Part shown: in pieces, positions 1 through 64,000 of the stretch
How the letters are laid out: each line of letters begins with the position of its first letter
Position numbering within the stretch: position 1 is the stretch's first letter
Source of the DNA: Chloroflexota bacterium
GTDB taxonomy: Bacteria > Chloroflexota > Anaerolineae > DTLA01
DNA: 64,000 nucleotides
Reading direction: 5' to 3'
Assembly (NCBI GenBank): GCA_014874485.1
Contig: JADBJK010000015.1
Span: forward strand, 55,955-119,954
Made by a program: the position numbers and the translations under genes
The notes under the pieces: model-generated
What the model was told of the DNA's origin: nothing
Database searches by the model: none
What the model saw: only the letters and a program-made list of their open reading frames with translations

Positions 1-678
1 GCGGTGAAGAAATTCGCCCAGTACAAGGTGGGGCGGCTGCCGGTGGTGAACGAGCATGGCGACCTGGTCGGCATCCTGACGGGCGGCGACATCACCCGCG
101 GCCTGCTGGAAGCCATCGGGCTGGACTATCACGCGGAGGAGATCAGCCGCTACCGTGCGCGACACATCTTTGAAGACATCGTATCGGACCAGACCGGCCT
201 GATCCTGCGCTACCACATCAAGCCGCGGGACTTCACCGGCGGGGGGAGCGCGTCCAGCAAGATCAAGCGGGCGCTGGATCGGCTGGGGGCCCCGCCGCTG
301 ATTCAGAGGCGGGTCGCCATCGCCGCCTACGAGGCGGAGATGAACCTGATTATCCATACGGACAACGGCGGCGAACTGATCGCGGAAATCCAGCCGGAAG
401 TCATCCGAATCGTCGCGACGGACAACGGCCCGGGCATCGCCGACATAGAGCAGGCCATGCAGCCCGGGTTCTCCACCGCGCCGAACTGGATTCGCGAACT
501 GGGGTTCGGGGCCGGCATGGGACTGGCGAACATCAAGAAATGCTCCGATTCCATGAAATTGGAGTCGCAGGTCGGCGTGGGCACGCGGCTGGAAATCGTC
601 ATCCGAATCCAGCCCGTCATGAGCAGCGGGAACGCCGCGCGACCCTCTGAAGGACAACAGAAACAGGAGACCTCGTGA
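1..678 (+). CDS. CBS-domain / histidine-kinase-like ATPase (HATPase_c, RsbW/anti-sigma-kinase-like) regulatory protein; probably 5'-truncated by the window edge
   Basis: The ORF at 4..678 has a CBS-like N-terminus (GRLPVVNEHGDLVGILTGGDI) followed by HATPase_c G1/G2 boxes (ATDNGPGI, GFGAGMGLANI). Only about one CBS repeat is present, so the gene likely continues upstream of the window. Confidence 0.6.
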   Translation, partial: AVKKFAQYKVGRLPVVNEHGDLVGILTGGDITRGLLEAIGLDYHAEEISRYRARHIFEDIVSDQTGLILRYHIKPRDFTGGGSASSKIKRALDRLGAPPLIQRRVAIAAYEAEMNLIIHTDNGGELIAEIQPEVIRIVATDNGPGIADIEQAMQPGFSTAPNWIRELGFGAGMGLANIKKCSDSMKLESQVGVGTRLEIVIRIQPVMSSGNAARPSEGQQKQETS

Positions 679-1031
679 TCGCACTAGCCGAGATTGTGCA
701 GAAACTCAACCTGGAAGTCGTGGGGAGCGCCGAGAATCTAGACCGCCGCGTCGTCGCCGGTTACGCGTCGGATTTGCTCAGTTGCGCCATGAACCGTGCC
801 AAGAAGGACTACGTCTGGGTTACGCTGCAGTCGCACGCCAACGTGGTCGCGGTGGCGAGCCTGCTGGACCTGGCCGCCGTCATCATCACCGAGGGCAACC
901 GCCCCGACGACGAGACCATCGCCCGCGCGGAGAGCGAAGGCGTCTGCCTGCTGCTCACGCCCAAGACGACGTTCACCGTCGTGGGCGAGTTGACGGCCCT
1001 CGGCGTCCGCGGCGAGCCGGAGCAGCCGTAA
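675..1031 (+). CDS. DRTGG-domain protein
   Basis: The 118-aa product is small and glycine-rich with an ...VVAGYASDLLSCAMN... core typical of DRTGG proteins. Its stop overlaps the upstream HATPase gene (ATGA coupling). Confidence 0.55.
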   Translation: MIALAEIVQKLNLEVVGSAENLDRRVVAGYASDLLSCAMNRAKKDYVWVTLQSHANVVAVASLLDLAAVIITEGNRPDDETIARAESEGVCLLLTPKTTFTVVGELTALGVRGEPEQP

Positions 1032-1048
1032 CGACGGCACGGGAGCCC

Positions 1049-1807
1049 ATGCTGCGGCCGATTCTGGCGGATTTGCACATTCACACAGTGCTCTCGGCGT
1101 GCGCCGAGGTGGAGATGATCCCGCCGCTCATCGTCCGGCGGGCGTGCCGCCTGGGGCTGGGCCTCATCGCGGTAACCGACCACAACGCTTGCGCCAACGC
1201 CGAGGCCGTCATACGCGCAGCCGAAGGGACCGGCCTGGCCGTGCTGCCGGGCATGGAACTCCAGACCCGCGAGGAGGTGCACCTGCTCTGCCTGTTTGAC
1301 ACGGTGGAGCAGAGCCTGGCGTGGCAGGCGGAGGTATGGAGCCTGCTGCCGCCGCTGGAGAACCGCGAGGAGTTCTTCGGCCCCCAGTACGTGGTGGACG
1401 CCGAAGGCCAATGGGTGCGCACCGAGGGGCGGCTCCTGGCGGCATCGGCGGACATCGCTCTGGAGCAGGCCATCGCCAGGGTGCACGCGCTGGGCGGGCT
1501 GGCGATACCGGCGCACGTGGACAGGCCGTCCTTCAGCCTGCTGGCGAACCTGGGCATGGTGCCGGCGAACCTCGGCGCGGACGCGCTGGAGGTTACGGCC
1601 CGGTTCCAGCCGGAGGCAGGTTTCGCCCAGTGGCCGGAGTTGCGCGGGTGGCCGCTTGTCGTGGACGGCGATGCGCATACGTTGAACGACATGCAGAACC
1701 GCACCCTGTTCAAGGTGGCTGCGCCGACCGTTCGCGAACTCTCACTAGCCCTTCGGGGCGCGGAAGGTCGCAAAATCACGGTGGACTGGCACCCAACGAA
1801 ATCGTAG
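1049..1807 (+). CDS. PHP-domain (polymerase/histidinol-phosphatase-like) metal-dependent phosphoesterase
   Basis: The product has an ADLHIHTVLSACA...VTDHN... PHP N-terminal histidine motif. The annotated start is the internal ATG at residue 90 of track ORF 782..1807; the upstream part of that ORF is a low-complexity Arg/Pro-rich artefact overlapping the DRTGG gene. Confidence 0.65.
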   Translation: MLRPILADLHIHTVLSACAEVEMIPPLIVRRACRLGLGLIAVTDHNACANAEAVIRAAEGTGLAVLPGMELQTREEVHLLCLFDTVEQSLAWQAEVWSLLPPLENREEFFGPQYVVDAEGQWVRTEGRLLAASADIALEQAIARVHALGGLAIPAHVDRPSFSLLANLGMVPANLGADALEVTARFQPEAGFAQWPELRGWPLVVDGDAHTLNDMQNRTLFKVAAPTVRELSLALRGAEGRKITVDWHPTKS

Positions 1808-1828
1808 AACTTCAAGGAGGAAAGTCGC

Positions 1829-2299
1829 ATGAGCCAACCTGAAACCCTGGATCTAGCACCGCTGGACGAAGTCATTGACGAATTCGCCGGGAAGAGTGGG
1901 GCCCTGATCCCAATCCTGCAACGGGCTCAGGACATCTTCGGCTATCTTCCGCCAGAGGTGCTCAAACACATCGCGGAGCGCACCCGCACACCCCTCAGCC
2001 AAGTGTATGGCGTGGTAACGTTCTACGCCCAGTTCTACCTGACGCGCCGCGGGAAGTACATCATCCGCCAGTGCGACGGGACCGCGTGCCACGTGCGCGG
2101 CGCGGCCAAGATCATTGACGCCGTGGAGCGCGAACTGGGCATCCGCGCGGGCGAGACCTCGCCCGACTACAAGTACACCTTTGAAGTCGTCTATTGTCTG
2201 GGTTCCTGCGGATTGTCGCCGGTGGCGGTCATCAACGACAAGGTGCACGGCCGCCTGACGCCGGAGCAGATGATCCGCACCATCCGTGAGTTGAAGTAG
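1829..2299 (+). CDS. hoxE: NAD(P)-linked hydrogenase diaphorase subunit HoxE (NuoE-like, thioredoxin-like [2Fe-2S])
   Basis: The 156-aa product has the NuoE/24-kDa subunit Cys pattern (CDGTACHVRG...CLGSCGLSP). An RBS (GGAGGAAAG) lies upstream. Confidence 0.8.
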   Translation: MSQPETLDLAPLDEVIDEFAGKSGALIPILQRAQDIFGYLPPEVLKHIAERTRTPLSQVYGVVTFYAQFYLTRRGKYIIRQCDGTACHVRGAAKIIDAVERELGIRAGETSPDYKYTFEVVYCLGSCGLSPVAVINDKVHGRLTPEQMIRTIRELK

Positions 2300-2301
2300 G
2301 C

Positions 2302-2856
2302 GTGCGAGAACTCTCCCTTCACGTGCTGGATGTGATGGAGAACGCCATTGAGGCAGGGGCCACGCGCATTGAGGTGCGCATTGACGAGGACCTGGGAGCG
2401 GATCGCTTGACCATAGAGGTTGCCGACAACGGGCGAGGGATGAGCAAGGAGATGACGCAGCGGGTTCTGGACCCCTTCTTCACGACGCGGAAGACGCGCC
2501 ACGTGGGGTTGGGGCTTCCGCTGTTCGCTGCGGCTGCCCGCCGCTGCGATGGCGACCTCACCATTGAGTCGGAGCCGGGAAAGGGGACGCGGGTCAGGGC
2601 CACGTTTCGGCACAGCCATATTGACCGGGCCCCGCTCGGCGATATGCCCTCGGCGCTCATGGCGGTTCTCCTGTCGGGGCGGCCCGTGGACCTGGCCTAC
2701 GTGCACCGTGTTGGCGAGGCCGAGTTCGCCTTTGACTCGGCGGAGGTCCGGCGCGAACTGGGCGAGGTCCCGCTGACGCATCCGGCGGTGCGCCAATGGC
2801 TGTGGCAGACACTGCGCGAAGGGGAGGAGAGCCTTCGCACCAAGCCGTCGGACTGA
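2302..2856 (+). CDS. Small stand-alone histidine-kinase-like ATPase (HATPase_c only)
   Basis: It has a GTG start, an N box (ENAIEAGAT), G1 (DNGRGM), G2 (GLGLPL) and GKGTRV. No sensor or DHp domain is present. Confidence 0.65.
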   Translation: MRELSLHVLDVMENAIEAGATRIEVRIDEDLGADRLTIEVADNGRGMSKEMTQRVLDPFFTTRKTRHVGLGLPLFAAAARRCDGDLTIESEPGKGTRVRATFRHSHIDRAPLGDMPSALMAVLLSGRPVDLAYVHRVGEAEFAFDSAEVRRELGEVPLTHPAVRQWLWQTLREGEESLRTKPSD

Positions 2857-2910
2857 TTTTCCAACCCATGCAGTGAGCAATGACAACCGGCAAAGCGAGG
2901 AGGTGGCAGA

Positions 2911-3294
2911 ATGCCCAAGATCAAGAGTTTGGAGGAACTCAAGAAGATTCGGGAGGAGGCGCAGAAAGACCTCAGAGTCCGCACCGAAACCGGCACCCGC
3001 ATCATCATCGGCATGGGCACGTGTGGCATTGCCGCCGGCGCGCGCGATGTGATGCACGCCATCCTCAACGAACTGGCGCGCAGGGACATTGAGGCCCATG
3101 TGGAGACGGTGGGATGCATCGGCATGTGCGCGAAGGAGCCCCTGGTGGACATTGAGCAGGCGGGAAAGCCACGGGTTACCTACGCCAACGTAACGCCCGA
3201 CATGGTGCCCCGCCTCATTGAAGAGCACCTGGTGAAGGGCCGCGTCGTCCAGGAGTGGGCGCTGGGCCGACTGGATTCCAAGGGCATCCAGTAG
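2911..3294 (+). CDS. Thioredoxin-like [2Fe-2S] ferredoxin (HndB-like)
   Basis: The 127-aa product has the IGMGTCGIAAGA...GCIGMCAKEP Cys motif. The same fold recurs at the N-terminus of both NuoF-like proteins in this window. Confidence 0.7.
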   Translation: MPKIKSLEELKKIREEAQKDLRVRTETGTRIIIGMGTCGIAAGARDVMHAILNELARRDIEAHVETVGCIGMCAKEPLVDIEQAGKPRVTYANVTPDMVPRLIEEHLVKGRVVQEWALGRLDSKGIQ

Positions 3295-3373
3295 GCGTGC
3301 TGGATTCTGAGACCGATACAACACCACCCATGAGCGTTTCACCGTAGACTGAGAAGACAAGGAGGAATCCGAT

Positions 3374-6300
3374 ATGGCCGAACCATTCTACAGGGCCAAC
3401 GTGCTGGTATGCGGCGGGACCGGATGCACGGCGTCCGGGTCGGCAGAGGTCATCACGGCCATGGAGGCGGAGATCAAGCGCCGCGGCCTGCAGAACGAGG
3501 TGCGGCTGGTGCAGACCGGCTGCCGCGGCTTCTGCGCCATGGGGCCTGTGATGATCGTTTACCCCGAAGGCATCTTCTACTGCCAGGTGCAGGCCAGCGA
3601 TGTGCCCACCATCGTGGAAGAGACCCTGGTCAAAGGGCGTGTCGTCCAGCGACTCACGTACCAGGAGCCGGAGACGCACAAGGCCCTGCCGTTCTACAAA
3701 GAGATTCCGTTCTACAGCAAGCAGATTCGCATTGCCCTGCGCAACTGCGGCATGATTGACCCCGAGAAGATAGAGGAGTACATCGCGCGGGGCGGCTACG
3801 AGGCGCTATCCAAGGCCCTGACCAGCATGACCCGCGAGGAGGTCATTGAGGAGGTCAAGCGGTCCGGGCTGCGCGGGCGAGGCGGTGCGGGCTTCCTCAC
3901 GGGCGTCAAGTGGGAGTTCACCGCCAAGGCCCCCGGCGACGTGAAGTACGTGGTGTGCAACGCCGACGAGGGCGACCCGGGCGCGTTCATGGACCGCTCC
4001 ATCTTGGAAGGCGACCCCCACAGCGTCATTGAGGGCATGATCATCTGCGGGTACGCCGTGGGCGCGAAAGAGGGGTACATCTACTGCCGCGCCGAGTACC
4101 CGCTGGCCATCAAGCGCCTGAAGACGGCCATCGCCCAGGCCGAGGAGTACGGCCTGCTGGGCGATCACATCATGGGCACCGACTTCAGTTTCCACCTGCA
4201 CATCAAGGAGGGCGCGGGCGCGTTCGTCTGCGGTGAGGAGACCGCGCTCATCGCGTCCATTGAGGGCCGCCGTGGCGAGCCGCGCCCCAGGCCGCCGTTC
4301 CCCGCCGTGTCGGGCCTGTGGGGCAAGCCCACCAACCTGAACAACGTCAAGAGTTACGCCAACATCCCGCAGATCATCGTCAACGGCGCCGAGTGGTTCA
4401 GCAACATCGGCGCGAAGCGAAGCCCGGGCACGGCCATCTTCGCGCTGACCGGCAAGGTGAACAACACCGGCCTGGTGGAAGTGCCCATGGGCATCACCCT
4501 GGGCGAGATCATCTTTGACATCGGCGGCGGCATCCCCAGAGGCAAGAAGTTCAAGGCCGTCCAGACCGGCGGGCCTCTTGGCGGCTGCATCCCGGCCCAG
4601 CACCTCAACGTCAAGGTGGACTTTGACTCGCTCAAGGAAGTGGGCGCGGTCATGGGTTCGGGCGGCATGATCGTCGTGGACGAAGACACCTGCATGGTGG
4701 AGTTCTCCAAGTTCTTCCTGACCTTCGCCCAGGCGGAATCGTGCGGCAAGTGCGTCCCCTGCCGCGTGGGCGGCAAGCGCATGCTGGAGATTCTCACCCG
4801 CATCACCGAGGGCAAGGGCAAACTGGAGGACCTGGACACCATCCGCGAGATCGCCAAGGGCATGGAGACCGGCGCGTTGTGCGCCCTGGGCCAGTTGACG
4901 CCCGGCCCGGTGATGGCCGCCCTGCGCTACTTTGAGGACGAGTTCCGCGCCCACATCCTGGACAAGGAATGCCCGGCCGGAACCTGCAAAGCGCTGGTGC
5001 GGGCGCGCTGCATCAACGCCTGCCCGTCCGAGGTGGACGTGCCGGCCTTCGTGGCGCTGACCGCCCAGGGGCGCTACCAGGAGGCGCTGGACATCCACCG
5101 CGAGCGCAACCCGTTCCCGCTCATCTGCGGGCGCGTGTGCCCGGCCTTCTGCGAGCAGAAGTGCCGCCGCGGCGACGTGGACGAGCCGGTGGCGCTGCGC
5201 CAGGTCAAGCGGTTCATGGCCGACCAGGAGAAGGACCATCCGTGGACGCCACCGAAGAAGGAAGGCCCCAAGGACAAGAAGGTGGCCGTCATCGGCGCGG
5301 GCCCCGCAGGGCTGACCGCGGCGCTGCGCCTGGCCCAGTTGGGCTATCCCGTTACCGTCTTTGAGAAACTGCCGGTTGCGGGCGGCATGATGGCGGTGGG
5401 CATCCCCGAATACCGCCTGCCGCGCGACATCCTGAACATTGAGATTGAGAACATCAAGCGGGCCGGGGTGGAGATTCGCCTGAACCAGGAGATGGGCCGC
5501 GACTTTACCATGGATGACCTGATGAACGGCATGGGCTACAGCGCCGTCGTGCTGGCCATCGGCGCCCACAAGAGCCGCAAACTGGGCATCCCGAACGAGG
5601 ACCTGCCCGGCGTGTACCACGGCGTGAATTTCCTGAAGGACGTGGCCCTGGGCAAGAAGCCGGACCTGAGGGGCAAGCGCGTGGCCGTCGTGGGCGGCGG
5701 CGCGGTTGCCGTGGACGCGGCGCGCACGGCCCTGCGGCTTGGCGCGAGCAAGGTGCATCTCATCTACCGCCGCACGCGGAGCGAGATGCCGGCCTGGGAA
5801 GAGGAAGTCCACGCCGCGGCGCTGGAAGGCATCCAGTTCCACTTCCTGACCAACCCGGTGGAGGTGATCGGAACCGACCACGTAACCGGCGTGAAACTCC
5901 AGGCGCAGCAGTTGGGCGAGTTTGACGCCAGCGGCCGCCGCAAGCCCGTCCCGATTGAGGGGTCCGAGTTCGTGCTGGACGTGGACCTGCTGATACCGGC
6001 CATCGGACAGGCGCTGGCGGTGGAGTGCCTGGACTCCTGCGGCGACATCAGTTTCAACCGCGACGGCACCATCACCGTCGGGCCGGACCTGGCGACGACC
6101 CGCGAGGGCGTCTTCGCGGCGGGCGACGCGGCCCTGGGGCCTGCCACCGTCGTGGAAGCCGTGGCCCAGGGCAACAAGGTGGCCGTGGCCGTGGATGCGT
6201 ACCTCAAGGGCCAGAAGGTGGAGCGGCCCAAGTACGTAACCGGGTACCACGAGGTGCCGCAGGTGTTCAACATGGACGACTACGCCGACGCCAAGCGGCC

Positions 6301-6481
6301 TCAGATGCCCGAATTGCCCGTTGAAGAGCGCATTTGCTGCTTTGACGAAGTGGAACTCGGGTTTGACGAAAAGACCGCCCGCGAAGAGTGCAAGCGTTGC
6401 CTGCGCTGCGACCTGGAATGGGTAGAGACCATGGGCGTGGAAGCGGTTACGCAGGCGGATAAAGACGCGGTCCCGGCATAG
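3374..6481 (+). CDS. hoxF: HoxF-like NAD(P)H-binding diaphorase subunit (NuoF 51-kDa homologue) fused C-terminally to a GltD/NfnB-like FAD-NAD(P)H oxidoreductase domain
   Basis: The 1035-aa product has an N-terminal thioredoxin-like 2Fe-2S domain and a NuoF core (GRGGAGFLTGVKWEF, CGKCVPCR 4Fe-4S). These are followed by a GltD-like 2x[4Fe-4S] region (CINACPSEVDVP...CGRVCPAFCEQKC), a Rossmann FAD/NAD(P) site (VAVIGAGPAGLTAA and VAVVGGGAVAVD) and a C-terminal Cys cluster (CKRCLRCD). The RBS is AAGGAGGAATCC. Confidence 0.8.
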   Translation: MAEPFYRANVLVCGGTGCTASGSAEVITAMEAEIKRRGLQNEVRLVQTGCRGFCAMGPVMIVYPEGIFYCQVQASDVPTIVEETLVKGRVVQRLTYQEPETHKALPFYKEIPFYSKQIRIALRNCGMIDPEKIEEYIARGGYEALSKALTSMTREEVIEEVKRSGLRGRGGAGFLTGVKWEFTAKAPGDVKYVVCNADEGDPGAFMDRSILEGDPHSVIEGMIICGYAVGAKEGYIYCRAEYPLAIKRLKTAIAQAEEYGLLGDHIMGTDFSFHLHIKEGAGAFVCGEETALIASIEGRRGEPRPRPPFPAVSGLWGKPTNLNNVKSYANIPQIIVNGAEWFSNIGAKRSPGTAIFALTGKVNNTGLVEVPMGITLGEIIFDIGGGIPRGKKFKAVQTGGPLGGCIPAQHLNVKVDFDSLKEVGAVMGSGGMIVVDEDTCMVEFSKFFLTFAQAESCGKCVPCRVGGKRMLEILTRITEGKGKLEDLDTIREIAKGMETGALCALGQLTPGPVMAALRYFEDEFRAHILDKECPAGTCKALVRARCINACPSEVDVPAFVALTAQGRYQEALDIHRERNPFPLICGRVCPAFCEQKCRRGDVDEPVALRQVKRFMADQEKDHPWTPPKKEGPKDKKVAVIGAGPAGLTAALRLAQLGYPVTVFEKLPVAGGMMAVGIPEYRLPRDILNIEIENIKRAGVEIRLNQEMGRDFTMDDLMNGMGYSAVVLAIGAHKSRKLGIPNEDLPGVYHGVNFLKDVALGKKPDLRGKRVAVVGGGAVAVDAARTALRLGASKVHLIYRRTRSEMPAWEEEVHAAALEGIQFHFLTNPVEVIGTDHVTGVKLQAQQLGEFDASGRRKPVPIEGSEFVLDVDLLIPAIGQALAVECLDSCGDISFNRDGTITVGPDLATTREGVFAAGDAALGPATVVEAVAQGNKVAVAVDAYLKGQKVERPKYVTGYHEVPQVFNMDDYADAKRPQMPELPVEERICCFDEVELGFDEKTAREECKRCLRCDLEWVETMGVEAVTQADKDAVPA

Positions 6482-6528
6482 CGCGGGCGCGATTCTACGC
6501 AACCAACGGAAAGGAGGCGACTTGCCCG

Positions 6529-8244
6529 ATGGCAACCGTCAACATCAAAATCAACGGACAACAGATTCAGGCGCGGGCGGGGGCCACGCTTCTGGAGGCG
6601 GCAAAAGAGGCGGGGATTGACATCCCCACCCTGTGCCACCACCCTGCCCTTGCCAACATCGGCGCGTGCCGCGTTTGCCTGGTGGAAGTGGCGAAGCAGC
6701 GCACACTCCAGCCCGCCTGCACCTTCCCCATCTCCGAGGGCATGGAAGTGGAGACCGAGTCGCCCAAGGCGGTGGAGGCGCGCAAGTTCGTCCTGGAGAT
6801 GCTCTTCTCCGAGCGCAATCACTACTGCATGTACTGCGAGATGAGCGGCGACTGCGAACTCCAGGCGCTGGCGTACCGCTACGGCCTGGACCACTGGACC
6901 TATCCCTCGCCGCACGCCAAGATGCCGGTGGACGGCACGCGCAAGTACTTCATCATGGATCACAACCGCTGCATCCTGTGCCGGCGCTGCATCCGTGCGT
7001 GCTCGGACCTGGTGGCGAACCACACGCTGGGCGTGCGCTTCCGCGGCGCCAAGACCATGATCAGCGCCGACATGGACGTGCCCTTCGGCGACTCCACGTG
7101 CGTGTCGTGCGGCACCTGCCTGCAGGTCTGCCCCACGGGCGCGCTGGTGGACCGCAAGAGCGCTTACATGGGCCGCGAGGTGCACGTAGAGCACACGGCC
7201 AGCGCATGCACGTTCTGCGCCGTGGGGTGCGGGACCAGCGTCGTTACACGCGCCGGGCATGTCCTGCGCGTGGAGGGCGACTGGGACGCACCCAACCAGG
7301 GCGTGCTGTGCGTAGCGGGGCGCTTTGAACCGCTCTACGACCGCCGCGAGCGGATCACCTCGCCCATGTTGCGCAAGGGCAACGGCCTTGTGCCCGTCTC
7401 CTGGGACGAGGCGCTGGGCGCCATCGCCGCCAAGGCGAAGGGCAACAGCGGCAAGAAGGCCGCGGCCTACGTTACCGGCAAGGCTCTCAACGATACGCTG
7501 GGCGAGTTCCTGAGGGTGTTCCAGGGGAAGATGCAGGCCACCGTTGGCACCGTGGAGCCGACGCTGGCGGACCTGGACCTGCCGGTGGGCGGCTCGCTGG
7601 CCGATGTGGACGCGGCCGACTGCATCCTGGTGGCGGGCGGCGATCCGCTGGCCACGCACCGCGTGCTCGGCTACCGCGTCAAGCGCGCCCTGGACAAAGG
7701 CGCTCGGCTGCTGGTGGTTACGGACAAGCCCAACGGCATGCTGCCCCTCGCGCACCGGAAGTTCGGCATGGCCCAGTTGGACGAGGCCGTGAAGGTCTGC
7801 CAGGGCAGCGCCGCGCCGGTGGTCATCTACGGTGGCGACCTGGACAAGGCCAGCGCCCGGAAACTGGCGACGCTGGTGGGCAAGGCCCGCTTCATCCCGC
7901 TGTTCCCCGCCAGCAACGGCTACCGAGCCAGGGAACTGGGTCTGAAGAACGGCTTCAGCGCCAATGGGCTCAAGGTGCTCTACCTGCTGTTGGGCGACGC
8001 AGAACTGCCCGACGAGGCCGTGAAGGAAGCGCGGCGGGCGGCATTCCTCGTCGTCCACGCCGCCTACAAGTCCGCGGCCACCGACGTGGCCGATGTGGTG
8101 CTGCCGGCTCCGCTGTGGTACGAGCAGGAGGGGAGTTTCACCGCCCTGGACGGCAGGAAAGTCGCCGTCAAGCCGGCGGTCGCCGCGCCCGAGGGTATGC
8201 TTGCCGAGGCCGCTGTCCTTGCCCGGCTGGCAGAGCGCCTGTAG
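6529..8244 (+). CDS. hoxU: HoxU-like iron-sulfur diaphorase subunit (NuoG 75-kDa homologue, extended C-terminus)
   Basis: The 571-aa product has an N-terminal 2Fe-2S ferredoxin fold (CHHPALANIGACRVC) and NuoG-type 4Fe-4S motifs (CILCRRCIRAC, CVSCGTCLQVCPTGA). It is longer than canonical HoxU because of a NuoG-like C-terminal domain. Confidence 0.75.
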   Translation: MATVNIKINGQQIQARAGATLLEAAKEAGIDIPTLCHHPALANIGACRVCLVEVAKQRTLQPACTFPISEGMEVETESPKAVEARKFVLEMLFSERNHYCMYCEMSGDCELQALAYRYGLDHWTYPSPHAKMPVDGTRKYFIMDHNRCILCRRCIRACSDLVANHTLGVRFRGAKTMISADMDVPFGDSTCVSCGTCLQVCPTGALVDRKSAYMGREVHVEHTASACTFCAVGCGTSVVTRAGHVLRVEGDWDAPNQGVLCVAGRFEPLYDRRERITSPMLRKGNGLVPVSWDEALGAIAAKAKGNSGKKAAAYVTGKALNDTLGEFLRVFQGKMQATVGTVEPTLADLDLPVGGSLADVDAADCILVAGGDPLATHRVLGYRVKRALDKGARLLVVTDKPNGMLPLAHRKFGMAQLDEAVKVCQGSAAPVVIYGGDLDKASARKLATLVGKARFIPLFPASNGYRARELGLKNGFSANGLKVLYLLLGDAELPDEAVKEARRAAFLVVHAAYKSAATDVADVVLPAPLWYEQEGSFTALDGRKVAVKPAVAAPEGMLAEAAVLARLAERL

Positions 8245-8278
8245 CAGCCGTGTAACGAGGATAAAAGGAGGATAATCC

Positions 8279-8818
8279 ATGGCGAAAGTCAAGGTTGCAA
8301 CAGATTGGCTGGCCGCGTGCGCAGGGTGCCACATGTCCGTGCTGGACATGGACGAGCGGCTCGTCCAACTGCTGGACAAGATAGAACTCACGTCCACGCC
8401 CATCACCGACCTGAAGCACCCACCGAAGGAGGGCGTTACGGTCGGGATTCTCACGGGCGCTATCTCCAACACGACCAACATTGAGGTCGCCAAGCAGATG
8501 CGCGAGCGCTGCCAGATTCTCATCGCGCTGGGCGACTGCGCGGTGTTCGGCGGCATCGTAACCATGCGCAACTTCTTTGACATGAACGAGGCCCTGAAAC
8601 GCGCCTACGTGGAGACCGAAAGCACCGTGGACGGCAAAATCCCCTGCTCGGAGGAACTGGGGAGGCCGGTGCGGGTGTGCGCGGTCAACCAGGTGGTCAA
8701 GGTGGACATCCACATTCCGGGATGCCCGCCGTCGCCGGACGCCATCTACTACGCCCTGTCCGAGTTGTTGGAGGGCCGCATCCCCGTCCTGACCGGCGAC
8801 AACCTGAAGTATGACTGA
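8279..8818 (+). CDS. hoxY: [NiFe] hydrogenase small subunit, NAD-reducing type (HoxY)
   Basis: The 179-aa product carries CAGCHMS, GDCAVFGG and GCPP motifs for the proximal 4Fe-4S cluster. The RBS is AAGGAGGATAA. Confidence 0.85.
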   Translation: MAKVKVATDWLAACAGCHMSVLDMDERLVQLLDKIELTSTPITDLKHPPKEGVTVGILTGAISNTTNIEVAKQMRERCQILIALGDCAVFGGIVTMRNFFDMNEALKRAYVETESTVDGKIPCSEELGRPVRVCAVNQVVKVDIHIPGCPPSPDAIYYALSELLEGRIPVLTGDNLKYD

Positions 8819-8868
8819 CGGTCATGCCCGCCAGGTCCAGGATTTGACCCTAGACAAGGAGCGCAACC

Positions 8869-10290
8869 ATGCAAAAGATCACGATAGAACCCGTAACGCG
8901 AATTGAGGGCCACGCCAAGGTTACCATCCACCTGAACGACGAGGGCAAGGTGGAGCGGGCCTTCTTCCACGTGAACGAGTGGCGTGGGTTTGAGAAGTTC
9001 AGCGAGGGGCGGCCCTTCTTTGAGATGGTTCAGATCACCCCGCGCATCTGCGGCATTTGCCCGGTGAGCCATCACCTGGCGTCGGCCAAGGCGTGCGACC
9101 GCGTCGCGGGGGTCGAACCGCCCAGGACGGCCAAACTCCTGCGCGAACTGATGCACATGGGGCAGTTCATCCAGTCCCACTCCATGCACTTCTTTGAACT
9201 GGCGGGGCCAGACCTGCTGCTGGGGTTTGACGCGGACCCCGCCATCCGCAACGTGGTGGGCATCGTCCAGGCGAACCCCGACCTGGCGCTGAAGGCGGTG
9301 CGCCTGCGCGGGTTCGGCCAGGACATCATCAAGCGCCTGGGCGGCAAGCGCGTGCACCCGGTCTTCGCCGTGCCCGGCGGCGTCAACGCGCCCCTGTCCG
9401 TCAAGGACCGCGACGCCATCCTGAGCCAGGTGGACGAGATGACCGAGGTCATCAAGACCGGCATCGCCATCGGCAAGCAGTGGTACGAGGCCAACATGGA
9501 CCTCGTCAACCAGTTCGCCGTGTTCCCCTCGTCCTACATGGGGCTGGTGGACGAGGAGGGCGGCCTGCAACTGTACGAAGGCAAGGTGCGGCTGGTGGAC
9601 AAGGACGGCCGGAAACTGGAGGAGTTTGACGCCCAGGACTACCTGACGTACATCGGCGAGCACGTGGAAGACTGGTCGTACCTGAAGTTCCCCTTCTACC
9701 GCAAGATGGGCTGGCCCAACGGCACGTACCGCGTTGGCCCGCTGGGGCGGCTGAACGCTGCTACCAAGATCAACACGCCCATGGCCAACGAGGAGTTCAA
9801 GGTCTGGAAGTCCATCAACGGCGGCAAGCCGGTGGAAGGCACCCTGTGGTTCCACTACGCCCGCCTGATAGAGGACCTGTACGCCATGGAGCGCGTCCGC
9901 GAGATTCTGGAGGACCCCGACATCCTGTCCACGGACATCGTCGCGGATTCCACGGGGTTCGTGGGCCAGGGCGTCGGGTGCGTGGAGGCTCCGCGCGGGA
10001 CTCTGTTCCACCACTACCAGACCGACGCCAACGGCATGCTGACCAAGGTCAACCTCATCGTCGCCACAGGCCACAACAACTGGGCGATGAGCAAGTCGGT
10101 GGAGATGGTGGCCAAGGCGTTCGTGGACGGCACCAAGTTGACGGAAGGGATGCTGAACCGCGTGGAGGCGGCCATCCGCGCCCACGACCCGTGCCTGTCG
10201 TGCTCTACCCACGCCGTCGGGGCCATGCCCATCGTGATTGAGATGTACGGCCCGGATGGCGCACTGGTGCACCGCCTGACCCGCGACTAG
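8869..10290 (+). CDS. hoxH: [NiFe] hydrogenase large subunit, NAD-reducing type (HoxH)
   Basis: The N-terminal Ni-binding motifs RIEGH and RICGICPVSH are present. The C-terminal DPCLSCSTH is followed by a 24-aa extension, the substrate for endopeptidase cleavage. Confidence 0.9.
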   Translation: MQKITIEPVTRIEGHAKVTIHLNDEGKVERAFFHVNEWRGFEKFSEGRPFFEMVQITPRICGICPVSHHLASAKACDRVAGVEPPRTAKLLRELMHMGQFIQSHSMHFFELAGPDLLLGFDADPAIRNVVGIVQANPDLALKAVRLRGFGQDIIKRLGGKRVHPVFAVPGGVNAPLSVKDRDAILSQVDEMTEVIKTGIAIGKQWYEANMDLVNQFAVFPSSYMGLVDEEGGLQLYEGKVRLVDKDGRKLEEFDAQDYLTYIGEHVEDWSYLKFPFYRKMGWPNGTYRVGPLGRLNAATKINTPMANEEFKVWKSINGGKPVEGTLWFHYARLIEDLYAMERVREILEDPDILSTDIVADSTGFVGQGVGCVEAPRGTLFHHYQTDANGMLTKVNLIVATGHNNWAMSKSVEMVAKAFVDGTKLTEGMLNRVEAAIRAHDPCLSCSTHAVGAMPIVIEMYGPDGALVHRLTRD

Positions 10291-10317
10291 AACTTTACCA
10301 CAGAGAAAATTGGCTGC

Positions 10318-10469
10318 TGTCATTGCGAGCGAAGCGAAGCAATCTCACGCCCTATCTGTCATGCTGAGCGAAGCGAAGCATCTCGGTTGGCGAGATTCTT
10401 CGCGGCTGGGCCGCTCAGAATGACAATCTACCGGGATTGCTTCGGGCGCTGCGCGCCCTCGCAATGACA
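10318..10469. mobile_element. MITE-like element, copy 1 (152 bp; 12-bp terminal inverted repeats TGTCATTGCGAG / CTCGCAATGACA)
   Basis: The termini are a perfect inverted pair. Inside is a nested inverted pair GTCATGCTGAG...CTCAGAATGAC, and the same architecture recurs at four or more other loci in this window. Confidence 0.7.
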
Positions 10470-10521
10470 AACTATCAAGAATCCCTGTGGCAAAATACGA
10501 GGCGGATAGCCGAGGAATCCC

Positions 10522-10563
10522 GCAGACCTCCGAGGGCCTTCCCGACCTCGGAGGTCTGCTTTT
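10522..10563 (+). terminator. Rho-independent terminator downstream of hoxH
   Basis: A 14-bp perfect stem (GCAGACCTCCGAGG...CCTCGGAGGTCTGC) is followed by a CTTTT tract. Confidence 0.6.
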
Positions 10564-10589
10564 GACGCCCTGGCCCCGTGGGATACAAT
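10562..10589 (+). promoter_or_regulatory. Sigma70-like promoter for the hoxW-hyp operon (TTGACG-N16-TACAAT)
   Basis: The hexamers lie immediately after the terminator T-tract, 58 nt upstream of hoxW. Confidence 0.4.
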
Positions 10590-10646
10590 AGCCAGGACAA
10601 CGCAAAGACGCGCTGAGACGTTCACGGGCGCGCTGGGACTGGACGG

Positions 10647-11132
10647 ATGAGACGGACCCTGGTCATCGGATACGGGAACCCCTACCGCCGCGACGACGGC
10701 GTGGCGTTGCACGTCGCCAACCTCTTGCGGGCGGAGCAGGGGCTGCGACCTCTGGCCCTGGACGAAGACGGCCTGGATGCGTGCGGCCATCCCCTGGACA
10801 CGGTGGTGCTCCACCAGTTGCTGCCCGAAATCGCGCCCATGCTGGCCGACTACGACCTGGTCGTGTTCGTGGATGCCCACACCGGCGTAATACCGGATGA
10901 CGTCCGCGTGCTGCCCGTGCAGGAGGAGTACGGCTTCCAGGCGGTTACCCATCACATGAGCCCGGGCATGATGCTGGCGCTGGCGCGGGCAGCGCGGGGT
11001 CGGGCGCCGGATGCCGCGCTGGTCTCCATTCGGGGCGAGGACTTTGATTTCGGCGAGGGCCTGTCGGCGGGGTGCAAGGCTCGCGCGGATGCGGCCGCCC
11101 GCGCCATCCTGGACATGGCCGGCAGGGAGTAG
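10647..11132 (+). CDS. hoxW: Hydrogenase maturation endopeptidase (HoxW/HycI family)
   Basis: The product has the GYGNPYRRDDGVALHV signature (GxGNxxxxDDGxG) and is 161 aa long. Confidence 0.85.
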   Translation: MRRTLVIGYGNPYRRDDGVALHVANLLRAEQGLRPLALDEDGLDACGHPLDTVVLHQLLPEIAPMLADYDLVVFVDAHTGVIPDDVRVLPVQEEYGFQAVTHHMSPGMMLALARAARGRAPDAALVSIRGEDFDFGEGLSAGCKARADAAARAILDMAGRE

Positions 11133-11138
11133 GTCGCC

Positions 11139-11480
11139 GTGCACGAACTGCCCGTTACCGAGCAAATCCTCAAGGTCGTGCTGGATCACGCGCGCAAGGC
11201 GGAGGCGCACCGCGTCGTGCACGTCAACCTCGTCATCGGCGACCTGACCACGTTCGTGGACGAGAGCATCCAATTCTACTTTGATTTCCTGTCGCGCGGG
11301 ACCGAGGCGGAGGGCGCGACCCTGCACATCCGCCGCATTCCGGCCCGCGTGCGGTGTCATGCCTGCGGCGGCGAGTTCGCGCCCGACGGCGTGGACTGGC
11401 GCTGCCCCCACTGCGGCGGCCTGGGCGGGGAAGTGCTCGCGGGCCGCGAGTCGTACATAGAGAGCATTGAGGTGGAATAG
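11139..11480 (+). CDS. hypA: Hydrogenase nickel insertion protein HypA
   Basis: The N-terminal MHE motif and the Zn site CHACGG...CPHCGG are present; the product is 113 aa. Confidence 0.85.
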   Translation: MHELPVTEQILKVVLDHARKAEAHRVVHVNLVIGDLTTFVDESIQFYFDFLSRGTEAEGATLHIRRIPARVRCHACGGEFAPDGVDWRCPHCGGLGGEVLAGRESYIESIEVE

Positions 11481-11485
11481 CCCCC

Positions 11486-12151
11486 ATGAAGAAAGTGGAA
11501 GTCGTAACCGACATCATGAGTGCCAACGACCAGATCGCCCAGGAGAACGCCGAAACCCTCCGGGCGCATGGCATCCTCACGGTGAACCTGATGGCATCGC
11601 CCGGGGCCGGCAAGACCAGCCTCATCCTGGAGACCGCGCGGGCGCTTGACGGCCGCCTGCGCCTGGGCGTGATTGAGGGCGACGTGGCCTCGCGCATTGA
11701 CGCGGACAAGGTCGCCGCCGCGGGGATTCCCGTGGTGCAGATCAACACCGGCGGCGCGTGCCACCTGGACGCGCCCATGATCCGCCAGGCGCTCCGCGCG
11801 CTCCCGCTGGACGAGATAGACCTGCTCATCGTGGAAAACGTCGGCAACCTCATCTGCCCGGTGGAGTTTCGCCTGGGCGAGACGCTGCGCGTCATGATCG
11901 CCAGCGTGCCCGAAGGCCACGACAAGCCCTACAAGTACCCGGGCATCTTCACGGCAGTGGAGGCCGTCGTCATCAACAAGATGGATTTGGCCCCCTACGT
12001 GGACTTTGACCTGGGCGCGCTGCACGAGGCCATACGGGGCATGAACCCGCGCGCCGAAATCTTTGAGGTCTCCTGCCGCACGGGCGAAGGCATTGGCCGA
12101 TGGGCCGAATGGCTCTGGGCGCAGTGGCAGGCGTATCGGCCGGCGAAGTAG
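11486..12151 (+). CDS. hypB: Hydrogenase nickel incorporation GTPase HypB
   Basis: The product has a P-loop (ASPGAGKTS) and a CH metal motif (GGACHLD), and is 221 aa long. Confidence 0.85.
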   Translation: MKKVEVVTDIMSANDQIAQENAETLRAHGILTVNLMASPGAGKTSLILETARALDGRLRLGVIEGDVASRIDADKVAAAGIPVVQINTGGACHLDAPMIRQALRALPLDEIDLLIVENVGNLICPVEFRLGETLRVMIASVPEGHDKPYKYPGIFTAVEAVVINKMDLAPYVDFDLGALHEAIRGMNPRAEIFEVSCRTGEGIGRWAEWLWAQWQAYRPAK

Positions 12152-12172
12152 GGGGAGAGGGCGGTCCCGGAC

Positions 12173-14560
12173 ATGGCCTCGGTTGTCGCCAATCGGTTCA
12201 AGGTAACCGGCGTGGTGCAGGGGGTGGGTTTCCGCCCCTTTGTGTACGGCCTGGCGGTGGGGCTGGGGCTGCGCGGCTGGGTCATCAACACGTCGTCGGG
12301 CGTGGTGATTGAGGTGGAAGGCCCGCCCGATGCCCTGGATGCCTTCGCGCGCGACCTGGTGGCGAAGGCCCCGCCCGTGGCGCGCATAGAGACCGTGCAG
12401 CGGGAGGAGATTCCGCCCAACGGCTGGGAGCGGTTTGAAATCCGCGAGAGCCGGGCCGAGGCTGGGTACGTGCTCATCTCGCCGGACATCGCCACCTGCC
12501 CCGAATGCCTGCGCGAACTGTTTGATCCCAACGACCGCCGCTACCGCTATCCGTTCATCAACTGCACCAACTGCGGGCCGCGTTTCACCATCATCGCCGA
12601 CGTGCCTTACGACCGGCCCCTGACCACCATGGCCGCGTTCCAAATGTGCCCGGAATGCCAGGCCGAGTACGATGACCCGCTGAACCGCCGATTCCACGCG
12701 CAGCCCAACGCCTGCCCCGTGTGCGGGCCGCGGGTGTGGCTTGTGCCCGCTTCGGCGCAGGACGCCGAGGCGCTGACCCCGCCCGCGGGCGACCCGGCCA
12801 ACGCCGAGGTGCTCGCCGAGGCAGCGCGCTTGCTGCGGGGAGGCGCCATCCTCGCCATCAAGGGCCTGGGCGGGTTCCACCTGGCCTGCGATGCGACCAA
12901 CCCCGACGCAGTGCGCACGCTGCGGGAACGCAAGCGCCGCCCGGCGAAGCCCTTGGCGGTGATGATGGCCTCGCTGGACGAGGTGCGCCAGCATTGCGAG
13001 ATCACGCCCGACGAGGAGGCGCTCCTGACCTCGCGCCAGTGCCCCATCGTCCTGCTGGAGTGGAAGCGCGACTCCACAGTTGTGGAGGAGGTGGCGCCGA
13101 ACAACCGCTACCTGGGCGTGATGCTCCCCTACACGCCGCTGCACCATATTCTGCTCCGCGACGCCGGGCGGCCGCTGGTCATGACGAGCGGCAACCTGTC
13201 GGAGGAGCCTATCGCGCAGGACAACGAGGAGGCCTGGCGTCGGCTGCGCGGCCTGGCCGATTGGTTTCTGCTCCACAACCGGGCCATCTACGCCCGCTAC
13301 GATGACAGCGTCTGGTTTGTGCCGCGCGTCCCCGACGGCAAGGCGGGTGCCGAGTCGGTGCCCCAGCCGCTGCGCCGCTCGCGGGGCTACGCGCCGTATC
13401 CCGTGCGCCTGCCCTTCCGCGCCCGCACGGTGCTGGCCACCGGCCCGGAACTCAAGAACACCTTCTGCATCACCCGCGACGAGCATGCCTTCGTTAGCCC
13501 CCACATCGGCGACATGGAGAACCTGGAGACGCTGGAGCACTACGAGACGGCCATGGGCCTCTACGAGCGGCTGTTCCGCCTGCGGCCTGATGCGATAGCC
13601 TGCGACCTGCACCCCGACTACCTGGCGACGCGCTACGCCCACGAGCGGGCCGAGCGGGAGCGCCTGCCCCTCATCGGCGTGCAGCACCACCACGCCCACA
13701 TCGCGGCGTGCATGGTGGACAACGGTATCACCGAGCCGGTCATCGGCGTGGCCCTGGACGGCACGGGGTACGGCCTGGACGGGCGAATCTGGGGCGGCGA
13801 GTGGCTGGTCGCCGACCTGCGCGGGTTCCGCCGCGCCGCGTGGCTGGAGCCGCTCCCGCTCCCCGGCGGCGACGCGGGCATCCGCAACCCGTGCCGCATC
13901 GCGTATGCGTACCTGCATGCGCTGTTCGGCGAAGTCCCCGCGCTGCCCTTCCTGGCGCAGATGGACGAGGCCGAAATCGCCGCCGTGCAGCGGCAGGTGG
14001 AGCGCGGCCTGAACACCGTTCTGACCACGTCCTGCGGCCGGCTGTTTGACGCCGTCGCAGCGATGGCCGGCGGGCGGGGCCGCGTTACCTACGAGGCGCA
14101 GGCGGCCATTGAGATGGAGATGGCATCGGAGGGCGACGAGGGCGACCCCTACGGGTACTTCTTCCGCTGGGCGGAGCCGCTCGCCTGGGGGAACACGGAT
14201 GCCTTGCCCCCGCTGGCCTGCGCCTTTGAGGTCGCCCTGAAGCCGCTGCTGGCGGGCGTCGTGCGCGATGTCCAGGCCGGGCGGATGCTGGGCGAAGTGG
14301 GCGGGCGCTTCCACCGCACGCTGGCGAACATGATCGCCGACCTGTGCTGCATGATCGCGCAGGGCACCGGCCTCGCGACGGTGGCCCTGTCGGGCGGGTG
14401 CTTCCAGAACCGCCTGCTGCTGGAACAGTCGGTGGGCGAACTCCGACGGCGCGGGCTGCGCGTGCTGCTGCACCGCCAGGTTCCGGCCAACGACGGCGGC
14501 GTGTCGCTGGGCCAGGCGGCCATCGGCCACTTTGCCCTTGAGGAGGGGCGGGCGCGATGA
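12173..14560 (+). CDS. hypF: Carbamoyltransferase HypF
   Basis: It contains an acylphosphatase domain (VQGVGFRPFVY), two CxxC...CxxC zinc fingers, and YrdC and Kae1-like domains, for 795 aa in total. Confidence 0.9.
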   Translation: MASVVANRFKVTGVVQGVGFRPFVYGLAVGLGLRGWVINTSSGVVIEVEGPPDALDAFARDLVAKAPPVARIETVQREEIPPNGWERFEIRESRAEAGYVLISPDIATCPECLRELFDPNDRRYRYPFINCTNCGPRFTIIADVPYDRPLTTMAAFQMCPECQAEYDDPLNRRFHAQPNACPVCGPRVWLVPASAQDAEALTPPAGDPANAEVLAEAARLLRGGAILAIKGLGGFHLACDATNPDAVRTLRERKRRPAKPLAVMMASLDEVRQHCEITPDEEALLTSRQCPIVLLEWKRDSTVVEEVAPNNRYLGVMLPYTPLHHILLRDAGRPLVMTSGNLSEEPIAQDNEEAWRRLRGLADWFLLHNRAIYARYDDSVWFVPRVPDGKAGAESVPQPLRRSRGYAPYPVRLPFRARTVLATGPELKNTFCITRDEHAFVSPHIGDMENLETLEHYETAMGLYERLFRLRPDAIACDLHPDYLATRYAHERAERERLPLIGVQHHHAHIAACMVDNGITEPVIGVALDGTGYGLDGRIWGGEWLVADLRGFRRAAWLEPLPLPGGDAGIRNPCRIAYAYLHALFGEVPALPFLAQMDEAEIAAVQRQVERGLNTVLTTSCGRLFDAVAAMAGGRGRVTYEAQAAIEMEMASEGDEGDPYGYFFRWAEPLAWGNTDALPPLACAFEVALKPLLAGVVRDVQAGRMLGEVGGRFHRTLANMIADLCCMIAQGTGLATVALSGGCFQNRLLLEQSVGELRRRGLRVLLHRQVPANDGGVSLGQAAIGHFALEEGRAR

Positions 14561-15654
14561 AGTTCATAGACGAGTTCCGCGACCCTCGGTTGGCCCGCTC
14601 GCTGGTGGAGCGCATCCGCCAGCGCGCGCGCAAGCCCATGCGCCTGATGGAGTTCTGCGGCGGACACACCCACGCCATCCTGCGATTCGGCATTCGCCAG
14701 GCGCTGCCGCCGACGGTGGAGATGCTGTCGGGGCCCGGGTGCCCGGTGTGCGTTACCGCCGCCGCGGACCTGGACCGGGCCATCGCCATGGCGGGTGTGC
14801 CGGGAGTCATCCTGGCCACCTTCGGCGACATGATCCGCGTGCCGGGGAGCCGCGAGAGCCTGCAGCAGGCCAAAGCGCGGGGCGCGGACATCCGCATCGT
14901 GTACTCGCCGCTGGACGCCGTGCGGCTGGCGGAGCAGAACCCGTCGCGGCCCGTGATCTTCCTGGGCGTGGGGTTTGAGACGACGGCCCCGGGCGTGGCG
15001 GCTTCCGTCCTGGACGCGCACGCGCGCGGGGTTGGCAACTACTACGTACTGTGCCTGCACAAACTCACGCCGCCCGCTACCCGCGCCATCTTGGATTCGG
15101 GCGAGGTCAACCTGTCGGGCGTCCTGGGGCCGGGACACGTTACCACCGTCATCGGGACGAAGGCGTGGGAGTTCCTGCCGCGCGAGTACGGCGTGCCCAT
15201 CGCCATCGCGGGATTTGAGCCGCTGGACATCCTGCGGGGCATCTCCCTGCTGGTGGAGCGGATTGCGGAGGGCGAGGCGCGCGTGGACAATGCCTATTCC
15301 CGCAGCGTGCTCCCGGAAGGGAATCGGGCGGCCCAGGACATGATGGCCCGCGTGTTTGAGGTGGCCGACGCCGAGTGGCGCGGGCTGGGGACGATACCGG
15401 CCAGCGGCCTGTGCATACGGCCGGAGTTCCAGGCCCACGACGCGGCGCGCGCGTTTCCGGTGGACGTGCCGCCGTCGCGGGAACCGCCAGGATGCCGCTG
15501 TGGGGACGTCTTGCGGGGCGTCTTGGCTCCGCCTTCGTGCCCGTTGTTCGGCAGAGCGTGCACGCCGGAGCACCCCGTCGGCCCGTGCATGGTGTCGGCC
15601 GAGGGGGCCTGCGCCGCCTACTATCAGTTTGGAGATGCGGGACATGAAGGATGA
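14557..15654 (+). CDS. hypD: Hydrogenase maturation factor HypD
   Basis: The motifs EFCGGHTHAI and GPGCPVCV are present. The start overlaps the hypF stop (ATGA). Confidence 0.85.
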   Translation: MKFIDEFRDPRLARSLVERIRQRARKPMRLMEFCGGHTHAILRFGIRQALPPTVEMLSGPGCPVCVTAAADLDRAIAMAGVPGVILATFGDMIRVPGSRESLQQAKARGADIRIVYSPLDAVRLAEQNPSRPVIFLGVGFETTAPGVAASVLDAHARGVGNYYVLCLHKLTPPATRAILDSGEVNLSGVLGPGHVTTVIGTKAWEFLPREYGVPIAIAGFEPLDILRGISLLVERIAEGEARVDNAYSRSVLPEGNRAAQDMMARVFEVADAEWRGLGTIPASGLCIRPEFQAHDAARAFPVDVPPSREPPGCRCGDVLRGVLAPPSCPLFGRACTPEHPVGPCMVSAEGACAAYYQFGDAGHEG

Positions 15655-16651
15655 GGCCATCCTGCTCGCCCACGGCAGCGGCGGGCGGCTGACGCACGAA
15701 CTGATCCGCGACCTGTTCCTGAGCGAGTTGTCCAATCCGTTCCTGGACGCGCTGGGCGACGCCGCTGTCCTGCCGCCGCAGAGCGGCCGCCTGGCCCTGA
15801 CCACCGACTCCTACGTGGTTCGGCCGGTCTTCTTCCCTGGCGGGGACATCGGCAAACTGGCCGTGTGCGGCACGGTCAACGACCTGAGCATGGTGGGCGC
15901 GCGCCCGCTTTTCCTGACCATCGGGTTCATCCTGGAGGAAGGGCTGCCCTTCGCCGACCTGCGGCGCATCGTGCGCTCGGCGGCGCAGACGGCCCGCGAG
16001 GCTGGCGTCCAGATTGTGGCCGGCGACACGAAGGTGGTGGACCGGGGCAGCGCCGACCAGGTGTTCATCAACACGGCGGGCGTGGGCCTCATTCCGGAGG
16101 GGGTCTCCCTGTCGCCGAGCGCCATCCGTCCGGGCGACGTCGTCCTCGTGTCGGGGACCGTGGGCGACCACGGGATTGCCGTCATGGCCCAGCGGGAAGG
16201 GTTGGGGCTGAGCACGTCGCTGGCCAGCGACTGCGCCCCCCTGAACGGTCTGGCGCAGGCCGTGGTGGCGTGCGGCGGCGTGCGGGTCATGCGCGACCCC
16301 ACGCGCGGCGGCCTGGCGACCACGCTGGTGGAACTGGCGCAGGCAGGCGGCGTGGGCCTAGAGATTGACGAGAGCGCCGTGCCCGTCAAGGATGCCGTGC
16401 GGGGCGCGTGCGAACTCCTGGGCCTGGACCCGCTGTACGTCGCCAACGAGGGCAAGTTGGTGGCGGTGGTGGCAGCCGAGGCGGCGGACGCTGCCCTCGC
16501 CGCGATGCAGGCGCACCCGCTGGGCCGCGATGCCCGCATCATCGGGCGCGCCACCGATGGGCATCCGGGGCGGGTCGTCCTGAAGACGCTGCTGGGCGTG
16601 TCCAGGGTTGTAGAGATGCTGACGGGCGAGCAGTTGCCCAGGATATGCTGA
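15635..16651 (+). CDS. hypE: Hydrogenase maturation factor HypE (start at internal ATG 15635 or 15644; the upstream part of the track ORF is an artefact overlapping hypD)
   Basis: The product is an AIR-synthase-like fold (MKDEAILLAHGSGG...) that overlaps the hypD stop. Confidence 0.8.
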   Translation: MRDMKDEAILLAHGSGGRLTHELIRDLFLSELSNPFLDALGDAAVLPPQSGRLALTTDSYVVRPVFFPGGDIGKLAVCGTVNDLSMVGARPLFLTIGFILEEGLPFADLRRIVRSAAQTAREAGVQIVAGDTKVVDRGSADQVFINTAGVGLIPEGVSLSPSAIRPGDVVLVSGTVGDHGIAVMAQREGLGLSTSLASDCAPLNGLAQAVVACGGVRVMRDPTRGGLATTLVELAQAGGVGLEIDESAVPVKDAVRGACELLGLDPLYVANEGKLVAVVAAEAADAALAAMQAHPLGRDARIIGRATDGHPGRVVLKTLLGVSRVVEMLTGEQLPRIC

Positions 16652-16673
16652 GGCCCACAGGCCCGCGCTCACC

Positions 16674-16702
16674 TTGACGCGGCCCGCATTTGGTCGTATA
16701 AT
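16674..16702 (+). promoter_or_regulatory. Strong sigma70-like promoter (TTGACG-N17-TATAAT) for the fds operon
   Basis: The consensus hexamers have ideal spacing, about 190 nt upstream of fdsG. Confidence 0.55.
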
Positions 16703-16890
16703 GCGTTTACTTCGCCATTGCATTGGAGAGAACCCGCCATGTTGTGCAACGCAGCCAGCATGATGTGTGGAAAGCATCCTCATCCGTTCGGCATCCCCAC
16801 ACCTGGCTCCAGTTCGGCGTCCATATCCAGCGGCTGCCCGTTGCCCATGTGCGGCCGCTGCTGCAGAATCGCCCCTGAAAGGAGGTCGCC

Positions 16891-17358
16891 TTGAACGACA
16901 AACTCCGTGAAGTCCTGCAAGCGCCGGTAACCGGCAAAGGAGACCTCATCCCGCTGCTCCAAAAGGCTCAGGAGGCCGAGGGATACGTCTCCGAGGAGGC
17001 CATCTACGCCATCGCCGAGAAACTGCGCATTCCCGCCAGCGAGGTGTTCGGCGTGTTGTCCTTCTACGCGCAGTTTCGGCTGCGTCCCATGGGCAAGCAC
17101 AACGTCAAGATATGCCGGGGCACGGCCTGCCACGTGCGCGGCTCGCCCCTTATCGTTACCGCTGTGGAGAGCGAACTGAAACTGGGCGGCGGCGAGGATA
17201 CGACTTCGGATGGCTTGTTCACGGTGGAGAAAATCGCCTGCTTCGGGGCGTGCAGCCTGGCGCCGGTGATGGTGGTGAACGGGCGCACCTACGGGAACCT
17301 GAGTCCGGACAAGGCGCGCCGCCTGATTCGCAAGATCGCGGAGGAAGAACATGTATAG
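16891..17358 (+). CDS. fdsG: NAD-dependent formate dehydrogenase gamma subunit (NuoE-like [2Fe-2S])
   Basis: The 155-aa product has the CRGTACHVRG...CFGACSLAP motif. It is a paralogue of hoxE. Confidence 0.75.
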   Translation: MNDKLREVLQAPVTGKGDLIPLLQKAQEAEGYVSEEAIYAIAEKLRIPASEVFGVLSFYAQFRLRPMGKHNVKICRGTACHVRGSPLIVTAVESELKLGGGEDTTSDGLFTVEKIACFGACSLAPVMVVNGRTYGNLSPDKARRLIRKIAEEEHV

Positions 17359-19210
17359 CGACTACGCCTCTTTGCGCGCCTGGGCCGAGGGCGAAGTGCA
17401 ACGCACCCGTCCGCCCGACCGAACCCGCATCCTCATCGGGCTGGGCACGTGCGGCATCGCCGCCGGCGGGCTGGACGTCCTGACAGCCCTGCGCGAGAAA
17501 CTGGCCGATATGCGCGTCCCTGCCGAGATCGTTCCCGTGGGCTGCATCGGCATGTGCTTTGAAGAGCCGCTGGTGGACATCGTAAGACCGGGCGAGCCTC
17601 GCATCTGCTACGCCAAGGTAACCCCCAAGAGCGTCCCGACCATTCTGGAAGAGCACCTACTCCACAACAACGTGCGCAAGGATTTGGCCTTCGCGGTCAT
17701 CGGCGACGAGCCTTACGACGGTATCCCATCGTGGAAGCAGTTGCCCTTCTTCGCCACCCAGCGACGAACGGTGCTGCGCAATTGCGGGTTCATTGACCCC
17801 GAATCGGTCGCCGAGTACATCGTCCACGATGGGTACGCCGCCCTGGCGAAGGCACTGTTTGAGATGACGCCCGAGTCCGTGATTGAGGAAGTGAAGCGGT
17901 CGGGGTTGCGCGGCAGGGGCGGCGCGGGGTTCCCAACGGGCATGAAGTGGGAATTCTGCCGAAAGTCCCCTGGCGACCACAAGTACATCATCTGCAACGC
18001 GGACGAGGGCGACCCTGGTGCCTTCATGAACCGTAGCGTCCTGGAGGGCGACCCCCACAGCGTGCTGGAGGGACTGCTCATCGCCGCCTACGCCATCGGT
18101 GCCGACCACGGCTACATCTACTGCCGCGCCGAGTATCCCCTGGCCATCGTGCGGCTGCGCAAGGCGCTGGAGCAGGCGCGGGCGCTGGGACTCCTGGGCG
18201 AGCACATCTTCGGCACCGACTTCAGTTTTGACGTAACCATCAAGGAGGGCGCGGGCGCGTTCGTCTGCGGCGAGGAGACCGCGCTCATGGCGTCCATAGA
18301 GGGCAAGCGCGGGATGCCCCGACCCCGCCCGCCGTTCCCCGCGCAGAAGGGCCTCTGGGGCCAGCCCACCAACATCAACAACGTGGAGACGCTGAACAAC
18401 ATCCCGCCCATCATCCTCAACGGCGCTGATTGGTTCGCTGCCGTGGGCACCGAGAAGAGCAAGGGCACCAAGACCTTCGCCCTGACAGGTAAAATCGCAA
18501 ACTCGGGACTGATAGAAGTCCCGCTCGGTATGCCGCTGCGCGAGATTATCTTTGAAATCGGCGGCGGCATCCCCAAAGGCAAGAAGTTCAAGGCCGCGCA
18601 GACAGGTGGTCCCTCAGGTGGGTGTATTCCGAGTTCCATGTTGGACATCCCGGTGGACTATGAGTCGCTAACCGCGGCCGGTTCCATCATGGGCTCCGGC
18701 GGGCTCGTCGTCATGGACGAGGACAACTGCATGGTTGACGTCGCGCGGTTCTTCCTCTCCTTCACCCAGAGCGAATCGTGCGGCAAATGCATTCCCTGCC
18801 GACTGGGCACCAAGCGCATGCTGGAGATACTAGAACGCATCACCCGAGGTGAGGGTCAGGAAGGCGACATAGAGTTGCTGCTGGAACTGTGCGAGACGGT
18901 GAAACTCGGGTCGCTGTGCGGGCTGGGCCAGACGGCTCCCAACCCCGTGTTGACCACCATCCGCTACTTCCGCGACGAGTACGAGGCCCATATCAAAGAG
19001 CACCGCTGCCCGGCCAAGGTGTGCAAGGCGCTCATCACCTACCGCATCTCCGAGGAGAAGTGCACCGGCTGCACCCTGTGCGCTCGCAACTGCCCCGTGG
19101 GTGCCATCAGCGGCGAGCGAAAGAAGGTGCACGTGATTGACCCGGCCGTCTGCACGCGCTGCGACACCTGTCGCCAGGTGTGCAACTTTGACGCGGTCCT
19201 CGTGGAATAG
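17351..19210 (+). CDS. fdsB: NAD-dependent formate dehydrogenase beta subunit (NuoF-like, FMN/NAD-binding, N-terminal 2Fe-2S and C-terminal 2x[4Fe-4S])
   Basis: The 619-aa product has the motifs GRGGAGFPTGMKWEF, CGKCIPCR and C-terminal CTGCTLCARNCP...CTRCDTCRQVC. Confidence 0.8.
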   Translation: MYSDYASLRAWAEGEVQRTRPPDRTRILIGLGTCGIAAGGLDVLTALREKLADMRVPAEIVPVGCIGMCFEEPLVDIVRPGEPRICYAKVTPKSVPTILEEHLLHNNVRKDLAFAVIGDEPYDGIPSWKQLPFFATQRRTVLRNCGFIDPESVAEYIVHDGYAALAKALFEMTPESVIEEVKRSGLRGRGGAGFPTGMKWEFCRKSPGDHKYIICNADEGDPGAFMNRSVLEGDPHSVLEGLLIAAYAIGADHGYIYCRAEYPLAIVRLRKALEQARALGLLGEHIFGTDFSFDVTIKEGAGAFVCGEETALMASIEGKRGMPRPRPPFPAQKGLWGQPTNINNVETLNNIPPIILNGADWFAAVGTEKSKGTKTFALTGKIANSGLIEVPLGMPLREIIFEIGGGIPKGKKFKAAQTGGPSGGCIPSSMLDIPVDYESLTAAGSIMGSGGLVVMDEDNCMVDVARFFLSFTQSESCGKCIPCRLGTKRMLEILERITRGEGQEGDIELLLELCETVKLGSLCGLGQTAPNPVLTTIRYFRDEYEAHIKEHRCPAKVCKALITYRISEEKCTGCTLCARNCPVGAISGERKKVHVIDPAVCTRCDTCRQVCNFDAVLVE

Positions 19211-19241
19211 CCACGGTTCTCGGATGGAAGGAGACGCAGAC

Positions 19242-21953
19242 ATGACCATTACGCTGACCATAGACGGCAAGACGGTGAGTGTGAAAGAGGGGGCCACGGT
19301 CCTGGATGCCGCCAAGGAAGCGGGCGTGTACATCCCCACCCTGTGCGCCGATGAGGACCTGCTGCCCTTTGGCGCGTGCCGCCTGTGCCTGGTAGAGGTG
19401 CAAGGCGACCGCAGGCCCATGCTCCCCTCGTGCACCACGCCTGCCACCGACGGGATGGTGGTGCGCACCTCCAGCCCGATTATTGACAAGACGCGGCGCA
19501 ACGTCGTGGAACTCTTGCTGTCCGACCACCCGGAGGACTGCTTGACCTGCCCGCAGAACAACCGCTGCGAACTCCAGCGCGTGGCGGCCTACGTGGGCGT
19601 CCGCACCAACCGCTTCCGCGGCGAGAAGCACGCCTACCCGATTGACGATTCCAACCCGTTCTACCGCCGCGATTTGGACCGCTGCATCCTGTGCGGCAAG
19701 TGCGTGCGCACCTGCGACGAGATTCAGCAACTGGGCGCCATCAACTTCGCCTACCGCGGCTTCCGCACCAAGATCGCGACCGTGCTGGACCGGCCGGTGG
19801 CGACTTCCACCTGCGAGTCGTGTGGGCAGTGCGTGGACAAGTGCCCGGTGGGCGCGCTGTACCCGGAGGCATGGCTACGGTACGGCCTGCCCGCCGCCGA
19901 GACGAAGACCATCTGCGCCTATTGCGGCGTGGGGTGTGGCCTGATCCTCCAGACGCGCGGCAACACGGTGGTGGGCGTCCGCGGCGACCCCGACAACCCC
20001 GTGAACCACGGCCGCACCTGCGTCAAGGGGCGGTTCGGATACGAGTTCATCAACCACCCAGACCGCCTGAAGAAGCCGCTCATCAAGAAAGACGGGGCCT
20101 TCGTGGAGGCCACCTGGGACGAGGCGCTTGACCTCGTGGCCCAGCGGCTGGCGTCGGTGGTGCGCGAACACGGCCCCGACGCGGTGGCACTGCTCACATC
20201 CGCAAAGTGCACCAACGAGGAGAACTACCTGCTCCAGAAATACGCAAGGGGGGTGCTGGGGACGCACAATGTGGACCATTGTGCGCGTCTCTGACACAGC
20301 AGCACCGTGACCGGTCTGGTCACAGCATTCGGCTCCGGGGCCATGACGAACTCCATTGAGGACATGAAGGAGGCCAAAGCCTTCCTCATCATCGGCTCCA
20401 ATACCACCGAGCAGCACCCCATCATCGGGCTAAACATCCGCAAGGCAGTGCGCGAGGGCGCGCGGCTCATCGTAGTGGACCCGCGCAGCACAGACCTGGC
20501 GAGGCGCGCCGACATCCACCTGTCCATTGATCCGGGGGGCAACATCGCCCTGCTCAACGGCCTGGCGCACATCATCCTGAAAGAGGGCTGGGAAGACAAG
20601 GAGTTCATCGCCTCCCGCACCGAGGGGTTTGACGAGTGGCGGGCGGTGGTGGAGAAATACACGCCCGAACGGGTCAGCGAGATCACCGGCGTTCCGGTGG
20701 AGCGCCTGTACGAGGCGGCGCGCCTGTACGCCACGACGAAGCCCGCCGCGCTGGTGTACGCCATGGGCGTAACCCAGCACACGTCGGGCCACCAGGGTGT
20801 GCAGGCGTGCGCCAACCTGCAAATGCTCACGGGGAACATGGGCATCCGTGGGGGTGGGGTCAACCCGTTGCGCGGCCAGAACAACGTGCAGGGCGCGTGC
20901 GACATGGGCTGCCTGCCCGACTTCTTCCCCGGCTACCAGCGCGTTGCCGACGACAAGGCCCGCGAGAAGTTCGCCCAGGCGTGGGGCGCTCGCTTCGGCG
21001 ACAAGCCCGGCCTCACCATCGTGGAGATGCTCAACGCCGCCGAGCAGGGGCGGCTCAAGGCGCTCTACGTTACCGGCGAGAACCCGGTCATGAGCGACCC
21101 CGACAGCCAGCATGTGGTCCACTGCCTGGAGAGCCTGGACTTCCTCGTGGTGCAGGACATCTTCCTCTCCGAGACGGCCCGCCTGGCCGACGTGGTGCTG
21201 CCCGCCGCGTCCTTCGCCGAGAAGGCCGGGACGTTCACCAACACCGAGCGGCGCGTCCAGTTGATTCGCCCCGCCATTGACCCGCCCGGCGAGGCGCGCC
21301 CCGATTGGGAGATCGTGGCCGACCTGGCCCGGCGCACGCTGAAGGCCCTCGGCCACACGCCCGACGGGCCATACGCTGGCTGGGATTACACATCCCCCGC
21401 CCAGATCATGGACGAAGCCGCGGCGCTGACGCCCATCTACGGGGGCATCCGCCACAGCCGCCTGGAGAACGGCGGAATCCAGTGGCCGTGCCCGTCTCCC
21501 GACCATCCGGGCACGCCCATCCTGCACGTCGGCAAGTTCTCGCGCGGTCTTGGAAAGTTCAATCCGGTGGAGTACATCCCACCCGCCGAGACGCCGGACG
21601 ACGCCTACCCGCTCATCCTCACGACCGGCCGCAGGCTGGAGCACTATCACACGGGCACCATGACGCGCCGCGTGGCCGGGCTGAACAAACTGGCCCCGGA
21701 GGAGCGCGTGGAGATCAACACAGAAGACGCGGCCCGCCTGGGCATCGCCGACGGCGACTGGGTCGTCGTGGAATCCAGGCGCGGCCGGGTGAAGGTGCGG
21801 GCGGCAGTGGGGCAGCGGTGCAAGCCGGGCGTGGTCTTCATGACGTTCCACTTCGCCGAGGCCCTGGGCAACGTGCTGACCCACACAGCGCTAGATCCCG
21901 TGTCCAAGATTCCGGAACTCAAAGTGGCCGCCGTTCGCGTGCTGCGGGCATAG
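19242..21953 (+). CDS. fdhA: Formate dehydrogenase alpha subunit, selenocysteine-containing (in-frame TGA at 20292..20294); molybdopterin/tungstopterin enzyme with an N-terminal NuoG-like Fe-S domain
   Basis: Track ORFs 19137..20294 and 20307..21953 are in the same frame and separated only by TGA. The flanking sequence VDHCARL-U-HSSTVTGL aligns residue-for-residue with E. coli FdhF VDHQARV-U-HGPSVAGL. The downstream region matches FdhF closely (RTEGFDEW, GVNPLRGQNNVQGACDMG). The RBS GGAAGGAG lies before ATG 19242. Confidence 0.85.
20307..20323 (+). other. SECIS-like hairpin 12 nt downstream of the fdhA UGA (GTGACC-GGTCT-GGTCAC)
   Basis: A perfect 6-bp stem with a GGUCU apical loop resembles the GGUC loop of the E. 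coli fdhF SECIS. Its position relative to the UGA is canonical. Confidence 0.5.
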
Positions 21954-21995
21954 CCCCAACCGGCCAAACCGAAGATTCATGTAACGTACCTGCAC

Positions 21996-22031
21996 GGAGC
22001 GCCGCACAAGTCGCGACGCTCCGTTTCTTTT
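21996..22031 (+). terminator. Putative intrinsic terminator after fdhA
   Basis: A GGAGCG...CGCTCC stem is followed by GTTTCTTTT. Confidence 0.4.
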
Positions 22032-22060
22032 CGCGCGCCTTCCACGCCGCGCATCCTCGC

Positions 22061-22088
22061 TTGACATGCGGGGTTTTTGCGGTAAGAT
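22061..22088 (+). promoter_or_regulatory. Sigma70-like promoter (TTGACA-N16-TAAGAT) upstream of proC
   Basis: A consensus -35 and a 4/6 -10 are followed by a ~220-nt GC-rich leader. Confidence 0.4.
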
Positions 22089-22312
22089 ACACGCCAGCGA
22101 GGGTTTCGCCATGAGGGACATCCGCGCAACTTCCTGCGGGTGCGAGCCGCGCACCCCTATCCCTCCCAGGCCCCTGGGCATCGCTCAGGGGCATCGGCGC
22201 GTGGGGAGGTAGCGCGGCGGAATCCGCTCGCGAATCAACGTAGCATTCGCACGAAACGAGCCTCCCGTATGGGAGGCGTTTTGTTAGGCTCACAGAGAGG
22301 GATAACGTCAAC

Positions 22313-23203
22313 ATGGAAGAGAGTTTGCAACAGAAGCGGCTGGCGTTCATCGGCAGCGGCACCATGGCGGAGGCCATGATTCAGGGCATCCTGCGGTGCG
22401 GCGTTGCGGCGGCGGAGAACATCTGGGCCAGCGGCCCGCGCAAGGAGCGCGCCGCCGAGTTGACCGAGAAGTACGGCATCCACGGCACGACGGACAACCG
22501 CGAGGCCGCTCGCAAGGCCGACGTCGTCGTCCTGTCGGTGAAACCGCAGCGGCTGCGCATGGTGCTGCACGAACTGCGGGGCACCGTCCGCCCCGAGCAA
22601 CTCGTCATGTCCATCGTGGCGGGCGCGAAGATTTCCTACATCGCGCAGGTGCTCGGCACGCCGTCCGTCATTCGGGTGATGCCCAATACCCCCGCGCAGA
22701 TCGGCGAGGGGATTTCGGTCTGGTTCGCCACGCCCCAGGTTACGCCCGAACAGCGCGAGGTGGGCCGCCGCATCCTCACGGCCCTGGGCGAAGAGATTGA
22801 GGTGGACGAGGAGCGGTTCCTGGACATGGCAACGGCGGTCAGCGGCACCGGCCCCACCTACGTGTTCCTCATCATGGAGGCGCTGGTGGATGCGGCGGTG
22901 CACCTGGGGTTCTCGCGGCGCATCGCCGAGGCCCTGGTTACCAAGACGGTGCTGGGTTCGGTGCTGTTCGCCCGCCAGTCCAACATGCACCTGGCGCAAC
23001 TGCGGAACATGGTTACCTCACCAGGCGGCACCAGCGCCGAAGCCATCTACCAACTGGACAAGGGAAGCATTCGCACGGTGCTGTCCAAGGCGGTCTGGGC
23101 GGCCTACCAGAAGTCCAAACTGCTGGGCGAGACCCTGTCCCAAGACGACGAATTGGACAAGCGGCCCAACGGCAGCCCGCCGTCGGAGAAGTTGGAAACG
23201 TAG
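22313..23203 (+). CDS. proC: Pyrroline-5-carboxylate reductase
   Basis: The product has an N-terminal Rossmann motif (LAFIGSGTMAEAMI) and a ProC C-terminal dimerisation domain (GGTSAEAI). Confidence 0.85.
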   Translation: MEESLQQKRLAFIGSGTMAEAMIQGILRCGVAAAENIWASGPRKERAAELTEKYGIHGTTDNREAARKADVVVLSVKPQRLRMVLHELRGTVRPEQLVMSIVAGAKISYIAQVLGTPSVIRVMPNTPAQIGEGISVWFATPQVTPEQREVGRRILTALGEEIEVDEERFLDMATAVSGTGPTYVFLIMEALVDAAVHLGFSRRIAEALVTKTVLGSVLFARQSNMHLAQLRNMVTSPGGTSAEAIYQLDKGSIRTVLSKAVWAAYQKSKLLGETLSQDDELDKRPNGSPPSEKLET

Positions 23204-23214
23204 GGAGGGGGCAC

Positions 23215-23625
23215 GTGGCGGTTCGGTACAGGGTTCTGCCGGGCGGGCGCAGGCCCGTGAAGAGCGGCGCAGCCTATGACCTGTTCGCGCGGCTGGACGC
23301 ACCCCTCACGCTGAGCGGCCCCACGCTCGTGCCCCTGGGCATCGCGTTGGAACTGCCCCAGGGTTACGGGGCCATCGTCAAGGCCCGGTCCAGCGCCCCG
23401 CTCCGCCACGGGTACGAAGCGCACGTCGGCTTGATTGACCCCGAGTTCAACGGGCGCGAAGTGTGTACCATCCTGGAGCCGCTCCCCGGCGCGGGGTCGG
23501 TTACCATCCAGCCCGGCGACCGCGTGGCCCAGATGTGGGTGCAGCGCATGGACGTGGAACTGGTGGAGACGGACGAGGACATCCCGCCGGGCCCCAAGGA
23601 AGGCTTCGGGAGCACCGGGAAGTAG
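23215..23625 (+). CDS. dut: dUTP diphosphatase
   Basis: It has a GTG start and dUTPase motifs (AAYDL, KARSS, GLIDPEFNGRE), and is 136 aa long. Confidence 0.7.
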   Translation: MAVRYRVLPGGRRPVKSGAAYDLFARLDAPLTLSGPTLVPLGIALELPQGYGAIVKARSSAPLRHGYEAHVGLIDPEFNGREVCTILEPLPGAGSVTIQPGDRVAQMWVQRMDVELVETDEDIPPGPKEGFGSTGK

Positions 23626-23627
23626 GG

Positions 23628-24437
23628 ATGGCGGCTGCGATGCGCTGGGCGGGAATCTGCTTTGCCTATGTGGGCGCCATGGCGGGGCTGGCGGCGCTGG
23701 CCGGCCCTCGCCCCGACCTCGCGTACAGCCTCGCCCTCGTCCTGCCCGTCCCGCTCCTGTACGCCCTGTTCCGAAGCCGCACGCCGCCGACCGCACCCGC
23801 GCCGTGGTGGGCAGGCCTTGCGCTGTGGGCCTTCGTCGTGCTGTCGCGGGCAGGGGCGGCGGCGCTGGTGGCGGCTGGCCACGTCCCCTTTCGGGCACAC
23901 GGGTCCCTTTCCCTCGCGGCCACCGGCAGCCTGTTCCCCCTCGTGGCGCTGGCCATCCTGCTGGGCGAGCGGTCGGGCGGCGCTGCGTTCGGGTTCACGC
24001 CGCGGGGCGCGTTGCGGCAGATTCTGCTGGGCGCGGGGTTGGCGCTGGTGTTGCAGGCGGTCATGCGCGCGCCCGCCTGGGCGACAGGCGGGTTGCACGT
24101 GGGCGCGGGCGGCTTCGCGGCGCTGGCGCAGAGTTTTCCCGCTGAACTGATGACCATCGCCCTGGGCGAGGAGAGCCTGTTCCGCGGGTACATGCAGGTA
24201 ACCCTGCAGCGGCGCTATCCGTGGTGGTTTGCGACGTTTCTCATCTCCGTGCTCTTCGGCCTGTGGCATCTCCCCGCCGGGCTCTTCGCACCCAGCCTGC
24301 TGACCCTGTTCGGTGTGGTGGGCTTCCCCTTCGCGTTCGGGCTGCTGGCCGGGGTCATGTTCCACCTCACGGGGTCCATCCTGGGGCCGGTAGTGGCCCA
24401 CGCGCTCTACAACGCCGTGAACGCCATGTTCGCGTAA
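23628..24437 (+). CDS. CPBP-family intramembrane metalloprotease (CAAX protease/Abi)
   Basis: It is polytopic with the motifs GEESLFRGY (EExxxR), LFGLWH (FxxxH) and HALYNAV (HxxxN). The start was chosen at the ATG just after the dut stop. Confidence 0.7.
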   Translation: MAAAMRWAGICFAYVGAMAGLAALAGPRPDLAYSLALVLPVPLLYALFRSRTPPTAPAPWWAGLALWAFVVLSRAGAAALVAAGHVPFRAHGSLSLAATGSLFPLVALAILLGERSGGAAFGFTPRGALRQILLGAGLALVLQAVMRAPAWATGGLHVGAGGFAALAQSFPAELMTIALGEESLFRGYMQVTLQRRYPWWFATFLISVLFGLWHLPAGLFAPSLLTLFGVVGFPFAFGLLAGVMFHLTGSILGPVVAHALYNAVNAMFA

Positions 24438-24667
24438 CTGCCGAGTTCGGTTCCGGGGTTTGTTGGAGACGGCCAGAAGCGGGGTGTTCCGCGCGTGGAG
24501 CAGGTTTCCAAACCTGCCCCCGCCTCTGAATTGACAGCATGTCGCCCACGCGTATAATAGGCCCAGAGTCGTCTCTGTGCATATCACGGTGCGCTTTCGG
24601 CCTGGGGCAGAAAGCGCGCCTTGACTTTGCAGGGACGGCATTTCAGCGTTTTGCGAGGGAGCAGACG

Positions 24668-25225
24668 ATGATTTCGGTAACCGAACTGCGCAAAGGCGTA
24701 ACCTTTGAAATGGACGGCGAACTGTACCGCGTGCTGGACTATCAGCACCACAAGCCGGGGCGCGGCAACGCGGTCATCCGCACACGCCTGCGCAACCTGC
24801 GCTCGGGCGCGACCATTGACCGCACCTTCCAGTCGGGCGACCGCGTGCAGGACGTGCGGCTGGACCACCGCACCGTTCAGTATCTGTACAACGACGGCGA
24901 GTTCTACCACTTCATGGACGTGGAGACCTACGAGCAGCCCATCCTCAGCGCCGACGTGCTGGGCGACGCCGCCAAGTACCTGGTGGACGGCCTGACCGTT
25001 GAACTCATCTCCTACGGCAGCGAGCCGATTGAGGTGGAACTGCCGGTAACCGTGGACATGCGCGTTACCGAGACCGAGGCTGCCATCAAGGGCGACACGG
25101 CCACCGGCGCGACCAAAGACGCCGTTACCGAGACCGGCCTGGTGGTCAAGGTGCCGCTGTTCGTGGCCGAGGGCGACGTGATCCGCGTGGACACGCGAAC
25201 GGGCGAGTACCTGACCCGCGTGTAG
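24668..25225 (+). CDS. efp: Translation elongation factor P
   Basis: It contains the KPGRGNA loop and has the EF-P length and domain order of 185 aa. Confidence 0.9.
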   Translation: MISVTELRKGVTFEMDGELYRVLDYQHHKPGRGNAVIRTRLRNLRSGATIDRTFQSGDRVQDVRLDHRTVQYLYNDGEFYHFMDVETYEQPILSADVLGDAAKYLVDGLTVELISYGSEPIEVELPVTVDMRVTETEAAIKGDTATGATKDAVTETGLVVKVPLFVAEGDVIRVDTRTGEYLTRV

Positions 25226-25311
25226 GCGGCGCAGAACGGCGCATTTGGCGCGGGCCCGGCCTGCGCGAATCGGCAGGGCGCAAGGGACAGTGCGAGGCGG
25301 CCCCTCGCGAT

Positions 25312-25340
25312 TTGACTGTCCCTCTTCCTGTGGCTATAAT
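25312..25340 (+). promoter_or_regulatory. Promoter TTGACT-N17-TATAAT overlapped by inverted repeat GGGACAGT...ACTGTCCC (25284..25322), a candidate GntR operator
   Basis: The hexamers have 17-nt spacing. An 8-bp inverted repeat with GT...AC character spans the -35. Confidence 0.45.
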
Positions 25341-25370
25341 ATGTCAGACATCAGACAAAGGGGTGTGTGG

Positions 25371-26111
25371 ATGCGACTGAAATACGACTCCCGTCCCCTC
25401 TACCTCCAGGCCGAGGAGGCCCTCAGTCGCCTTATCCAAGATGGCACGTACCGCATCGGAGACCGCCTGCCGCCCGAGCCGGAACTGGCCCAGCGTCTGG
25501 GGATTTCGCGGGCCACGCTCCGCGAAGCCCTGCGCGCCTTTGAGGACAAGGGCCTTATCACCCGCCGTCGCGGGCTGGGGACCTTCATCACCGCGCCCGT
25601 TCCCCTCATAGACAGCGGCCTGGAGCAACTGGAGAGCCTGGACTCCCTGGCCCGCCGCATGGGCCTCGTCTGCACCACCGAGGATTTGGAAATCCGGGAG
25701 GAGCCGGCCGCGCAGGAAATCGCCTCGCGGCTCGGAATCGCGCCAGGCGACGCGGTCATCACCGTGGGCCGCACGAAAGTTACCAACGGCGTCATCGCCG
25801 CCTACATGTACGACGTGCTCCCCGCCTGGGTTACCGACATCGCCTCGCTCAAGGCGTCGTTCAAGGGGTCCGTCCTGGACTACCTGCTGGAGCGCGGTGT
25901 TCCTTTGAGTTTCGCCTGGACGAACATCATCGCGACGCGCGCGGACCCCGTTGTCGCCGCCAAGTTGCGCGTCAAGCCGAGCACTGTACTTCTGCTGTTG
26001 GAGGAGGTTACGTACACCCACGACAACCAGATTGCAGGCTACTCGCAGAACTACTTCTTGCCCAGCGTGTTCAAGTTCCACCTGATTCGCCGTATTGTCC
26101 CATCGCGTTAG
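25371..26111 (+). CDS. GntR-family transcriptional regulator with UTRA effector domain (HutC subfamily)
   Basis: It has an N-terminal wHTH (GDRLPPEPELAQRLGISRATLREALRAFEDKGLI) and a C-terminal UTRA-like domain. The 25371 ATG was chosen because the 25341 ATG abuts the -10 element. Confidence 0.75.
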   Translation: MRLKYDSRPLYLQAEEALSRLIQDGTYRIGDRLPPEPELAQRLGISRATLREALRAFEDKGLITRRRGLGTFITAPVPLIDSGLEQLESLDSLARRMGLVCTTEDLEIREEPAAQEIASRLGIAPGDAVITVGRTKVTNGVIAAYMYDVLPAWVTDIASLKASFKGSVLDYLLERGVPLSFAWTNIIATRADPVVAAKLRVKPSTVLLLLEEVTYTHDNQIAGYSQNYFLPSVFKFHLIRRIVPSR

Positions 26112-26143
26112 GACAAAAACAACTATTCTGAAAGGAGAGACGT

Positions 26144-27214
26144 ATGAAAACAGAGAGTTTCCGTGGCAAGGACTTCATCACCCTGTTGGACTGGACGCGG
26201 GAGGAAGTGGAGACCATCCTGGACGTGGCGCTGGACCTGAAGCGGCGCTACGCCATGCGCGAGCCCCACGACCACCTGCTCCGCGCACGCACCCTGTTCA
26301 TGATCTTCTACAACCAGAGCCTGCGCACCCGTAACTCGTTTGAGGCCGGCATGACCCAACTGGGCGGCCATGCCCACTACCTGGACCCGGGCAAGATTTA
26401 CACCCCGGCGCTCCCTGGCAAGGAGGTGGCCTACTCCACCGAGCGCGTCTCCGACGTGGCGCGTGTGCTGGCCCGCATGGGCGACGCCATCGCCATCCGC
26501 TGCTACGGCGACCCGGTGGACTGGGTGTACGGCGGCGCTAACGAACTGATCCGCAACTTCGCCTACTGGGCCGACATCCCCGTGCTCAACATGGAGGACG
26601 ACAAGTACCATCCGTTCCAGGCCCTGGCCGACATCCTCACGGTCAAGGAGAAGTTCGGCACGTTCAAGGGCGTCAACTTCGTCATGAGTTGGGCCTACTC
26701 GCCCAGCATCCACAAGCCCCGCGCCGTGCCCCAGAGCGCCATCATCGCGGCGACCATGATGGGCATGAACGTTACCCTCGCGCACCCCGAGGGCATGGAA
26801 CTGGACCCCGAAGTGCTGGCGGCGTGCGAGGCCAACGCGCGGCACAACGGCGGCTCGTTCAAGATCAGCCACGACATGCGCGAGGCGTTCAAGGGCGCGC
26901 ACGTGGTGTATCCCAAGGCCTGGTGCGCGACGCCCATCTTCAAGCCCCCGGTAGGCGAGGACGACCCGAAGAAGACCCAGCAGATCTTTGACAGCCACAA
27001 GGACTGGATTTGCGACGCCGAGAAGATGCGCCTCACGGACCCGGAGAGCATCTACCTGCACTGCCTGCCCTGCGACCGCGGGTACGAGGTAACCGACGAG
27101 GTCATTGACAACACGACCCGCTCCAAAGAGCGCCCGTGGCTGTCGGCCGCCTACGACGAGGCGGAGAACCGCCTGCACGTCCAGAAGGCCGTCATGAGCC
27201 TGGTCATGAGTTAG
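26144..27214 (+). CDS. Carbamoyltransferase, OTC/ATC superfamily paralogue 1 (YgeW/knotted-type or catabolic OTC-like; substrate unknown)
   Basis: It has an SxRTR carbamoyl-phosphate motif (SLRTRNSFE), HPFQALADI and HCLPCDRG, with C-terminal insertions relative to canonical OTC. Confidence 0.7.
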   Translation: MKTESFRGKDFITLLDWTREEVETILDVALDLKRRYAMREPHDHLLRARTLFMIFYNQSLRTRNSFEAGMTQLGGHAHYLDPGKIYTPALPGKEVAYSTERVSDVARVLARMGDAIAIRCYGDPVDWVYGGANELIRNFAYWADIPVLNMEDDKYHPFQALADILTVKEKFGTFKGVNFVMSWAYSPSIHKPRAVPQSAIIAATMMGMNVTLAHPEGMELDPEVLAACEANARHNGGSFKISHDMREAFKGAHVVYPKAWCATPIFKPPVGEDDPKKTQQIFDSHKDWICDAEKMRLTDPESIYLHCLPCDRGYEVTDEVIDNTTRSKERPWLSAAYDEAENRLHVQKAVMSLVMS

Positions 27215-27329
27215 CCCACCGCGCGAGCGAGATTCCCTTCACCACAGAAAACCCGGCGACCGCAGGGCGAAGCGCAGACCTCCGCGATCTCCGCGGTCTC
27301 TGTGGTGAATCATTCGGAGGTACGAAAAG

Positions 27330-28373
27330 ATGGATCTGTTCGGCAAGGATTTGATCACAACCCAGGAATGGACCAAGGAAGAACTGGATGCCGTGCTGGA
27401 CCTGGCGGCGAAGATGAAGCGCGACCGCTTCAACCCGCGCTTCACCAGCCTGCTGCAGAACAAGACGTTCTTCATGTTCTTCTACAACCCGTCGGTGCGG
27501 ACGCGCCAGAGTTTTGAGTGCGCCGCCACCGAACTCGGCGGCCATGCCCAGTTCCTGGAGCCGAAGGCCATGCGCCTGAAGACGGCAACCAGCGCGGGCG
27601 AGACGGTGGAGGACGCCGCCAAAGTTATGGACCGCTACGCCGCGGGCCTGGGCATCCGCATCCTGGAGGACAAGATCGGCGCGTATGGCGAGGGCGACGA
27701 CCTCATCCGCGAGTACGCCTACTGGGCCCGAATGCCCGTCTTCTCCATGGCGCACGACAAGTATCACCCGTTCCAGGGCCTGGCCGACATCATGGGCTGG
27801 GCCGAATGGTACGGCAAAGGCCCAGGCCAGACGCTGGACATGAGCGTGCTCAAGGGCAAGAAACTGCTCGTTACCTGGGGGCACGGGGCACTGGCCCGCT
27901 CGTGGTGCTCGGTGCAGGAGGCGCTGCTCATCGGCTCCCGCTACGGGATGCACGTAACCCTGGCGCACCCCGAAGGGTATCCGCTGGATCCCCAGGTCAT
28001 TGAGTGGACGCGGGCCAACTGCCAGGCCAACGGCACCACGTTTGAGGAGACCACCGACGTGCGCGAGGGGTACGTGGGCGCGCATGTGGTGTACTCGCGC
28101 CACTGGATGAGCCCCGATGCGTACAAGGATGGCGAGTTCCTCAAGCAGCAGGAGATTGAGCGGGCGCTGAAACTCACCGAGTGGATTTGCGACGCCGAGA
28201 AGATGCGCCTGACCGACAACGCCATCTTCACCCATCCCATGCCCATTGACCGCGGCCACGAGGTTACCGACGAGGTCGCCAGCGGCCCGCGCTCGTGCAT
28301 CTACGACGTGGCCGAGAACCGCCTGCACGTGCAGAAGGCCGTCATGGCCCTGACCATGTCGGGCCTTCTGTAG
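27330..28373 (+). CDS. Carbamoyltransferase, OTC/ATC superfamily paralogue 2 (substrate unknown)
   Basis: It has SVRTRQSFE and HPFQGLADI, and HPMPIDRG in place of HCLP. It shares about 40% similarity with paralogue 1. Confidence 0.7.
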   Translation: MDLFGKDLITTQEWTKEELDAVLDLAAKMKRDRFNPRFTSLLQNKTFFMFFYNPSVRTRQSFECAATELGGHAQFLEPKAMRLKTATSAGETVEDAAKVMDRYAAGLGIRILEDKIGAYGEGDDLIREYAYWARMPVFSMAHDKYHPFQGLADIMGWAEWYGKGPGQTLDMSVLKGKKLLVTWGHGALARSWCSVQEALLIGSRYGMHVTLAHPEGYPLDPQVIEWTRANCQANGTTFEETTDVREGYVGAHVVYSRHWMSPDAYKDGEFLKQQEIERALKLTEWICDAEKMRLTDNAIFTHPMPIDRGHEVTDEVASGPRSCIYDVAENRLHVQKAVMALTMSGLL

Positions 28374-28407
28374 GCCATACCCATACCACACAAAGGAGTG
28401 CGTCGTT

Positions 28408-29352
28408 ATGACGAAGAAAGTCGCAGTGGTTGCCATCGGCGGCAACTCGCTCATCAAGGACAAGAATCATCAGACGGTTCCCGACCAGTACCAGGCCGCC
28501 AAGGAGACTTGCTACCACATCGCGGGCATGATTGAGCAGGGCTGGGATGTGGCCATCGGCCACGGCAACGGGCCGCAGGTGGGGTTCATCCTGCGCCGCA
28601 GCGAATTGGCCCGCCACGAACTGCACGAGGTGCCGCTGGACGTGTGCGGGGCCGATACCCAGGGCGCCATCGGCTACATGCTCCAGCAGAACTTGCAGAA
28701 CGAGTTCCTGCGACGCGGCATGAAGAAGCAGGCCGTTACCGTCGTTACGCAGGTGGTGGTGGATCGCAACGACCCCGCCTTCCAGAACCCGAGCAAGCCC
28801 ATCGGCTCGTTCATGACCGAGGAGGAGGCCAAGCGCCGCCGCGACCTGGAGGGCTGGCACGTGGTGGAGGATGCTGGGCGCGGCTGGCGGCGGGTTGTCC
28901 CGTCCCCCCTGCCGCAGAAGGTGAAGGAGCAGGACGCGGTTGAGGAGTTGCTCAGCAAGGGGTTCGTGGTGATCACCGTGGGCGGGGGCGGCATCCCCGT
29001 CGTGGAGAACGAGAAGGGCGAACTAGAGGGCGTCGCCGCGGTGATTGACAAGGACTACGCCTCGTCGCTCCTGGCCCGCAGCATCAAGGCCGACCTGTTC
29101 CTCATCTCCACCGCCGTGGAGAAGGTGTACCTGAATTACGGCAAGCCCGACCAGAAGGCCATTGACCGCATGACCGTGGCCGAGGCCAAGCAGTACATGG
29201 CCGAGGGCCACTTCGCCAAAGGCTCCATGCTCCCGAAGATTCAGGCCATCATCTGGTTCCTGGAGGCGGGCGGCAAGCAGGCCATCATCACCAACCCGGA
29301 GAACATTGAGCGCGCGCTGCGTGGTGAGACGGGCACGCTCATTGTTCCGTAG
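28408..29352 (+). CDS. arcC: Carbamate kinase
   Basis: It has an amino-acid-kinase fold (VVAIGGNSL...GHGNGPQVG) and a carbamate-kinase C-terminus (GSMLPKIQAI). Confidence 0.8.
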   Translation: MTKKVAVVAIGGNSLIKDKNHQTVPDQYQAAKETCYHIAGMIEQGWDVAIGHGNGPQVGFILRRSELARHELHEVPLDVCGADTQGAIGYMLQQNLQNEFLRRGMKKQAVTVVTQVVVDRNDPAFQNPSKPIGSFMTEEEAKRRRDLEGWHVVEDAGRGWRRVVPSPLPQKVKEQDAVEELLSKGFVVITVGGGGIPVVENEKGELEGVAAVIDKDYASSLLARSIKADLFLISTAVEKVYLNYGKPDQKAIDRMTVAEAKQYMAEGHFAKGSMLPKIQAIIWFLEAGGKQAIITNPENIERALRGETGTLIVP

Positions 29353-29452
29353 CGACTTCGCGCTACCGCATTCTGAAACGTCGGGGACAATGGGGTCTCC
29401 GGCGTTTCTCTTTTGCAGGGAGTGGGAAGGCGCACAGGGATTTTTGGTGGTA

Positions 29453-30082
29453 TGTCATTGCGAGGGGCGAAGCCCCGAAGCAATCCCTGGGACGTGAGAT
29501 TGCTTCGCTTCGCTCGCAATGACGGAGAAGGCACTTGCGACGCACCTCCGAGGTGCGTCGCAAGTGGGCCGACTGGATTGCTTCGCTTCGCTCGCAATGA
29601 CAGCAAAGGGGTTGTCATTGCGAGGGGCGCAGCCCCGAAGCAATCCCCGGGGCGCGAGATGGCTTCGCTTCGCTCGCAATGACGGAGAATGCACGTGCGA
29701 CGCACCTCCGAGGTGCGTCGCACGTGGGCCGACTGGATTGCTTCGCTTCGCTCGCAATGACAGCAAAGGGGTTGTCATTGCGAGGGGCGCAGCCCCGAAG
29801 CAATCCCCGGGGCGCGAGATGGCTTCGCTTCGCTCGCAATGACGGAGAATGCACGTGCGACGCACCTCCGAGGTGCGTCGCACGTGGGCCGACTGGATTG
29901 CTTCGCTTCGCTCGCAATGACAGCAAAGGGGTTGTCATTGCGAGGGGCGCAGCCCCGAAGCAATCCCCGGGGTGCGAGATTGCTTCGCTTCGCTCGCAAT
30001 GACGGAGAAGACACTTGCGACGCACCTCCGAGGTGCGTCGCAAGTGGGCCGACTGGATTGCTTCGCTTCGCTCGCAATGACA
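29453..30082. repeat. Tandem array of about four 160-bp composite units built from MITE-family modules (each unit has TGTCATTGCGAG termini and a 13-bp-stem hairpin CTTGCGACGCACCTC-CGAG-GTGCGTCGCAAG)
   Basis: The unit period is exactly 160 bp (29610/29770/29930). Units are near-identical and there are no unique spacers. Confidence 0.8.
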
Positions 30083-30102
30083 GGTGCCGCGCTGCATCCC
30101 CA

Positions 30103-31161
30103 TCACGGTTCCTCCAGCGCCGCCAGTTCCGTCAGCCTGGCCCAATCGTAGTTCTCGCGCCACAGGAAATAGCCGCCGAGGACGAAGATGGGGAGGTACA
30201 CGATGGCGTGAAGCACAATCCCGCACGCCAGGGCCAGCGCGGGGTCAACCCCGTACAGCCCCAGCGTGAGCACGCACAGGTAATGGAAAACGCCGATGCG
30301 CCCAGGCGACGACGGCACGATGATGCCGATGTTCAGGATGGCCAGCAGGAGCGGGGCCGCCGTCCACGGAAGGCGCAGGCCAAACGCCCAGAAGACGAGG
30401 GCGTTGGTGAGAATCATCAGCGCCCAGTTGCCCGCCGACCAGCACCAGAGCACCAGGTTCATGCGCAGGCTCTTGAGCGGGCGCAGGCTCAGCGCGGCCC
30501 GCTGCACCGCGCCCATGACCCCCAGCCGCCCCAGCCACGACTCGGGCCCCACCATCCGCACCACCCAGGCGGGCAGGCGGCCCTCCCACCGCGAGAGCGC
30601 CGTCATCGCCGCCAGGAGCACCACCATCCCGCCGCTCACGAAGAGCGACGACCCCTTGACCCACGACGGGAAGGGCATGAACACCGATGTTACCAGCACC
30701 ACCAGGAGCAGCATGAGGCTGTCCAGCGCCTTCTCCAGCACGATGGTGCCCAGCACATACGCGCCGCTGACGGATTCTATCCGCGCCAGCAGGTACGCCC
30801 GCGCGATCTCGCCCAGGCGCGCGGGAAGCGCCGCGTTGACCGCCTGGCCGATGTAGATGACGCTCATCAGTTTGCCGAGGCGCCGCTCCCTGTGTTCGGG
30901 GTAGAACAGGGCCTTCCAGCGGGCGGCTTTCACGGCCTGCGTCGCCAGGAACGCCGCCAGCGCCGCGCCCACCAGCCACGCATTCGCCTGGCGCAGGGCT
31001 TCCCACACCTCGCGCAGGTGCACCTGTCTGAAGGCGAGCCACAGGAACAGCACGCTCAACAGCGTGCCTGCGATGAGGCCCAGGTTCCGTCGCGTGCGGT
31101 TCGGGGATGCGGTGCGAATGGGTACCTCCTCGGCGCGCCCCGCGTCCTGGGGCGAGCGCAA
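30103..31161 (-). CDS. UPF0104/LPG-synthase-TM (flippase-like) integral membrane protein
   Basis: It has 7-8 predicted TM helices and the conserved GRIGVFHY region. Confidence 0.55.
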   Translation of the reverse strand: MRSPQDAGRAEEVPIRTASPNRTRRNLGLIAGTLLSVLFLWLAFRQVHLREVWEALRQANAWLVGAALAAFLATQAVKAARWKALFYPEHRERRLGKLMSVIYIGQAVNAALPARLGEIARAYLLARIESVSGAYVLGTIVLEKALDSLMLLLVVLVTSVFMPFPSWVKGSSLFVSGGMVVLLAAMTALSRWEGRLPAWVVRMVGPESWLGRLGVMGAVQRAALSLRPLKSLRMNLVLWCWSAGNWALMILTNALVFWAFGLRLPWTAAPLLLAILNIGIIVPSSPGRIGVFHYLCVLTLGLYGVDPALALACGIVLHAIVYLPIFVLGGYFLWRENYDWARLTELAALEEP

Positions 31162-31266
31162 CGGAGCCCGATTGTACCCGCGGGCCAGGCGCGTGTCAAA
31201 AGCACGCCGATTTGACAGAAGGCCCCGCCTGCGATAACCTCACCTACCACCTGGAGGCAGGAGTCC

Positions 31267-32220
31267 ATGCGGTCATCCACCCACAAACGATTGTTGGTTG
31301 CGGCGCTGTGTTGCACGGCGATGATTTCGGCGTGCAGCGCCGCAACCCGCCAGGCCCCTACCCCCACGCCGTCGCCCACGCCCACGGCCATGCCTACGGC
31401 GACGGCCACGCAGCCCATGCCAACGGCCACGCCTGCCCCCACGTGCACGCCGTGCCCGTCGCCCGTGCCCACCGACACGCCCGTGCCGACGCCCACCCCG
31501 ACGCCGTGGCCCACGCCCGACGGCATCGCCCGCACGGCCTACGTGCCCATCCTGATGTATCACTACATCTCCGTGCCGCCGAAGAACGCCGATGCAATCC
31601 GCCGCGACCTGTCGGTGTCGCCCGCCGCCTTTGAGGAACAACTGCGCTACCTCAAAGACCATGGCTACCAGACCATCAGCCTCTACGACCTGAACCGCCA
31701 CTTGCAGCGGGGCGATCCCCTGCCCGAGAAGCCCGTCATCCTCACGTTTGACGATGGCTACCGCGACAACTTTGACTTTGCGTTCCCGCTGTTGGTGAAA
31801 TACGGGTTCACGGGGACGTTCTTCCTGGTAACCGAACCCATTGACCGCGGCGACGAGGCGTACCTGACCTGGCCGCAGGTAACCGTCATGAGCCGCATGG
31901 GCATGGACATGGAGCCGCATACCTATACCCACCCCGACCTCACCAACAAGCCCGTGGACTACATCGTGTGGCAAGTCATCGGCTCCAAAGAGGCCATTGA
32001 GGAGCGCACGGGCAAGACCTGCCGCTTCTTCGCCTACCCGTCGGGGCAGTACGACCAGAGGGTTGTGGATGTGCTGAAGTCCGCGTATTTCTGGGGCGCG
32101 GTGGTATCCCAGGCGGGCGCGACCCACACGTCCGACGGGATGTTCGCCCTCAAGCGGGTGCGGGTTCGCGGCTCGGATACCCTGGAGCAGTTCGCCCAGA
32201 AACTGACCTGGGACTGGTAG
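31267..32220 (+). CDS. Polysaccharide deacetylase (CE4/NodB) lipoprotein with PT-rich linker
   Basis: It has a signal peptide with a lipobox (MISAC), a PTPTPSPTPT linker, and the NodB motifs TFDDGY and HTYTHPDL. Confidence 0.75.
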   Translation: MRSSTHKRLLVAALCCTAMISACSAATRQAPTPTPSPTPTAMPTATATQPMPTATPAPTCTPCPSPVPTDTPVPTPTPTPWPTPDGIARTAYVPILMYHYISVPPKNADAIRRDLSVSPAAFEEQLRYLKDHGYQTISLYDLNRHLQRGDPLPEKPVILTFDDGYRDNFDFAFPLLVKYGFTGTFFLVTEPIDRGDEAYLTWPQVTVMSRMGMDMEPHTYTHPDLTNKPVDYIVWQVIGSKEAIEERTGKTCRFFAYPSGQYDQRVVDVLKSAYFWGAVVSQAGATHTSDGMFALKRVRVRGSDTLEQFAQKLTWDW

Positions 32221-32221
32221 G

Positions 32222-33913
32222 ATGTTCTTTGACGCGCTGACGCTCGCGGCGGTGGTGCAGGAGATTCGGGAGCGCGCGCTGGGCGGGCGAGTCCAGTCGG
32301 TCGTGCAGCCCGACCCGCTGACGGTGACGCTGGAACTCTACGCGGGACAGGCCCGCCACGACCTGGTGCTCTCGGCGCAGGCTTCCCATCCCCGCGTGCA
32401 CTTCGCCGCCGAGAAGCCTCGCCGCGGCACCGAGACGCCATCCCCCCTGCTGCTGCAAATGCGCAAACTGCTCGTGGGCGCGCGGCTCGCCGACGTGCAT
32501 CGGCCCGCCTGGGAGCGCATCCTGCACTTGCGGTTTGAGCGCGGCGGCGAAACGCTCACGCTCATCGCGGAAATCATGGGCAAGCACAGCAACGTCATCC
32601 TGGTTGCTGCCGAGGGCACGATTCTGGAATGCGTCAAGCGCGTGGGGCCCGACGTGAACCGCTACCGCGTGGTGTTGCCCAACCGCGCCTACGTCCCGCC
32701 GCCCGCGCAAAGCCGCCTGCCCCTGCCCGAATGGGACGAGGAGCGACTGGCCCGACTGCTCCAGGAGCACGCCGACAAGTCGGTGGAGCGGGCGCTCGTC
32801 GGCGCGGTGCAGGGGTTGAGCCCGCTGGCCGCCCGCGAGGCGCTGGCGCGGGCAGGTAGTGCCGACCCCGCCCGAATCCTGCGGGCGCTCGGCGAACTGT
32901 TCGCGCCCGTGGAGACAGGCCGCTGGTCGCCGAGCGTGGGGTTCCAGGATGGCGCGGCAGCCGCCTACGCGCCCTATGAACTTACCCACCTGGGCGAGTG
33001 GAAGCCTGCGCCGTCCATCAGCGTGGCGATAGAGACCTACCGCGCGGCCCAGGAGACCGCCGACCCCTACGCGGCGGCGCGCGCTTCGGTGCGCAAACTG
33101 TTGGATGAGGCCGCGAACCTTGTCGCCCGACGCAGGCAGGCGCTGGAGCGCGAGTTGCCCTCCTCGGACGAGGTCAACCGCCTTCTGGAATGCGGCCAGG
33201 TGCTCCTCGCCCACCTGGGCGAAATTCGCAAAGGCCACACCCAGGTGGCCCTGCCCGACCTCTCGGGCCAGCCGCTGACCGTTGACCTGAACCCCGACGA
33301 GACCCCGCTGGAGAACGCGCAGCGATACTTCAAGGCGTACCAGAAGGCGCGCGCTGCGCTAAAAGAAGTCCCGCAGCGGCTGGAATCCCTGGCAGCGGAG
33401 GAAGCCTACCTGGCCCAGTTGAGCGCCGACCTAGCCATGGCGACGACGCGGCCAGAGATTGACGAAGTGGCAGCGGCCCTCGCCGAGGCGGGATACGTCC
33501 GCGAGCGCACGCGGCCGCGTTCACGGCCACGCCCCGCAAAGCCGCTCACGGTGCGCTCCCCCGACGGCTTCACGGTGCTGGTGGGGCGCAACAGCCGCCA
33601 GAATGAGGAAGTTACGTTCCGCATGGCCGCGCCCGACGACCTCTGGCTGCACGTGCGCGGGCTGCCTGGGGCGCACGTCGTCATCCGCAGCGGAGGGCGC
33701 GCCGTGCCCGAGGCCACGCTGGAGTTCGCGGCCCGATTGGCGGCCTACCACTCGTCGGCCCGCGGCGAGCCTTCCGTCCAGGTGGACTGGACGCAGCGGA
33801 AGCATGTGCGGCGACTCCCAGGCGGCAGGCCAGGGATGGTGCGCTACTCGCACGAGCAGTCCGTCGTCGTGCCCGCGGCCCTCCCCGACGAGGACGAGCC
33901 CTGGGAACAGTAG
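32222..33913 (+). CDS. rqcH: RqcH/NFACT-family (FbpA-like) ribosome quality control protein
   Basis: It has an NFACT-N region (KHSNVILV) and a C-terminal NFACT-R/DUF814 (VLVGRNSRQNEEVTF...HVRGLPGAHVVI). Confidence 0.7.
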   Translation: MFFDALTLAAVVQEIRERALGGRVQSVVQPDPLTVTLELYAGQARHDLVLSAQASHPRVHFAAEKPRRGTETPSPLLLQMRKLLVGARLADVHRPAWERILHLRFERGGETLTLIAEIMGKHSNVILVAAEGTILECVKRVGPDVNRYRVVLPNRAYVPPPAQSRLPLPEWDEERLARLLQEHADKSVERALVGAVQGLSPLAAREALARAGSADPARILRALGELFAPVETGRWSPSVGFQDGAAAAYAPYELTHLGEWKPAPSISVAIETYRAAQETADPYAAARASVRKLLDEAANLVARRRQALERELPSSDEVNRLLECGQVLLAHLGEIRKGHTQVALPDLSGQPLTVDLNPDETPLENAQRYFKAYQKARAALKEVPQRLESLAAEEAYLAQLSADLAMATTRPEIDEVAAALAEAGYVRERTRPRSRPRPAKPLTVRSPDGFTVLVGRNSRQNEEVTFRMAAPDDLWLHVRGLPGAHVVIRSGGRAVPEATLEFAARLAAYHSSARGEPSVQVDWTQRKHVRRLPGGRPGMVRYSHEQSVVVPAALPDEDEPWEQ

Positions 33914-34022
33914 CCTGGCATGGTCCGAGGTATGCCGCGGAGAAAGCGAAGCACACCCTAACACAGGGGTGTGCTCCCCGAGGATTGACCCGATTTGGCC
34001 GAGCGCTTTGGGGTGCGCTGGG

Positions 34023-34253
34023 CTACTCCACCTTGATCTGCGTCCGCTTCTTGGGGGTTTCTTCGGTGCGCTCAATGGCCGCGTCAATCAGACTGCGATA
34101 GGCCAGGAGCGCCTCTTTCCGAGCCGCCCTGATATGCTTGTGGAACTCTTCGGGGAAGAGCGCCTTTCGGCTTTGCCGAATGCCCCGAATGCCCTCGCGC
34201 ACCCAATCCTCAAAGACGAACTCTTTCTCTTTCGCTTCTGTCATGGCACCCAC
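34023..34253 (-). CDS. Small hypothetical protein (76 aa from the internal ATG with RBS GGAGGTG)
   Basis: The ORF has a good RBS but no recognisable family. Confidence 0.3.
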   Translation of the reverse strand: MGAMTEAKEKEFVFEDWVREGIRGIRQSRKALFPEEFHKHIRAARKEALLAYRSLIDAAIERTEETPKKRTQIKVE

Positions 34254-34432
34254 CTCCCTGCTGATCAGGTACCTTACCGACATCTCTATTGTACCCCAAA
34301 ACTCCGTTTTGCGCAAGGGCTAACCCACGGGCGGTGCATTTCAGTTTGGGGGCAAGCCTGCGGCAATTGACACCTCTTTCGCCGCCTGATGTACAGCGAT
34401 GGGTCTGCTGACCTCACCTGACCCCTCCCGCA

Positions 34433-34474
34433 CCCTCCCCTTTCCTCTCCGCAGGCGGAGAGGAAAGGGGAGGG
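34433..34474. repeat. Perfect 20-bp inverted repeat (CCCTCCCCTTTCCTCTCCGC-AG-GCGGAGAGGAAAGGGGAGGG)
   Basis: The two arms are exactly complementary. The repeat lies just downstream of the minus-strand ABC/DUF4340 operon. Confidence 0.7.
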
Positions 34475-34545
34475 CCAGGGTGGGGATAGGTGAGGTAGAT
34501 TCTGCTCGGCAGCCCGACGGCTCGCAGCCCCCATCCCCCGACCGC

Positions 34546-35157
34546 CTACGGCGCGACGGTCGGCGTCGCCGTGGGAACGGGCGATGCCGACGGCGTGGGC
34601 GTTACGGTCGGCGTGGGGGTAGGCGTCGGCTTCTTGGGCGGTTCAGCGACGATTTGCTCCAGGTTGCTGATGCCCCACGAGTACACCAGGTGCACCTCTG
34701 GGCGGTCATCGGCCATCATGTACCGATACGTCCCCGTGGGGTTCTGGTCGCCCACCCGCAGCGTGTGGCTCGCGCCGTCCGCCAGCGTGAGCGTTACCGT
34801 CATGGTCGGCGTCGCAAGGCCGTAGTCCGCCAGGTCCAGCGTGCCGCTGAGGGTACGCGTGGAGCGCAGGGTAACCAGGTCGTTCAGCGCGCCCGCCACG
34901 CGGTTTGCGTCGGCCTCGTACACAATAGGCTCGCGGATCCACCACGTCTGGTCTTCGGTGCGCTCAAGGACGAGTTTCTGGCCGTCGCGCTTCACCGCCT
35001 CCAGGCGGGTGATGGCATCCTGCGGGATGTCCCACAGCGCCACCGTCTGGGCGTCTTCCTGCGGCGCTTGCTTGGACTTGGGCACCTCCACCAGGAAGAC
35101 GTAGGCCGCGAGCACAACCAGAACGGCGAACAGGATGAGCGTGTTGCGCGGTTTCAT
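34546..35157 (-). CDS. DUF4340-domain protein (partner of GldG-like ABC auxiliary components)
   Basis: It has an N-terminal TM segment and a PT-rich C-terminal tail. It sits downstream of the GldG-like gene. Confidence 0.55.
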   Translation of the reverse strand: MKPRNTLILFAVLVVLAAYVFLVEVPKSKQAPQEDAQTVALWDIPQDAITRLEAVKRDGQKLVLERTEDQTWWIREPIVYEADANRVAGALNDLVTLRSTRTLSGTLDLADYGLATPTMTVTLTLADGASHTLRVGDQNPTGTYRYMMADDRPEVHLVYSWGISNLEQIVAEPPKKPTPTPTPTVTPTPSASPVPTATPTVAP

Positions 35158-35178
35158 GTCGCCCCTCCCTGGCCAACG

Positions 35179-36702
35179 CTACCGCCGCCGCCACCAGATG
35201 ACCAGACCGATGATCAGCACCGCCGCGGGCAGGACCAGGGCGCTGCTGTACAGGATGATCCGCATCTGAGCAGGCGTGAGGAACACAGTCCGCACGTCCG
35301 AGGTCTTGGGGCTGATGGCGATGAGCGACTCTTCCTCGGCCAGCCAGTTGACGGCGTTGATGAACAGGTCGGCGTTGCCGAAAGCGCCGCGCACCGAGTT
35401 CAGCACGCTGTTGGCCACGAAGTCCGAGTCGCCGACCAGCACCAGCCGCGTCTTGCCCTTCTGCACCTGCGCCATGAGGGTGAGCGGGCCTGCCACGTCC
35501 GCGTCATCGCGCTGCACCTGGCGCTGGGTCAGGTTGGTTTCGCCCCAACTCTGATCGCTGGTCGTGATCAGGTCGGTGATGGTAGCCCCCTCTGGCGCGT
35601 TGGCCGTGCGCTCTATGGACCGCGCGTAGGGGAAGAAACTCGTCAGCCCCGTCATGTCCTTGGTAATCATGCTGTACGGATAGCGGGTCGTGAGCGGCGT
35701 CAGCGGGTCGCCGAAGAAACTGCTGTACAGGTCCACCACCAGGTCGTTGCGGAAGCGCACGCCATACGGCTCCAGAACCGCATTGAGGTCCACGTTCGCG
35801 GCGGGGTCCAGCAGCACCAGGAGTTTGCCGCCGCCGTCCAGGTACGCGGACAGGGTCTTGCGCTCGTCCTCGGCGTAGTCCATCTGCGGGCCTGCGACGA
35901 TGAGGGCGGCCGCGTCCGACGGGATGGTGCTGGTCATGGCCAGGTTCAGCGTCCCCACCTTGTAGTTGTTCTTCTCCAGCAGCGACTTGATGGCGCTGAA
36001 CCCATCGTCGGCGTAGCCTTCGGGATTCCGCTCCTTGTGGCCCGTGATGAAATAGACGCCTTTCTCCTCGTCGCGCGAGACCTTGAGGATGGCGCTGGTA
36101 ATGCTCTGCTCGTCGGTGCTGAAGATATCCTGGCGGCGGTTGCCCCGCTCAAAGACGATAGTCCCGTAACTGGTAATGCCGTACTGACGGGCCACGGCGG
36201 GCTTCTGGTCGGGGTCCACCAGTTCCAGCGACAGTTTGTCCGTGTGGTACATGTACTCGGCCAGCAAGTCCTTCAGGTTCGCCTGGGTGCCATCGGAAAC
36301 CGAATAGAACGCCGTGATCTTGACGGGCTCCTTGAGGTCCTTGAGAATCTGAATCGTCTGGCTGGACAGCGAGTACTGCTTCGTGCCCGTTAGGTCCCAG
36401 CGCGCGTGGTGCCGATTGCCGAGGAAGTTGACCAGGGCCAGGATGGCCAGCAGGGTGAGGCTTGCGGCCAGGGCGTTGGAGCCATAGCGCGCCCGTCGGC
36501 CCGTGAGCGCCCGACGTACCTCGGCGGGACGGCCCAGCGCCGCAGCCAGCAGCAGGACCGCACCCAGCGCCACAACGGCCCCAGGAATCCAGTGCATCTT
36601 GCCCATGAACAGGGCAGCGACCAGCCCCGCGGCGACCGCAAACAGGCCCGCGTAGGCAATCTTGCTGCTCCAACGAGAGAGACGTTCGCGGATCATCGCC
36701 AC
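35179..36702 (-). CDS. GldG-like ABC-transporter auxiliary component
   Basis: The 507-aa product has N- and C-terminal TM anchors and a large periplasmic domain. It sits in the GldA/GldF/GldG gene order. Confidence 0.6.
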   Translation of the reverse strand: MAMIRERLSRWSSKIAYAGLFAVAAGLVAALFMGKMHWIPGAVVALGAVLLLAAALGRPAEVRRALTGRRARYGSNALAASLTLLAILALVNFLGNRHHARWDLTGTKQYSLSSQTIQILKDLKEPVKITAFYSVSDGTQANLKDLLAEYMYHTDKLSLELVDPDQKPAVARQYGITSYGTIVFERGNRRQDIFSTDEQSITSAILKVSRDEEKGVYFITGHKERNPEGYADDGFSAIKSLLEKNNYKVGTLNLAMTSTIPSDAAALIVAGPQMDYAEDERKTLSAYLDGGGKLLVLLDPAANVDLNAVLEPYGVRFRNDLVVDLYSSFFGDPLTPLTTRYPYSMITKDMTGLTSFFPYARSIERTANAPEGATITDLITTSDQSWGETNLTQRQVQRDDADVAGPLTLMAQVQKGKTRLVLVGDSDFVANSVLNSVRGAFGNADLFINAVNWLAEEESLIAISPKTSDVRTVFLTPAQMRIILYSSALVLPAAVLIIGLVIWWRRR

Positions 36703-37403
36703 CTCCGAGTCTCCAGGACGCGCGTCGCAAGGAACAGCGCCGCTGCGATCACGCTGAGGTAGTAGATCACGTCGCGGGTGTCAATGACGCCCTTGAAGAA
36801 GTCGTAGAAATGCCCCGACAGCGCCAGGTACTGGAACACGCCCGAAAGCGGCGCGCCCGTTACGTCGCCCAGGGCGCTCACCAGCCACAGCAGGACGATG
36901 AGCACCACGCCCAGCACCGCCGACACAATCTGGTTCTGCGTGAGGGACGAGGTCAGCACGCCCAGGCTGAGCAGCGCCCCGCCCAGCAGGAGCATCCCCA
37001 CGTAGCCCGACACCATGGGGCCCAGGTCGGGGTTGCCCACGATGGTGAGGACGAACGGGAAGTAAAGGCTCACGCCCAGCATGCAGGCATAGAGGGTCAG
37101 CGAGCCGAGGAACTTGCCCAGCACCACCTCCCAATCCTTCACAGGGGCGGTGAGCAGCAACTCTATGGTTCCCATGCGTTGTTCCTCGGCCAGCAGGCGC
37201 ATGGTGAGGATGGGCGCGACGAACAGCAGCACCGTCGTCATGTTGCCCAGGGTATAGCGCATCGTGGCCTCGCGCGAGTAGTACAGGATCATGGCGAAGA
37301 AGTAGCCCATGACCGCCAGGAACGCCGCCGCCACGACGTAGGCAATCGGCGACACGAAGTACGCCTGTATCTCTCTGCGAGCGATGGTCAAGGTGTTCTT
37401 CAT
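36693..37403 (-). CDS. ABC-2 family permease (GldF-like)
   Basis: The 236-aa product has six TM segments. Its start overlaps the stop of the downstream gene. Confidence 0.65.
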   Translation of the reverse strand: MKNTLTIARREIQAYFVSPIAYVVAAAFLAVMGYFFAMILYYSREATMRYTLGNMTTVLLFVAPILTMRLLAEEQRMGTIELLLTAPVKDWEVVLGKFLGSLTLYACMLGVSLYFPFVLTIVGNPDLGPMVSGYVGMLLLGGALLSLGVLTSSLTQNQIVSAVLGVVLIVLLWLVSALGDVTGAPLSGVFQYLALSGHFYDFFKGVIDTRDVIYYLSVIAAALFLATRVLETRRWR

Positions 37404-37415
37404 GGGACGCCTCCG

Positions 37416-38330
37416 CTACTCGGTCGTCAGTTTCAGGAAGATTTCCTCCAGGCTCATGCCCACGGGCCGCAGTTCCAGCAGGCCCCAGCCGCGGTTCACC
37501 ACGGCGCGCGCGATTTCGGGGCGCTTGTCGGTGCCCAGGGCGCACTCCACCTCATAGGCCCCGTTGCCCTTGTCGTCCACGGCCAGGATGCCGTCCATGG
37601 ACTGGAACAGGCGGCGCGCCTCGTTGCCATCCGCGCCAGCCAGTTGGACGAAGATGCGTTCCGCGCCCTTGAGCCGCGCCATGAGCCGTTCGGGGGTGCC
37701 CTCGGCCACGATTTGCCCCTCGTTGATGATGAGCACGCGCGTGCAGGTCTGGCTCACCTCGGGCAGAATGTGGGTACTCAGGATCACCGTGTGGTCCTGC
37801 GCCAGGCCACGGATCAACTCGCGCACCTCGATGATTTGCCGCGGGTCCAGGCCGATGGTCGGCTCGTCCAGGATGAGCACCTCAGGGTCGTGGAGCAGCG
37901 CCTGGGCCAGCCCCAGCCGTTGTCGGTACCCCTTGGACAGTTTGCCGATCATCACGTCGGCGTGGTCGGCGATGCGGACTTTCTCCATGGCCTCGTCTAT
38001 GCGGCGCTCGCGCTTGTCCACGCCCCGCAGGCGCGCCATGAAGTCCAGATAGCCCCACACCGTCATTTCGGGGTACAGGGGCACCGTCTCTGGCAGGTAG
38101 CCCAGCCGCTTGCGTACCTCCAGCGAGTCGGTGGTAACGTCGTAGCCCGCCACGGTTACCGTGCCCGACGTGGGCGGCATGTAGCCCGTGAGGATGCGCA
38201 TCGTGGTGGTCTTGCCCGCGCCGTTGGGGCCGAGGAACCCGAGAATCTCCCCCTTGGCGACATCAAAACTGACGTTCTTCAGCGCCTGAAAATCCCCATA
38301 GTGCTTGGTGAGGTTGCTTACGTGGATCAT
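37416..38330 (-). CDS. ABC transporter ATP-binding protein (GldA-like)
   Basis: It has Walker A (GPNGAGKTT), a signature motif (LSKGYRQRL) and Walker B (ILDEPT). The start was chosen at the internal ATG preceded by GGAGCGAGGAGG; the track ORF begins at a TTG 12 codons upstream. Confidence 0.8.
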   Translation of the reverse strand: MIHVSNLTKHYGDFQALKNVSFDVAKGEILGFLGPNGAGKTTTMRILTGYMPPTSGTVTVAGYDVTTDSLEVRKRLGYLPETVPLYPEMTVWGYLDFMARLRGVDKRERRIDEAMEKVRIADHADVMIGKLSKGYRQRLGLAQALLHDPEVLILDEPTIGLDPRQIIEVRELIRGLAQDHTVILSTHILPEVSQTCTRVLIINEGQIVAEGTPERLMARLKGAERIFVQLAGADGNEARRLFQSMDGILAVDDKGNGAYEVECALGTDKRPEIARAVVNRGWGLLELRPVGMSLEEIFLKLTTE

Positions 38331-38580
38331 CCTCCTCGCTCCTATGTCGGATTGTCCAGCCAACAAATATAGCGCAAGAAGATTAATGAGAGATTAGAAA
38401 GGGTTTAGAGGATGCAGAGAGGGGCCGGGCGCGAAGGCGGATCGCGGTCTGCGTTTGGGGAGGCACCGCCTCGCGCCGGGTCTGCCCGGGGGTAACCTTT
38501 CAGAAATCATTGCACGGGGTTGGGATATAGATAAGTTTCGCTTATTTACAAGATTTAGACTGCGCCCCGCTTACATAGAT

Positions 38581-38609
38581 TTGACAGATAGGCCCCGCCT
38601 CGTTACAAT
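38581..38609 (+). promoter_or_regulatory. Sigma70-like promoter TTGACA-N17-TACAAT in an unusually AT-rich patch, upstream of the rhodanese gene
   Basis: The -35 is consensus and the -10 matches 5/6. An AT-rich UP-like region lies upstream. Confidence 0.5.
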
Positions 38610-38714
38610 ATCCACAAGCCGTTGTGCGTACAGCGCCGGTCAAGCGTCGTTGGAGGCCAGTACTTTGAAATCCTGCACCACCTGAAAACCCCATTCAAGG
38701 AGGACAGAAGGTCT

Positions 38715-39824
38715 ATGCGGAACAAAGTTGTGTCCTTGCTACTCGCTGTAACTCTCTTGCTCATTGCAGTATCGCCTGCTTTCGCCGAAGGCCCCAGCGG
38801 AGACTTTGAGGTCATTCGGGCCGCGGCCGAGAAGTATCTCACCACGGTCAAGTCACCCGTCATCACCGCCGACGCCCTGTACACGCTGCTGAACGACGGG
38901 GATGCTTCCAACGACCCATTCATCCTCAGCGTGCGTAAGCCGGAGGACTACGCGCTGGGCCACATTCCGGGCGCGGTGAACATCTTCTACAAAAACATCG
39001 CCAAGCCCGAGAACCTGGCCAAACTGCCCAAGGACAAGCAGATCGTGGTCTACTGCTACACCGGCCACACCGGCCAGATCGCGACCACCATCCTCAACCT
39101 CCTGGGCTACAACGCCGTCAACCTCAAGTTCGGGATCATGGGCTGGACGAAGAACGACGCGGTCCTGAACCAGAAGCGGTTCGGCCCCGACACCGAACAG
39201 CGCGACTACCCGCTGGAGACCACGGTCAACGAAGCGACGGCCACCTATCCCTACCCGACCGTCTCCACGGGCGCGACCGGCGACTTTGAGATCATCCGCA
39301 CCGCCGCCGATAACTGGCTGAACAGCGCCAAGGCCCCCATCGTTACCGCCGATTCCGTGTTTGAGAACCTGAACGACGGCGACGCGTCCAACAATCCGGT
39401 CATCGTCTCCGTGCGCACGGCCGAACACTACGCGCTGGGCCACATCCCGGGCGCCATCAACATCTTCTACAAGGACATCGCCAAGCCCGAGAACCTGGCC
39501 AAACTGCCCCCGGACAAGCGCATTTTGACCTACTGCTACACCGGCCACACCGGAATGGTGGCGGCGACGATCCTGGGCCTGCTGGGTTACGACGCCGGCA
39601 ACATCAAGTACGGCATGATGGGCTGGACCAAGGACGACAAGGTGCTCGCCCAGGCGCGGTACGATGTCAAGACGGCTCCCGACTATCCGGTTGAGGGCAC
39701 TGCCGCTCCCGCCAAACTGCCCGTTACCGGTGCCGAGACCAACCTGACGTGGGTCGTGCTGGTCGCCGGCATCGCCGCTCTGCTCACGGGCAGCGCCCTG
39801 TACGCAAAGCGCACGACGCGCTAG
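38715..39824 (+). CDS. Secreted tandem-rhodanese (two sulfurtransferase domains) with C-terminal LPXTG sortase anchor
   Basis: It has a signal peptide, two near-identical rhodanese domains each with an active-site loop CYTGHTG, and a C-terminus LPVTG + hydrophobic helix + KRTTR. The RBS is AAGGAGG. Confidence 0.75.
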   Translation: MRNKVVSLLLAVTLLLIAVSPAFAEGPSGDFEVIRAAAEKYLTTVKSPVITADALYTLLNDGDASNDPFILSVRKPEDYALGHIPGAVNIFYKNIAKPENLAKLPKDKQIVVYCYTGHTGQIATTILNLLGYNAVNLKFGIMGWTKNDAVLNQKRFGPDTEQRDYPLETTVNEATATYPYPTVSTGATGDFEIIRTAADNWLNSAKAPIVTADSVFENLNDGDASNNPVIVSVRTAEHYALGHIPGAINIFYKDIAKPENLAKLPPDKRILTYCYTGHTGMVAATILGLLGYDAGNIKYGMMGWTKDDKVLAQARYDVKTAPDYPVEGTAAPAKLPVTGAETNLTWVVLVAGIAALLTGSALYAKRTTR

Positions 39825-39972
39825 TTCTGGCTGCAAAGACGCCGGTTGGCCTCCGGGCGTCTTGACGCGGTAAGGCTTGCTTCGGGGGATTGCCGCGAGG
39901 CGATTCCCCGAAGCACCCAAAAACGACGGATTTCGCAGTACCTACCAGTTGACCACAGAGGAAAGTACCCGT

Positions 39973-40126
39973 TGTCATTGTGAGCGAAGCGAAGCAATCT
40001 CACGCTCCGTCTGTCATGCTGAGCGCAGCGGAGCATCTCGGTTAACGAGATTCTTCGGCGCTTCGTGCCTCAGTAGGGACAATTCATGAATTGTCCCTAC
40101 GGGCGCTGCGCGCCCTCGCAATGACA
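39973..40126. mobile_element. MITE-like element, copy 2 (154 bp, with an internal perfect palindrome GGGACAATTCATGAATTGTCCC)
   Basis: It has the same TIRs and module order as copy 1. Confidence 0.7.
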
Positions 40127-40177
40127 ACCAGTAAGAAGCCCTGTGGTGCAGTACCTAATCCAGAAGAGAGGTGGCAC

Positions 40178-41578
40178 ATGAAACCCAAAACCCTGATCTG
40201 GGTGGTGGGTTTGGTCGGGATCACGGTGCTGATCCTGGCGGCCTGTGGAGCCGCGGCGACGCCTACGCCGACCACAGCGCCCACGAAAGTACCGCCGATC
40301 AACACGCCTGTACCACCGCCCACCAACACCCCGGCACCGACGAACACTCCGGTGCCCCCGACACCCACGCCCATCCCGAGCGCGGACAACTGCGTGGCGT
40401 GTCATACCAACGCGGAAACCCTGCAGAAACTCGCCGAGACCAAGAAGACCGGCTCCGCCGAAACCGAAGGCGAGGGTTGAGCGGGCGAGTTGCCTCCGTT
40501 GGAGGCATGGGAAAAGGTCTTCATCGGCAACGACACCTTCCTCAAGGACGTCCACAACACGCCCAACTGCATCGGCTGCCACGGCGGCCAGCCGGATACG
40601 AATGACAAGGCCGTTGCCCACCAGGGCGTGGTGCGCGACCCGTCAGCCGATCCCCAGGGTGTCTGCGCCAACTGCCACGGCGACATCGCCAAGACCTACG
40701 CCACTTCGCTGCACTACACCATCAGGGGGTACTACACCATCCTCGGCGAGCGCGGGTTTGACTTCAACGACCCGGCCAAGGCCGAAATCTTCAACCGCCA
40801 CTGCACCAGTTGCCATGCGACCTGCGGCCAGTGCCACATCTCGCGGCCCACGTCGGCCGACGGCGGCCTCGTGAAGGATCACCAGGTCAAGAGCATCGTC
40901 TCGCTCAGCGACACGTGCCTGGGCTGCCACGGCGGGCGCGTCGGCCCCGAGTTCATGGGCAAGAACGCGGGCGTGCCCGGCGACGTCCACTGGACCAAGG
41001 GCGTCAACTGCTTCAAGTGCCACAATATGACGCAGTTCCACGGCGACGGCACGCAGTACGCCCACCGGTACGACGGCAAGCCTGTGCCTTCGTGCCTGGA
41101 TTGCCACCCGGACGCCGCGCCCGGCAAGGGCCAGGTCATGCAGCACAACATCCACGGCGACAAACTGGACTGCCGCGTGTGCCACTCGGCCGGGGCCTAC
41201 AAGTCCTGCTGGAACTGCCACGTCGGCCTAGACAAGGAAGGTCTGCCGTATCGCAAACTTGACCCGTCGGTGATGACCTTCAAGATCGGCAAGAACCCGA
41301 ACCCGACGCCCGACCGACCGTGGGAGTACGTCCTGGTGCGGCACATCCCGGTGCCCGCGGACATCTTCGGGTACTACGGCGACAACATGCTGCCCAACTG
41401 GGCCGCCGTGCCCACCTGGAAGTACGCCACCGTGCACAACATCCAGAAGATCACGCCGCAGAACCAGGACTGCAAGAACTGCCACGGCCATCCGGAACTG
41501 TTCCTGACGGAGAAGGACGTGGATCCGGCGGAACTGGAAGCAAACCGCGCCGTGATCGTTACGGAGATTCCGAAGTAG
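40178..41578 (+). CDS. Multiheme c-type cytochrome lipoprotein (~11 CxxCH motifs) interrupted by a single in-frame TGA at 40478..40480: either selenocysteine/readthrough or a disrupted gene
   Basis: Track ORFs 40091..40480 and 40490..41578 share a frame and are separated only by the TGA. The upstream part supplies a signal peptide with a lipobox (LAAC), a PT linker and the first heme site (CVACH). The downstream part has ten CxxCH motifs but no signal peptide of its own. A hairpin TGCCTCC-GTT-GGAGGCA begins 11 nt after the TGA. Confidence 0.55.
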
Positions 41579-42066
41579 TCGGTTTCACCGCAGAGAACGC
41601 AGAGACCGCAGAGGGAGACGAGAAATCGGGCTCCTTTGCGGTCTCTGTCATGAAATTGCTGCCCGCACTGCCTGGCTTGTCATTGCGAGGGCGCGTAGCA
41701 GTCGGTTTCACCACAGAGAACGCAGAGACCGCAGAGGGAGACGAGAAATCGGGCTCCTTTGCGGTCTCTGTCATGAGCTTGCTGCCACACTGCCCGGCTT
41801 GTCATTGCGAGGGCGCGAAGCAGTCGGTTTCACCACAGAGAACGCAGAGACCGCAGAGGGAGACGAGAAATCGGGCTCCTCTGCGGTCTCTGTCATGAGC
41901 TTGCTGCCACACTGCCCGGCTTGTCATTGCGAGGGCGCGAAGCAGTCGGTTTCACCACAGAGAACGCAGAGACCGCAGCGGGAGACGAGAAATCGGACCC
42001 CCTTTGCGGTCTCTGTCATGAAATTGCTGCCCTCATGCGACGCACCTCGCAGGTGCATCGCACGTT
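41579..42066. repeat. Tandem array of four ~120-bp units of a second repeat family (GTTTCACCRCAGAGAACGCAGAGACCGCAGAG... ending in TGTCATTGCGAGGGCGCG)
   Basis: The period is about 120-121 bp (41579/41700/41820/41940). Each unit contains an 11-bp-stem hairpin CAGAGACCGCA...TGCGGTCTCTG. Confidence 0.75.
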
Positions 42067-42086
42067 GTGCCGAACCCGTGTGCGGG

Positions 42087-44483
42087 CTACGCCTCGCGCA
42101 CCTTGAACCCCCGCAGCCGCAGGGAGTTGCTCACCACGAAGATGGAACTCATCGCCATAGCGCCGGCGGCGATCATGGGGTTCAGGAACCCTGCCGCTGC
42201 CGCCGGAATCAGCACCGTGTTGTAGAAGAACGCCCAGAACAGGTTCTGCTTGATGGTGCGCATGGTCCCGCGCGACAGCGCCACGGCCCGCGCCACGCCC
42301 CGCAGGTCGCCGCTCATCAGCGTGATGTCGGCGGCCTCCATGGCGATGTCGGTGCCCGTGCCGATGGCGATGCCCACGTCGGCCTGGGCCAGGGCAGGCG
42401 CGTCGTTGATGCCGTCGCCCACCATGGCGACCACGTGGCCCTCGTCCTGCAGGCGCTTGACCTCCAGGGCCTTGTCCTGCGGCAGGACCTCGGCCAGCAC
42501 GCGGTCTATGCCCACCTGGGCCGCGATGGCCTCGGCCGTGCGGCGGTTGTCGCCGGTGATCATGGCCACCTGCAGCCCCAGGTCGTGCAACATGCGCACG
42601 CCCTCGGCAGAGCCGGCCTTGACCGTGTCGGCCACGCCCACGACGCCGACCGCCGCATCCCCCACCGCCACCACCAACGTCGTCTTGGCCTCGCCCTGAA
42701 GGCGCTCCACATCCCTGTCCAGCCCGTTGAGGCGGACGCCGTTCTCCTCCATGAGTTTCAGCGTGCCCAGGAGCACCCTCTCACCGTTCACATGGCCGAC
42801 CACACCCTTGCCGCTGACGGCTTGGAACTCGGACACGGCGGCCAGCGCCAGACCGCGCTCGCGGGCGGCTTGCACGATGGCCTCGCCGATGGGGTGCTCG
42901 GAGCCTTGCTCCACCGACGCGGCCCAGCGCAGCACCTCGGCCTCGTCGCCGTGCAGGGCCACCACGTCGGTAACCGACGGCTTGCCCTCGGTGATGGTGC
43001 CGGTCTTGTCCAGCACGACCACGTCCACGTCGCCGGCCCGCTCCAAGCTCTCGCTGCTCTTGATGAGGATGCCGTTCTCCGCGCCCTTGCCCGTCCCCAC
43101 CATGATGGCCGTGGGCGTGGCCAGGCCCAGGGCGCACGGGCACGCGATGACGAGCACCGCCACCATGTTGAGCAGGGAGCGGGTGAACCCCGCGTCGCCG
43201 ATGAAGTACCAGCCCAAGAATGTGAGCACGGCAACGGCGATGACCACCGGCACGAAGACCGCCGACACGCGGTCGGCCAGGCGCTGGATGGGGGCCTTGG
43301 AACCCTGCGCTTGCTCCACCAGACGGACGATTTGCGCCAGGACCGTGCCCTTGCCCACCTGCGTGGCCTGAACCTTCAGCAGGCCCTGCTTGTTCACCGT
43401 CGCGCCGACGACCTGGGAGCCGGGGGCCTTTTCCACCGGCAGGCTCTCGCCCGTGAGCATGGACTCGTCCACGGCCGAGGTTCCCTCCAGCACGACGCCG
43501 TCCACGGGGATGCGCTCGCCCGGACGCACGACCACCACGTCGCCCACGCGCACGTCGCCGACGGCCACTTCCACCTCCGCGCCGTCGCGGATGACCCGCG
43601 CCGTCTTCGGGGCCAGGCCCATCAGCCGCTTGATGGCCTCGGACGTGCGGCCCTTGGCCCGCGCCTCCAGGTACTTGCCCAGGATGATGAGGGTGATGAT
43701 GACCGCTGCGGTGTCGTAGTAGAGCGGCCCCGTGATGAAGAACGTGCTGGCGACGCTGTACAGGAACGCCGCCGACGACCCCATGGCGATGAGCACGTCC
43801 ATGTTGGCCGAACCTGCGCGCAGGGCCTTGTACCCGCCGCGGTAGAACTGCCAGCCGATGACGAACTGCACGGGGATGGTCAGCGCCAGCAGGAGATAGG
43901 GACGCCAGGCGAAGTCGGGAATTAGACCGCCGTCCACGCCCATGCTGAGGATGGAGATGATGAGGCTCAACGCCACGCCCCAGGTGAGTTTGCGGCGCTG
44001 GGTGCGGATTTCCCGCTCACGCGCGGCCCGCTCGGCGTCCTCCACCTCTTCGCCCGCGCCCGCCTCCACGACCTCGTAGCCCACGTCCACGATGGCCCGC
44101 TTGATGTCGGCGAGGGACACCGCCGTGGGGATGTACTCCACGGTGGCCCGCTCGCTGGCCAGGTTCACGTTGGCCTCCACAACGCCGTCCAGTTTCCGCA
44201 GCGCCCGCTCAATGGTCAGCGCGCAGTTGGCGCACGTCATGCCGCGGATGGGCAGTTCGGCCTTCGCCGTCGTCGCGCCGTACCCCAGGTCGGCGATGGT
44301 CGCCACGACGCGCTTCTCGTCCACCAGGGCAGGGTCGTACTCCAGCGTTACGCGCTCGGCGGCGAAGTTCACGGCGGCGTTCTGGACGCCGTCCAGTTTC
44401 TTCAGGCCGCGCTCTATGGTCAGTGCGCAGTTGGCGCACGTCATCCCAGTTACGGGAATGGTCAGTTGCTTCTTGTCGGGCAT
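42087..44483 (-). CDS. copA: Copper-translocating P1B-type ATPase
   Basis: It has two N-terminal HMA domains (GMTCANC), a CPC transmembrane motif, DKTGT, and GDGINDAP. Confidence 0.9.
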
Positions 44484-44504
44484 GGGTACCTGCCTTTCCT
44501 ATGC

Positions 44505-44868
44505 TTACGTTTCACCGCAGAGGGCGCGGAGACCGCAGAGATCAAGGTTTCTAGAACTTGACCGCAGAGTAAATTGTCTGGTGTCATTGCGGGCCAAGCA
44601 TCTCGCGGCCCACGTGCGAGGCACCTCCGAGGTGCGTCCCACGTGCCCCTGCTGGGATTGCTTCGGGCGCTGCGCGCCCTCGCAATGACACCTCATCTGT
44701 CATGCTGAGCGAAGCGAAGCATCTCGGTTGACGAGATTCTTCGGCGCTTTGCGCCTCAGAATGACGGTCTAGTGAGCGAAGCAGTCTCCTGCTTGCGGGC
44801 GATTGTTTCACCGCACCTGTGCAAGCATCCCCTAGCACCCTCTGCGTTCTCTGCGACTCTGCGGTGAG
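44505..44868. repeat. Composite repeat block: a rearranged MITE copy (44582..44766) flanked by second-family modules
   Basis: It contains GTGTCATTGCG..., the hairpin module GCGAGGCACCTCCGAGGTGCGTC, the GTCATGCTGAGCGAAGCGAAGCATCTCGGTTGACGAGATTCTTCGGCGC module, and GTTTCACCGCAGAG modules. Confidence 0.65.
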
Positions 44869-44870
44869 GC

Positions 44871-45077
44871 TCACTCCGCGGCGGGGTAGCCGATCTCCTG
44901 CAGCGTCTTCAGCACCGCCGCCAGCGTCTCGGGCGAGTCCACCTTGACCGAGACCTGCTTGGTCTGGACGTCGGCCTGGACCTCGGCCACGCCCTTCACC
45001 TGGCCCAGTTCGCGCTGGATGGTGCGCACGCAATGGTGGCACGAGATGTTGGGGACGTTCAACACTTTGCTAATCAT
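44871..45077 (-). CDS. copZ: Heavy-metal-associated (HMA) copper chaperone
   Basis: The 68-aa product has the metal-binding loop SCHHC. Confidence 0.7.
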   Translation of the reverse strand: MISKVLNVPNISCHHCVRTIQRELGQVKGVAEVQADVQTKQVSVKVDSPETLAAVLKTLQEIGYPAAE

Positions 45078-45094
45078 CTTATCCGCTCCTTATG

Positions 45095-45373
45095 CTAGAG
45101 TTTTCTGGATAACTCAAAGATGTCCATGAGTTCGCCGATGACGCGCTCGCGCTCGTCTGGGTTCTCGCCGCGGATGGCGGTGGTAACGCAGGTGTGCAGG
45201 TGGCCGTTGAGCACCAGGGCGTTGACCCTGTCCAGGGCGCGCTGGACGGCGAGGACCTGCTTGATGATGTCCACGCAGTAGGCATCCTCGTCCACCATGC
45301 GCTGGATGCCGCGCAGGTGCCCCTCGGCGGTAGCCAGGCGGGCCTTCACGTCGCTCTTGAGTTGGTTGTCCAT
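45095..45373 (-). CDS. csoR: CsoR-family copper-sensing transcriptional repressor
   Basis: The 92-aa product has C-H-C ligand spacing (YCVD...HLHTC). Confidence 0.8.
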   Translation of the reverse strand: MDNQLKSDVKARLATAEGHLRGIQRMVDEDAYCVDIIKQVLAVQRALDRVNALVLNGHLHTCVTTAIRGENPDERERVIGELMDIFELSRKL

Positions 45374-45389
45374 CGCGTTCCTCCTTTAC

Positions 45390-45411
45390 CCCCTCCCCCA
45401 TGGGGGAGGGG
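45390..45411. promoter_or_regulatory. Perfect 22-bp palindrome CCCCTCCCCCATGGGGGAGGGG in the csoR 5' region, a candidate CsoR operator
   Basis: It is exactly self-complementary and lies between the predicted promoter and the csoR start. Known CsoR operators are C-tract/G-tract palindromes. Confidence 0.55.
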
Positions 45412-45422
45412 TTCACCCATAA

Positions 45423-45451
45423 TATACCTCATTTTGTCCGATTTGTCAAGT
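45423..45451 (-). promoter_or_regulatory. Sigma70-like promoter (TTGACA-N17-TATATT on the minus strand) for csoR-copZ-copA
   Basis: The reverse complement reads TTGACAAATCGGACAAAATGAGGTATATT. Confidence 0.5.
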
Positions 45452-45563
45452 GGGGCGCTGCGGTGTGGTTGACCGCGGGGAAAACGGTCCGCCTTTGAAA
45501 CCGAATTGCGGCGCGGCGCAAATTGACAATCCCGCCCCCATCGCATATACTAGCCTTGCCAGT

Positions 45564-45641
<78 letters not shown>

Positions 45642-45831
45642 CGAATAGCGAAAGGCGCTGAACAGGAGTAGTAGGCCATCCCTGCAGAGAGGCGGGCGCT
45701 CGGTGCAAGCCCGCCGACGCGCCGACGGGGAGCGCACAAGGTCGAACTCGCCTGGGAGCCGCGGCGGCGAACGCCAGTAGTCGCCGACGGGTGGCGGACG
45801 TTACCCGCCGTAGAGTGGGCCAGGACAGCAC

Positions 45832-45904
45832 GGGGCTGTAGCTCAGTGGGAGAGCACTTGTCTGGCAGACAAGGGGTCAGGGGTTCAAGTCCCCTCAGCT
45901 CCAC
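45832..45904 (+). tRNA. tRNA-Ala (anticodon GGC)
   Basis: It has a cloverleaf with G3:U70, the anticodon loop CUGGCAG and a T-loop TTCAAGT. Confidence 0.8.
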
Positions 45905-46024
45905 CTTCACCCCACCATCAACCCTGGCCAAGCAGGGTGGTACCGCGGAACTCCTCCGTCCCTGGACGGGGGAGTTTTGTTTATCTGGCGAGGGTTCGGG
46001 GGTTTACACAGATTCGGCTCTGTG

Positions 46025-46413
46025 TGTCATTGCGAGCGAAGCGAAGCAATCTTACGCTCCGTTTGTCATGCTGAGCGAAGCGAAGCATCTCGGTTGACGA
46101 GATTCTTCGGCGCTCCGCGCCTCAGAATGACGGGGCGGTGGCTGTCATGCTGAGCGAAGCGAAGCATCTCGGTTGACGAGATTCTTCGGCGCTCCGCGCC
46201 TCAGAATGACGGGGCGGTGGCTGTCATGCTGAGCGAAGCGAAGCATCTCGGTTGACGAGATTCTTCGGCGCTCCGCGCCTCAGAATGACGGGGCGGTGGC
46301 TGTCATGCTGAGCGAAGCGAAGCATCTCGGTTGACGAGATTCTTCGGCGCTCCGCGCCTCAGAATGACAGCCTACCGAGATTGCTTCGGGCGCTCCGCGC
46401 CCTCGCAATGACA
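46025..46413. mobile_element. MITE-like element, copy 3, expanded by a 4x tandem amplification of its internal 79-bp module (46064..46379)
   Basis: The TIRs TGTCATTGCGAG...CTCGCAATGACA are intact. The internal unit GTCATGCTGAGCGAAGCGAAGCATCTCGGTTGACGAGATTCTTCGGCGCTCCGCGCCTCAGAATGACGGGGCGGTGGCT is repeated four times. Confidence 0.75.
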
Positions 46414-46466
46414 ACGAGCGACAGCGTTCGGAACCGAATCCAGATTCGGCTGACGGGAGAGAAGCG

Positions 46467-49250
46467 ATGGCAGACAAGTACATACCGCAAGAGATTGAGC
46501 CAAAATGGCAGGCGCGATGGGAAAAGGACCAACTGTATCGGTCCAGGATTGACCCCACGCGCCCCAAACACTACGCCCTGACGATGCTCCCCTACCCGTC
46601 GGGCGACCTCCACATCGGCCACTGGTACGCCATGGCGCCGTCGGATGCCCATGCGCGCTACATGCGCATGCGTGGGTACAACGTGCTGTTCCCCATGGGG
46701 TTTGACGCCTTCGGCCTGCCCGCCGAGAACGCCGCCATCAAGCACGGCATCCACCCGTTCAAGTGGACCATGGCGAACATTGAGAAGATGCGCCGTCAAC
46801 TCAAGAGCATGGGCGCCATGTTTGACTGGGAGCGCGAGGCCATCTCGTGCCTGCCTGGATACTACAAGTGGACCCAGTGGTTTTTCCTGAAGTTCTACGA
46901 GATGGGGATGGCCTACCGCGCCTTCGCGCCAGTGGATTTCTGCCCCACGTGCAACACCACGCTGGCCCGCGAACAGGTGTGGGGCGAAGACCGCCACTGC
47001 GAACGGTGCGGGACGCCCGTCATCCGCAAGGAACTGAACCAGTGGTTTTTCCGCACGACCGCCTACGCCGACGAACTGCTGGACTTCTCCAAGATTGACT
47101 GGCCTGAACGGGTGCGCACCATGCAGACCAACTGGATTGGCCGCAGCGAGGGGGCCGACGTAACCTTCCGCAGCGAGGAGGGCGACCCGATTGTGGTGTT
47201 CACGACGCGGCCCGACACGCTGTGGGGCGCTACGTTCATGGTGCTGGCCCCCGAGCACCCGCTGGTGGACAAGTTGACGTCGCCCGAATGCCGCCCCGCC
47301 GTGGAGGCGTATGTGGCCGAGGCGAGCCGCCAGACCGAGGTGGTGCGCCTGGCCGCCGACAAGGAGAAGACCGGCGTGTTCATTGGGGCCTACGCCGTCA
47401 ACCCCGTCAACGGCGCGCGCATCCCCATCTGGATCGCCGACTACGTGATGATGACCTACGGCACGGGGGCTATCATGGGCGTGCCTTCCCACGACGAGCG
47501 CGACTTCCAGTTCGCGCTGAAGTTCGGCCTGCCCATCATCCCGGTCATTGACCGCACCGACGGCAAGGCGAAATCCCGCGTCCCACGTGGGGCCGTGCGC
47601 GACGGGTTCGCCGAGGCGCTGGCAGCCGCGGGCATCCCGTGCGAGGGCGACGCCGACGCGTGGCGCGTGTCCCTGCAGGGCGCGGCACAGATAGAGGCGT
47701 ACATCGCCCTGGCGCAGAAGTACGTCCGCCCCGATGCGTGGGTGGAGGTGGTCGGCGCGCGATGGACCTTTGTCTTCGCCGACGGCGCGCGCGAGTTTGA
47801 CTCGGTGGAGGCCGACCGCGAGATTCTGGCCCGCTGCCAGGCGCTGGCCCCCGAAACCACGGCGGCGCGCACCGTCATGGAGATGCTGTGGCAGCGCGAG
47901 TGGTACCGCGACATCCTGTTCCACGCCGAGTATGGCACGATGATCAACTCCGGCCCGTTCACCGGCACGCCCGGCAGCGAGGCGATCAAGAAGGTTACGG
48001 CCTGGCTGGAGGAGAAGGGCGTCGGCAAGTACGCCGTCAACTACCGCCTGCGCGACTGGCTCATCAGCCGCCAGCGGTACTGGGGCGCGCCCATCCCCAT
48101 CATCTATTGCCCGAAGTGCGGGACCGTCCCCGTGCCCTACGAGGACCTGCCTGTGCTCCTGCCGGAGGATGCGGAGTTCCTGCCCACCGGCGAGAGTCCG
48201 CTGAAGTACCACGCGGGCTTCCGCTACACGACGTGCCCCAAGTGCGGCGGCCCCGCCGAGCGGGAGACCGACACCATGGATACGTTCCTGTGCTCGTCGT
48301 GGTACCAGTACGCCTATCTCAGCCCGTACTACGAGGGCGACCAGCCCTTTGACCCGGAAGAGGGCAAGTACTGGCTGCCCGTGGACCTGTACACCGGCGG
48401 GATTGAGCACGCGACGATGCACCTCATCTACACCCGCTTCTTCACCAAGGTCATGCGGGACATGGGCCTGGTGGACTTTGACGAGCCGATGCTGCGGCTG
48501 CGCAACCAGGGGATGATCCTGGGCGAGGACCGCGAGAAGATGTCCAAGAGCCGCGGCAACGTCGTGTCGCCCGACGAGCAGGTGGCGAAGTACGGCGCGG
48601 ACACGGTGCGCGCGTACCTGATGTTCGGCTACCGCTGGGAGCAGGGCGGGCCGTGGGACAGCCAGGGGATTGAGGGCGTGTCGCGCTTCCTGTACCGCGT
48701 CTGGGACTGCGTGCTGACGCCGCCCGCCCGCGCCGCCCAGGGCCAGCCCGCCGAAGCCGACATCCGCGCGCTGCGCCGCAAGACGCACCAGACCATCCGC
48801 CGCGCCACCGAGGACATGGAGGCCCTGGCCTTCAACACCTACATCGCGAACCTGATGGAGTTCCTGAACGCGCTGGTCAAGGCGAAGGAGACGCCGTTGT
48901 ACCGCTCCGAGGCGTGGGACGAGGCGATCCGCACCCTGGTGCTGCTGCTGGCCCCGGCGTGCCCGCACATCGCCGAGGAACTCTGGGAGCGCATCGGTCA
49001 GCCCTACAGCGTGCACGTGCAGCCCTGGCCGCAGTGGGATGAGGAGATCGCCCGCGAGGAGATGATCACGCTGCCCGTGCAGGTCAACGGCAAGGTGCGC
49101 GACCGCATCACCGTGCCGGTGGACGCGACAGAGGACGCCGTCCGCGAGGCCGCCCTCGCCGCCGAAGGTGTGCGCCGCCACGTGGAGGGCAAGCAGGTCG
49201 CCAAGGTCATCTACGCGCCTGGGCGGCTGGTGAGCATCGTGGTGAAATAG
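46467..49250 (+). CDS. leuS: Leucyl-tRNA synthetase
   Basis: It has the HIGH motif (DLHIGHWY) and KMSKS, and is 927 aa long. Confidence 0.95.
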   Translation: MADKYIPQEIEPKWQARWEKDQLYRSRIDPTRPKHYALTMLPYPSGDLHIGHWYAMAPSDAHARYMRMRGYNVLFPMGFDAFGLPAENAAIKHGIHPFKWTMANIEKMRRQLKSMGAMFDWEREAISCLPGYYKWTQWFFLKFYEMGMAYRAFAPVDFCPTCNTTLAREQVWGEDRHCERCGTPVIRKELNQWFFRTTAYADELLDFSKIDWPERVRTMQTNWIGRSEGADVTFRSEEGDPIVVFTTRPDTLWGATFMVLAPEHPLVDKLTSPECRPAVEAYVAEASRQTEVVRLAADKEKTGVFIGAYAVNPVNGARIPIWIADYVMMTYGTGAIMGVPSHDERDFQFALKFGLPIIPVIDRTDGKAKSRVPRGAVRDGFAEALAAAGIPCEGDADAWRVSLQGAAQIEAYIALAQKYVRPDAWVEVVGARWTFVFADGAREFDSVEADREILARCQALAPETTAARTVMEMLWQREWYRDILFHAEYGTMINSGPFTGTPGSEAIKKVTAWLEEKGVGKYAVNYRLRDWLISRQRYWGAPIPIIYCPKCGTVPVPYEDLPVLLPEDAEFLPTGESPLKYHAGFRYTTCPKCGGPAERETDTMDTFLCSSWYQYAYLSPYYEGDQPFDPEEGKYWLPVDLYTGGIEHATMHLIYTRFFTKVMRDMGLVDFDEPMLRLRNQGMILGEDREKMSKSRGNVVSPDEQVAKYGADTVRAYLMFGYRWEQGGPWDSQGIEGVSRFLYRVWDCVLTPPARAAQGQPAEADIRALRRKTHQTIRRATEDMEALAFNTYIANLMEFLNALVKAKETPLYRSEAWDEAIRTLVLLLAPACPHIAEELWERIGQPYSVHVQPWPQWDEEIAREEMITLPVQVNGKVRDRITVPVDATEDAVREAALAAEGVRRHVEGKQVAKVIYAPGRLVSIVVK

Positions 49251-49393
49251 GGCGCGAGCACCTGCGGCGCACGCCAACGAGTGCGTCGCAGGGTTGTTCC
49301 CACCCCGATCCCTCTCGCCCCGCAGGCGAATTGACGTTCGCCCGTCGGGTCAGTAGAATGGAGGCACTCAACACGGTGAGGGGTGAATGTCCC

Positions 49394-49765
49394 ATGTGGA
49401 AATCGCTCGCGCTGATTTTCGTTTCGGTGCTGATCGGCGTGTTCGGTCAGTTGAGCCTGAAGACCGGAATGACCCAGGTGGGCCGCATTGACGCGCAGGC
49501 CCTATCGCAGCCGGTGCAATTGCTCCTGCGCATCTTCACCACGCCCATCATCCTGGCCGGCATCGCGCTGTACATCGTCGGCACGCTCATCTGGCTCGTG
49601 GTGCTGTCGCGCCTGGACTTGAGTTTCGCCTATCCGCTGGTGGCGACGACCTACGTGTTCACGCCGCTCCTGGCCCATCTCCTGCTCAAGGAGCCGATTC
49701 CCGCCATGCGGTGGGTGGGGATTGCCCTCATCCTCGTCGGCGTGTACATCGTCGCCAGAGCCTGA
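49394..49765 (+). CDS. Small EamA/SMR-like four-helix membrane transporter (ArnE/ArnF-like)
   Basis: It is about 123 aa with four TM helices. The start was chosen at an internal ATG. Confidence 0.5.
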   Translation: MWKSLALIFVSVLIGVFGQLSLKTGMTQVGRIDAQALSQPVQLLLRIFTTPIILAGIALYIVGTLIWLVVLSRLDLSFAYPLVATTYVFTPLLAHLLLKEPIPAMRWVGIALILVGVYIVARA

Positions 49766-49794
49766 GCCGCAACGGTGCAGCCGCGGAGGCGCGC

Positions 49795-52335
49795 ATGATT
49801 CAACTGGACGACCTGCTCCAGGCTACAGGCGGGCGGGTTCACGGCCCGGTGTTCGCGCGCGAGTTCGCCGACTTCTGCTACGACTCCCGCCTGCTCCATC
49901 CGGGCGAACTGTTCCTCGCCGTCAAGACCGAGACGGGCGACGGGCACGACTACGTGCTGGATGCCTGCCGTAAGGGGGCCGCGGGCGTCGTAGCCGAGCG
50001 CGAGTTTGACCTTGCCCCGTTCGGCGCGACCCTGGTCGTCGTGGAGAATACGCAGCAGGCGCTGACCGACTGGGCGCGGTACATCCTGCGCAAGTTCGGC
50101 ACCGAGGTCGTCGGCATCACCGGCAGTTCGGGCAAGACGACGACAAAGGAGGCCATCGCCCACATCCTCGGCGCGCGGTTCCGCGTCTTCCGCAACTACG
50201 CCAACTACAACGGGCGCTACGGCCTGCCCATCGCGCTGGGCCGCCTGGAACCGGCCCACGAGGTGGCCGTGCTGGAGATGGCTTGCGACGGGTTTGACGA
50301 AATCCGCCTGCTGGCCGACCTCACGCGGCCTCGCGTCGGCGTCGTTACCACGGTCAACCCGACCCACATTGAGTACCTCGGCTCGCTGGAGCAGATCGCG
50401 ATTGAGAAGGGCCGCCTGGTAGAGGCGCTGCCCGCCGATGGCTACGCCGTGCTCAACTGGGACGACGAGCGGGTGCGCGCCATGGCCCGGCGTACGCAGG
50501 CGCGCGTGCTGTTCTACGGCCTCGGCGCGGATGCCGACGTGCGGGCCGAGGACGTCGCCTCGTCGCCGGAGGGCATCGCCTTCACGCTGGTGGCCCAGGG
50601 GCAGCGCGTGGCAGTTCGCTGCCCGCTGCTGGGCAGGCACCACGTGTACACGGCCCTGGCCGCCGCGTCGGTGGGGCTTGTGTACGGCATCGGCCTGGGG
50701 GAAATCGCCGAGCGCCTGGCCGAGTTCCGCCCCCAGCCCGGCCGCCTCAACCCGCTGCCGGGCAAGGGCGGCGCGCTCATCCTGGACGACACGTACAACT
50801 CCAGCCCCGCCGCGGTGATGGCCGCCCTGGACACCCTGGCGGACTTCCCGCGGGGCGGGCGCATCGCCGTCCTGGGCGACATGCTCCAACTGGGCGACTA
50901 CGCCGAAGAGTATCACCGCGAGGTCGGGCGCAAGGCGGCGAGCGTCGTGGATTTTCTCATCACGCAGGGCGAGTGGGCGCGGCTCATCGCGATGGAAGCC
51001 GAGGCGTCGGGGCTGGCGGCAGACGCGGTCGCGGTAACGTACACGGCGGGCGATGCGATTGCGGCGGCGGAGAAGGCCCTGCGCCCCGGCAGCGTCCTCC
51101 TGGTGAAGGGGGCGCAGGAACTCCGCATGGAGCAGGTGGTGGCGGCGCTGCTGGCCCAGCCCGAGACGGCGAGCCGCGTCCTGGTGCGCCAGAACTCGGC
51201 GTGGCAGCGCGTGCGGCTGGTGAGGCCGGGCCGCCCCACGTGGGTGGAGATTGACCTGGACGCCATCGCCTACAACGTCCGCCGCCTGGTGGAAATCGCC
51301 GGGCCGGGCGTGGACGTGATGGCGGTGCTGAAGGCCGACGCCTACGGCCACGGCGCGGTGAAGGTGGCCCGCACGGCGCTCAACAACGGCGCGGCGTGCA
51401 TCGGCGTCGCGTGCCTGGGCGAGGCGGTGGAGTTGCGGCGGGCGGGCATCACGGCCCCCATCCTCATCCTGGGGTTCACCCCGCCCTGGCAGGCGCGCGA
51501 GGCCGTGCTCCACGACGTGCGCGTAACCGTCTTCTCCTGGGATGTGGCCCAGGCGCTCAACCGCGCCGCCGCAGATTTGCGAGACCGCGCCCGCGTGCAC
51601 GTGAAGGTGGACACGGGCATGGGCCGCCTGGGCCTGATGCCCGACGAGGTGGTGCCGTTCGTGCGCGCGCTGCACGATTTGGCCAACGTGGAGGTGGAGG
51701 GCATCTTCACCCACTTCGCCACCGCCGACTCTGCCGACAAGTCCCACGCGCGGGCGCAACTGGCCACATTCCAGGCCGTGCTGGACGACCTGCGCGCGGC
51801 CGGGTTCTCGTTCCGCTACGTCCACGCGGCCAACAGCGCCGCCATGCTCAGCCTGCCCGAGTCGCGGTTCAACCTGGTGCGTCCGGGCATCGCGCTGTAT
51901 GGGCTGAATCCGTCGGCGGAGGTGCCGTGCCCGCCCGACTTTCGCCGCGCCCTGTCGTTCAAGTGCCAGGTGGCCCAGGTGAAGACCCTGCCGCCTGGCT
52001 CCTGCGTGAGTTACGGCTGCACGTACCGCACGCCCGACTGGCGGAAGATCGCGGTGATTCCGGTGGGGTACGCCGACGGGTTCCGCCGCGCGCCCGCGCA
52101 CTGGGGTGAGGTGCTGGTCAAGGGGCAGCGAGCGCCCATCGTGGGCCGCGTGTGCATGGACCAGACGATGATAGACGTTACGGACATCCCCGGCGTGCGA
52201 CAGGGCGACGAAGTGGTGCTCATCGGGCGGCAGGGGCAGGAGGAAATCACCGCCGACGAGGTGGCCGCGCGCCTGGGGACCATCAACTACGAGGTGGTGT
52301 CCGAAATCCTGGCGCGCGTGCCCCGCGTGAGTTGA
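49795..52335 (+). CDS. murF: Bifunctional UDP-MurNAc-tripeptide:D-Ala-D-Ala ligase (MurF) / alanine racemase (Alr) fusion
   Basis: The N-terminal ~450 aa are MurF (GITGSSGKTTTKE). The C-terminal ~380 aa are Alr (AVLKADAYGHGA PLP-lysine motif, ...VCMDQ...). Confidence 0.85.
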   Translation: MIQLDDLLQATGGRVHGPVFAREFADFCYDSRLLHPGELFLAVKTETGDGHDYVLDACRKGAAGVVAEREFDLAPFGATLVVVENTQQALTDWARYILRKFGTEVVGITGSSGKTTTKEAIAHILGARFRVFRNYANYNGRYGLPIALGRLEPAHEVAVLEMACDGFDEIRLLADLTRPRVGVVTTVNPTHIEYLGSLEQIAIEKGRLVEALPADGYAVLNWDDERVRAMARRTQARVLFYGLGADADVRAEDVASSPEGIAFTLVAQGQRVAVRCPLLGRHHVYTALAAASVGLVYGIGLGEIAERLAEFRPQPGRLNPLPGKGGALILDDTYNSSPAAVMAALDTLADFPRGGRIAVLGDMLQLGDYAEEYHREVGRKAASVVDFLITQGEWARLIAMEAEASGLAADAVAVTYTAGDAIAAAEKALRPGSVLLVKGAQELRMEQVVAALLAQPETASRVLVRQNSAWQRVRLVRPGRPTWVEIDLDAIAYNVRRLVEIAGPGVDVMAVLKADAYGHGAVKVARTALNNGAACIGVACLGEAVELRRAGITAPILILGFTPPWQAREAVLHDVRVTVFSWDVAQALNRAAADLRDRARVHVKVDTGMGRLGLMPDEVVPFVRALHDLANVEVEGIFTHFATADSADKSHARAQLATFQAVLDDLRAAGFSFRYVHAANSAAMLSLPESRFNLVRPGIALYGLNPSAEVPCPPDFRRALSFKCQVAQVKTLPPGSCVSYGCTYRTPDWRKIAVIPVGYADGFRRAPAHWGEVLVKGQRAPIVGRVCMDQTMIDVTDIPGVRQGDEVVLIGRQGQEEITADEVAARLGTINYEVVSEILARVPRVS

Positions 52336-52346
52336 GGCAGGTCGCC

Positions 52347-53477
52347 ATGCGCGTGCTGATGATCTCCAAGGCGTGCCTGGTGGGCATCTACCAGCGGAAG
52401 TTGGAGGAACTGGCCCGCCTGCCCGACGTAACGCTGAAGGTGCTGGTACCGCCGTCGTGGAACGACCGGGGCGGGCGCGTGCCGCTGGAGCGCGTGCACA
52501 CCGAGGGGTACGACCTGGAGGCCATCCCCATCGCCTTCAACGGGAACTACCACCTGCATTTCTACCCCGACCTGGGCCGCTACGTGCGCGCCTTCCGCCC
52601 GGACATCGTGCACATAGACGAGGAGCCGTACAACCTGGCCACGTGGCAGGCGATGCGACTGGCGCGGGCGGTCGGCGCGAAGGCGCTGTTCTTCACGTGG
52701 CAGAATCTCCTGCGGGGGTATCCGCCCCCGTTTCGGTGGATGGAGACGTACAATTACCGCCATGCCGCCTATGCCATTGCGGGGAATCGGGAAGCGGTGG
52801 CCGTCCTGCGCGCCAAGGGGTTCGCGGGGCCGGTGGCCGTCATCCCGCAGTTCGGCGTGGACACCGACCGCTTCGCGCCCGCCGACGGCATGCCCGACCC
52901 CGCCGCGCCGTTCACCGTGGGGTTCATCGGGCGGATGGTGCCGGAGAAGGGCGTGGGCCTGCTGCTGGACGCGATGGCCGGTCTGGACGGGGACTGGCGG
53001 CTGATGTACCTGGGCGACGGCCCGGCCCGCGCCGAGTTGGAGGCCCGCGTCCGGGCGATGGGGCTGGCCTCGCGGGTGGCCTTCCGGTCGCGCGTCCCCT
53101 CGGTGGAGATGCCCGCCTACCTGCGGCGGCTGCATGTGCTGGCGCTTCCCTCGCTCACGCGGCCCAACTGGAAGGAGCAGTTCGGGCGTGTGCTCATTGA
53201 GGCGATGGCGTGCGGCGTGCCCGTCGTCGGCTCCAGCAGCGGCGAGATTCCCAACGTCATCGGGGACGCGGGGCTGGTGTTCCCGGAGGGGGACGCGGAG
53301 GCGCTGCGGGCGGCGCTGGCGCGGCTGCGCGATGACCGCGCCCTGTGGCAGCGCCTGGCGGCGGCGGGGCGGGCGCGCGTCCTGGCCGAGTTCACCCACG
53401 CGCAGGTGGCGCAGAAGACGTACCGCGTGTATCAGTCTGTAGGGGCGATTCATGAATCGCCCCTACTGGCAAGGTGA
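52347..53477 (+). CDS. GT4-family glycosyltransferase
   Basis: It has a GT-B fold with the EX7E region (EQFGRVLIEAMACGVPVV). Confidence 0.75.
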   Translation: MRVLMISKACLVGIYQRKLEELARLPDVTLKVLVPPSWNDRGGRVPLERVHTEGYDLEAIPIAFNGNYHLHFYPDLGRYVRAFRPDIVHIDEEPYNLATWQAMRLARAVGAKALFFTWQNLLRGYPPPFRWMETYNYRHAAYAIAGNREAVAVLRAKGFAGPVAVIPQFGVDTDRFAPADGMPDPAAPFTVGFIGRMVPEKGVGLLLDAMAGLDGDWRLMYLGDGPARAELEARVRAMGLASRVAFRSRVPSVEMPAYLRRLHVLALPSLTRPNWKEQFGRVLIEAMACGVPVVGSSSGEIPNVIGDAGLVFPEGDAEALRAALARLRDDRALWQRLAAAGRARVLAEFTHAQVAQKTYRVYQSVGAIHESPLLAR

Positions 53478-54475
53478 TAGTCCTCGCCCCGCGCGACCCC
53501 CGGCCCCCGCCCGCGGCTGAAGCCGTCGGGCTGAAAGGGCCAAGCCCTGCGGGCTATCCCAGCCCCACCGGGGCTTCGCCCGTTCAGCGCGGGGGTTTAG
53601 CCCCGCGCGGGCATGCGCCCCTGCCCTCGCCCGCGGCTGAAGCCGTCGGGCTGAAAGGGCCAAGCCCTGCGGGCTATCCCAGCCCCACCGGGGCTTTGCC
53701 CATTCAGCGCGGGGGTTTAGCCCCGCGCGGTCCTGCCCCGCCCTCTCCCGCGCGCCCCTGCGCCCGCCCGCGGCTGAAGCCGTCGGGCTGAAAGGGCCAA
53801 GCCCTGCGGGCTATCCCAGCCCCACCGGGGCTTCGCCCGTTCAGCGCGGGGGTTTAGCCCCGCGCGGGCATGCGCCCCTGCCCTCGCCCGCGGCTGAAGC
53901 CGTCGGGCTGAAAGGGCCAAGCCCTGCGGGCTGCCCGTAGGGCCCAGCACGCTGCGCCCAGCCCGAACGGGGTTTTGCCCATTCAGCGCGGGGGTTTAGC
54001 CCCGCGCGGCCGTGCGCCCCTGCCCTCGCCCGCGGCTGAAGCCGTCGGGCTGAAAGGGCCAAGCCCTGCGGGCTATCCCAGCCCCACCGGGGCTTTGCCC
54101 ATTCAGCGCGGGGGTTTAGCCCCGCGCGGTCCTGCCCCGCCCTCTCCCGCGCGCCCCTGCCCGCGGCTGAAGCCGTCGGGCTGAAAGGGCCAAGCCCTGC
54201 GGGCTGCCCGTAGGGCCCAGCACGCTGCGCCCAGCCCGAACGGGGTTTTGCCCATTCAGCGCGGGGGTTTAGCCCCGCGCGGCCGTGCGCCCCTGCCCTC
54301 GCCCGCGGCTGAAGCCGTCGGGCTGAAAGGGCCAAGCCCTGCGGGCTATCCCAGCCCCACCGGGGCTTTGCCCGTTCAGCGCGGGGGTTCAGCCCCGCGC
54401 GGCCCTGCCCCTTTCGCGCCTTTCGTGCCCTTTCGCGCATTTCGCGATCCAAACGCCCTGCCCGCGCGTTTGTAC
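53478..54475. repeat. About 1 kb of GC-rich tandem palindromic repeats (third family; ~7 units of 120-145 bp sharing the core GGCTGAAGCCGTCGGGCTGAAAGGGCCAAGCCCTGCGGGCT and the hairpin GCGCGGGGGTTTAGCCCCGCGC)
   Basis: Cores recur at about 53516, 53637, 53772, 53890, 54031, 54166 and 54307, with two alternating variant sub-modules between them. Confidence 0.75.
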
Positions 54476-54498
54476 TCCAGGCGCGGGGCGGCTATAAT
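54469..54498 (+). promoter_or_regulatory. Promoter TTGTAC-N18-TATAAT upstream of the second GT4 gene
   Basis: A perfect -10 lies immediately after the repeat array. Confidence 0.35.
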
Positions 54499-54548
54499 GC
54501 GGGCATGCATCACATCCCAAGCGGGCATCCGGAGGTGGGGCAGCGCCT

Positions 54549-55679
54549 GTGCGAATCGGCCTGAACGCTCAACTCTTGTCCCTGTCCGACAGTTACCGCG
54601 GGGCAGGCATCGCGCACTACATCCACCAAACGCTCATGCACCTGCCGCGTGCGGGTGCGCACACGTACATCGCATTCGTGGCAGACAAGGCATTCCGTGC
54701 GGACGGCATGGAGGTCGTCCCTTCGCGCCTGCCCACATCCCGCCCGCCCGTGCGCATCCTCTGGGAGCAGACCTTCCTGCCGGTGGAACTGGCCCGCCGC
54801 GGCATAGACTTGCTCCACGCCATGGCGTTCGTTATGCCGGTGTTCTCCGCGGTGCCCTCGGTGGTTACCGTGTACGACGTGTCGTTCGCCCTGTTCCCGG
54901 AGAGTTTCCGCCCGTTCAACCGCTGGTACCTGGCCACCATGACGCGGCGCTCGGTGCGCAAGGCCCGCGCCGTGCTCGCCATCTCCCAGAACACGGCCAA
55001 CGACCTGTGCCGCCTGTGGGGCATCCCGCGCGACAAGATTCACCTGGCGTACTGCGGCGTGGACGACATCTTCCGTCCCGTGCCAGGGGGCGAGGTGCAG
55101 GCGTTCCGCGAGGCCAGGGGGCTGCCCGCGCAGTACATCCTGTTCGTGGGGACGCTGGAGCCGCGCAAGAACGTGGTGCGCCTTGTGGAGGCGTTCGCAC
55201 TCCTGAAGAAGCAGGGCCTGCCGCACAAGCTCGTCCTGGCGGGCGGCAGGGGCTGGATGTACGAACCCATCTTCGCGGCGGTGGAGCGGCTGGGGCTGGA
55301 GTCCGAGGTCCTCTTCCCCGGGTTCGTGCCGCGGCAGGAACTGCCTTTGTGGTATAATGGGGCGGCGGTCTTCGTGTATCCGTCGCTGTACGAGGGGTTT
55401 GGCCTGGGGCCGCTGGAGGCGATGGCATGCGGGACGCCCGTCGTGGTGTCGGACCGCGCCTCGCTGCCCGAAGTGGTGGGAGACGCGGGGCTGACCGTGC
55501 CGCCAGACGACGTATCGGCCCTCGCCGAGGCGATGGCGGCCATCCTGCGCGAGCCGATGCAGGCAGCCCGACTGCGCGAACGGGGCCTTCGCCGCGCCCG
55601 CGAGTTCACATGGGAGCGCACGGCCCAGGCCACCGTGCAGGCATACGAAAGCGTCCTGTCGGAGAGACGGCATGTCTAA
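54549..55679 (+). CDS. GT4-family glycosyltransferase
   Basis: It has a GTG start and the motif EGFGLGPLEAMACGTPVV. Confidence 0.75.
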   Translation: MRIGLNAQLLSLSDSYRGAGIAHYIHQTLMHLPRAGAHTYIAFVADKAFRADGMEVVPSRLPTSRPPVRILWEQTFLPVELARRGIDLLHAMAFVMPVFSAVPSVVTVYDVSFALFPESFRPFNRWYLATMTRRSVRKARAVLAISQNTANDLCRLWGIPRDKIHLAYCGVDDIFRPVPGGEVQAFREARGLPAQYILFVGTLEPRKNVVRLVEAFALLKKQGLPHKLVLAGGRGWMYEPIFAAVERLGLESEVLFPGFVPRQELPLWYNGAAVFVYPSLYEGFGLGPLEAMACGTPVVVSDRASLPEVVGDAGLTVPPDDVSALAEAMAAILREPMQAARLRERGLRRAREFTWERTAQATVQAYESVLSERRHV

Positions 55680-57099
55680 GCGGTATCGGCGTGTTGTGGC
55701 CTTGCTCACGGCCCTAGGCGACATCGTGCTCATCAACGTGGCTTTCGCGCTGGCCTACTTCGTCCGCTATCAGTTGGAGTGGCCGCGCCCGGTCATTGAC
55801 GAGTACTACGTCCCGTACCAAACGTTTATCCCTATCGCCGCGCTGTTCACGGGGGTGCTGCTGCTCACCTTCCTCCTGGAGAAGGTGTACGAGGTGCGTC
55901 GCGGTCGTCCCTGGCTGGACGAGGTGTACGCCATTCTCAACGGCACGACCAACGGGGTCATCCTGCTCATCGTGTTCTTCTTCGTCTCGGGCTCGCCGCT
56001 GTACTCCCGCCTGATCTTCCTCTACGCGGCGGTGGCGGTGGTGGTGGTGCTGGGGCTGGGCCGCGCCGTGCGCAACTGGATTCTGAACGCATTGCGCAAG
56101 AAGGGCATCGGCGTGGATCGGGTGCTGGTGGTGGGCGCGGGCGAGATGGGCCGCATGCTCATGCGCAACATCGTCGCCCAGCCCGAACTGGGCTACCGCA
56201 TCGTGGGCTACGTGGACGACGACCCGAAGAAGGCCAACGGGGCCGTGGGCCGATTCGCGGGCCTGGGCACGGTGGACGACTTGCCGCGGATTCTCGCCGC
56301 GGGGAACGTGGACGAGGTCATCGTAACGCTGCCGTGGATGTACCACCGCAAGATTCTGCGCATCGTCAACGAGTGTGCGCGGTCGGACATCCGCGCCCGC
56401 ATCGTGCCCGACCTGTTCCAGATGTCGGTGCGGCGGCTGGATTTGGACAACCTGAACGGCCTGCCGCTCTTGTCGGTGCAGGAGCCGCGCATCAGCGCTT
56501 CGGGGCAAATCGCCAAGCGCGTGCTGGATGTCGTCGGCGCGGCCGTTGTGTTGATCATCACGTCCCCGTTCATGGCGCTGGCCGCGCTGGCCATACGGCT
56601 GGATTCTCCTGGGCCCATCCTGTTCCGCCAGGAGCGGGTGGGGCGCGGCGAGTCGCGGTTCACCCTGTACAAGTTCCGCACCATGTACAAGGACGCCGAG
56701 GAGCAACTGGAGACCCTCAAGGCGCGCAACGAGGCGTCGGGGCCGCTGTTCAAGATGAAGAACGACCCGCGCATCACGCGGGTGGGGCGCATCCTGCGGC
56801 GGACGAGCATAGACGAGTTGCCGCAGTTGTACAACGTGCTGAAGGGGGACATGAGCCTGGTGGGGCCGCGCCCGCCCCTGCCGCGGGAGGTAGAGCAGTA
56901 CCAGGACTGGCACCGCAGGCGGCTGGCCGTGGCCCCAGGTATCACGGGCCTCTGGCAGGTGAGCGGCCGCAGCGACCTGACCTTTGACGAGATGGTGCTC
57001 CTGGACCTGTACTACATTGAGAACTGGTCGCTGTTCTTGGATTTCAAGATTCTGTTGCGGACGATTCCGCAGGTCATCTTTGCGAGGGGGGCGTATTAG
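55672..57099 (+). CDS. Polyprenyl-phosphate sugar phosphotransferase (WbaP/bacterial sugar transferase family) with CoA-binding-like domain
   Basis: It has N-terminal TM helices and a C-terminal catalytic domain (DELPQLYNVLKGDMSLVGPRP). Confidence 0.8.
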   Translation: MSKRYRRVVALLTALGDIVLINVAFALAYFVRYQLEWPRPVIDEYYVPYQTFIPIAALFTGVLLLTFLLEKVYEVRRGRPWLDEVYAILNGTTNGVILLIVFFFVSGSPLYSRLIFLYAAVAVVVVLGLGRAVRNWILNALRKKGIGVDRVLVVGAGEMGRMLMRNIVAQPELGYRIVGYVDDDPKKANGAVGRFAGLGTVDDLPRILAAGNVDEVIVTLPWMYHRKILRIVNECARSDIRARIVPDLFQMSVRRLDLDNLNGLPLLSVQEPRISASGQIAKRVLDVVGAAVVLIITSPFMALAALAIRLDSPGPILFRQERVGRGESRFTLYKFRTMYKDAEEQLETLKARNEASGPLFKMKNDPRITRVGRILRRTSIDELPQLYNVLKGDMSLVGPRPPLPREVEQYQDWHRRRLAVAPGITGLWQVSGRSDLTFDEMVLLDLYYIENWSLFLDFKILLRTIPQVIFARGAY

Positions 57100-57121
57100 C
57101 ACTTGACTACCGAGAAGATTG

Positions 57122-57273
57122 TGTCATTGCGAGCGAAGCGAAGCAATCTCGCGCTCCATGTGTCATGATGAGCGGAGCGAAGCATCTCGTTGACGAGATT
57201 CTTCGGCGCTTCGCGCCTCAGAATGACAGGCTGCCGGGATTGTTTTCGGGCGCTGGGCATTCTCGCGATGACA
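57122..57273. mobile_element. MITE-like element, copy 4 (3' TIR degenerate: CTCGCGATGACA)
   Basis: It has the same module order as copies 1-3. Confidence 0.65.
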
Positions 57274-57319
57274 GCGCCAACCGCGGTGAAATCATGTATC
57301 GTACAGTGCGAGGGAGGAC

Positions 57320-58504
57320 ATGAACCGCCCAATGGACATTGACAAAGACGCGCTGGTGCAATTCGCACGGGAGTTGATCCAGATTCCCAGCCCGTCGGGG
57401 CAGGAGGGCGCCGTGGCCCAGCGGCTTGCCGAGGAGATGCGGCGGCTGGGCTGGCAAAACGTCTTCACGGACCGCATCGGCAACGTGGTGGGCCGTCTGG
57501 GCAGCGGCGAGCCGCCCATCCTGCTGTACAATGGCCACATGGACACCATAGGCCCCGGCGACCTCAACCAGTGGAAGCGCGACCCCTACGCCGCCGAGGT
57601 GGAGAACGGCATCCTGTTCGGCCTGGGCGCGGTGGACATGAAGGGGGCGCTGGCGGCCATGGTGTACGCCGCGCCTGCCATCCTGGCCCGCGCCCCACGG
57701 CTGAAGGGCACGCTCTACGTGGTGGGCGTGGTGCAGGAGGAGCCAGCCGAGGGGCTTGGGATGAAGGTGCTGATTGAGGAGGAGGGCATCCGTCCCGACT
57801 TCGTTGTGCTGGGCGAGGCGACGAACCTGCAGGTGTCTCGGGGGCAGCGCGGCCGGGTGGAGATTCGGGTTACCACCCACGGGCGCGCGTGCCACGCCTG
57901 CTCGCCCGAACAGGGCCGCAATGCCATCAACGCCGCCGCCCGCATCATCTTTGAGACCGAACTCCTCACGTCCAAGTTCATGTCGGACCCGTTCCTGGGG
58001 CCTGGGACGTTGGCGGTTACCCAGATTGAGAGCACCGCGGGCAGCCGCAACGCCATCCCCGCCGCGTGCACCTTCTACCTGGACCGGCGGCTCACCCTGG
58101 GCGAAACCGAAGCGAAGGCGCTGGCCGAGATTCAGCACATCGTGGCCCGCGAACGGCTCAAGGCCGACGTGGCGGTGAGCGAGTGGGACATCGTGAGTTA
58201 CACGGGCTACCGCGCCCACGTCCGCGATTCGTATCCGGCGTGGGTGGTGCCCGAAGACCACCCGCTGGTGCAGACGGTGAGCCAGGCGGTGAGGCAGACG
58301 CTGGGCTACAAGCCCCGCCTGGAGCGGTGGGCCTTCTCCACCGACGGCGTCTATACCATGGGCGTGGCGGGGATACCGACCGTGGGGTTCGGCCCAGGCG
58401 ACGAAAAACTGGCCCACACCGTGGACGACCACGTGAAGGTGGCCGATTTGGTCGCGGCGGCGCAGGTGTACGCGGCGCTGGCCGTGCAGATGCTGGGCGG
58501 ATAG
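57320..58504 (+). CDS. M20-family metallopeptidase/deacylase (ArgE/DapE/YgeY-like)
   Basis: It has metal ligand motifs (GHMDTI, GAVDMKG and a glutamate-rich EEE region) and is 394 aa long. Confidence 0.7.
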   Translation: MNRPMDIDKDALVQFARELIQIPSPSGQEGAVAQRLAEEMRRLGWQNVFTDRIGNVVGRLGSGEPPILLYNGHMDTIGPGDLNQWKRDPYAAEVENGILFGLGAVDMKGALAAMVYAAPAILARAPRLKGTLYVVGVVQEEPAEGLGMKVLIEEEGIRPDFVVLGEATNLQVSRGQRGRVEIRVTTHGRACHACSPEQGRNAINAAARIIFETELLTSKFMSDPFLGPGTLAVTQIESTAGSRNAIPAACTFYLDRRLTLGETEAKALAEIQHIVARERLKADVAVSEWDIVSYTGYRAHVRDSYPAWVVPEDHPLVQTVSQAVRQTLGYKPRLERWAFSTDGVYTMGVAGIPTVGFGPGDEKLAHTVDDHVKVADLVAAAQVYAALAVQMLGG

Positions 58505-58527
58505 CCCGCAGGAGGAGTTCGCCACCC

Positions 58528-59805
58528 ATGCCCGCGATCATTCTGGTAGGCGCCCAGTGGGGCGACGAGGGAAAAGGCAAGATCACCGACCTGCTCGCCG
58601 CGCAGGTGGACGTGGTGGCGCGCTACGGCGGCGGCGACAACGCGGGCCACACCGTGGTCGTCCGCGGCGAACGGTTTGCGCTGCACCTCATCCCGTCGGG
58701 CGTGCTGCACCCGGGCACCGAGTGCATCCTGGGCAGCGGGATGGTCATCAACCCAGCGCGGCTGGTGCAGGAACTGGACGGCCTCACGGCGCGCGGCGTG
58801 GACGTGTCGCGGGTGCGCGTCAGCAGCGCGGCCCATCTCATCATGCCGTGGCACCTGGCGCTGGACGAGGCGCAGGAGGCGGCCCGCGGCGGCGCGCAAA
58901 TCGGCACCACGCGGCGGGGCATCGGCCCGGCCTACGCCGACAAGGCCGCCCGCACGGGCATCCGCGTGGGCGACATGCTGGACGACAAGCACCTGGCCGC
59001 GACCATCCTGGCCCGCGCCGAGGAGAAGCGCCCCGTGCTTCGCGCCTACGGCCTGCCGGAGCCGGGCGTGGACGCCATCATCCTCCAGTACCAGGAGTAC
59101 GCCGCGCGCCTTCGCCCGCACATCGCCGACACGGTGCGCCTGGTGCACCAGCGCCTGGCCGAGGGCAAGACCATCCTGTGCGAGGGGGCCCAGGGCACGC
59201 TGCTGGACCTGGATCACGGCACCTATCCGTATGTTACCAGTTCTTCGCCCATCGCGGGCGGCGCGCTCACGGGGCTGGGCATCGGGCCGGGCCATGTGAG
59301 CCGCGTCATCGGCGTGGCCAAAGCGTACTCCACGCGGGTGGGTATGGGACCGTTCCCCACCGAGTTGACCGACGACATCGGCGAGCAGTTGGTCGTCATT
59401 GGCGGGGAGTACGGCACGACCACCGGCCGCCGCCGCAGGGCCGGCTGGCTGGACATGGTGGCGCTGCGCTACGCAGTCCAGGTCAACGGCATCACGGAAC
59501 TGGCGCTGACCAAACTGGACGTGCTCGGGGCGTTCCCCCAGATCAAGGTCTGCGTCGCCTACCGGTGCAAAGGCGAACGGCTCACGGACTTCCCGACGGA
59601 CGCGCGCACGCTGGCCCTGTGCGAGCCGGAGTACGAGACGCTGCCCGGATGGCAGAGCGAGATTTCGCATGTGCGGAGCCGCCAGGCGCTGCCCCCTGCC
59701 GCGCGCGCCTACGTGGCCTACCTGGAGCACCGTCTGGGCGTGCCCGTTCGCATCATCTCCGTCGGCCCCGAGCGGGATGAGACCATCGTGGAGGCGCGCC
59801 CGTGA
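58528..59805 (+). CDS. purA: Adenylosuccinate synthetase
   Basis: It has the P-loop GAQWGDEGKGK and GHTVV, and is 425 aa from the internal ATG. The upstream part of the track ORF is an artefact. Confidence 0.9.
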   Translation: MPAIILVGAQWGDEGKGKITDLLAAQVDVVARYGGGDNAGHTVVVRGERFALHLIPSGVLHPGTECILGSGMVINPARLVQELDGLTARGVDVSRVRVSSAAHLIMPWHLALDEAQEAARGGAQIGTTRRGIGPAYADKAARTGIRVGDMLDDKHLAATILARAEEKRPVLRAYGLPEPGVDAIILQYQEYAARLRPHIADTVRLVHQRLAEGKTILCEGAQGTLLDLDHGTYPYVTSSSPIAGGALTGLGIGPGHVSRVIGVAKAYSTRVGMGPFPTELTDDIGEQLVVIGGEYGTTTGRRRRAGWLDMVALRYAVQVNGITELALTKLDVLGAFPQIKVCVAYRCKGERLTDFPTDARTLALCEPEYETLPGWQSEISHVRSRQALPPAARAYVAYLEHRLGVPVRIISVGPERDETIVEARP

Positions 59806-61094
59806 TTGAGCGGTACACCCGCCCCGCCATGCGCGACCTGTGGACGACGGAGAACAAGTACCGCCAGTGGCTGCGCGTGGAGATTCTGGTCTGCGAGGCG
59901 CTGGCGCTGCTGGGCCAGATACCGCCGGACGCCGCCGAACGCATCCGCGCCAACGCCCGCTTCCGCCCCGAACGCATCGCCCAGTTGGAGGCCGACCTGC
60001 GCCACGACGTGCTGGCCTTCCTCACCGACGTGGGCGAAAGTCTGGGCGACGACGCGCGGTACCTGCACCTGGGGTTGACCTCGTCCGACATCGTGGACAC
60101 AGCCCAGGCGGTGCTGCTGGCGCAGGCGGTGGACATGCTCGTGGAGGGGGCCTCGCGGCTTGTCGGCATCCTCAAGGAGCAGGCGCTGCGCCACAGGGAA
60201 ACGCTCATGATGGGCCGCACCCACGGCGTGCACGCCGAACCCATTACCCTGGGGCTGAAGTTCGCCCGGTGGGCCTTTGAGATGCACCGCAACCGGCGGC
60301 GACTGGCCCAGGCGCGGGAGGCGGTCGCCGTCGGCAAGATTTCGGGCGCGGTGGGAACCTACGCCACGGTGGATCCCTTCGTGGAAGCCTACGTGTGCGA
60401 GAAACTGGGGTTGCGGCCCGAGCCGGTGTCCAGCCAGATCGTGCCGCGCGACCGATACGCCGAACTCCTGGCCGCCATCGCCATCACGGGGGCGTCGCTG
60501 GAGGAATTCGCCACGGAGGTGCGCCACCTGCAACGCACCGAGGTCCTGGAGGCCGCCGAGCCGTTCGGGGAGAAGCAGAAAGGCTCGTCGGCCATGCCGC
60601 ACAAGCGCAACCCCGTGCAGGCCGAGCAGATTTGCGGCCTGGCCCGTGTGTTGCGCGGCTATCTGACGACGGCGCTGGAGAACGTCGCCCTGTGGCACGA
60701 GCGCGACATCAGCCACTCGTCGGCGGAGCGCATCATCCTGCCCGGCGCGACGTCGCTGCTTGACTACATGCTGGACCGCATGGGCACGCTGCTGGGCGGC
60801 CTGGAGATCTTCCCGGAGAGCCTGGCTCGCAACCTGACCCTCACGCGGGGGTTATTCGCTTCGCAGAGGGTGATGCTGGCGCTGGTGGACAAGGGCATGG
60901 CCCGCGACGAAGCCTACGCGCTGGTGCAGGGCGCGGCCATGGACGCCTGGCGGCGCGGGCGGGATTTCCGCGAGGCGCTGGAGGAGCGAGGCGTGTCCCG
61001 CTACCTGTCGCCCGAAGACCTGGACGGGTTGTTTGATCTCGCGTTCTACCGCCGCAACCTGGATGTCATCTTCCGTCGGCTTGAGGCGCTGTGA
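59802..61094 (+). CDS. purB: Adenylosuccinate lyase
   Basis: It has a fumarase/ASL fold and the signature GSSAMPHKRNP. Its GTG start overlaps the purA stop. Confidence 0.9.
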   Translation: MIERYTRPAMRDLWTTENKYRQWLRVEILVCEALALLGQIPPDAAERIRANARFRPERIAQLEADLRHDVLAFLTDVGESLGDDARYLHLGLTSSDIVDTAQAVLLAQAVDMLVEGASRLVGILKEQALRHRETLMMGRTHGVHAEPITLGLKFARWAFEMHRNRRRLAQAREAVAVGKISGAVGTYATVDPFVEAYVCEKLGLRPEPVSSQIVPRDRYAELLAAIAITGASLEEFATEVRHLQRTEVLEAAEPFGEKQKGSSAMPHKRNPVQAEQICGLARVLRGYLTTALENVALWHERDISHSSAERIILPGATSLLDYMLDRMGTLLGGLEIFPESLARNLTLTRGLFASQRVMLALVDKGMARDEAYALVQGAAMDAWRRGRDFREALEERGVSRYLSPEDLDGLFDLAFYRRNLDVIFRRLEAL

Positions 61095-61145
61095 TGCTCG
61101 CGCGGCATGCCGGCGATGTCCACTCTATAGCATAAGGGGGCATGC

Positions 61146-62042
61146 ATGAAACGAGTCGTGAGCATCAGCCTGGGGAGTTCGCACCGCGACCACGCTGTGG
61201 AGGTGGAACTGCTGGGCGAGCGCATCCGCATAGAGCGCATCGGCACCGACGGCGACATGCGCCGTGCCCAGCAGATGTACCAGGACCTGGACGGGCAGGT
61301 GGACGCCTTTGGCGTGGGCGGCACCGACTTGGCGCTCCGCGTGGATGACAAGACTTATCCGCTGTACTCGGTGTTGCCGCTGGTGGCGGGGGTCAAGAAG
61401 ACGCCGCTGGTGGATGGCGGCGGCCTGAAGCACACGCTGGAGCGCCGCGTGATGCAGGTGGTAGAGGCCCAAATCGGCGACACCATCTCGCCCAAGACGG
61501 CGCTCATCACGTCGGCGGCCGACCGCTTCGGCATGGCCCAGTCCTTCGCCGAGGCGGGCTACGACACGGTGTACGGCGACCTCATGTTCGCGCTGGGGCT
61601 GCCCATTCCCATCCGTGGCATCAAGAACCTGAAGCGGCTGGCGGCGGTCCTGCTGCCCATCTTCGGGCGGCTTCCCTTCAGCATGTTGTACCCCACGGGC
61701 GAGAAGCAGCGGCAAAATCAGCCCAAGTTTGAGAAGTACTATCAGTGGGCGTCGGTCGTGGCGGGTGACTTCAATTACATCTACCGCCACATGCCGCCAC
61801 GGCTGGATGGCAAGGTGGTCGTAACGAACACGACGACGGCCGCCGACGTGGAGATGCTCCGAAACGCGGGTGTGCGCTACTTGGTTACCACTACCCCCCG
61901 CCTGGAGGGGCGCTCGTTCGGCACCAACGTCATGGAGGCGTGCCTCGTGGCCCTGGCGGGGCTGGGCCGCCCACTGAGCGATGAGGAGATACAGGCCATG
62001 CTCCAGAAACTCAATCTCCAACCCACGGTGCAGGCCCTATGA
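61146..62042 (+). CDS. Conserved hypothetical protein (no confident family assignment)
   Basis: The 298-aa ORF has an RBS. It sits in an operon-like arrangement with the next two genes (4-bp overlaps). Confidence 0.4.
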   Translation: MKRVVSISLGSSHRDHAVEVELLGERIRIERIGTDGDMRRAQQMYQDLDGQVDAFGVGGTDLALRVDDKTYPLYSVLPLVAGVKKTPLVDGGGLKHTLERRVMQVVEAQIGDTISPKTALITSAADRFGMAQSFAEAGYDTVYGDLMFALGLPIPIRGIKNLKRLAAVLLPIFGRLPFSMLYPTGEKQRQNQPKFEKYYQWASVVAGDFNYIYRHMPPRLDGKVVVTNTTTAADVEMLRNAGVRYLVTTTPRLEGRSFGTNVMEACLVALAGLGRPLSDEEIQAMLQKLNLQPTVQAL

Positions 62043-62827
62043 GTGGCGAGAAACTGGACGCCATCATCCTGGCGGGCGCGACGGCGGGCGAGGCCGACCC
62101 GCTGCTGGCAGGCGCATCGGTCTCCAAGAAGGCGCTCCTTCCCATCTTCGGCAGGCCGATGGTGGCCTACGTGGAGGAGGCGCTGCGGGCCAGCGGGCGC
62201 GTGGACCGCATCGTGTGCGTGGGCCTGGGGCCGTATGACACAGCGGAGTTCGCCGGGCCGGTGTTGCGCCTGGCTGCCCAGGGCGACATCGTCGCCAACA
62301 CGCTGGCGGCGCTGGAATGGCTCCGCGCGACGGGCCATGTCTCGCCGTATGTCCTCATCGCCTCGTCGGACATCCCGCTCTTGACCGGGCCGGTGGTGGC
62401 CCGCTTCGCCGAAACGTGCTTGCGGCGTGGCGGGGATTTGTTCTACTCCGTCGTGGAGAAATCCGTGCTGGAGGCAGCGTTCCCCGGCTCGGGACGCAGT
62501 TACGCCCATCTGAAGGACGGCTACTGGGACGGCGGCGACCTGTTCATGGTGCGGTCGGACCTGTCCATGCAGAAGGTGCAGATGATGCGCGACCTCATCG
62601 CCCAGCGCAAGGATGCCCTGAAGATGGCCCGCGTGTTGGGGCCGCGCTTCCTGTTGGCCATTGTGCTGCGCCGCCTCACCCTGGCCGACGCCGAACGGCG
62701 CGTGAGCGAAATCCTGGGCATTGAGGGCCGCGTCGTCGCCTCGCCCGACTGGGAACTGGCGATGGACGTGGACAAGCCGCACCAACTGGAGATGGTCATC
62801 CGCTACATGGAGGCACACCGGCAGTGA
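62039..62827 (+). CDS. MobA-like NTP-transferase (nucleotidyltransferase) domain protein
   Basis: It has an N-terminal AIILAGA...G nucleotide-binding fold and is 262 aa long. Confidence 0.5.
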   Translation: MSGEKLDAIILAGATAGEADPLLAGASVSKKALLPIFGRPMVAYVEEALRASGRVDRIVCVGLGPYDTAEFAGPVLRLAAQGDIVANTLAALEWLRATGHVSPYVLIASSDIPLLTGPVVARFAETCLRRGGDLFYSVVEKSVLEAAFPGSGRSYAHLKDGYWDGGDLFMVRSDLSMQKVQMMRDLIAQRKDALKMARVLGPRFLLAIVLRRLTLADAERRVSEILGIEGRVVASPDWELAMDVDKPHQLEMVIRYMEAHRQ

Positions 62828-63354
62828 GCCTCTGGCAGGCCGCGGCGGCGCTGGATCGCCGCATCAGCCGACGGTTGCGGATTCCCGAAGGGCGGCGCGG
62901 GCTTCGCTTGGCGGCGCTCGTCGTGGCCCACCTGGGCGACAGCCCGCTGTGGGCGGCTATCCTCGTCGGCGCGTATGCGTGGGGTGGGGCTTCGCTGCGC
63001 GCCCTGGCCGTACGGACGGCCGCCGCCATACTCACGGTCGGCATCCTGGGCGGCGTTGCCAAGCGCATCGTGCGCCGCCCCCGCCCGGATGGGTACGCGC
63101 CCGGACTGTACTCGCGCACCATGGACCGCTACTCGTTCCCATCGGGCCACGCGGCGCGAATGGCAGCGGTGGCGGCTGTGGTGGGCGCGGCGTATCCGGA
63201 CTTCGCGGTGGCGGCTGCTGCGTGCGCGGTCGTGGTGGCAGTGGCGCGCGTGGCGCTGGGTGTGCACTACGCGGGCGACGCGCTGGGCGGCCTGCTGCTG
63301 GGCACGCTCGTTGCGGCGGCGTGGGTGGCCGGGGTGCACGGGCTGCCGGGTTGA
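62824..63354 (+). CDS. PAP2-family (type 2 phosphatidic-acid-phosphatase-like) membrane phosphatase
   Basis: It has the motifs KRIVRRPRP (KxxxxxxRP), PSGH, and SRVALGVHYAGD (SRxxxxxHxxxD). Confidence 0.75.
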   Translation: MSLWQAAAALDRRISRRLRIPEGRRGLRLAALVVAHLGDSPLWAAILVGAYAWGGASLRALAVRTAAAILTVGILGGVAKRIVRRPRPDGYAPGLYSRTMDRYSFPSGHAARMAAVAAVVGAAYPDFAVAAAACAVVVAVARVALGVHYAGDALGGLLLGTLVAAAWVAGVHGLPG

Positions 63355-63500
63355 GGGTTTACCGCAGAGCACGCAGAGGGCGCAGAGATTTGTTGGATGC
63401 TGGGGTAACAGTTGCGACGCACTTCCGAAGTGCGTCGCAACTGTGGAACTGCCGGGTTGAGGGTTTACCGCAGAGCACGCAGAGAACGCAGAGAAAGACA
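63355..63500. repeat. Second-family repeat block (two GGTTTACCGCAGAGCACGCAGAG modules flanking a 13-bp-stem hairpin AGTTGCGACGCAC...GTGCGTCGCAACT)
   Basis: There is a direct repeat of the module at 63355 and 63460, with a perfect hairpin between the copies. Confidence 0.65.
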
Positions 63501-63523
63501 GAGCAGTTCTCCGCGGTGAGAGA

Positions 63524-63799
63524 TTGTGGGAGTGTCCGATGTCCAAACCATCGCGCCGCGTGATTCGGGCCAGCGAAATCGGCCAGTTCGCCTATTGCCC
63601 CCGCGCCTGGTACCTGGGGAGCGTGCTGGGGCTGCCGTCGGCGAACGTTGCGGACTTGGAGGCGGGGACCGAAACCCACCGCCGCCACGGGCGCAAGGTG
63701 TACCTGGCGCTCGTCCTGCAGCGCGTTGGCATCGCCCTGGCGGCCCTGGGCGCGCTGGCGCTTGTGCTGTGGGCCATCGCCCGCTTGGGAGGAGGGTGA
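63524..63799 (+). CDS. Small protein with Cas4/DUF83-like N-terminal motif (ASEIGQFAYCPRAWYL) and a hydrophobic C-terminus
   Basis: The motif resembles the conserved YCPR-x-YL start of PD-(D/E)xK Cas4-family nucleases. The 91-aa length is too short for a full nuclease. Confidence 0.3.
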   Translation: MWECPMSKPSRRVIRASEIGQFAYCPRAWYLGSVLGLPSANVADLEAGTETHRRHGRKVYLALVLQRVGIALAALGALALVLWAIARLGGG

Positions 63800-63800
63800 G

Positions 63801-64000
63801 GTGTCCCCGCGGTCCGTTGCCGTTGTCGCGCTGCTGCTCGTCATCGTCGGCCTCGTCGTGTGGCTGTGGGCGCGCAGACAGTGGGCGGGGGCGGGGTTGC
63901 CGCGCGGCCGACTGGTGTACGGCGACACGGGCAGGTGGGAGCGGACGCGCGAACCGCTGTTCTCGCGGCGCTACGGCCTCACCGGCAGGCCCGACTACCT
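63801..64000 (+). CDS. Membrane-anchored protein, 3'-truncated by the window edge (TM helix then YGDTG...GLTGRPDYL, reminiscent of PD-(D/E)xK nuclease motif II)
   Basis: A GTG start overlaps the previous stop and the ORF runs off the window. Confidence 0.3.
   Translation, partial: MSPRSVAVVALLLVIVGLVVWLWARRQWAGAGLPRGRLVYGDTGRWERTREPLFSRRYGLTGRPDY

Follow-up and report, generated by a model that had tools for sequence, protein, structure and literature searches.

A GltD cassette fused to HydB in a predicted Bfu-type [NiFe] hydrogenase operon of a Chloroflexota bacterium

Genes of the locus

Within the window (the whole 64,000-nucleotide stretch of DNA analyzed here), positions 1 to 10290 hold a block of ten genes, all on the + strand. 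Pfam scans recovered every domain listed in a prior sequence-only reading of this DNA, in the listed order, confirming that the arrangement CBS/HATPase, DRTGG, PHP, NuoE, HATPase, 2Fe-2S, and NuoF is real. The features of the block and of the maturation genes downstream are the following:

4..678, + strand: CBS-pair and SpoIIAB-like GHKL kinase/ATPase, C-terminal 224 aa (Pfam CBS, HATPase_c, HATPase_c_2)
675..1031, + strand: DRTGG-domain protein, 118 aa (Pfam DRTGG, 31.6 bits; Hpr_kinase_N, 27.1 bits)
1049..1807, + strand: PHP-family phosphoesterase, 252 aa (Pfam PHP, 32.7 bits)
1829..2299, + strand: HydC/BfuC, NuoE-like, 156 aa, with the C1 [2Fe-2S] site (Pfam 2Fe-2S_thioredx, E 1e-49)
2302..2856, + strand: orphan GHKL ATPase (hisK), 184 aa (Pfam HATPase_c only, 76 bits)
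2911..3294, + strand: HydD, thioredoxin-like [2Fe-2S] protein, 127 aa (Pfam 2Fe-2S_thioredx, 27.4 bits)
3374..5002, + strand: HydB/BfuB core, residues 1-543 (match to 7T2R_B)
5003..6481, + strand: GltD cassette fused to HydB, residues 544-1035 (Pfam Fer4_20, 78.8 bits; Pyr_redox_2, 135.7 bits)
6529..8244, + strand: HydA/BfuA, NuoG-like, 571 aa (Pfam Fer2_4, NADH-G_4Fe-4S_3, and Fer4; Molybdop_Fe4S4, Molybdopterin)
8279..8818, + strand: HydS, [NiFe] small subunit, 179 aa, proximal [4Fe-4S] only (Pfam Oxidored_q6)
8869..10290, + strand: HydL, [NiFe] large subunit, 473 aa (Pfam NiFeSe_Hases)
10647..11132, + strand: hydrogenase maturation endopeptidase, 161 aa (NCBIfam TIGR00072, 67.8 bits; cutoff, 47.45)
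11139..16651, + strand: [NiFe] maturation genes (Pfam)
11139-11480, + strand: hypA (Pfam HypA)
11486-12151, + strand: hypB (Pfam cobW/HypB)
12173-14560, + strand: hypF (Pfam HypF domains)
14557-15654, + strand: hypD (Pfam HypD)
within 15356-16651, + strand: hypE (Pfam AIRS/AIRS_C)

Spacing across the ten genes ranges from a 4-bp overlap, between the start of the DRTGG gene (675..1031) and the stop of the gene upstream, up to a gap of 79 bp. No + strand terminator-like site was detected within 1-10290; the sole terminator-like hairpin on this strand, at 10538-10556, lies downstream of the large-subunit stop codon, as does a promoter-like site at 10562-10589. The block begins 5' of the window: contig L161, which encodes an identical large subunit, shows the same gene order preceded by an additional DRTGG gene (120 aa) and a complete CBS/HATPase gene, with a 279-bp gap separating the start of the block from an unrelated SMR-type gene. 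Identical gene order is repeated in L002, L004, and L161. The short spacing, the lack of internal terminators, and this conserved synteny together suggest that the block is cotranscribed as a single operon.

The 5' end of the CBS/HATPase gene falls outside the window; the full protein is 325 aa on L161, and full-length homologues were located at L161:839-1816 and L002:6320-7351. Against the NCBIfam model for anti-sigma F factor (TIGR01925) the window protein scored 52.6 bits, under that model's cutoff. The PHP gene call on L161 is equal in length to that of the window. No HisKA/DHp domain was found by Pfam in the orphan ATPase (2302..2856), which is the counterpart of "hisK" in the A. mobile operon; the corresponding position is likewise occupied in FeFe and NiFe Bfu loci, and placement of hydD between hisK and hydB is conserved across related loci. 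In A. mobile, both hisK and hydD belong to the operon and their products lie outside the holoenzyme (PMC9304861).

HydC most closely matched T. kivui HydC (8A6T_C, 175 bits) and A. mobile HydC (7T2R_C, 156 bits) in the PDB, and its C1 site comprises the four Cys of RQCDGTACH...YCLGSCG. The next structural gene but one, previously labeled hoxU, had to be renamed: its 571-aa product with Molybdop_Fe4S4 and Molybdopterin domains is NuoG/HydA-like, whereas HoxU is about 240 aa. Predicted sites in HydA are a [2Fe-2S] cluster (A1), a His-type [4Fe-4S] cluster, a 2x[4Fe-4S] pair, the Molybdop_Fe4S4 cluster, and an inactive molybdopterin-like domain; the best PDB match was 7T2R_A (290 bits over residues 3-335). 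Among the Pfam matches to HydA there was no [FeFe]-hydrogenase catalytic domain, the C-terminal half being of the molybdopterin type, and by Pfam domain assignment HydA lacks an H-cluster. HydS matched 7T2R_E best, end to end and at equal length (189 bits). The 473-aa HydL translation contains both motifs described earlier as intact, RICGICPVSH (C61, C64) and DPCLSCSTH (C442, C445). Its best PDB match was 7T2R_D (598 bits), with MvhA at 428 bits and Hydrogenophilus HoxH at 417 bits, and a match to Pfam PF27537 (HoxH) was also recorded. HydL ends in a 25-aa C-terminal extension that a maturation protease would cleave off. The maturation endopeptidase gene lies beyond the 1-10290 block yet is functionally linked to it; homologues occur downstream of hydL in most related loci.

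HydB carries a GltD cassette in place of the ferredoxin-type domain

The gene at 3374-6481 had been read as a plain NuoF. Its product is 1035 aa long, and that reading overlooked the C-terminal GltD half, the feature that sets the locus apart. The Pfam domains of the N-terminal part are Complex1_51K, SLBB, and NADH_4Fe-4S. Residues 5-543 aligned without gaps to A. mobile NiFe-HydB (7T2R_B; 870 bits, 68% identity) and also matched the bifurcating FeFe HydB proteins of A. woodii (767 bits) and T. kivui (703 bits); the Hydrogenophilus HoxF chain was absent from the best 60 PDB matches, a list that ends near 304 bits. The core contains an N-terminal [2Fe-2S] B5 site (C13, C18, C50, C54), an FMN/NADH site with an AFM motif (204-206), a [4Fe-4S] B1 site (C457, C460, C463, C503), and a Zn/"B2" site (C440, H527, C533, C538). 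Position 478 is Thr, and its equivalent is a semiconserved Cys/Thr ligand (PMC8880783). Among 125 homologues checked, the B1 and Zn/B2 ligands were present in all fused (57/57) and all ferredoxin-type (38/38) HydB proteins, and the B5 Cys varied in other lineages. At the level of sequence, HydB and HydC make up the conserved core known as the FMN/B1/C1 "flavobicluster", of which the Zn/B2 hinge site is part.

[quoted passage not shown] This 2x[4Fe-4S] domain is missing from the window protein, and a GltD cassette of ~490 aa stands in its place, starting exactly 7 residues beyond the last Zn ligand. The cassette has two [4Fe-4S] sites (C546, C550, C585, C589, C593, C597, C1009, and C1012 plus K612), an FAD Rossmann fold (GAGPAG, 641-646), an NADPH-type Rossmann fold (GGGAVAVD...YRRT), and a CKRCLRC tail, and these residues are invariant across 16 fused homologues. 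As in StnC and NfnB, none of the cluster Cys is lost, and YRRT and the Gly-rich motifs for FAD and NADPH are retained. Its best PDB matches were the GltD parts of NfnA (9N5U_A, 410 bits), 9BOV_A (400 bits), and StnC (8OH5_C, 351 bits), with NfnB (4YLF_B) lower at 320 bits. StnC residues K170 and R239 have equivalents in the cassette, which carries the Stn-type markers Lys612 (NfnB has a Glu cluster ligand there) and Arg681. By these scores and markers, the cassette is nearest to the NADPH module of the Stn/NfnABC transhydrogenases; judging from motifs only, it would be specific for NADPH over NADH.

The junction H-x5-C-x4-C-x7-C-x3-CP had the same length in 56/56 full-length fused proteins, which shows that the fusion is real rather than an artifact and suggests that the first GltD cluster is held close to the Zn hinge. 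In HydABC, this hinge is the place where C1 hands electrons to B3/B4 and from there to ferredoxin (PMC10021017). Beside a formate dehydrogenase, the window encodes another HydB, of the ordinary kind with a ferredoxin domain, so the fused HydB is a paralogue in its own right rather than a degraded copy. Fused HydB genes lie upstream of NiFe hydS/hydL at 5 loci in genomes and about 10 in metagenomes, in most of them with hydA in between, and elsewhere the protein is partnered with FeFe, formate-dehydrogenase-like, or glutamate-synthase-like modules. GltD-fused HydB is a widespread variant; the literature yielded no biochemical data on any HydB::GltD enzyme.

Relation to Bfu, Nfn, and Hox enzymes

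For each of the five structural subunits, the best or second-best solved relative was A. mobile NiFe-HydABCSL (7T2R) or FeFe HydABC. When the N-terminal parts of 125 HydB/HoxF proteins were placed in a neighbor-joining tree, the window HydB fell outside the clade of HoxEFUYH-like loci (bootstrap only 57-67%). Of the 17 ferredoxin-type FeFe HydB loci whose upstream sequence was long enough, 13 had CBS-HATPase/DRTGG/PHP genes alongside; of 16 canonical Hox-like loci, none did. Taken together, the PDB matches, tree, and neighboring genes bear out the proposal that the diaphorase half is of HydABC/Bfu type and not canonical Hox: neither of the testable outcomes that would speak against it, HoxE/F placement within canonical HoxEF clades or common occurrence of HATPase/DRTGG/PHP genes beside ordinary Hox operons, was observed. 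However, the implication that a bifurcating-type diaphorase feeding a [NiFe] site is unprecedented does not stand: in 2022 a [NiFe] hydrogenase that contains a bifurcating module of HydABC type, NiFe-HydABCSL ("NiFe-Bfu"), was purified and its structure determined (PMC8880783), and the enzyme was assigned to the Bfu family (PMC9304861).

The window locus shares with A. mobile NiFe-HydABCSL (7T2R/7T30; PMC8880783, PMC9304861) its five subunits, its gene order, in which hisK and hydD separate hydC from hydB, and the B1, B5, Zn/B2, and C1 ligands. In contrast, A. mobile HydB is 597 aa with a C-terminal 2x[4Fe-4S] ferredoxin-like domain (B3/B4), its HydA is 692 aa and alignable to the window HydA over the first ~335 residues only, and the CBS-kinase, DRTGG, and PHP genes distinguish the window operon from that of A. 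mobile. Sporomusa ovata StnABC and Caldicellulosiruptor NfnABC (Nfn-Bfu; 8OH5, 9N5U; PMC10482914, PMC11829005) have the BfuBC core and the same kind of GltD cassette, with a C-x3-CP start, an RCLxC end, the Lys cluster ligand, and the conserved Arg. There, however, B1 is fed by a cassette inserted in BfuA, with the [2Fe-2S] domain on one side of it and the NuoG part on the other, whereas that of the window is at the BfuB C terminus; their BfuB retains B3/B4 and reduces ferredoxin, and they have no hydrogenase module, unlike the window locus with its NiFe module. In HydB itself, GltD also replaces 2x[4Fe-4S] in the trimeric [FeFe] hydrogenase annotated in the Vallitalea guaymasensis genome in 2018, for which the authors suggest a second NAD(P)H site (PMC6163223). 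We found 17 analogous FeFe loci; the V. guaymasensis catalytic partner is an H-cluster HydA (by annotation only), that of the window HydA-HydS-HydL. Canonical group 3d HoxEFUYH (Synechocystis, 10.64898/2026.06.25.734504; Hydrogenophilus HoxFUYH, 5XF9) resembles the window enzyme in its large-subunit NiFe motifs, single-cluster small subunit, and NuoE/F-type flavin module, and HydL is about 50% identical to that of HoxEFUYH-like metagenome loci; HoxF, however, lacks a C-terminal extension, and HoxU is less than half as long as HydA.

It is highly probable that the enzyme belongs to the NiFe-Bfu class and that its NADP(H) module is functional. For the locus as a whole, the best explanation, which we hold with moderate confidence, is a cytoplasmic Bfu-type [NiFe] hydrogenase operon of HydABCSL architecture, headed by a nucleotide-sensing kinase/phosphoesterase gene set. 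No function had been assigned to this gene set, according to the sequence-only reading, and the literature found by keyword search, which does not prove absence, agrees, consisting of annotation listings (e.g., PMC4237134).

Predicted coupling of H2 to NAD(H) and NADP(H)

Coupling of H2 to both NAD(H) and NADP(H) is the most likely function of the enzyme. We tentatively propose a wiring in which NADP(H) takes the ferredoxin slot, wholly or partly. H2 would be split at the site that HydL and HydS form, and electrons would pass along the Fe-S wire of HydA to the FMN site of HydB; one pair would exit as NADH and the other would travel by the mobile HydC cluster to the two GltD clusters in the B3/B4 slot, then to FAD and NADPH. 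The net reaction would be 2 H2 + NAD+ + NADP+ <-> NADH + NADPH + 2 H+, reversibly. Against this wiring, the Stn/NfnABC cassette is a mid-potential input wired to B1 and not a low-potential exit (PMC10482914, PMC11829005).

A Hyd/Nfn hybrid is a somewhat unlikely alternative. GltD would then provide, in the manner of StnABC/NfnABC, a second mid-potential point at which electrons enter or leave, with ferredoxin remaining the low-potential partner, docked either at the GltD clusters, like that of NfnB, or at HydC C1/HydB B5, the site proposed for HoxEFUYH; bifurcation would run from H2 or NADPH to NAD+ and ferredoxin, and direct H2/NADP+ electron transfer may also occur. The cassette's affinity to Stn/NfnABC, including the Lys ligand that marks a non-bifurcating mid-potential FAD module, is consistent with this model, as are Bfu cores with two catalytic modules such as the bifunctional C. 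autoethanogenum enzyme (PMC9304861). The FeFe, Fdh-like, and glutamate-synthase-like partners of the HydC-HydB::GltD pair would fit a port for NADP(H) of general use. According to a 2026 preprint, even canonical HoxEFUYH, which has no B3/B4 domain, bifurcates to ferredoxin (10.64898/2026.06.25.734504), so ferredoxin could still be a substrate here. However, the cassette sits in the B3/B4 position just past the Zn hinge rather than within BfuA, an additional ferredoxin-binding domain is not evident, and HydD lies outside the A. mobile holoenzyme (PMC9304861).

An uncoupled, dual-specificity "Hox-like" soluble hydrogenase, reducing NAD+ at FMN and NADP+ at FAD independently and without energy coupling, appears improbable. 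Under standard conditions H2 lies below both nucleotide couples, at high H2 both reductions are exergonic and would require no coupling, and HydB has non-bifurcating relatives (PMC9304861); yet the full core Bfu ligand set (Zn/B2 His and Cys, B1, AFM motif) is retained in every fused protein (57/57), HydC is encoded, and the nearest solved relatives are all tightly coupled bifurcating enzymes. Very improbable is a pair of adjacent enzymes, a transhydrogenase-like NADH:NADP+ flavoprotein (HydC plus HydB::GltD) and a separate HydA-HydS-HydL hydrogenase with another partner, as the varied genes downstream of HydC-HydB::GltD might suggest, for in the solved homologue HydA contacts HydB and alone connects HydS with FMN (PMC8880783), the gene order hydC-...-hydB-hydA-hydS-hydL and its short gaps are conserved, and among the Pfam domains of HydA no further one is an obvious donor or acceptor.

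With NADP(H) in the ferredoxin slot, the steps through FMN to NADH and through HydC and GltD to NADPH would link H2 reversibly to both pyridine-nucleotide pools. Adjusting the enzyme, or its expression, to the adenylate or redox state is the probable role of the CBS/SpoIIAB-like kinase, the DRTGG proteins, the PHP phosphoesterase, and the orphan GHKL ATPase.

The predicted hydrogenase operon and its accessory genes

Ten tightly spaced genes on the + strand fill window positions 1-10290, the first of them truncated by the window edge. Pfam searches bore out, with corrections, the domain order proposed in the sequence-only reading: CBS/HATPase, DRTGG, PHP, NuoE-like, HATPase only, thioredoxin-like 2Fe-2S, NuoF-like, NuoG/HoxU-like, [NiFe] small, and [NiFe] large. 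The E-values obtained (e.g., 7e-47 for the Complex1_51K domain and, for the NuoE-like protein, 1e-49) put a chance match out of the question, and translation of the large subunit confirmed the NiFe motifs RICGICPVSH and DPCLSCSTH. The gene previously taken for hoxU encodes a NuoG-like protein of 571 aa, in which Pfam recognizes Molybdop_Fe4S4 and Molybdopterin domains. The gene taken for nuoF does begin with a HydB/NuoF core (residues 1-543); however, its whole product is 1035 aa long, and residues ∼545-1035, comprising Fer4_20 and Pyr_redox_2 domains (GltD/NfnB-like), had been missed. Contiguous genes for homologues of HydA, HydB, and HydC (BfuA, BfuB, and BfuC) and for the [NiFe] small and large subunits (HydS and HydL) make up the NiFe-HydABCSL subunit set by Pfam.

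Neighbouring genes overlap by 4 bp at one extreme and lie 79 bp apart at the other, and no + strand terminator-like site was found within 1-10290. The sole such site on the + strand (10538-10556) lies past the stop codon of the large subunit; between it and the next gene (+) there is a promoter-like site (10562-10589). On the contig encoding an identical HydL (L161), the operon is headed by one further DRTGG gene and by a CBS-pair/HATPase gene encoding 325 aa, with a 279-bp gap before them. A full set of [NiFe] maturation genes lies downstream of the hydrogenase:

10647-16651, +, protease (TIGR00072, 67.8 bits), hypA, hypB, hypF, hypD, hypE

The 161-aa gene after hydL had no Pfam match even at E 0.01 and was recognized as the maturation protease by NCBIfam TIGR00072; in the interval from hypF to hypD, no gene of the size of hypC was identified. 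None of the structural subunits reached an NCBIfam equivalog cutoff, so NCBIfam gave no classification beyond that of Pfam. The subunits were also ranked against all solved structures.

Best PDB matches of the structural subunits
HydB core: 7T2R_B, 870 bits
HydA: 7T2R_A, 290 bits
HydL: 7T2R_D, 598 bits (MvhA, 428; Hydrogenophilus HoxH, 417)
HydS: 7T2R_E, 189 bits (equal length, 179 aa)
HydC: T. kivui HydC, 175 bits (second best, 7T2R_C, 156 bits)

Taken over all subunits, the ranking points to a single complex, NiFe-HydABCSL. The 7T2R complex is the purified, tightly coupled electron-bifurcating hydrogenase of Acetomicrobium mobile (PMC8880783), classed as "NiFe-Bfu" within the Bfu family (PMC9304861). 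In the A. mobile operon, hisK and hydD lie between hydC and hydB and their products are outside the holoenzyme; the window counterparts are at 2302-2856 and 2911-3294. In a gap-free alignment, the HydB core was 68% identical to 7T2R_B and retained the ligands of cluster sites B1 (C457/C460/C463/C503) and B5 (C13/C18/C50/C54), as well as A204/F205/M206 (AFM) of the FMN/NADH pocket. Also kept were the three Cys and one His of the Zn/"B2" site (C440, H527, C533, and C538), of which the His is present in virtually all BfuB and absent from non-bifurcating homologues (PMC9304861). The fifth A. mobile B2 ligand, C476, is T478 in the window HydB, a Cys/Thr alternative already described (PMC8880783); the "B2" site is now taken as Zn (PMC11829005). 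HydC carries a 2Fe-2S_thioredx domain (E 1e-49) with the four Cys of its [2Fe-2S] C1 site. In the flavin pocket, the GGPSG motif is GGPLG at HydB residue 402 (codon 4577-4579), as it is in 7/57 HydBs with the same C-terminal fusion (the window protein and 6 others); the other 50, and likewise most ferredoxin-type HydBs, have Ser.

A resemblance to group 3d Hox enzymes exists: HydL has HoxH-type L1/L2 NiFe motifs, a PF27537 HoxH match was recorded, and the protein is ∼50% identical to HydL of HoxEFUYH-like loci. However, canonical HoxF is ∼530-580 aa and ends after the NADH_4Fe-4S/Zn region, and HoxU is ∼240 aa, whereas the window proteins are 1035 and 571 aa. On these sizes, the PDB ranking, and a neighbor-joining (NJ) tree, a canonical Hox assignment was rejected. 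The ranking, the HydB alignment, and the tree substantiate the earlier proposal of a diaphorase of the bifurcating HydABC type. Contrary to what the earlier reading implied, the architecture is not novel, since the NiFe-Bfu class has been known since 2022; overall, that interpretation holds in part.

The order CBS-HATPase, DRTGG, PHP, HydC, HATPase, HydD, HydB recurs in many FeFe HydABC loci of Clostridia (L055, L058, L064, L070, and L076 among them), and the same accessory-to-HydB order is found in the ferredoxin-type NiFe-Bfu loci L083, L091, L099, L100, and L115. The CBS/HATPase protein is similar to serine kinases of the SpoIIAB type (51-53 bits to TIGR01925, which is under the cutoff), and the 184-aa "HisK" has no HisKA domain in Pfam. 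Counterparts of the CBS/HATPase gene were counted by locus class.

CBS-HATPase matches upstream, among the matches listed, for loci with at least 4.5 kb upstream (Hox-like class: all 16 loci)
Ferredoxin-type FeFe loci: 13/17
Ferredoxin-type NiFe loci: 3/4
GltD-type FeFe loci: 1/8
GltD-type NiFe loci: 1/4
Canonical Hox-like loci: 0/16

As the earlier reading required, the kinase/DRTGG/PHP genes are not Hox neighbours among the 16 Hox-like loci sampled. CBS and DRTGG domains bind adenosine-type ligands in other proteins, and PHP is a phosphoesterase fold. From these domains, the accessory genes may have a regulatory role. In a Halanaerobium genome paper, these genes are listed as part of an FeFe operon, with function unassigned (PMC4237134), and our search for literature on DRTGG or PHP/histidine kinase proteins with hydrogenases returned annotation lists only. 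The conserved set is a candidate, unstudied so far, for post-translational control of bifurcating hydrogenases.

A GltD cassette on HydB

Similarity of the window HydB to 7T2R_B extends no further than residue 543, beyond which lies a GltD cassette; Pfam found no Fer4 dicluster (B3/B4, the proposed ferredoxin site) on this protein. The cassette consists of a Fer4_20 two-cluster domain and FAD and NAD(P)H Rossmann folds (Pfam Fer4_20 and Pyr_redox_2). Searched alone against the PDB, residues 520-1035 matched the GltD regions of NfnA from the transhydrogenase NfnABC (9N5U_A, 410 bits), of 9BOV_A (400), and of StnC (8OH5_C, 351), with bifurcating NfnB (4YLF_B) scoring lower at 320 bits. As in StnC and NfnA, the cassette is permuted: the N-terminal segment of NfnB ("...F.EV.LG...EA.RCLxC") is here at the extreme C-terminus (ERICCFDEVELGFDEKTAREECKRCLRC). 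K612 aligns to StnC K170, the Lys ligand of the FAD-proximal cluster, and R681 to the conserved Arg, StnC R239; StnC C114 is replaced by Val556, a substitution shared with some StnC homologues. Bifurcating NfnB has Glu at the K170 position; since the window cassette has Lys, as in Stn, an NfnB-type bifurcating FAD in the GltD half is unlikely. The cluster Cys, GAGPAG, GGGAVAVD, and YRRT were invariant across 16 homologues (70-97% identity), and the stretch IYRRTRSEMPA is near-identical to StnC and NfnB. Read from such motifs, the cofactor preference may be of the NADPH type.

The junction between the two halves, H-x5-C-x4-C-x7-C-x3-CP, was found in 56/56 full-length fused proteins from many phyla. 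A fixed junction thus anchors the first GltD cluster at a distance of 7 residues from the Zn hinge, where B3/B4 usually starts. In HydABC, the B3/B4 domain takes electrons from the mobile HydC cluster and hands them to ferredoxin (PMC10021017). The single junction length, together with >120 independent clusters of ∼1035-aa proteins, rules out an assembly or frameshift artefact as the source of the 1035-aa open reading frame (ORF).

Distribution and history of the fusion

These >120 protein-database clusters share 71-97% identity with the window HydB; those with names come from Chloroflexi/Anaerolineae, Deltaproteobacteria/Thermodesulfobacteriota, Terriglobia, and Actinobacteria, and the nearest (97%) is from a "Chloroflexi bacterium" metagenome-assembled genome (MAG). 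We then counted partners in genome contigs (one genome per species, 80 loci retained) and in metagenome contigs; both counts are samples among the matches listed and no census. The fusion (HydB::GltD) was present in at least 49 of the 80 genome loci, in genomes that include Armatimonadota, Nitrospiraceae, Verrucomicrobiota, Bacteroidales, Spirochaetaceae, Omnitrophota, Acidobacteriota, Planctomycetaceae, and a Lokiarchaeon. Directly downstream of the fused HydB we found an H-cluster HydA in at least 17 of the fused loci; NiFe HydS/HydL were downstream in at least 5 (L003, L004, L028, L047, and L048), a Mo/W formate-dehydrogenase-like BfuA accompanied it in L012, L016, L030, and L036, and a HoxU-like protein with a Glu_synthase-domain protein in L037 and L042. 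In the latter two (L037 13042-15339, the Lokiarchaeon; L042 13832-16195), the genes after HydC-HydB::GltD encode a HoxU-like 2Fe-2S protein and a protein of ∼527 aa that matches the glutamate-synthase FMN domain; L044, L006, and L034 are similar by ORF layout. Such loci suggest a NuoEF-driven glutamate-synthase-like enzyme, an Asgard archaeon included. MAGs of Bryobacteraceae and Anaerolineaceae (L047 13058-15875 and L048 3137-5970) encode the fused HydB, a short HoxU-like protein (∼240 aa), and HydS-HydL; by gene content, this is a Hox-style wire joined with the GltD fusion.

Metagenome relatives of the large subunit (at least 50% identity) had three kinds of upstream region. GltD-fused HydB with HydA, HydS, and HydL occurred in at least about 10 loci (e.g., L098, L103, L107, L109, L117, and L127), ferredoxin-type HydB with the same three in at least 11, often with the kinase/DRTGG/PHP set, and HoxEFUYH-like clusters in at least about 20. 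Five metagenome NiFe-Bfu loci (L083, L091, L094, L099, and L100) have two tandem HydC-HydB pairs ahead of hydA-hydS-hydL, one HydB with the ferredoxin domain and the other without any C-terminal domain; the second copies form their own deep tree clade.

In the NJ tree (125 HydB/HoxF cores, 541 columns), the window HydB grouped with L001-L004 and L103 (bootstrap 57-60%), all GltD-fused and either NiFe-linked or on truncated contigs. This clade is separate from that of A. mobile (98%) and from the 16-member Hox-like clade (67%), placing the window HydB outside the latter at moderate bootstrap (57-67%). Fitch parsimony on NJ trees gave 11-15 changes of C-terminal state, which suggests repeated exchange; some "none" states are contig truncations. 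Given the invariant junction and these changes, the data are most simply read as one fusion that spread among hydB genes by recombination or transfer, although the bootstrap values fall short of what a firm conclusion would need.

A second Bfu-type cluster (16891-21953, +) directly follows the hyp genes:

16891-17358, +, HydC-like gene
17351-19210, +, ordinary 619-aa HydB with C-terminal 2x[4Fe-4S] ferredoxin domain
19137-20294 and 20307-21953, +, NuoG/formate-dehydrogenase alpha subunit (FdhA) as two same-frame ORFs

Unlike the fused HydB, this HydB retains the B3/B4 ferredoxin-type domain; in the tree it groups with GltD-fused, formate-dehydrogenase-linked HydBs (61%). The two FdhA ORFs are separated by an in-frame TGA (20292-20294; context NVDHCARL*HSSTV), which is where FdhA usually has its selenocysteine; for a SECIS-like hairpin after it, folding was no better than that of shuffled sequence. 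In a close Anaerolineales relative (L004 12791-17573), the NiFe operon is followed by a second set, HydC-HydD-HydB::GltD, and the next HydA-like ORF ends after "DHCART", the FdhA Sec position. The formate-dehydrogenase-linked HydB is GltD-fused in L004, whereas the window has the ferredoxin-domain form.

Elsewhere in the window, 25245-29352 (+) encodes a GntR/UTRA regulator, two tandem aspartate/ornithine carbamoyltransferase paralogues (26144-27214 and 27330-28373), and, at its end, an amino-acid (carbamate) kinase family gene (28408-29352, +). A single 874-aa ORF (49711-52335, +) joins Mur ligase domains (57-468, MurF-like) to a complete alanine racemase (514-873). Two tRNA-Ala genes (45564-45639 and 45832-45905, +; anticodons CGC and GGC, 190 bp apart) were the only Rfam or ARAGORN matches in the window.

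Proposed electron routes and significance

Three substrates define the Bfu enzymes, namely NAD(H), ferredoxin, and a third that varies, and the mechanism of their low-potential branch is debated. At the level of the predicted proteins, the locus holds a complete NiFe-Bfu subunit set with core ligands intact, and a complete Stn-type GltD cassette occupies the B3/B4 position. In the wiring that we tentatively prefer, H2 electrons would pass from HydL through HydS and HydA to B1/FMN; one electron pair would reduce NAD+, and the other would travel via HydC C1 to the GltD clusters, FAD, and NADP+. The in vivo couples are quoted as about -280 mV for NAD and about -380 mV for NADP (PMC9304861), averaging near -330 mV. 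By our own Nernst estimate, NAD/NADP coupling would become important, whichever way the reaction runs, once the H2 partial pressure is about 10^-3 atm or lower. It is possible, if doubtful, that the enzyme is a ferredoxin-independent Bfu enzyme with an NADP(H)/FAD module at the low-potential exit, which would split H2 oxidation between NAD+ and NADP+ or confurcate NADH and NADPH to H2.

The main rival, somewhat unlikely in our estimate yet to be taken seriously, holds that the cassette serves, like that of Stn, as an additional mid-potential port and that ferredoxin is still a substrate. HoxEFUYH bifurcates though it has no B3/B4 (preprint 10.64898/2026.06.25.734504), which favors this rival. 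However, in Stn/NfnABC the cassette sits inside BfuA and is wired to B1, whereas here it is at the C-terminus of BfuB, 7 residues past the Zn site. An uncoupled dual-nucleotide hydrogenase is improbable, and we give very little credence to two separate enzymes.

A GltD-bearing HydB has been noted once, by the authors of a genome paper, as part of a trimeric FeFe hydrogenase (PMC6163223); our literature search found neither the fusion with a NiFe module nor biochemistry of the fusion. The published Bfu census accepted BfuB only with a 4Fe-4S domain of the ferredoxin type (PMC9304861, methods), and judging from that filter it probably missed the HydB::GltD variant. The variant, which metagenomes commonly contain, is a widespread, uncharacterised form of the known NiFe-Bfu class. 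The fusion is the notable feature of the locus and bears directly on the Bfu low-potential branch: a ferredoxin-binding domain swapped at a fixed junction for a complete NADP(H) flavoprotein module amounts to a natural experiment on that branch. If the ferredoxin-independent reading is true, it would represent a new reaction type for flavin/Fe-S bifurcation, spanning >15 phyla with NiFe, FeFe, formate-dehydrogenase-like, and glutamate-synthase-like partners. Should NADP(H) replace ferredoxin, H2 would be linked directly to both pyridine-nucleotide pools, which bears on the H2 thresholds of syntrophic fermenters such as Anaerolineae and on redox engineering.

Follow-up and report, generated by a model that had tools for sequence, protein, structure and literature searches.

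A putative CBS-input variant of a widespread accessory gene cassette accompanies a Bfu-type [NiFe] hydrogenase operon in a Chloroflexota bacterium

Gene sets resembling the one described here have been noted upstream of trimeric bifurcating HydABC hydrogenases, in the neighbourhood of group-D (M2e) HydS genes (TTE0887-0894, Cthe_0335-0342, and Csac_1857-1864; Carere 2012; Land 2020; also Calusinska 2010, as relayed by Carere 2012). In these papers, with Calusinska 2010 taken as quoted in Carere 2012, only "a histidine/serine kinase" and an "AraC regulator" are mentioned, without the DRTGG, PHP, and GHL composition. A regulatory relationship was suggested by Carere et al., and a sensing role was proposed in the literature for group-D HydS beside kinases; the signalling route was left unknown there, and the 2020 and 2026 TamHydS papers state explicitly that the signal output of putative sensory group-D [FeFe] hydrogenases is unknown. 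An active Caldanaerobacter enzyme was obtained from E. coli without the upstream cassette, with tte0891 present, and a His-HydC pull-down from a hydC-tte0891-hydD-hydB-hydA construct recovered HydA-D only. A second relevant system is the NiFe-HydABCSL of Acetomicrobium mobile (Feng et al. 2022, PDB 7T2R), whose operon also holds HisK, HydD, and HydP. Two extra genes, one of them named HisK, lie there between hydC and hydB; neither product is found in the purified enzyme, which has five subunits despite the presence of HisK and HydD in the operon, and a role in "maturation and/or regulation" was assumed by Feng et al.

The window (the whole 64,000-nucleotide stretch of DNA that was analyzed) begins inside a comparable gene set. 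As in the HydS neighbourhood, kinase, DRTGG, PHP, and HATP genes occur in the same order, ahead of a NuoE-HATP-ferredoxin-NuoF series; unlike in that neighbourhood, no HydS-like gene is present in the window, where the kinase bears a CBS pair and a [NiFe] hydrogenase serves as the catalytic partner. The neighbourhood is already noted in the literature but uncharacterised, and the window shows this known but unexplained cassette with a new kind of input. In its full form, the cassette comprises DRTGG-a, a SpoIIAB-like Ser/Thr kinase, a sensor, DRTGG-b, a PHP phosphoesterase, and a MutL-like GHKL ATPase (HATP).

Table 1. Accessory and hydrogenase genes at the start of the window
Feature	Position	Strand	Evidence or remark
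CBS-pair + SpoIIAB/RsbW-like Ser/Thr kinase (HATPase_c_2), 3' 225 codons	1..678	+	frame open from base 1
DRTGG-b, 118-aa single-domain DRTGG protein	675..1031	+	PF07085, 31.6 bits
PHP-family metal-dependent phosphoesterase, 252 aa	1049..1807	+	PF02811, 32.7 bits
HydC/NuoE/HoxE-like [2Fe-2S] subunit of Bfu flavoprotein module	1829..2299	+	PF01257 1e-49; NF005747 HoxE 6e-44
HATP, 184-aa stand-alone GHKL ATPase	2302..2856	+	HATPase_c PF02518, 76 bits
HydD-like small thioredoxin-like [2Fe-2S] ferredoxin	2911..3294	+	PF01257 27.4 bits; NF041612
HydB (NuoF-like FMN subunit) fused to GltD/NfnA-like NAD(P)H-FAD domain, 1035 aa	3374..6481	+	Pfam domain series
HydA-like NuoG-type Fe-S subunit without H-cluster	6529..8244	+	Fer2_4, NADH-G_4Fe-4S_3, Molybdop_Fe4S4, Molybdopterin
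[NiFe] hydrogenase small subunit	8279..8818	+	PF01058 1.5e-30
[NiFe] hydrogenase large subunit	8869..10290	+	PF00374

The reading frames and domains that a preliminary description had placed in positions 1-2856 were confirmed by the ORF list and by Pfam and NCBIfam (Table 1). The window edge cuts the kinase gene, so that its 5' end lies outside; the near-identical relative locus L001 (~90% protein identity) encodes a full 327-aa CBS-CBS-kinase and has one more DRTGG gene upstream, indicating that the window holds an incomplete module. The kinase fragment matched the last part of a CBS domain (PF00571, aa 1-36), HATPase_c, and HATPase_c_2 (PF13581, 30.3 bits against a cut-off of 27.4), as well as TIGR01925 SpoIIAB (4e-14; 52.6 bits, under the cut-off of 135) and the SpoIIAB structures 1L0O and 1TIL (~4e-7). 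The genes are closely packed. The GTG start codon of the DRTGG gene (675-677) overlaps the TGA of the kinase gene (676-678), 2 nt lie between the NuoE stop and the HATP start, the remaining gaps of 17-54 nt contain Shine-Dalgarno-like GGAG runs, and no terminator-like site was found on the + strand from base 1 to 10537. Translational coupling, which had been claimed for the accessory and structural genes together, therefore holds strictly at the kinase/DRTGG overlap and is plausible at the NuoE/HATP junction.

The downstream genes form a complete NiFe-HydABCSL (Bfu family) set in one operon, with HydA, HydB, HydC, and the [NiFe] small and large subunits all recognized by Pfam and NCBIfam. The HoxE/HoxF naming used earlier was set aside: the enzyme is of the NiFe-HydABCSL (Bfu) type and not the cyanobacterial Hox type, and chains B and D of 7T2R were the best PDB matches (HydB, 2e-260 over aa 5-543; large subunit, 1.3e-178), making the A. 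mobile enzyme the nearest solved relative. Unlike A. mobile HydB, the window HydB carries an additional GltD/NfnA-like domain (aa 545-1031, matching 9N5U_A NfnA and 9BOV_A), which leaves several pyridine-nucleotide specificities open; electron bifurcation linking NAD(P)H and ferredoxin with H2 is predicted. An upstream CBS-kinase, DRTGG, and PHP set is present in the window; homology between A. mobile HisK and HATP is suggested by name and position only. A second Bfu operon in the same window has no cassette genes, as is the case for many other Bfu operons.

The distribution of the cassette was surveyed in loci retrieved solely by the HATP motif DPFxTTRTTR, which gave at least 600 matches; 80 species-level loci were taken, 44 of which had adequate flanking DNA, and the neighbourhood was set at 9 kb. 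Both NuoE and NuoF lay within this distance of HATP in 37 of the 44 well-flanked loci, and both DRTGG and PHP in 36. All four accessory genes (kinase, DRTGG, and PHP with HATP) were present in 29, and also in the window, L001, and L002. The cassette occurred without nearby NuoE/NuoF genes in 7 of the 44 loci, several of which had no kinase and lay beside rex and cell-shape genes, and HATP occurred with NuoE/NuoF but with no cassette close by in 6. The window gene order recurred in Chloroflexota and in one deltaproteobacterium, and synteny was seen in six or more phyla and with four kinds of enzyme ([FeFe] hydrogenase, [NiFe] hydrogenase, formate dehydrogenase [Fdh]-like, and GltD-type), with ~70% identity of HATP between phyla. 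The DRTGG-b gene was directly 5' of the PHP gene in every case, the HydD-like gene adjoined HATP in most loci, and HATP was the accessory gene most tightly linked to Bfu genes. Recurrent clustered neighbours among 84 loci were HydS-like, Rex, FolC, ValS, and HisS genes. Gene fusions joined PHP to HATP in four loci and DRTGG-a to the kinase in two.

This gene arrangement is far beyond chance. The genes are conserved beside hydrogenases in related genomes and across phyla, and the same genes flank [FeFe] bifurcating hydrogenases, where, as had been noted, they are uncharacterised. The proposed link to hydrogenases needs correction: 13 of the 37 NuoF-linked loci had no hydrogenase, 7 of these 13 being Fdh-like, and what the cassette tracks is the Bfu flavoprotein module (NuoE/NuoF) rather than hydrogenase as such.

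Catalytic motifs were intact in the accessory proteins, and the ATP-binding residues of both HATPase proteins were retained in alignments, as had been presumed. Among 53 kinase homologues, the N-box E-x-E-x-N, DxGPGI, and GFGAGMGL were conserved (E53, E55, N57, D83xG85xG87, and G110-G116), so that the kinase retains every element of the SpoIIAB-type catalytic set, the E-x3-N base among them. Among 47 diverse HATP members, D10, N14, D42xG44xG46, and G69xG71 were invariant. Both proteins had been called kinase-like ATPases; the designation suits the window kinase, a member of the HATPase_c_2 family, but HATP is closer to MutL and GyrB than to histidine kinases. It combines a Bergerat fold with an ~80-aa C-terminal alpha/beta extension (AF2 pLDDT 93.5), has the acidic residue at position -4 relative to the Mg-binding Asn, the DxGxG, and the Gly-rich lid end expected of GHL proteins, and has GHL proteins (MutL, Hsp90, and GyrB), not kinase CA domains, as nearest structural neighbours. 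Pfam found no HisKA/DHp domain in either HATPase protein, HATP starting directly with the CA helix, and no receiver-domain or response-regulator gene recurred among the neighbours in 84 loci, a single case aside; a two-component histidine kinase was rejected on these grounds. A candidate H-box after the CA domain of HATP, S-H-I-D-R-x-P-L-G-D, was also rejected, because several members have N or S in place of the His. In the PHP protein, the ligands H12, H14, D46-H47, E72, H80, H158, D210, and H212 were at least 98% conserved among 66 homologues, N48 was conserved as well, and S-[P/A]-C stands after HxH where S-D-G is usual. Its PDB matches were 7UG9 and 3E0F, and its weak NCBIfam similarities to TrlF, CehA, RNase RNM, and pAp phosphatase were all under cut-off. 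The DRTGG proteins share an invariant Ser36/Thr50 pair and a Gly-rich strand-to-helix loop. DRTGG does not resemble STAS, and the conserved GG-Y-x-S-D-L-L-S loop might instead serve to bind a ligand (phosphate).

Two alternative sensors occur, a separate group-D HydS-type protein and a CBS pair fused to the kinase, and the two were never found together. Most lineages have a HydS gene, encoding a sensory [FeFe]-hydrogenase-like protein, beside a short kinase; in the window and in other Chloroflexota, HydS is absent and the kinase carries the CBS pair. Among 54 loci, there was a CBS-kinase but no HydS in 16, HydS alongside a short kinase in 33, neither in 5, and both in none, so that HydS was present in 33 of 38 short-kinase loci and absent from all 16 CBS-kinase loci (Fisher P of ~1e-9, a statistic that ignores kinship and is confounded by phylogeny, the CBS form being mostly from Chloroflexota). 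This natural swap of inputs argues that the kinase is the point of signal entry. Only the last 36 aa of the second CBS domain lie within the window; L001, which shows the full pair, and 14 other long kinases keep the ribose-binding motifs G-h-h-[S/T]-x-x-D (GiiSiedl and GilT.GD). The ligand could be AMP, ADP, or ATP and equally SAM, Ap4A, NAD(H), or c-di-AMP, and the post-translational tuning of the hydrogenase to energy charge put forward previously is conjectural. Since the window sensor is a CBS pair, its signal is probably not H2.

Because the set travels with them in hundreds of anaerobic species, the cassette probably switches NADH/ferredoxin-linked bifurcating hydrogenases and formate dehydrogenases on a metabolic signal. 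We interpret the window as carrying, in its CBS-input form, a signalling cassette that is widespread alongside Bfu-type (HydABC-like, NuoE/NuoF) bifurcating oxidoreductases, a reading whose mechanism is inferred and whose chances of proving right or wrong we judge to be about equal. The sensor would set kinase activity, in most lineages by reading H2 or redox state through HydS and in this genome by reading an adenosine-containing ligand through the CBS pair. Kinase and PHP phosphoesterase would have opposite effects on a cassette protein, the candidate phospho-targets being the two DRTGG proteins (at Ser36/Thr50) or HATP; both the phosphotransfer and the contact of HATP with the hydrogenase are predicted. 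Encoded between hydC and hydD, HATP may act as an ATP-driven switch that transiently binds the NuoE/HydD/NuoF module and changes its activity or assembly state. It is not a stable enzyme subunit, given the five-subunit A. mobile enzyme and the His-HydC pull-down. Control would most likely be post-translational, with transcription left to others such as Rex. Several observations count against this reading: the nearest characterised PHP relatives are nucleotide/RNA phosphoesterases and not protein phosphatases, HATP is closer to ATP-hydrolysing GHL clamps than to kinases, and the 44 loci include the 7 without NuoE/NuoF genes and the 6 without the cassette. A bolder version, which we consider unlikely, is that the cassette is a general modular post-translational gate, in which HATP would clamp the HydC/HydD/HydB junction, the presumed site of bifurcation gating, and switch the enzyme on or off or between modes, the kinase and PHP phosphatase would act via DRTGG adaptors on the state of HATP, and the input would be interchangeable, a sensory [FeFe] hydrogenase reading H2 or a CBS pair reading adenylate status.

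Alternatively, the cassette might serve maturation or repair, assembling NuoE/NuoF/HydD, loading their cofactors (FMN and Fe-S), or reactivating them, with HATP as an ATP-driven GHL-type chaperone or clamp and PHP acting on a nucleotide or flavin phosphoester. The GHL-like neighbours of HATP, the position of its gene inside the structural operon, its absence from the purified enzyme, as for an assembly factor, the nucleotide substrates of PHP relatives, and the assumption of Feng et al. all accord with such a role. It is nevertheless unlikely: a sensory hydrogenase or CBS pair with a SpoIIAB-like kinase constitutes signalling, not assembly, parts, the Caldanaerobacter enzyme was active without the upstream cassette (though with tte0891), and many Bfu operons, including the second one in the window, do without these genes.

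We regard as quite unlikely that the SpoIIAB-like kinase is an anti-sigma or anti-regulator factor through which the cassette alters expression of the hydrogenase operon, possibly with Rex. Its homology to anti-sigma F, the location of the cassette directly beside rex in several Clostridia loci, and the relationship suggested by Carere et al. fit this proposal, but no recurrent sigma-factor or DNA-binding gene and no STAS protein was found in the cassette neighbourhoods of 84 loci, a Rex-box pattern occurred in only 3 of these loci, the rex-adjacent cassettes have no kinase, and HATP is translationally linked to structural genes. A nucleotide-messenger circuit, in which PHP would hydrolyse a nucleotide such as pAp, Ap4A, or short phospho-oligonucleotides, CBS and DRTGG would bind it, and the kinase-like proteins would be nucleotide-binding switches without protein phosphorylation, appears likewise quite unlikely. 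The full SpoIIAB-type catalytic set of the kinase and the PHP-HATP and DRTGG-kinase fusions, which point to protein-protein partnerships, weigh against it; the best characterised PHP relatives (RNase RNM/YciV and 3',5'-bisphosphate nucleotidase) point towards it, though every PHP similarity is under family cut-offs, as do the co-occurrence of CBS and DRTGG in the adenine-nucleotide/Ap4A-regulated CBS-pyrophosphatase and the Gly-rich loop of DRTGG. That the genes are hitch-hikers without a role in the adjacent enzyme is scarcely credible given the synteny over six or more phyla and four kinds of enzyme, the gene fusions, the overlapping or near-abutting reading frames, and the ~70% HATP identity between phyla.

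In fermenters, syntrophs, and acetogens, the balance of H2, formate, and NAD(P)H/ferredoxin is set by bifurcating hydrogenases and formate dehydrogenases of the Bfu type, and to our knowledge essentially nothing is known of how the activity of these enzymes is controlled. The present analysis supplies a list of five or six component genes, found in at least 600 species and with catalytic motifs intact, and the natural gene fusions nominate interacting pairs. If the bolder version above is correct, the cassette would be a new kind of phospho-relay, with DRTGG in place of STAS and PHP in place of PP2C, and no direct regulator of flavin-based electron bifurcation would have been known before it. 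Clostridium thermocellum, Caldicellulosiruptor, and Thermoanaerobacter all carry the cassette, and a module that gates bifurcating enzymes would offer a lever for engineering their H2 and ethanol yields.

Among known systems, the cassette resembles the partner-switching modules SpoIIAB-SpoIIAA-SpoIIE and RsbW-RsbV-RsbU/P in its HATPase_c_2 Ser/Thr kinase with E-x3-N, G1, and G2 boxes and in the small single-domain alpha/beta proteins and phosphoesterase encoded alongside it. The canonical module suggested by the preliminary description was not borne out: no STAS protein was found in the cassette in 84 loci, DRTGG not being STAS-like, and there was no PP2C phosphatase or sigma factor, the phosphoesterase belonging to the PHP family PF02811; the folds of DRTGG and PHP have no relation to those of STAS and PP2C. 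HATP differs from the GHL ATPases MutL, GyrB/ParE, TopoVI-B, and Hsp90 in its length of 184 aa, without a transducer domain of the usual size, an N-terminal strap, or a DNA-related context, and in its lid motif DPFxTTR, which is of the histidine-kinase type. CBS and DRTGG domains also meet in the CBS-DRTGG-CBS insert of CBS-domain pyrophosphatase (Tuominen 2010; PDB 3L2B/3L31); in the window, the two domains belong to different proteins, and their link is to a kinase and a redox enzyme instead of a pyrophosphatase. Compared with the H2-sensing regulatory hydrogenases (Cupriavidus HoxBC-HoxJ-HoxA and group-C HydS with PAS and PP2C/kinase; Zheng 2014), the cassette has no PAS domain, DHp histidine kinase, or response regulator, but it follows a similar logic, with a sensor tied to kinase-type proteins in the control of hydrogenase, and the sister cassettes share with them the use of a sensory hydrogenase.

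The accessory genes at the 5' edge of the window are closely packed with the hydrogenase genes that follow them. The kinase stop codon shares the sequence GTGA (675-678) with the DRTGG start, the NuoE-like gene is separated by 2 nt from the gene for HATP, a stand-alone GHKL ATPase, and the remaining intergenic gaps of 17 to 54 nt carry Shine-Dalgarno-like runs. A scan of the operon found no terminator-like site on the forward strand upstream of the one that precedes the hyp genes, where a promoter-like site follows it, which weakly suggests a single transcription unit. Since the kinase frame is open from base 1, the gene is cut by the window edge; its SpoIIAB match in NCBIfam was sub-threshold, at 4e-14. 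The domains that the preliminary description had assigned to the first five proteins agreed with Pfam and NCBIfam, and the genes and arrangement that it had reported were confirmed by the open reading frames, domains, packing, and conserved order in relatives. Between hoxH and hypA, behind the terminator-like and promoter-like sites, lies an ORF starting VIGYGNPYRRDDGVALHV, which we take to resemble a motif of hydrogenase maturation endopeptidases; no Pfam match was found for this ORF at 1e-5.

Coordinates of features in the window
Feature	Position	Strand	Evidence or remark
Kinase, 3' part	1-678	+	CBS (last 36 aa only) and HATPase_c_2/HATPase_c; Pfam, NCBIfam
DRTGG protein, 118 aa	675-1031	+	Pfam/NCBIfam
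PHP protein, 252 aa	1049-1807	+	Pfam/NCBIfam
PHP aa 17-20, residues after HxH	1097-1108		
HydC/NuoE/HoxE-like, 156 aa	1829-2299	+	Pfam/NCBIfam
HATP (HATPase_c), 184 aa	2302-2856	+	76 bits, Pfam/NCBIfam
HATP aa 105-114, H-box-like motif	2614-2643		
Small ferredoxin	2911-3294	+	
NuoF-like (HydB fusion), 1035 aa	3374-6481	+	
NuoG-like	6529-8244	+	
[NiFe] small subunit	8279-8818	+	
[NiFe] large subunit	8869-10290	+	
Terminator-like site	10538-10556		
Promoter-like site	10562-10589		
ORF between hoxH and hypA, 161 aa	10647-11132		
Second bifurcating-type cluster	16891-21953		
Second cluster, NuoE-like	16891-17358		
Second cluster, HydB-like	17351-19210		
Second cluster, in-frame TGA	20292-20294		DHCARL-TGA-HSS

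A locus from a Chloroflexota MAG with about 90% protein identity (L001) served as a proxy for the sequence upstream of the window. Gene order was kept in L001, in the more distant L002, and in L003, from a deltaproteobacterial MAG. Both L001 and L002 encode a complete CBS-CBS-kinase of 322 to 327 aa and, upstream, another DRTGG protein, so the cassette reads DRTGG-a, CBS-kinase, DRTGG-b, PHP phosphoesterase, and HATP, with HydC between the last two. In two deltaproteobacterial loci with CBS-kinase cassettes, L036 and L065, four or five unrelated genes lie between the kinase and DRTGG-b genes (in L065 including a Complex1_49kDa/NuoD-like gene at 6802-7674), so the cassette is not always contiguous.

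Among solved structures, the large subunit was closest to chain D (1.3e-178) and the NuoF-like subunit to chain B (2.2e-260) of 7T2R, the NiFe-HydABCSL electron-bifurcating hydrogenase from Acetomicrobium mobile; these matches place the enzyme in the bifurcating, HydABC-like (Bfu) family rather than with the cyanobacterial Hox type. The extra C-terminal domain of HydB is a GltD/NfnA-like flavoprotein that best matched NfnA (9N5U_A) and the 9BOV and 8OH5 large subunits. This fusion of a NuoF-like protein to an NAD(P)H-FAD domain of about 490 aa, inside an NiFe-HydABCSL-type operon, is common to L001-L003, L005, L009, and L012; in L016, L018, and L051 it accompanies [FeFe] partners. Such a fusion suggests that the hydrogenase has an NADPH site of its own and combines NiFe-Hyd with Nfn/Stn-type bifurcating enzymes in one hybrid. 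About 6 kb downstream, beyond the hyp genes, lies a second Bfu-type cluster, in which neither HATP nor a cassette of its own was found. Its formate dehydrogenase alpha subunit gene contains an in-frame TGA that, judged by its context, is a classic selenocysteine site.

HATP, of about 180 aa, forms a coherent family: it matches 3,004 of the 90%-identity clusters at E<=1e-5, with an identity of 67% or more throughout the best 120, and 305 of the 50%-identity clusters at E<=1e-30. A first, very diverse alignment was too variable to retrieve loci, and the subset sharing the lid motif DPFxTTRTTR was used, so that the sample is biased toward family members with that motif. The scan covered one genome per GTDB species and gave at least 600 matches; 80 loci were taken and annotated with HMMs from the window's own proteins and with H-cluster motifs. 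Counts were made on the 44 loci that had 5 kb or more of sequence left of HATP and 7 kb or more right of it, within a feature distance of 9 kb. NuoE and NuoF were both present in 37 of the 44 loci, DRTGG and PHP in 36, and kinase, DRTGG, and PHP together in 29. A hydrogenase catalytic subunit, [FeFe] or [NiFe], was found in 24 loci, and NuoF occurred without one in 13, among which 7 had a formate-dehydrogenase-like subunit. Six loci had HATP with NuoE, ferredoxin, and NuoF only, and seven had the cassette without NuoE/NuoF. Because the loci were picked by HATP alone, the NuoE/NuoF linkage is not built in; by our own estimate, about 1% of randomly chosen genes would have NuoF within 9 kb. The module had been described as part of hydrogenase operons, and these counts instead tie the cassette to the NuoE/NuoF flavoprotein module of Bfu enzymes. 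Carriers included members of the Bacillota, Chloroflexota, Desulfobacterota, Nitrospirota, Acidobacteriota, Armatimonadota, and Deferribacteres.

When unlabelled neighbors were clustered, 35 loci proved to have a sixth cassette gene, which lies between those for the kinase and DRTGG-b. Its product of about 440 aa has two [4Fe-4S] motifs, Fe_hyd_lg_C, and a C-terminal four-Cys PF04060 domain, with the consensus motifs SSSCP (the proton-relay Cys being lost), ISPCPAK, and E..aC..GC.GG, in agreement with published descriptions of the group-D (M2e) sensory [FeFe]-hydrogenase-like protein HydS. Kinases adjoining HydS are of a short form with HATPase_c_2 alone (about 150 aa), whereas loci lacking HydS mostly have long kinases bearing the CBS pair: CBS kinases occurred 16 times without HydS and never with it, and short kinases occurred 33 times with HydS and 5 times without (Fisher p ~1e-9, uncorrected for phylogeny). 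The CBS form was found mainly in Chloroflexota and in two deltaproteobacterial MAGs. We interpret this mutual exclusion to mean that the same kinase has two alternative sources of input. In two Terriglobia MAG loci (L030 and L033, ~5000-18000), the group-D sensor gene lies in the cassette of a [NiFe] Bfu hydrogenase, so that a [NiFe] enzyme seems to be served by a sensor of the [FeFe] type.

Residues of the catalytic sites were strongly conserved. In the kinase, E53, E55, N57, D83xG85PG87, and G110FGAGMG116 were at least 94% conserved among 53 homologues, and in HATP, D10, N14, D42, G44, G46, P58, T61, G69, G71, G84, D108, P111, and G113 were invariant among 47 diverse members. In the PHP protein, H12, H14, D46-H47-N48, E72, H80, H158, and D210-x-H212 were at least 98% conserved among 66 homologues. 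After HxH, the S-D-G usual in the PHP family, whose Asp is presumably a metal ligand, is replaced in these homologues by S-[P/A]-C, with the Cys kept in 98%; this change may mark an altered or thiol-sensitive metal site. The CBS pair conserves GiiSiedl and GilT.GD, which we take to be the ribose/phosphate-contacting motifs of Bateman modules, and an invariant Thr is common to both DRTGG paralogues, as is a Gly-rich loop leading from strand to helix, (G-G-Y-x-S-)D-L-[LM]-S. Directly after its ATP-binding domain, HATP has S-H-I-D-R-A-P-L-G-D, a motif similar to S-H-E-L-R-T-P-L, the H-box of histidine kinases. Several members have N or S instead of the His, and on this ground the view of HATP as a circularly permuted histidine kinase was dismissed for the family at large. 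A phage-defense reading of PHP plus GHKL was also rejected, since PADLOC gave no defense-system match except a marginal one for PHP (E=0.0019).

Fusions link particular parts: PHP and HATP are joined without a linker in L010, L077, P0124, and P0131, and DRTGG-a and the kinase are joined in L014 and L055. HATP is the member most closely linked to NuoE/ferredoxin/NuoF, and its reading frame in L002 overlaps both neighboring genes. We give an even chance to the reading that the cassette is a signalling switch, in which the sensor would govern the SpoIIAB-like kinase, this kinase would be opposed by the PHP phosphoesterase on a cassette protein (a DRTGG protein or HATP), and HATP would work on the HydC/HydD/HydB module as an ATP-dependent switch rather than a stable subunit. 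When Kelly et al. built hydC-tte0891-hydD-hydB-hydA in Escherichia coli, with Tte0891 termed hypothetical, tagged HydC brought down HydA-D only. In the window genome, the probable signal is a metabolite that contains adenosine, not H2. An assembly or repair role for the cassette is unlikely.

Transcriptional control by the cassette is less probable again. In several Clostridia loci, a kinase-less core (DRTGG, DRTGG, PHP, and HATP) lies immediately 3' of rex, which encodes a redox-sensing repressor, in the context ValS-FolC-x-Rex-cassette-Maf-MreBCD, and rex also adjoins full cassettes in L014, L055, L032, and L070. The Rex-operator pattern TGTGA-N6-8-TCACA, possibly too strict, was found in only 3 of 84 loci, which gives Rex sites no general support. 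The rex-side kinase-less loci L022 (6789-9546), L024, L026, L038, L046, and L071 have no NuoE/NuoF within 9 kb. Lower still in probability is a nucleotide-messenger circuit that dispenses with protein phosphorylation. That the genes have no functional link to the enzyme is scarcely credible. The analysis establishes that the cassette is conserved, retains intact catalytic motifs, is tied to Bfu-type NuoE/NuoF modules, has HydS or CBS as alternative inputs, and contains pairings supported by fusions.

The signalling-switch reading meets a literature in which Carere et al. classed group D as sensory, a 2026 TamHydS follow-up still left the signalling route of group-D HydS open, and Cthe_0339 is merely "annotated as histidine kinase." The literature search, which covered Calusinska 2010 and Soboh 2004 through citing papers only, returned remarks on the neighborhood and no functional study; in the searched literature, DRTGG or PHP proteins were nowhere tied to hydrogenases, and none of these genes had been tested. 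The interpretation offered in the preliminary description was partly supported, with corrections to what the module follows, to the second ATPase, which is GHL-like, and to family membership: three of the four defining features of a canonical partner-switching module fail, and the label is thus usable as an analogy only. Purified A. mobile enzyme has five subunits and no more; their genes are Anamo_1675-1678 and 1681, which leaves two extra genes between hydC and hydB, the same arrangement as in the window. The cassette, whose presence had been noted before, will not surprise hydrogenase genomicists, and it poses a well-defined, widespread problem that is now directly testable; what is new relative to the known systems is the CBS input that replaces HydS on an enzyme of the [NiFe] Bfu kind.

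Follow-up and report, generated by a model that had tools for sequence, protein, structure and literature searches.

A Bfu-type [NiFe] hydrogenase from uncultured organisms carries an NADPH-type flavoprotein module in place of its ferredoxin-binding domain

The window, a 64,000-nucleotide stretch of a Chloroflexota contig (accession no. JADBJK010000015.1), contains a hydrogenase operon in which the diaphorase subunit HydB is fused to a GltD/NfnB-type module. The fusion gene (3374..6481, + strand) starts with ATG and encodes 1035 aa in one uninterrupted ORF. This fusion is a real, widespread and so far uncharacterised variant of electron-bifurcating [NiFe] hydrogenase; no description of a fused HydB-GltD hydrogenase was found in the searchable literature, and none of the solved or characterised [NiFe] enzymes has this arrangement. 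As the ferredoxin-docking domain is swapped for an NADPH-binding flavoprotein module, H2 is probably coupled to NADH and NADPH jointly, with no need of ferredoxin.

From sequence comparison, the locus is a cytoplasmic [NiFe] hydrogenase of the Bfu type (NiFe-HydABCSL-like). All five subunits found their best match in Acetomicrobium mobile NiFe-HydABCSL (7t2r/7t30), a structurally solved, electron-bifurcating H2:NAD+/ferredoxin enzyme with the same five subunits in the same order, HydC-B-A-S-L. HydC/BfuC (1829..2299, + strand, as are all genes given below), a NuoE-like protein of 156 aa (PF01257, 168 bits), contains Cys 82, 87, 123 and 127 for the C1 [2Fe-2S] cluster, and its gene is conserved directly upstream in related loci. 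HydA/BfuA (6529..8244) has 571 aa against 692 in A. mobile (290 bits to 7t2r_A), and its Cys pattern and Pfam matches indicate a NuoG-like [2Fe-2S] cluster, four [4Fe-4S] clusters and a cofactor-less molybdopterin-like domain. The small subunit HydS (8279..8818, 179 aa; PF01058, 106 bits) shows 59-81% identity across related loci. The large subunit HydL (8869..10290, 473 aa) carries the motifs RICGIC (residues 59-64) and DPCLSC (440-445) and a cleavable C-terminal tail, and scored 598 bits to 7t2r_D, followed by MvhA (428 bits) and SH HoxH (417 bits).

An earlier note on this DNA, made from the sequence alone, had taken the fusion for HoxF of a HoxEFUYH enzyme. Such a classical bidirectional Hox (group 3d) NAD-linked hydrogenase, its HoxF bearing an extra GltD domain, would agree with the hoxE-F-U-Y-H-like gene order, with the partial matches of the NCBIfam HoxE and HoxU models, and with the match of the Pfam HoxH family to the large subunit in related loci. 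Both NCBIfam models, however, scored below their cut-offs (HoxE on HydC, 150 vs 224 bits; HoxU on HydA, 250 vs 333 bits, covering only aa 2-212 of 571), and the A. mobile enzyme outscored the NAD-reducing SH (5xf9) on HydL (598 vs 417 bits for HoxH) as well as on HydA (290 vs 132 bits for HoxU). The supposed HoxU is a long NuoG/Fdh-like BfuA, and HydB, which gave 870 bits to 7t2r_B, carries the Bfu-specific His/Cys B2 motif and an N-terminal [2Fe-2S] domain. The Hox identity was therefore given up as very improbable.

Residues 1-538 of the fusion comprise a complete BfuB core, consisting of an N-terminal [2Fe-2S] domain, an FMN/NADH site, a [4Fe-4S] cluster and the His/Cys 'B2' site. The N-terminal thioredoxin-like domain (aa 3-95, 3380..3658; PF01257, Pfam match at aa 3-83) holds the BfuB cluster 'B5', whose ligands C13, C18, C50 and C54 are kept in 53-58 of 58 fused homologues. 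It is followed by a NuoF-type FMN/NADH domain with SLBB and the [4Fe-4S] cluster 'B1' (aa 129-531, 3758..4966; TIGR01959, 501 bits), in which Pfam detected Complex1_51K (aa 161-332, E 7e-47), SLBB (aa 356-402, a weak match) and NADH_4Fe-4S (aa 445-527, E 6e-30); the B1 ligands are C457, C460, C463 and C503. The bifurcator signatures of the core (criteria as in PMC7311640), GAFMD (A204/M206) and GAGAF (F284), occur in 56-58 of the 58 homologues, while the GGPSG motif reads GGPLG, as it does in unfused relatives. The last element in common with ordinary BfuB is the B2 motif H527...C533-PAGT-C538 (aa 527-538, 4952..4987), to which C440 belongs as well (ligand list in PMC9304861). C440, H527 and C533 are each conserved in 58/58 and C538 in 57/58, and Thr (T478 in the fusion) stands where A. 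mobile has its fifth ligand, C476, again as in unfused relatives. Alignment to A. mobile HydB was gap-free over aa 5-543. Retained from the A. mobile enzyme are B1, the FMN/NADH site, the N-terminal [2Fe-2S] domain and all but one of the five B2 ligands in HydB, as well as five clusters in HydA.

Fused and unfused relatives are about 75% identical and collinear through CPAxxC (C533/C538). Immediately after this motif, the unfused form continues into two copies of CxxCxxCxxxCP, whereas the fused form continues into the GltD Fe-S domain, the linker between C538 and C546 being 7 residues in 57/58. The canonical ferredoxin dock (B3/B4) is absent from the fusion, in which no CxxCxxCxxxCP motif was found. 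In structural papers, the C-terminal ferredoxin-like B3/B4 domain of BfuB is the low-potential exit, and ferredoxin sits between this domain and the C-terminal domain of BfuC (PMC12018979, PMC8880783). Every characterised Bfu enzyme uses it as exit and dock; in A. mobile HydB it is a terminal 2x[4Fe-4S] domain of about 55 aa that feeds ferredoxin, in the place of which the fusion has an NADPH:FAD:[4Fe-4S]2 module of about 490 aa. The module thus follows the NuoF core, as the earlier note had stated, but it replaces the 2x[4Fe-4S] ferredoxin-like domain and is not added to a complete subunit. The first Cys past the junction, C546, is the counterpart of C47 in NfnB, which binds the distal cluster, and it is this cluster that faces ferredoxin in NfnAB. 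Therefore, the module joins HydB by its ferredoxin-facing end.

The continuation of the 1035-aa ORF into a GltD/NfnB-like module, put at about 480 aa in the earlier note, was borne out by Pfam, structure matches and AF2 superposition. HMM search placed Fer4_20 (PF14691) at aa 537-622 (E 3e-22) and Pyr_redox_2 (PF07992) at aa 635-933 (E 3e-39, 136 bits), behind the NuoF-type core. The C-terminal ~490 aa matched NfnB 4ylf_B (E 2e-94), 5jca_L (E 2e-87) and GltD 6s6s_G (E 2e-66), and the AF2 model superposed on NfnB/NfnL at 2.0-2.2 Å rmsd (2.0-2.6 Å with GltD included; TM about 0.8 on the target). In the Fe-S domain (aa 546-622, 5009..5239, aligned to 4ylf_B), C546 and C597 are ligands of the distal cluster and C550, C589 and C593 of the proximal cluster, following the assignment in PMC7596348. 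C585 is likewise invariant, so that all six Cys of this domain are conserved in 58/58. The permuted segment at aa 985-1015 (6326..6418), equivalent to NfnB residues 6-43, aligns to the N-terminus of 4ylf_B and, in 9bov_A and 8oh5_C, to the segment that follows the Rossmann domains; it was predicted with pLDDT 87-92. Its C1009 and C1012 are aligned to NfnB C39/C42 and complete the distal [4Fe-4S], which gives eight invariant Cys (58/58) and two [4Fe-4S] clusters in the module. The earlier note had also listed a further Cys cluster. Of the five Cys that do exist in the tail, C1009 and C1012 alone are invariant (C988 and C989 are unconserved, and C1006 is Cys in 38/58); an extra cofactor site was rejected, the two invariant residues being the circularly permuted CxxC that completes the two GltD clusters.

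The FAD and NADPH Rossmann folds (aa 635-945, 5276..6208) retain their motifs at conservation of at least 90%. Loss of FAD/NADPH residues, considered in the earlier note, was checked against the alignment: the FAD motifs (GAGPAGL, E664, GGMMxxGIPxYRLP, VFAAGD), the NADPH motif (GGGxVAxDAA...YRR..r.dMPA) and the Fe-S Cys are conserved across the fused homologues. Y798-R799-R800 is present in 57-58/58; YRR contacts the NADPH 2'-phosphate in NfnB (PMC7596348), and NADP(H) specificity in DsrL tracks it. The second pyridine-nucleotide site proposed for this polypeptide is therefore intact and, judged by the YRR motif, NADPH-specific. The residue equivalent to NfnB E117 and StnC K170 is K612 (Lys in 56/58), which points to a non-bifurcating, electron-transferring type of GltD module.

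Independent MAGs from about nine phyla contain the fusion as a single uninterrupted ORF of 1014-1075 aa (at least 58 loci), and homologues of ~1035 aa with 98-100% coverage make up more than 120 protein clusters in NCBI, JGI, ENA and Logan. It is thus not rare, being spread over many uncultured lineages in a conserved gene context; every fused example comes from an uncultured organism. The idea that misassembly or a frameshift had joined two genes, raised in the earlier note, found no support and is excluded for practical purposes by these clusters and intact ORFs, the 7-residue linker and the co-variation of both halves: the module is under strong constraint (mean identity of the G half, 62%), and N-half and G-half identities co-vary across genomes (r = 0.88). 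In a few long-read MAG loci (L048, L057 and L071) the ORF is broken, apparently by sequencing frameshifts that work the other way. The fused subunit also partners selenocysteine formate dehydrogenases.

The closest relatives of the module are in Stn/NfnABC (Nfn-Bfu) from Sporomusa ovata (8oh5, 411 bits), Caldicellulosiruptor (9bov, 400 bits) and Thermococcus sibiricus (9n5u, 350 bits), which share the CxxC permuted behind the Rossmann domains, Lys at the proximal position, YRR and the BfuBC core. In those enzymes, the module lies within BfuA, NADPH is the mid-potential donor, and BfuB retains its ferredoxin domain with ferredoxin as substrate, whereas the fusion has its module on BfuB, with H2 as the substrate on the BfuA side and no evident ferredoxin site. 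NfnB of T. maritima (4ylf_B), NfnL of P. furiosus (5jca_L) and GltD have the same fold with two [4Fe-4S], FAD and NADPH with YRR. NfnB, however, has an N-terminal CxxC, a Glu-ligated proximal cluster and a bifurcating FAD and needs NfnA, in contrast to the fusion with its C-terminal CxxC, Lys for Glu, the extra C585 and no NfnA. The likewise uncharacterised HdrA-NfnB fusions of ANME-1 (PMC9012536) carry an NfnB-like module of ~500 aa in the ferredoxin domain of a bifurcating flavoprotein, the same evolutionary idea of a ferredoxin branch redirected to NADP(H), though with another host (HdrA, with a bifurcating FAD) and a heterodisulfide partner. A GltD-type NADPH module also passes electrons to, or takes them from, a molybdopterin or Fe-S catalytic subunit in formate dehydrogenase-type enzymes, namely in Moorella thermoacetica FdhB (domain description in PMC5736913) and in the NCBIfam families PRK12814 and PRK12771, whose subunits are without a NuoF/FMN/NADH module or Bfu core; on the fusion, PRK12771 matched aa 512-1012 (482 bits, cut-off 516) and PRK12814 aa 536-1018 (466 bits, cut-off 916).

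We propose, at a probability of about 0.5, a ferredoxin-independent enzyme catalysing 2 H2 + NAD+ + NADP+ ↔ NADH + NADPH + 2 H+, coupled via the module on the ferredoxin branch. Of the routings put forward in the earlier note, a hydrogenase that couples H2 to both nucleotides, or confurcates from them, stands as the most sensible. Electrons from H2 would enter via HydL/HydS and reach B1 and FMN by way of the HydA clusters. From FMN, one pair would be passed as hydride to NAD+, and the other would take the former ferredoxin branch (C1 and the B2 region) to the distal and then the proximal GltD cluster, FAD and NADP+. NAD rather than NADP at the FMN site is suggested by homology to the A. mobile enzyme only. 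The exact path along the branch is uncertain because of the Thr at the C476 position and because B2 may be zinc, not an Fe-S cluster, in other Bfu enzymes (PMC12018979). The reaction would be reversible, with obligate coupling (bifurcation or confurcation between two pyridine-nucleotide pools) probable; H527, three B2 Cys, the N-terminal [2Fe-2S], HydC, GAFMD and GAGAF are all retained. Assuming physiological couples near -280 mV (NAD) and -380 mV (NADP), equilibrium H2 was estimated at ~140 Pa for the coupled reaction, ~3 Pa for NADH alone and ~7 kPa for NADPH alone. At an equilibrium near 140 Pa, the enzyme could use low H2 to produce NADPH, or else dispose of NADH and NADPH as H2; such venting would proceed at far higher H2 pressure than is possible for an NADH-only enzyme.

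Obligate bifurcation is not thermodynamically required at high H2, since H2 reduces NADP+ at standard conditions without energetic coupling. An uncoupled, ferredoxin-independent dual-cofactor H2:NAD(P)+ oxidoreductase, whose electrons leave or enter independently at the FMN (NAD) and FAD (NADP) sites, is a tentative possibility, and its Fe-S wire may also allow simple NADPH:NAD+ transhydrogenation. Both nucleotide sites are intact, H2 (E0' -414 mV) reduces either nucleotide uncoupled, and the GltD module belongs to the StnC type, which does not bifurcate; distant NuoF-GltD fusions with no obvious BfuA partner downstream (L085) also hint at a self-contained NADH/NADPH wire. Nevertheless, the core holds the features that mark bifurcating beta subunits (A204/M206, F284, H527, N-terminal [2Fe-2S], separate HydC), the module sits exactly at the gated low-potential branch and not on the main chain, and a short circuit between NADH and NADPH would waste the NADPH/NADH disequilibrium of the cell.

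It is unlikely that ferredoxin is still a substrate, docking at the GltD Fe-S domain or at some other place to make a four-substrate hub (H2, NAD, NADP and Fd) in which the GltD FAD might provide another bifurcating site of the Nfn kind, along the lines suggested for ANME-1 HdrA-NfnB. In NfnAB, ferredoxin is reached through the two [4Fe-4S] clusters of NfnB, and NfnB-like insertions in the HdrA ferredoxin domain have been read as a second bifurcation site (PMC9012536), but here the ferredoxin-facing distal cluster is the sequence neighbour of the HydB core, B3/B4 are entirely gone and only the short linker separates C538 from C546. At the proximal cluster, Lys replaces the Glu that in NfnB goes with low potential and bifurcation, a substitution shared with StnC, and an NfnA-like [2Fe-2S]/FAD partner is absent; an Nfn-like bifurcating FAD is therefore unlikely. 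A small thioredoxin-like protein (2911..3294, 127 aa; PF01257, 27 bits) encoded beside hydB could favour ferredoxin use, but it has three Cys only (38, 69, 73) and adjoins fused and unfused HydB genes alike. Ferredoxin-type Bfu chemistry is used elsewhere in the organism, as the same window contains a second, conventional BfuC-BfuB-FdhA(Sec) cluster whose BfuB has the ferredoxin domain; with both BfuB types in one window, the two are presumably functionally distinct.

A HATPase_c-domain protein of 184 aa (2302..2856; PF02518, 76 bits) is encoded between HydC and the thioredoxin-like protein. Roughly two thirds of related loci have its gene, whether their HydB is fused or not, and the protein is an optional and probably regulatory member of the operon. 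Downstream of HydL are a hydrogenase maturation endopeptidase gene (10647..11132; TIGR00072, 68 bits) and a hyp cluster (11139..16651) of hypA (11139-11480), hypB (11486-12151), hypF (12173-14560), hypD (14557-15654) and hypE, which ends at 16651 and has an uncertain start.

The hydB-gltD gene occupies positions 3374–6481 of the window on the + strand, starts with ATG and encodes 1035 aa, exactly as read in the earlier note, which had also described a NuoF core continuing into a GltD/NfnB-type module. That architecture was recovered with Pfam, which placed a thioredoxin-like [2Fe-2S] domain at aa 3–83, a Nuo51 FMN-binding domain at aa 161–332 (PF01512, 160 bits), a weak SLBB match at aa 356–402 (PF10531, 24.4 bits, just below the cut-off of 27), the NuoF [4Fe-4S] domain at aa 445–527 (PF10589, 104 bits), Fer4_20 at aa 537–622 and Pyr_redox_2 at aa 635–933. 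The C-terminal ~490 aa matched NfnB (4ylf_B, E 2e-94; 5jca_L, E 2e-87) and GltD (6s6s_G, E 2e-66) in the PDB. The note had allowed that the fusion might be a frameshift or an assembly artefact. This was ruled out by more than 120 clusters of ~1035-aa proteins in a collection of 5.8 billion proteins (98–100% query coverage, 71–97% identity), to which NCBI, JGI, ENA and Logan assemblies all contribute, and by a genome scan with one genome per GTDB species, in which at least 58 of the best 80 loci carry the fusion as one uninterrupted ORF of 1014–1075 aa. C538 and C546 are separated by a 7-residue linker in 57 of the 58 intact fused proteins, and the identities of the N-terminal and GltD halves co-vary across genomes (r = 0.88); we give an artefactual origin virtually no credence. 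Members of the 90% cluster of the window protein are annotated "NuoF" or "hypothetical protein".

The label HoxF given to the protein in the earlier note had to be replaced, as the subunits best match those of the bifurcating (Bfu) hydrogenase NiFe-HydABCSL of Acetomicrobium mobile. Residues 5–543 of HydB-GltD aligned without gaps to A. mobile HydB (7t2r_B, 870 bits). HydL (8869–10290) scored 598 bits against 7t2r_D, 428 bits against MvhA (group 3c) and 417 bits against HoxH of the NAD-reducing SH (group 3d), and its 465 bits against the NCBIfam VhuA model lie below the cut-off of 800. HydA (6529–8244), previously taken for a HoxU, is a NuoG/Fdh-like BfuA with 7t2r_A as the top match (290 bits); it has 571 aa and a molybdopterin-like domain, whereas the group 3d HoxU is short (~240 aa) and comprises the N-terminal NuoG fragment only. 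The HoxU and HoxE models did produce scores, but these were below cut-off, with 250 bits for HydA (NF005745, cut-off 333, aa 2–212 only) and 150 bits for HydC (NF005747, cut-off 224). A Hox/group 3d identity was rejected on the PDB scores, the NCBIfam scores and the length of HydA, and a classical Hox enzyme is regarded as very improbable.

Membership in the Bfu family was evaluated following Schut et al. 2022 (PMC9304861). The FMN-binding (IPR011538), SLBB (IPR019554) and NuoF [4Fe-4S] (IPR019575) domains are present in the BfuB subunit HydB-GltD, and a BfuC (IPR002023) and a BfuA with [2Fe-2S] and [4Fe-4S] domains are encoded alongside. HydC, the BfuC, matched PF01257 with 168 bits and has four Cys. 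HydA carries Fer2_4, NADH-G_4Fe-4S_3, Fer4_7 and Molybdop_Fe4S4 domains (Pfam), and its Cys complement suits one [2Fe-2S] and four [4Fe-4S] clusters; HydL contains the motifs RICGIC and DPCLSC. The same definition also includes IPR017896, the C-terminal 4Fe-4S ferredoxin-type domain of BfuB (PMC9304861). With Pfam as a proxy for InterPro, no Fer4-type match to HydB-GltD was obtained at E ≤ 0.01, and the protein lacks the CxxCxxCxxxCP motif. Measured against the published definition, the enzyme thus lacks one defining feature of the Bfu family and keeps the rest.

The missing domain is the one that, in the Bfu literature, carries the two [4Fe-4S] clusters B3/B4 and serves as the low-potential exit; in the structure of T. 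sibiricus NfnABC, ferredoxin sits between this domain and the C-terminal domain of BfuC (PMC12018979, PMC8880783). Anaerolineae loci L076–L084 contain NiFe operons of the same organisation, whose unfused HydB is ~75% identical to HydB-GltD over aa 1–554 and terminates in a classical duplicated CxxCxxCxxxCP domain. In the alignment, fused and unfused HydB are collinear up to the motif of the B2 metal site (H527...C533-PAxx-C538), past which the unfused proteins enter the ferredoxin domain and the fused proteins enter the GltD Fe-S domain. The Fer4_20 domain begins 7 residues past C538, at the position of the ferredoxin domain in the unfused relatives and in the window's own paralogue. Since the two forms are collinear through the B2 motif and then diverge, the module substitutes for the ferredoxin-binding domain and is not appended to a complete subunit. 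This exchange of the BfuB ferredoxin-binding domain for a GltD module is the central result.

The cofactor sites upstream of the exchange are conserved. Ligands of the N-terminal [2Fe-2S] cluster (C13, C18, C50, C54) are present in 53–58 of the 58 fused proteins, those of the [4Fe-4S] cluster B1 (C457, C460, C463, C503) in 57–58, and at the B2 site C440, H527 and C533 are present in all 58 and C538 in 57. The B2-site His (H525 in A. mobile) and Cys ligands are missing from non-bifurcating homologues (PMC9304861); both are found in HydB-GltD. The fifth B2 ligand of A. mobile, C476, corresponds to T478 in the window (nt 4805–4807), and the clade has Thr, Cys, Ser and Val at this position in 35, 11, 10 and 2 proteins, respectively. 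With T478, the site retains three Cys and one His, a ligand set that was modelled as zinc in other Bfu structures. Thr also occurs at 478 in unfused relatives that keep the ferredoxin domain, and an adaptation to the fusion was accordingly rejected.

Exactly eight Cys of the module are invariant among the 58 fused proteins (C546, C550, C585, C589, C593, C597, C1009, C1012). By alignment, with the NfnB ligand assignments quoted in PMC7596348, C1009, C1012, C546 and C597 correspond to the distal cluster (NfnB C39, C42, C47 and C100), and C550, C589 and C593 to the proximal cluster (NfnB C51, C90 and C96). The C-terminal tail corresponds to the N-terminal segment of NfnB (residues 6–43), moved to the C-terminus by the same permutation that StnC and NfnA show. 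The further Cys cluster that the earlier note had placed here did not hold up, as C1009 and C1012 alone are invariant in the tail and map to NfnB C39/C42, C988 and C989 are unconserved, and C1006 is Cys in only 38 of 58; an extra C-terminal Fe-S cluster was rejected, these two Cys being permuted GltD-type ligands. Loss of the FAD and NADPH residues would have argued against the module, and both motif sets are kept: GxGPaGL, E664, GGMmavGIPeYRLP and VFAaGD for FAD, and GGGnvAiDaaR...YRR.r.dMPA for NADPH, with YRR in 57–58 of 58. The YRR motif binds the 2′-phosphate of NADPH in NfnB and goes with NADP(H) specificity in DsrL enzymes. The two [4Fe-4S] clusters and two Rossmann sites originally proposed are thus retained, and the module has the features of an NfnB/GltD iron-sulfur flavoprotein, namely two [4Fe-4S] sites and two Rossmann folds, one for FAD and one, with YRR, for NAD(P)H. 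An AF2 model of HydB-GltD (mean pLDDT 78, pTM 0.64) was confident throughout the module, including the junction blocks at 531–560 (pLDDT 82–90) and the permuted tail at 991–1010 (87–92). In a Foldseek search of the PDB no chain spanned both halves (top query-normalised TM 0.46); the N-half matched BfuB chains, and the C-half matched NfnA/StnC modules and NfnB/NfnL at 2.0–2.2 Å rmsd.

In the pathway we propose, H2 would be oxidised at HydL and electrons would pass through the HydS and HydA clusters to B1 and FMN, where NAD+ would be reduced as in the A. mobile enzyme. A second branch would lead from the region of the BfuC [2Fe-2S] cluster C1 and B2 to the distal GltD cluster, in place of B3/B4 and ferredoxin, and from there through the proximal cluster and FAD to NADP+. 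The distal ligand C546 and the B2 ligand C538 are just 7 residues apart, which suggests that the GltD module is connected through the side that in NfnAB is turned towards ferredoxin. From this pathway, the reaction is predicted to be 2 H2 + NAD+ + NADP+ <-> NADH + NADPH + 2 H+. Functionally, Bfu enzymes are defined as reversibly bifurcating the electrons of a third substrate to NAD+ and ferredoxin; here the sequence predicts NADP(H) in the place of ferredoxin. Taking physiological potentials from the Bfu literature (~-280 mV for NAD, ~-380 mV for NADP), the H2 equilibrium at pH 7 was calculated as ~3 Pa for NADH alone, ~7 kPa for NADPH alone and ~140 Pa for the coupled pair. H2 at the levels of anoxic habitats is therefore mid-potential between the NADH and NADPH pools, a condition under which bifurcation or confurcation is advantageous. 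We assign a probability of about 0.5 to this coupled, ferredoxin-independent H2/NADH/NADPH reading, in which the mechanism is deduced and the activity predicted.

Two alternative functions were also considered. HydB-GltD might serve NAD and NADP as an uncoupled dual-cofactor enzyme. Losey et al. 2020 (PMC7311640) defined bifurcating HydB by A/E and M at T. maritima positions 232/234, F at 367 and GGPSG. The bifurcator-type sequences GAFMD and GAGAF are found in 56 and 58 of the 58 fused proteins, respectively, and the GGPSG position reads GGPLG in 53. The nested unfused relatives, with their ferredoxin domain, have the identical GGPLG reading, and as a clade trait it was rejected as an adaptation to the fusion. 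The "F182" bifurcator residue (PMC9304861) has no Phe counterpart at the aligned position in either the window protein or the A. mobile chain, under the +2 offset that fits all other residues mapped between the two. An uncoupled enzyme is considered unlikely, though it is the stronger of the two alternatives. The other, in which ferredoxin is still involved or the module supplies a second, Nfn-like bifurcating FAD, seems more doubtful still. The module shares its FAD and NADPH motifs with NfnB, but the features of a bifurcating NfnB are absent: HydB-GltD has Lys612 (56 of 58) where NfnB has Glu117 as its fourth proximal ligand, and the CxxC is permuted to aa 1009–1012. Unlike NfnB E117, Lys612 is equivalent to K170 of StnC, which the Stn authors tied to a non-bifurcating, electron-transferring module. 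No NfnA/PyrK-like gene is present in the HydB-GltD operon.

All of the 80 loci are from MAGs, with labels spanning Chloroflexota (mostly Anaerolineae), Desulfobacterota/Thermodesulfobacteriota, Acidobacteriota, Planctomycetota, Armatimonadota, Gemmatimonadota and Poribacteria, as well as CPR- and Thermoplasmata-labelled bins; no cultured host was found among these best 80 species loci or the distant clusters. Carriers of the fusion include the complete MAG chromosomes CP059258, CP070697 and CP070815, and OY776562 has the unfused form. About one third of the fused loci lack HydS and HydL, and their next gene encodes a molybdopterin oxidoreductase with a NuoG-like N-terminal extension. In one of them, L024 (9962–16090), an in-frame TGA (14420–14422) lies in the FdhF-type motif NNVDHCARL-U-HSS and was confirmed as a Sec codon; from this motif the product is identified as a selenocysteine formate dehydrogenase alpha subunit. 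Assigned by tblastn pattern only, the other loci pairing the fusion with an FDH-type alpha subunit are L012, L013, L015, L020, L023, L028, L037, L038, L040, L041, L047, L049, L051, L056, L059, L061–L063 and L077. In L024, hypA/B/F/D genes still come after the FDH-type alpha gene. HydB-GltD is thus a reusable module that pairs with [NiFe] or formate dehydrogenase subunits.

More distant fusions were also found. In L068–L070, a NuoF-GltD 48% identical to the window protein belongs to a different [NiFe] operon, made up of a small subunit of 510 aa that carries additional 4Fe-4S domains, a NuoE-like protein, NuoF-GltD, a short HoxU-like protein and a large subunit. This operon lies opposite a conventional NiFe-HydABCSL operon with its own unfused HydB, giving two divergent [NiFe] operons (7779–14984 and 1236–7366 in L069). 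Near-alike copies of these loci occur in "Nealsonbacteria" (CPR) and "Thermoplasmata" bins of one study, which raises the question of mis-binning. An exhaustive search of 50% representatives added ~12 fused clusters at 36–51% identity, all metagenomic. Two distant NuoF-GltD proteins have ~40% identity: that of L085 (312–3482) has no Bfu partner downstream, on a contig cut just upstream, and that of L086 (5183–11117) has no N-terminal [2Fe-2S] domain and is preceded by a molybdopterin oxidoreductase of 705 aa and a poly-ferredoxin of 216 aa. In a rough NJ tree of the N-halves, one unfused subclade is nested in the main fused clade and other fused lineages are scattered, with ~8 parsimony changes between the two states. 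The deep branches are unreliable; the tree suggests that fused and unfused forms were recurrently swapped, and a single origin is not concluded.

The NiFe-HydABCSL/Bfu core and GltD modules of the StnC type are known already. In Stn/Nfn-Bfu, BfuA (StnC/NfnA) contains the module as an insertion through which NADPH feeds in, the ferredoxin domain is found on BfuB and hydrogenase subunits are absent; in the window, the module is on BfuB, BfuA (6529–8244) has no Pyr_redox or Fer4_20 domain, and HydS and HydL are present. The difference lies in the module on BfuB in the place of the ferredoxin domain, and this position predicts the loss of ferredoxin as a substrate. A NuoF/HydB-GltD fusion was not found described in open-access full texts and preprints, where the related systems found were Stn/NfnABC, HdrA-NfnB and FdhB; it may be described elsewhere. 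In the published Bfu survey (PMC9304861), IPR017896 was mandatory and metagenomic data were left out, by which the fused clade would be missed. Such genes are currently annotated "NuoF", "FAD-dependent oxidoreductase" or "hypothetical protein", and as searches by Bfu domain architecture would miss them, they are probably assigned wrongly to Hox-like or ferredoxin-dependent enzymes in hydrogenase surveys.

By its current definition, the Bfu family has a BfuBC core with cofactors called absolutely conserved and substrates that are always NAD(H) and ferredoxin, and this widespread clade departs from the rule precisely at the ferredoxin site. Enzymes ~75% identical in fused and unfused form within one bacterial class constitute a natural domain-swap experiment on the low-potential branch, and both BfuB types are encoded in one window. 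We tentatively suggest, with somewhat less confidence than in the coupled reaction itself, a Bfu functional class that has so far gone unrecognised: its gated low-potential branch would end in NADP(H) without ferredoxin, bifurcation or confurcation would run between two pyridine-nucleotide pools, and the third substrate would be H2 or, at the Sec-FdhA loci, formate. Replacement of ferredoxin by NADP(H) would widen the substrate range of flavin/Fe-S bifurcation. Anaerobes could then poise NADH, NADPH and H2 or formate against each other independently of ferredoxin, with an H2 or formate threshold near 100–150 Pa-equivalent. Digesters, sediments and groundwater are rich in Anaerolineae and Desulfobacterota, for which predicted H2 thresholds would shift, and abundant uncultured members of these groups and other anaerobes would have a direct route from H2 to NADPH. 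A hydrogenase regenerating NADH and NADPH jointly would also be of interest for biocatalysis.

In the window, the operon runs from hydC (1829–2299) through a HATPase_c gene (2302–2856), a small Trx-like gene (2911–3294, +), hydB-gltD and hydA to hydS (8279–8818) and hydL, followed by a maturation protease gene and hypABFDE; this gene order is found again in distant genomes. The small Trx-like protein and the HATPase were rejected as fusion-specific partners, being equally present in unfused operons, with the HATPase often absent. The small Trx-like protein, conserved beside hydB, has three Cys only (38, 69 and 73), one fewer than a normal [2Fe-2S] site. Upstream of hydC on the + strand are a PHP-domain gene (782–1807) and a CBS/HATPase_c gene cut by the window edge (4–678). 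Many related loci likewise have this PHP gene ahead of hydC, and L001 and L002 have DRTGG and CBS-HATPase genes further upstream, suggesting a conserved regulatory cassette. The 356 nt that separate hydL from the protease gene (10291–10646) contain no convincing gene or ORF; this gap has a weak terminator-like hairpin (10538–10556) followed at once by a sigma-70-like promoter match (10562–10589, 10/12). These consensus matches are consistent with structural genes and maturation genes being transcribed separately.

A second, conventional Bfu cluster lies directly 3′ of the hyp genes (16891–21953, +). It comprises a BfuC-like gene (16891–17358, +), a BfuB of 619 aa (17351–19210, +) with a normal C-terminal 2x[4Fe-4S] ferredoxin domain and 58% identity to the fused N-half, and an FdhA-type subunit (+) whose start is uncertain, near 19137–19220. 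The N-terminus of this BfuB has a GLGTCG...VGCIGMC pattern resembling that of the small Trx-like protein. An in-frame TGA (20292–20294) inside HNVDHCARL-U-HSSTV of the FdhA-type gene likely encodes selenocysteine. Further downstream, a GntR/UTRA regulator gene (25245–26111) lies 5′ of two tandem paralogous aspartate/ornithine carbamoyltransferase-family genes (26144–27214 and 27330–28373, +) and an amino-acid-kinase-family gene (28408–29352, +), possibly for a carbamate kinase; the cluster at 26144–29352 resembles a catabolic cluster of the arginine- or agmatine-deiminase type. Two tandem tRNA-Ala genes (45564–45905, +) with anticodons CGC and GGC, ~190 nt apart, are located 5′ of leuS (46467–49250).
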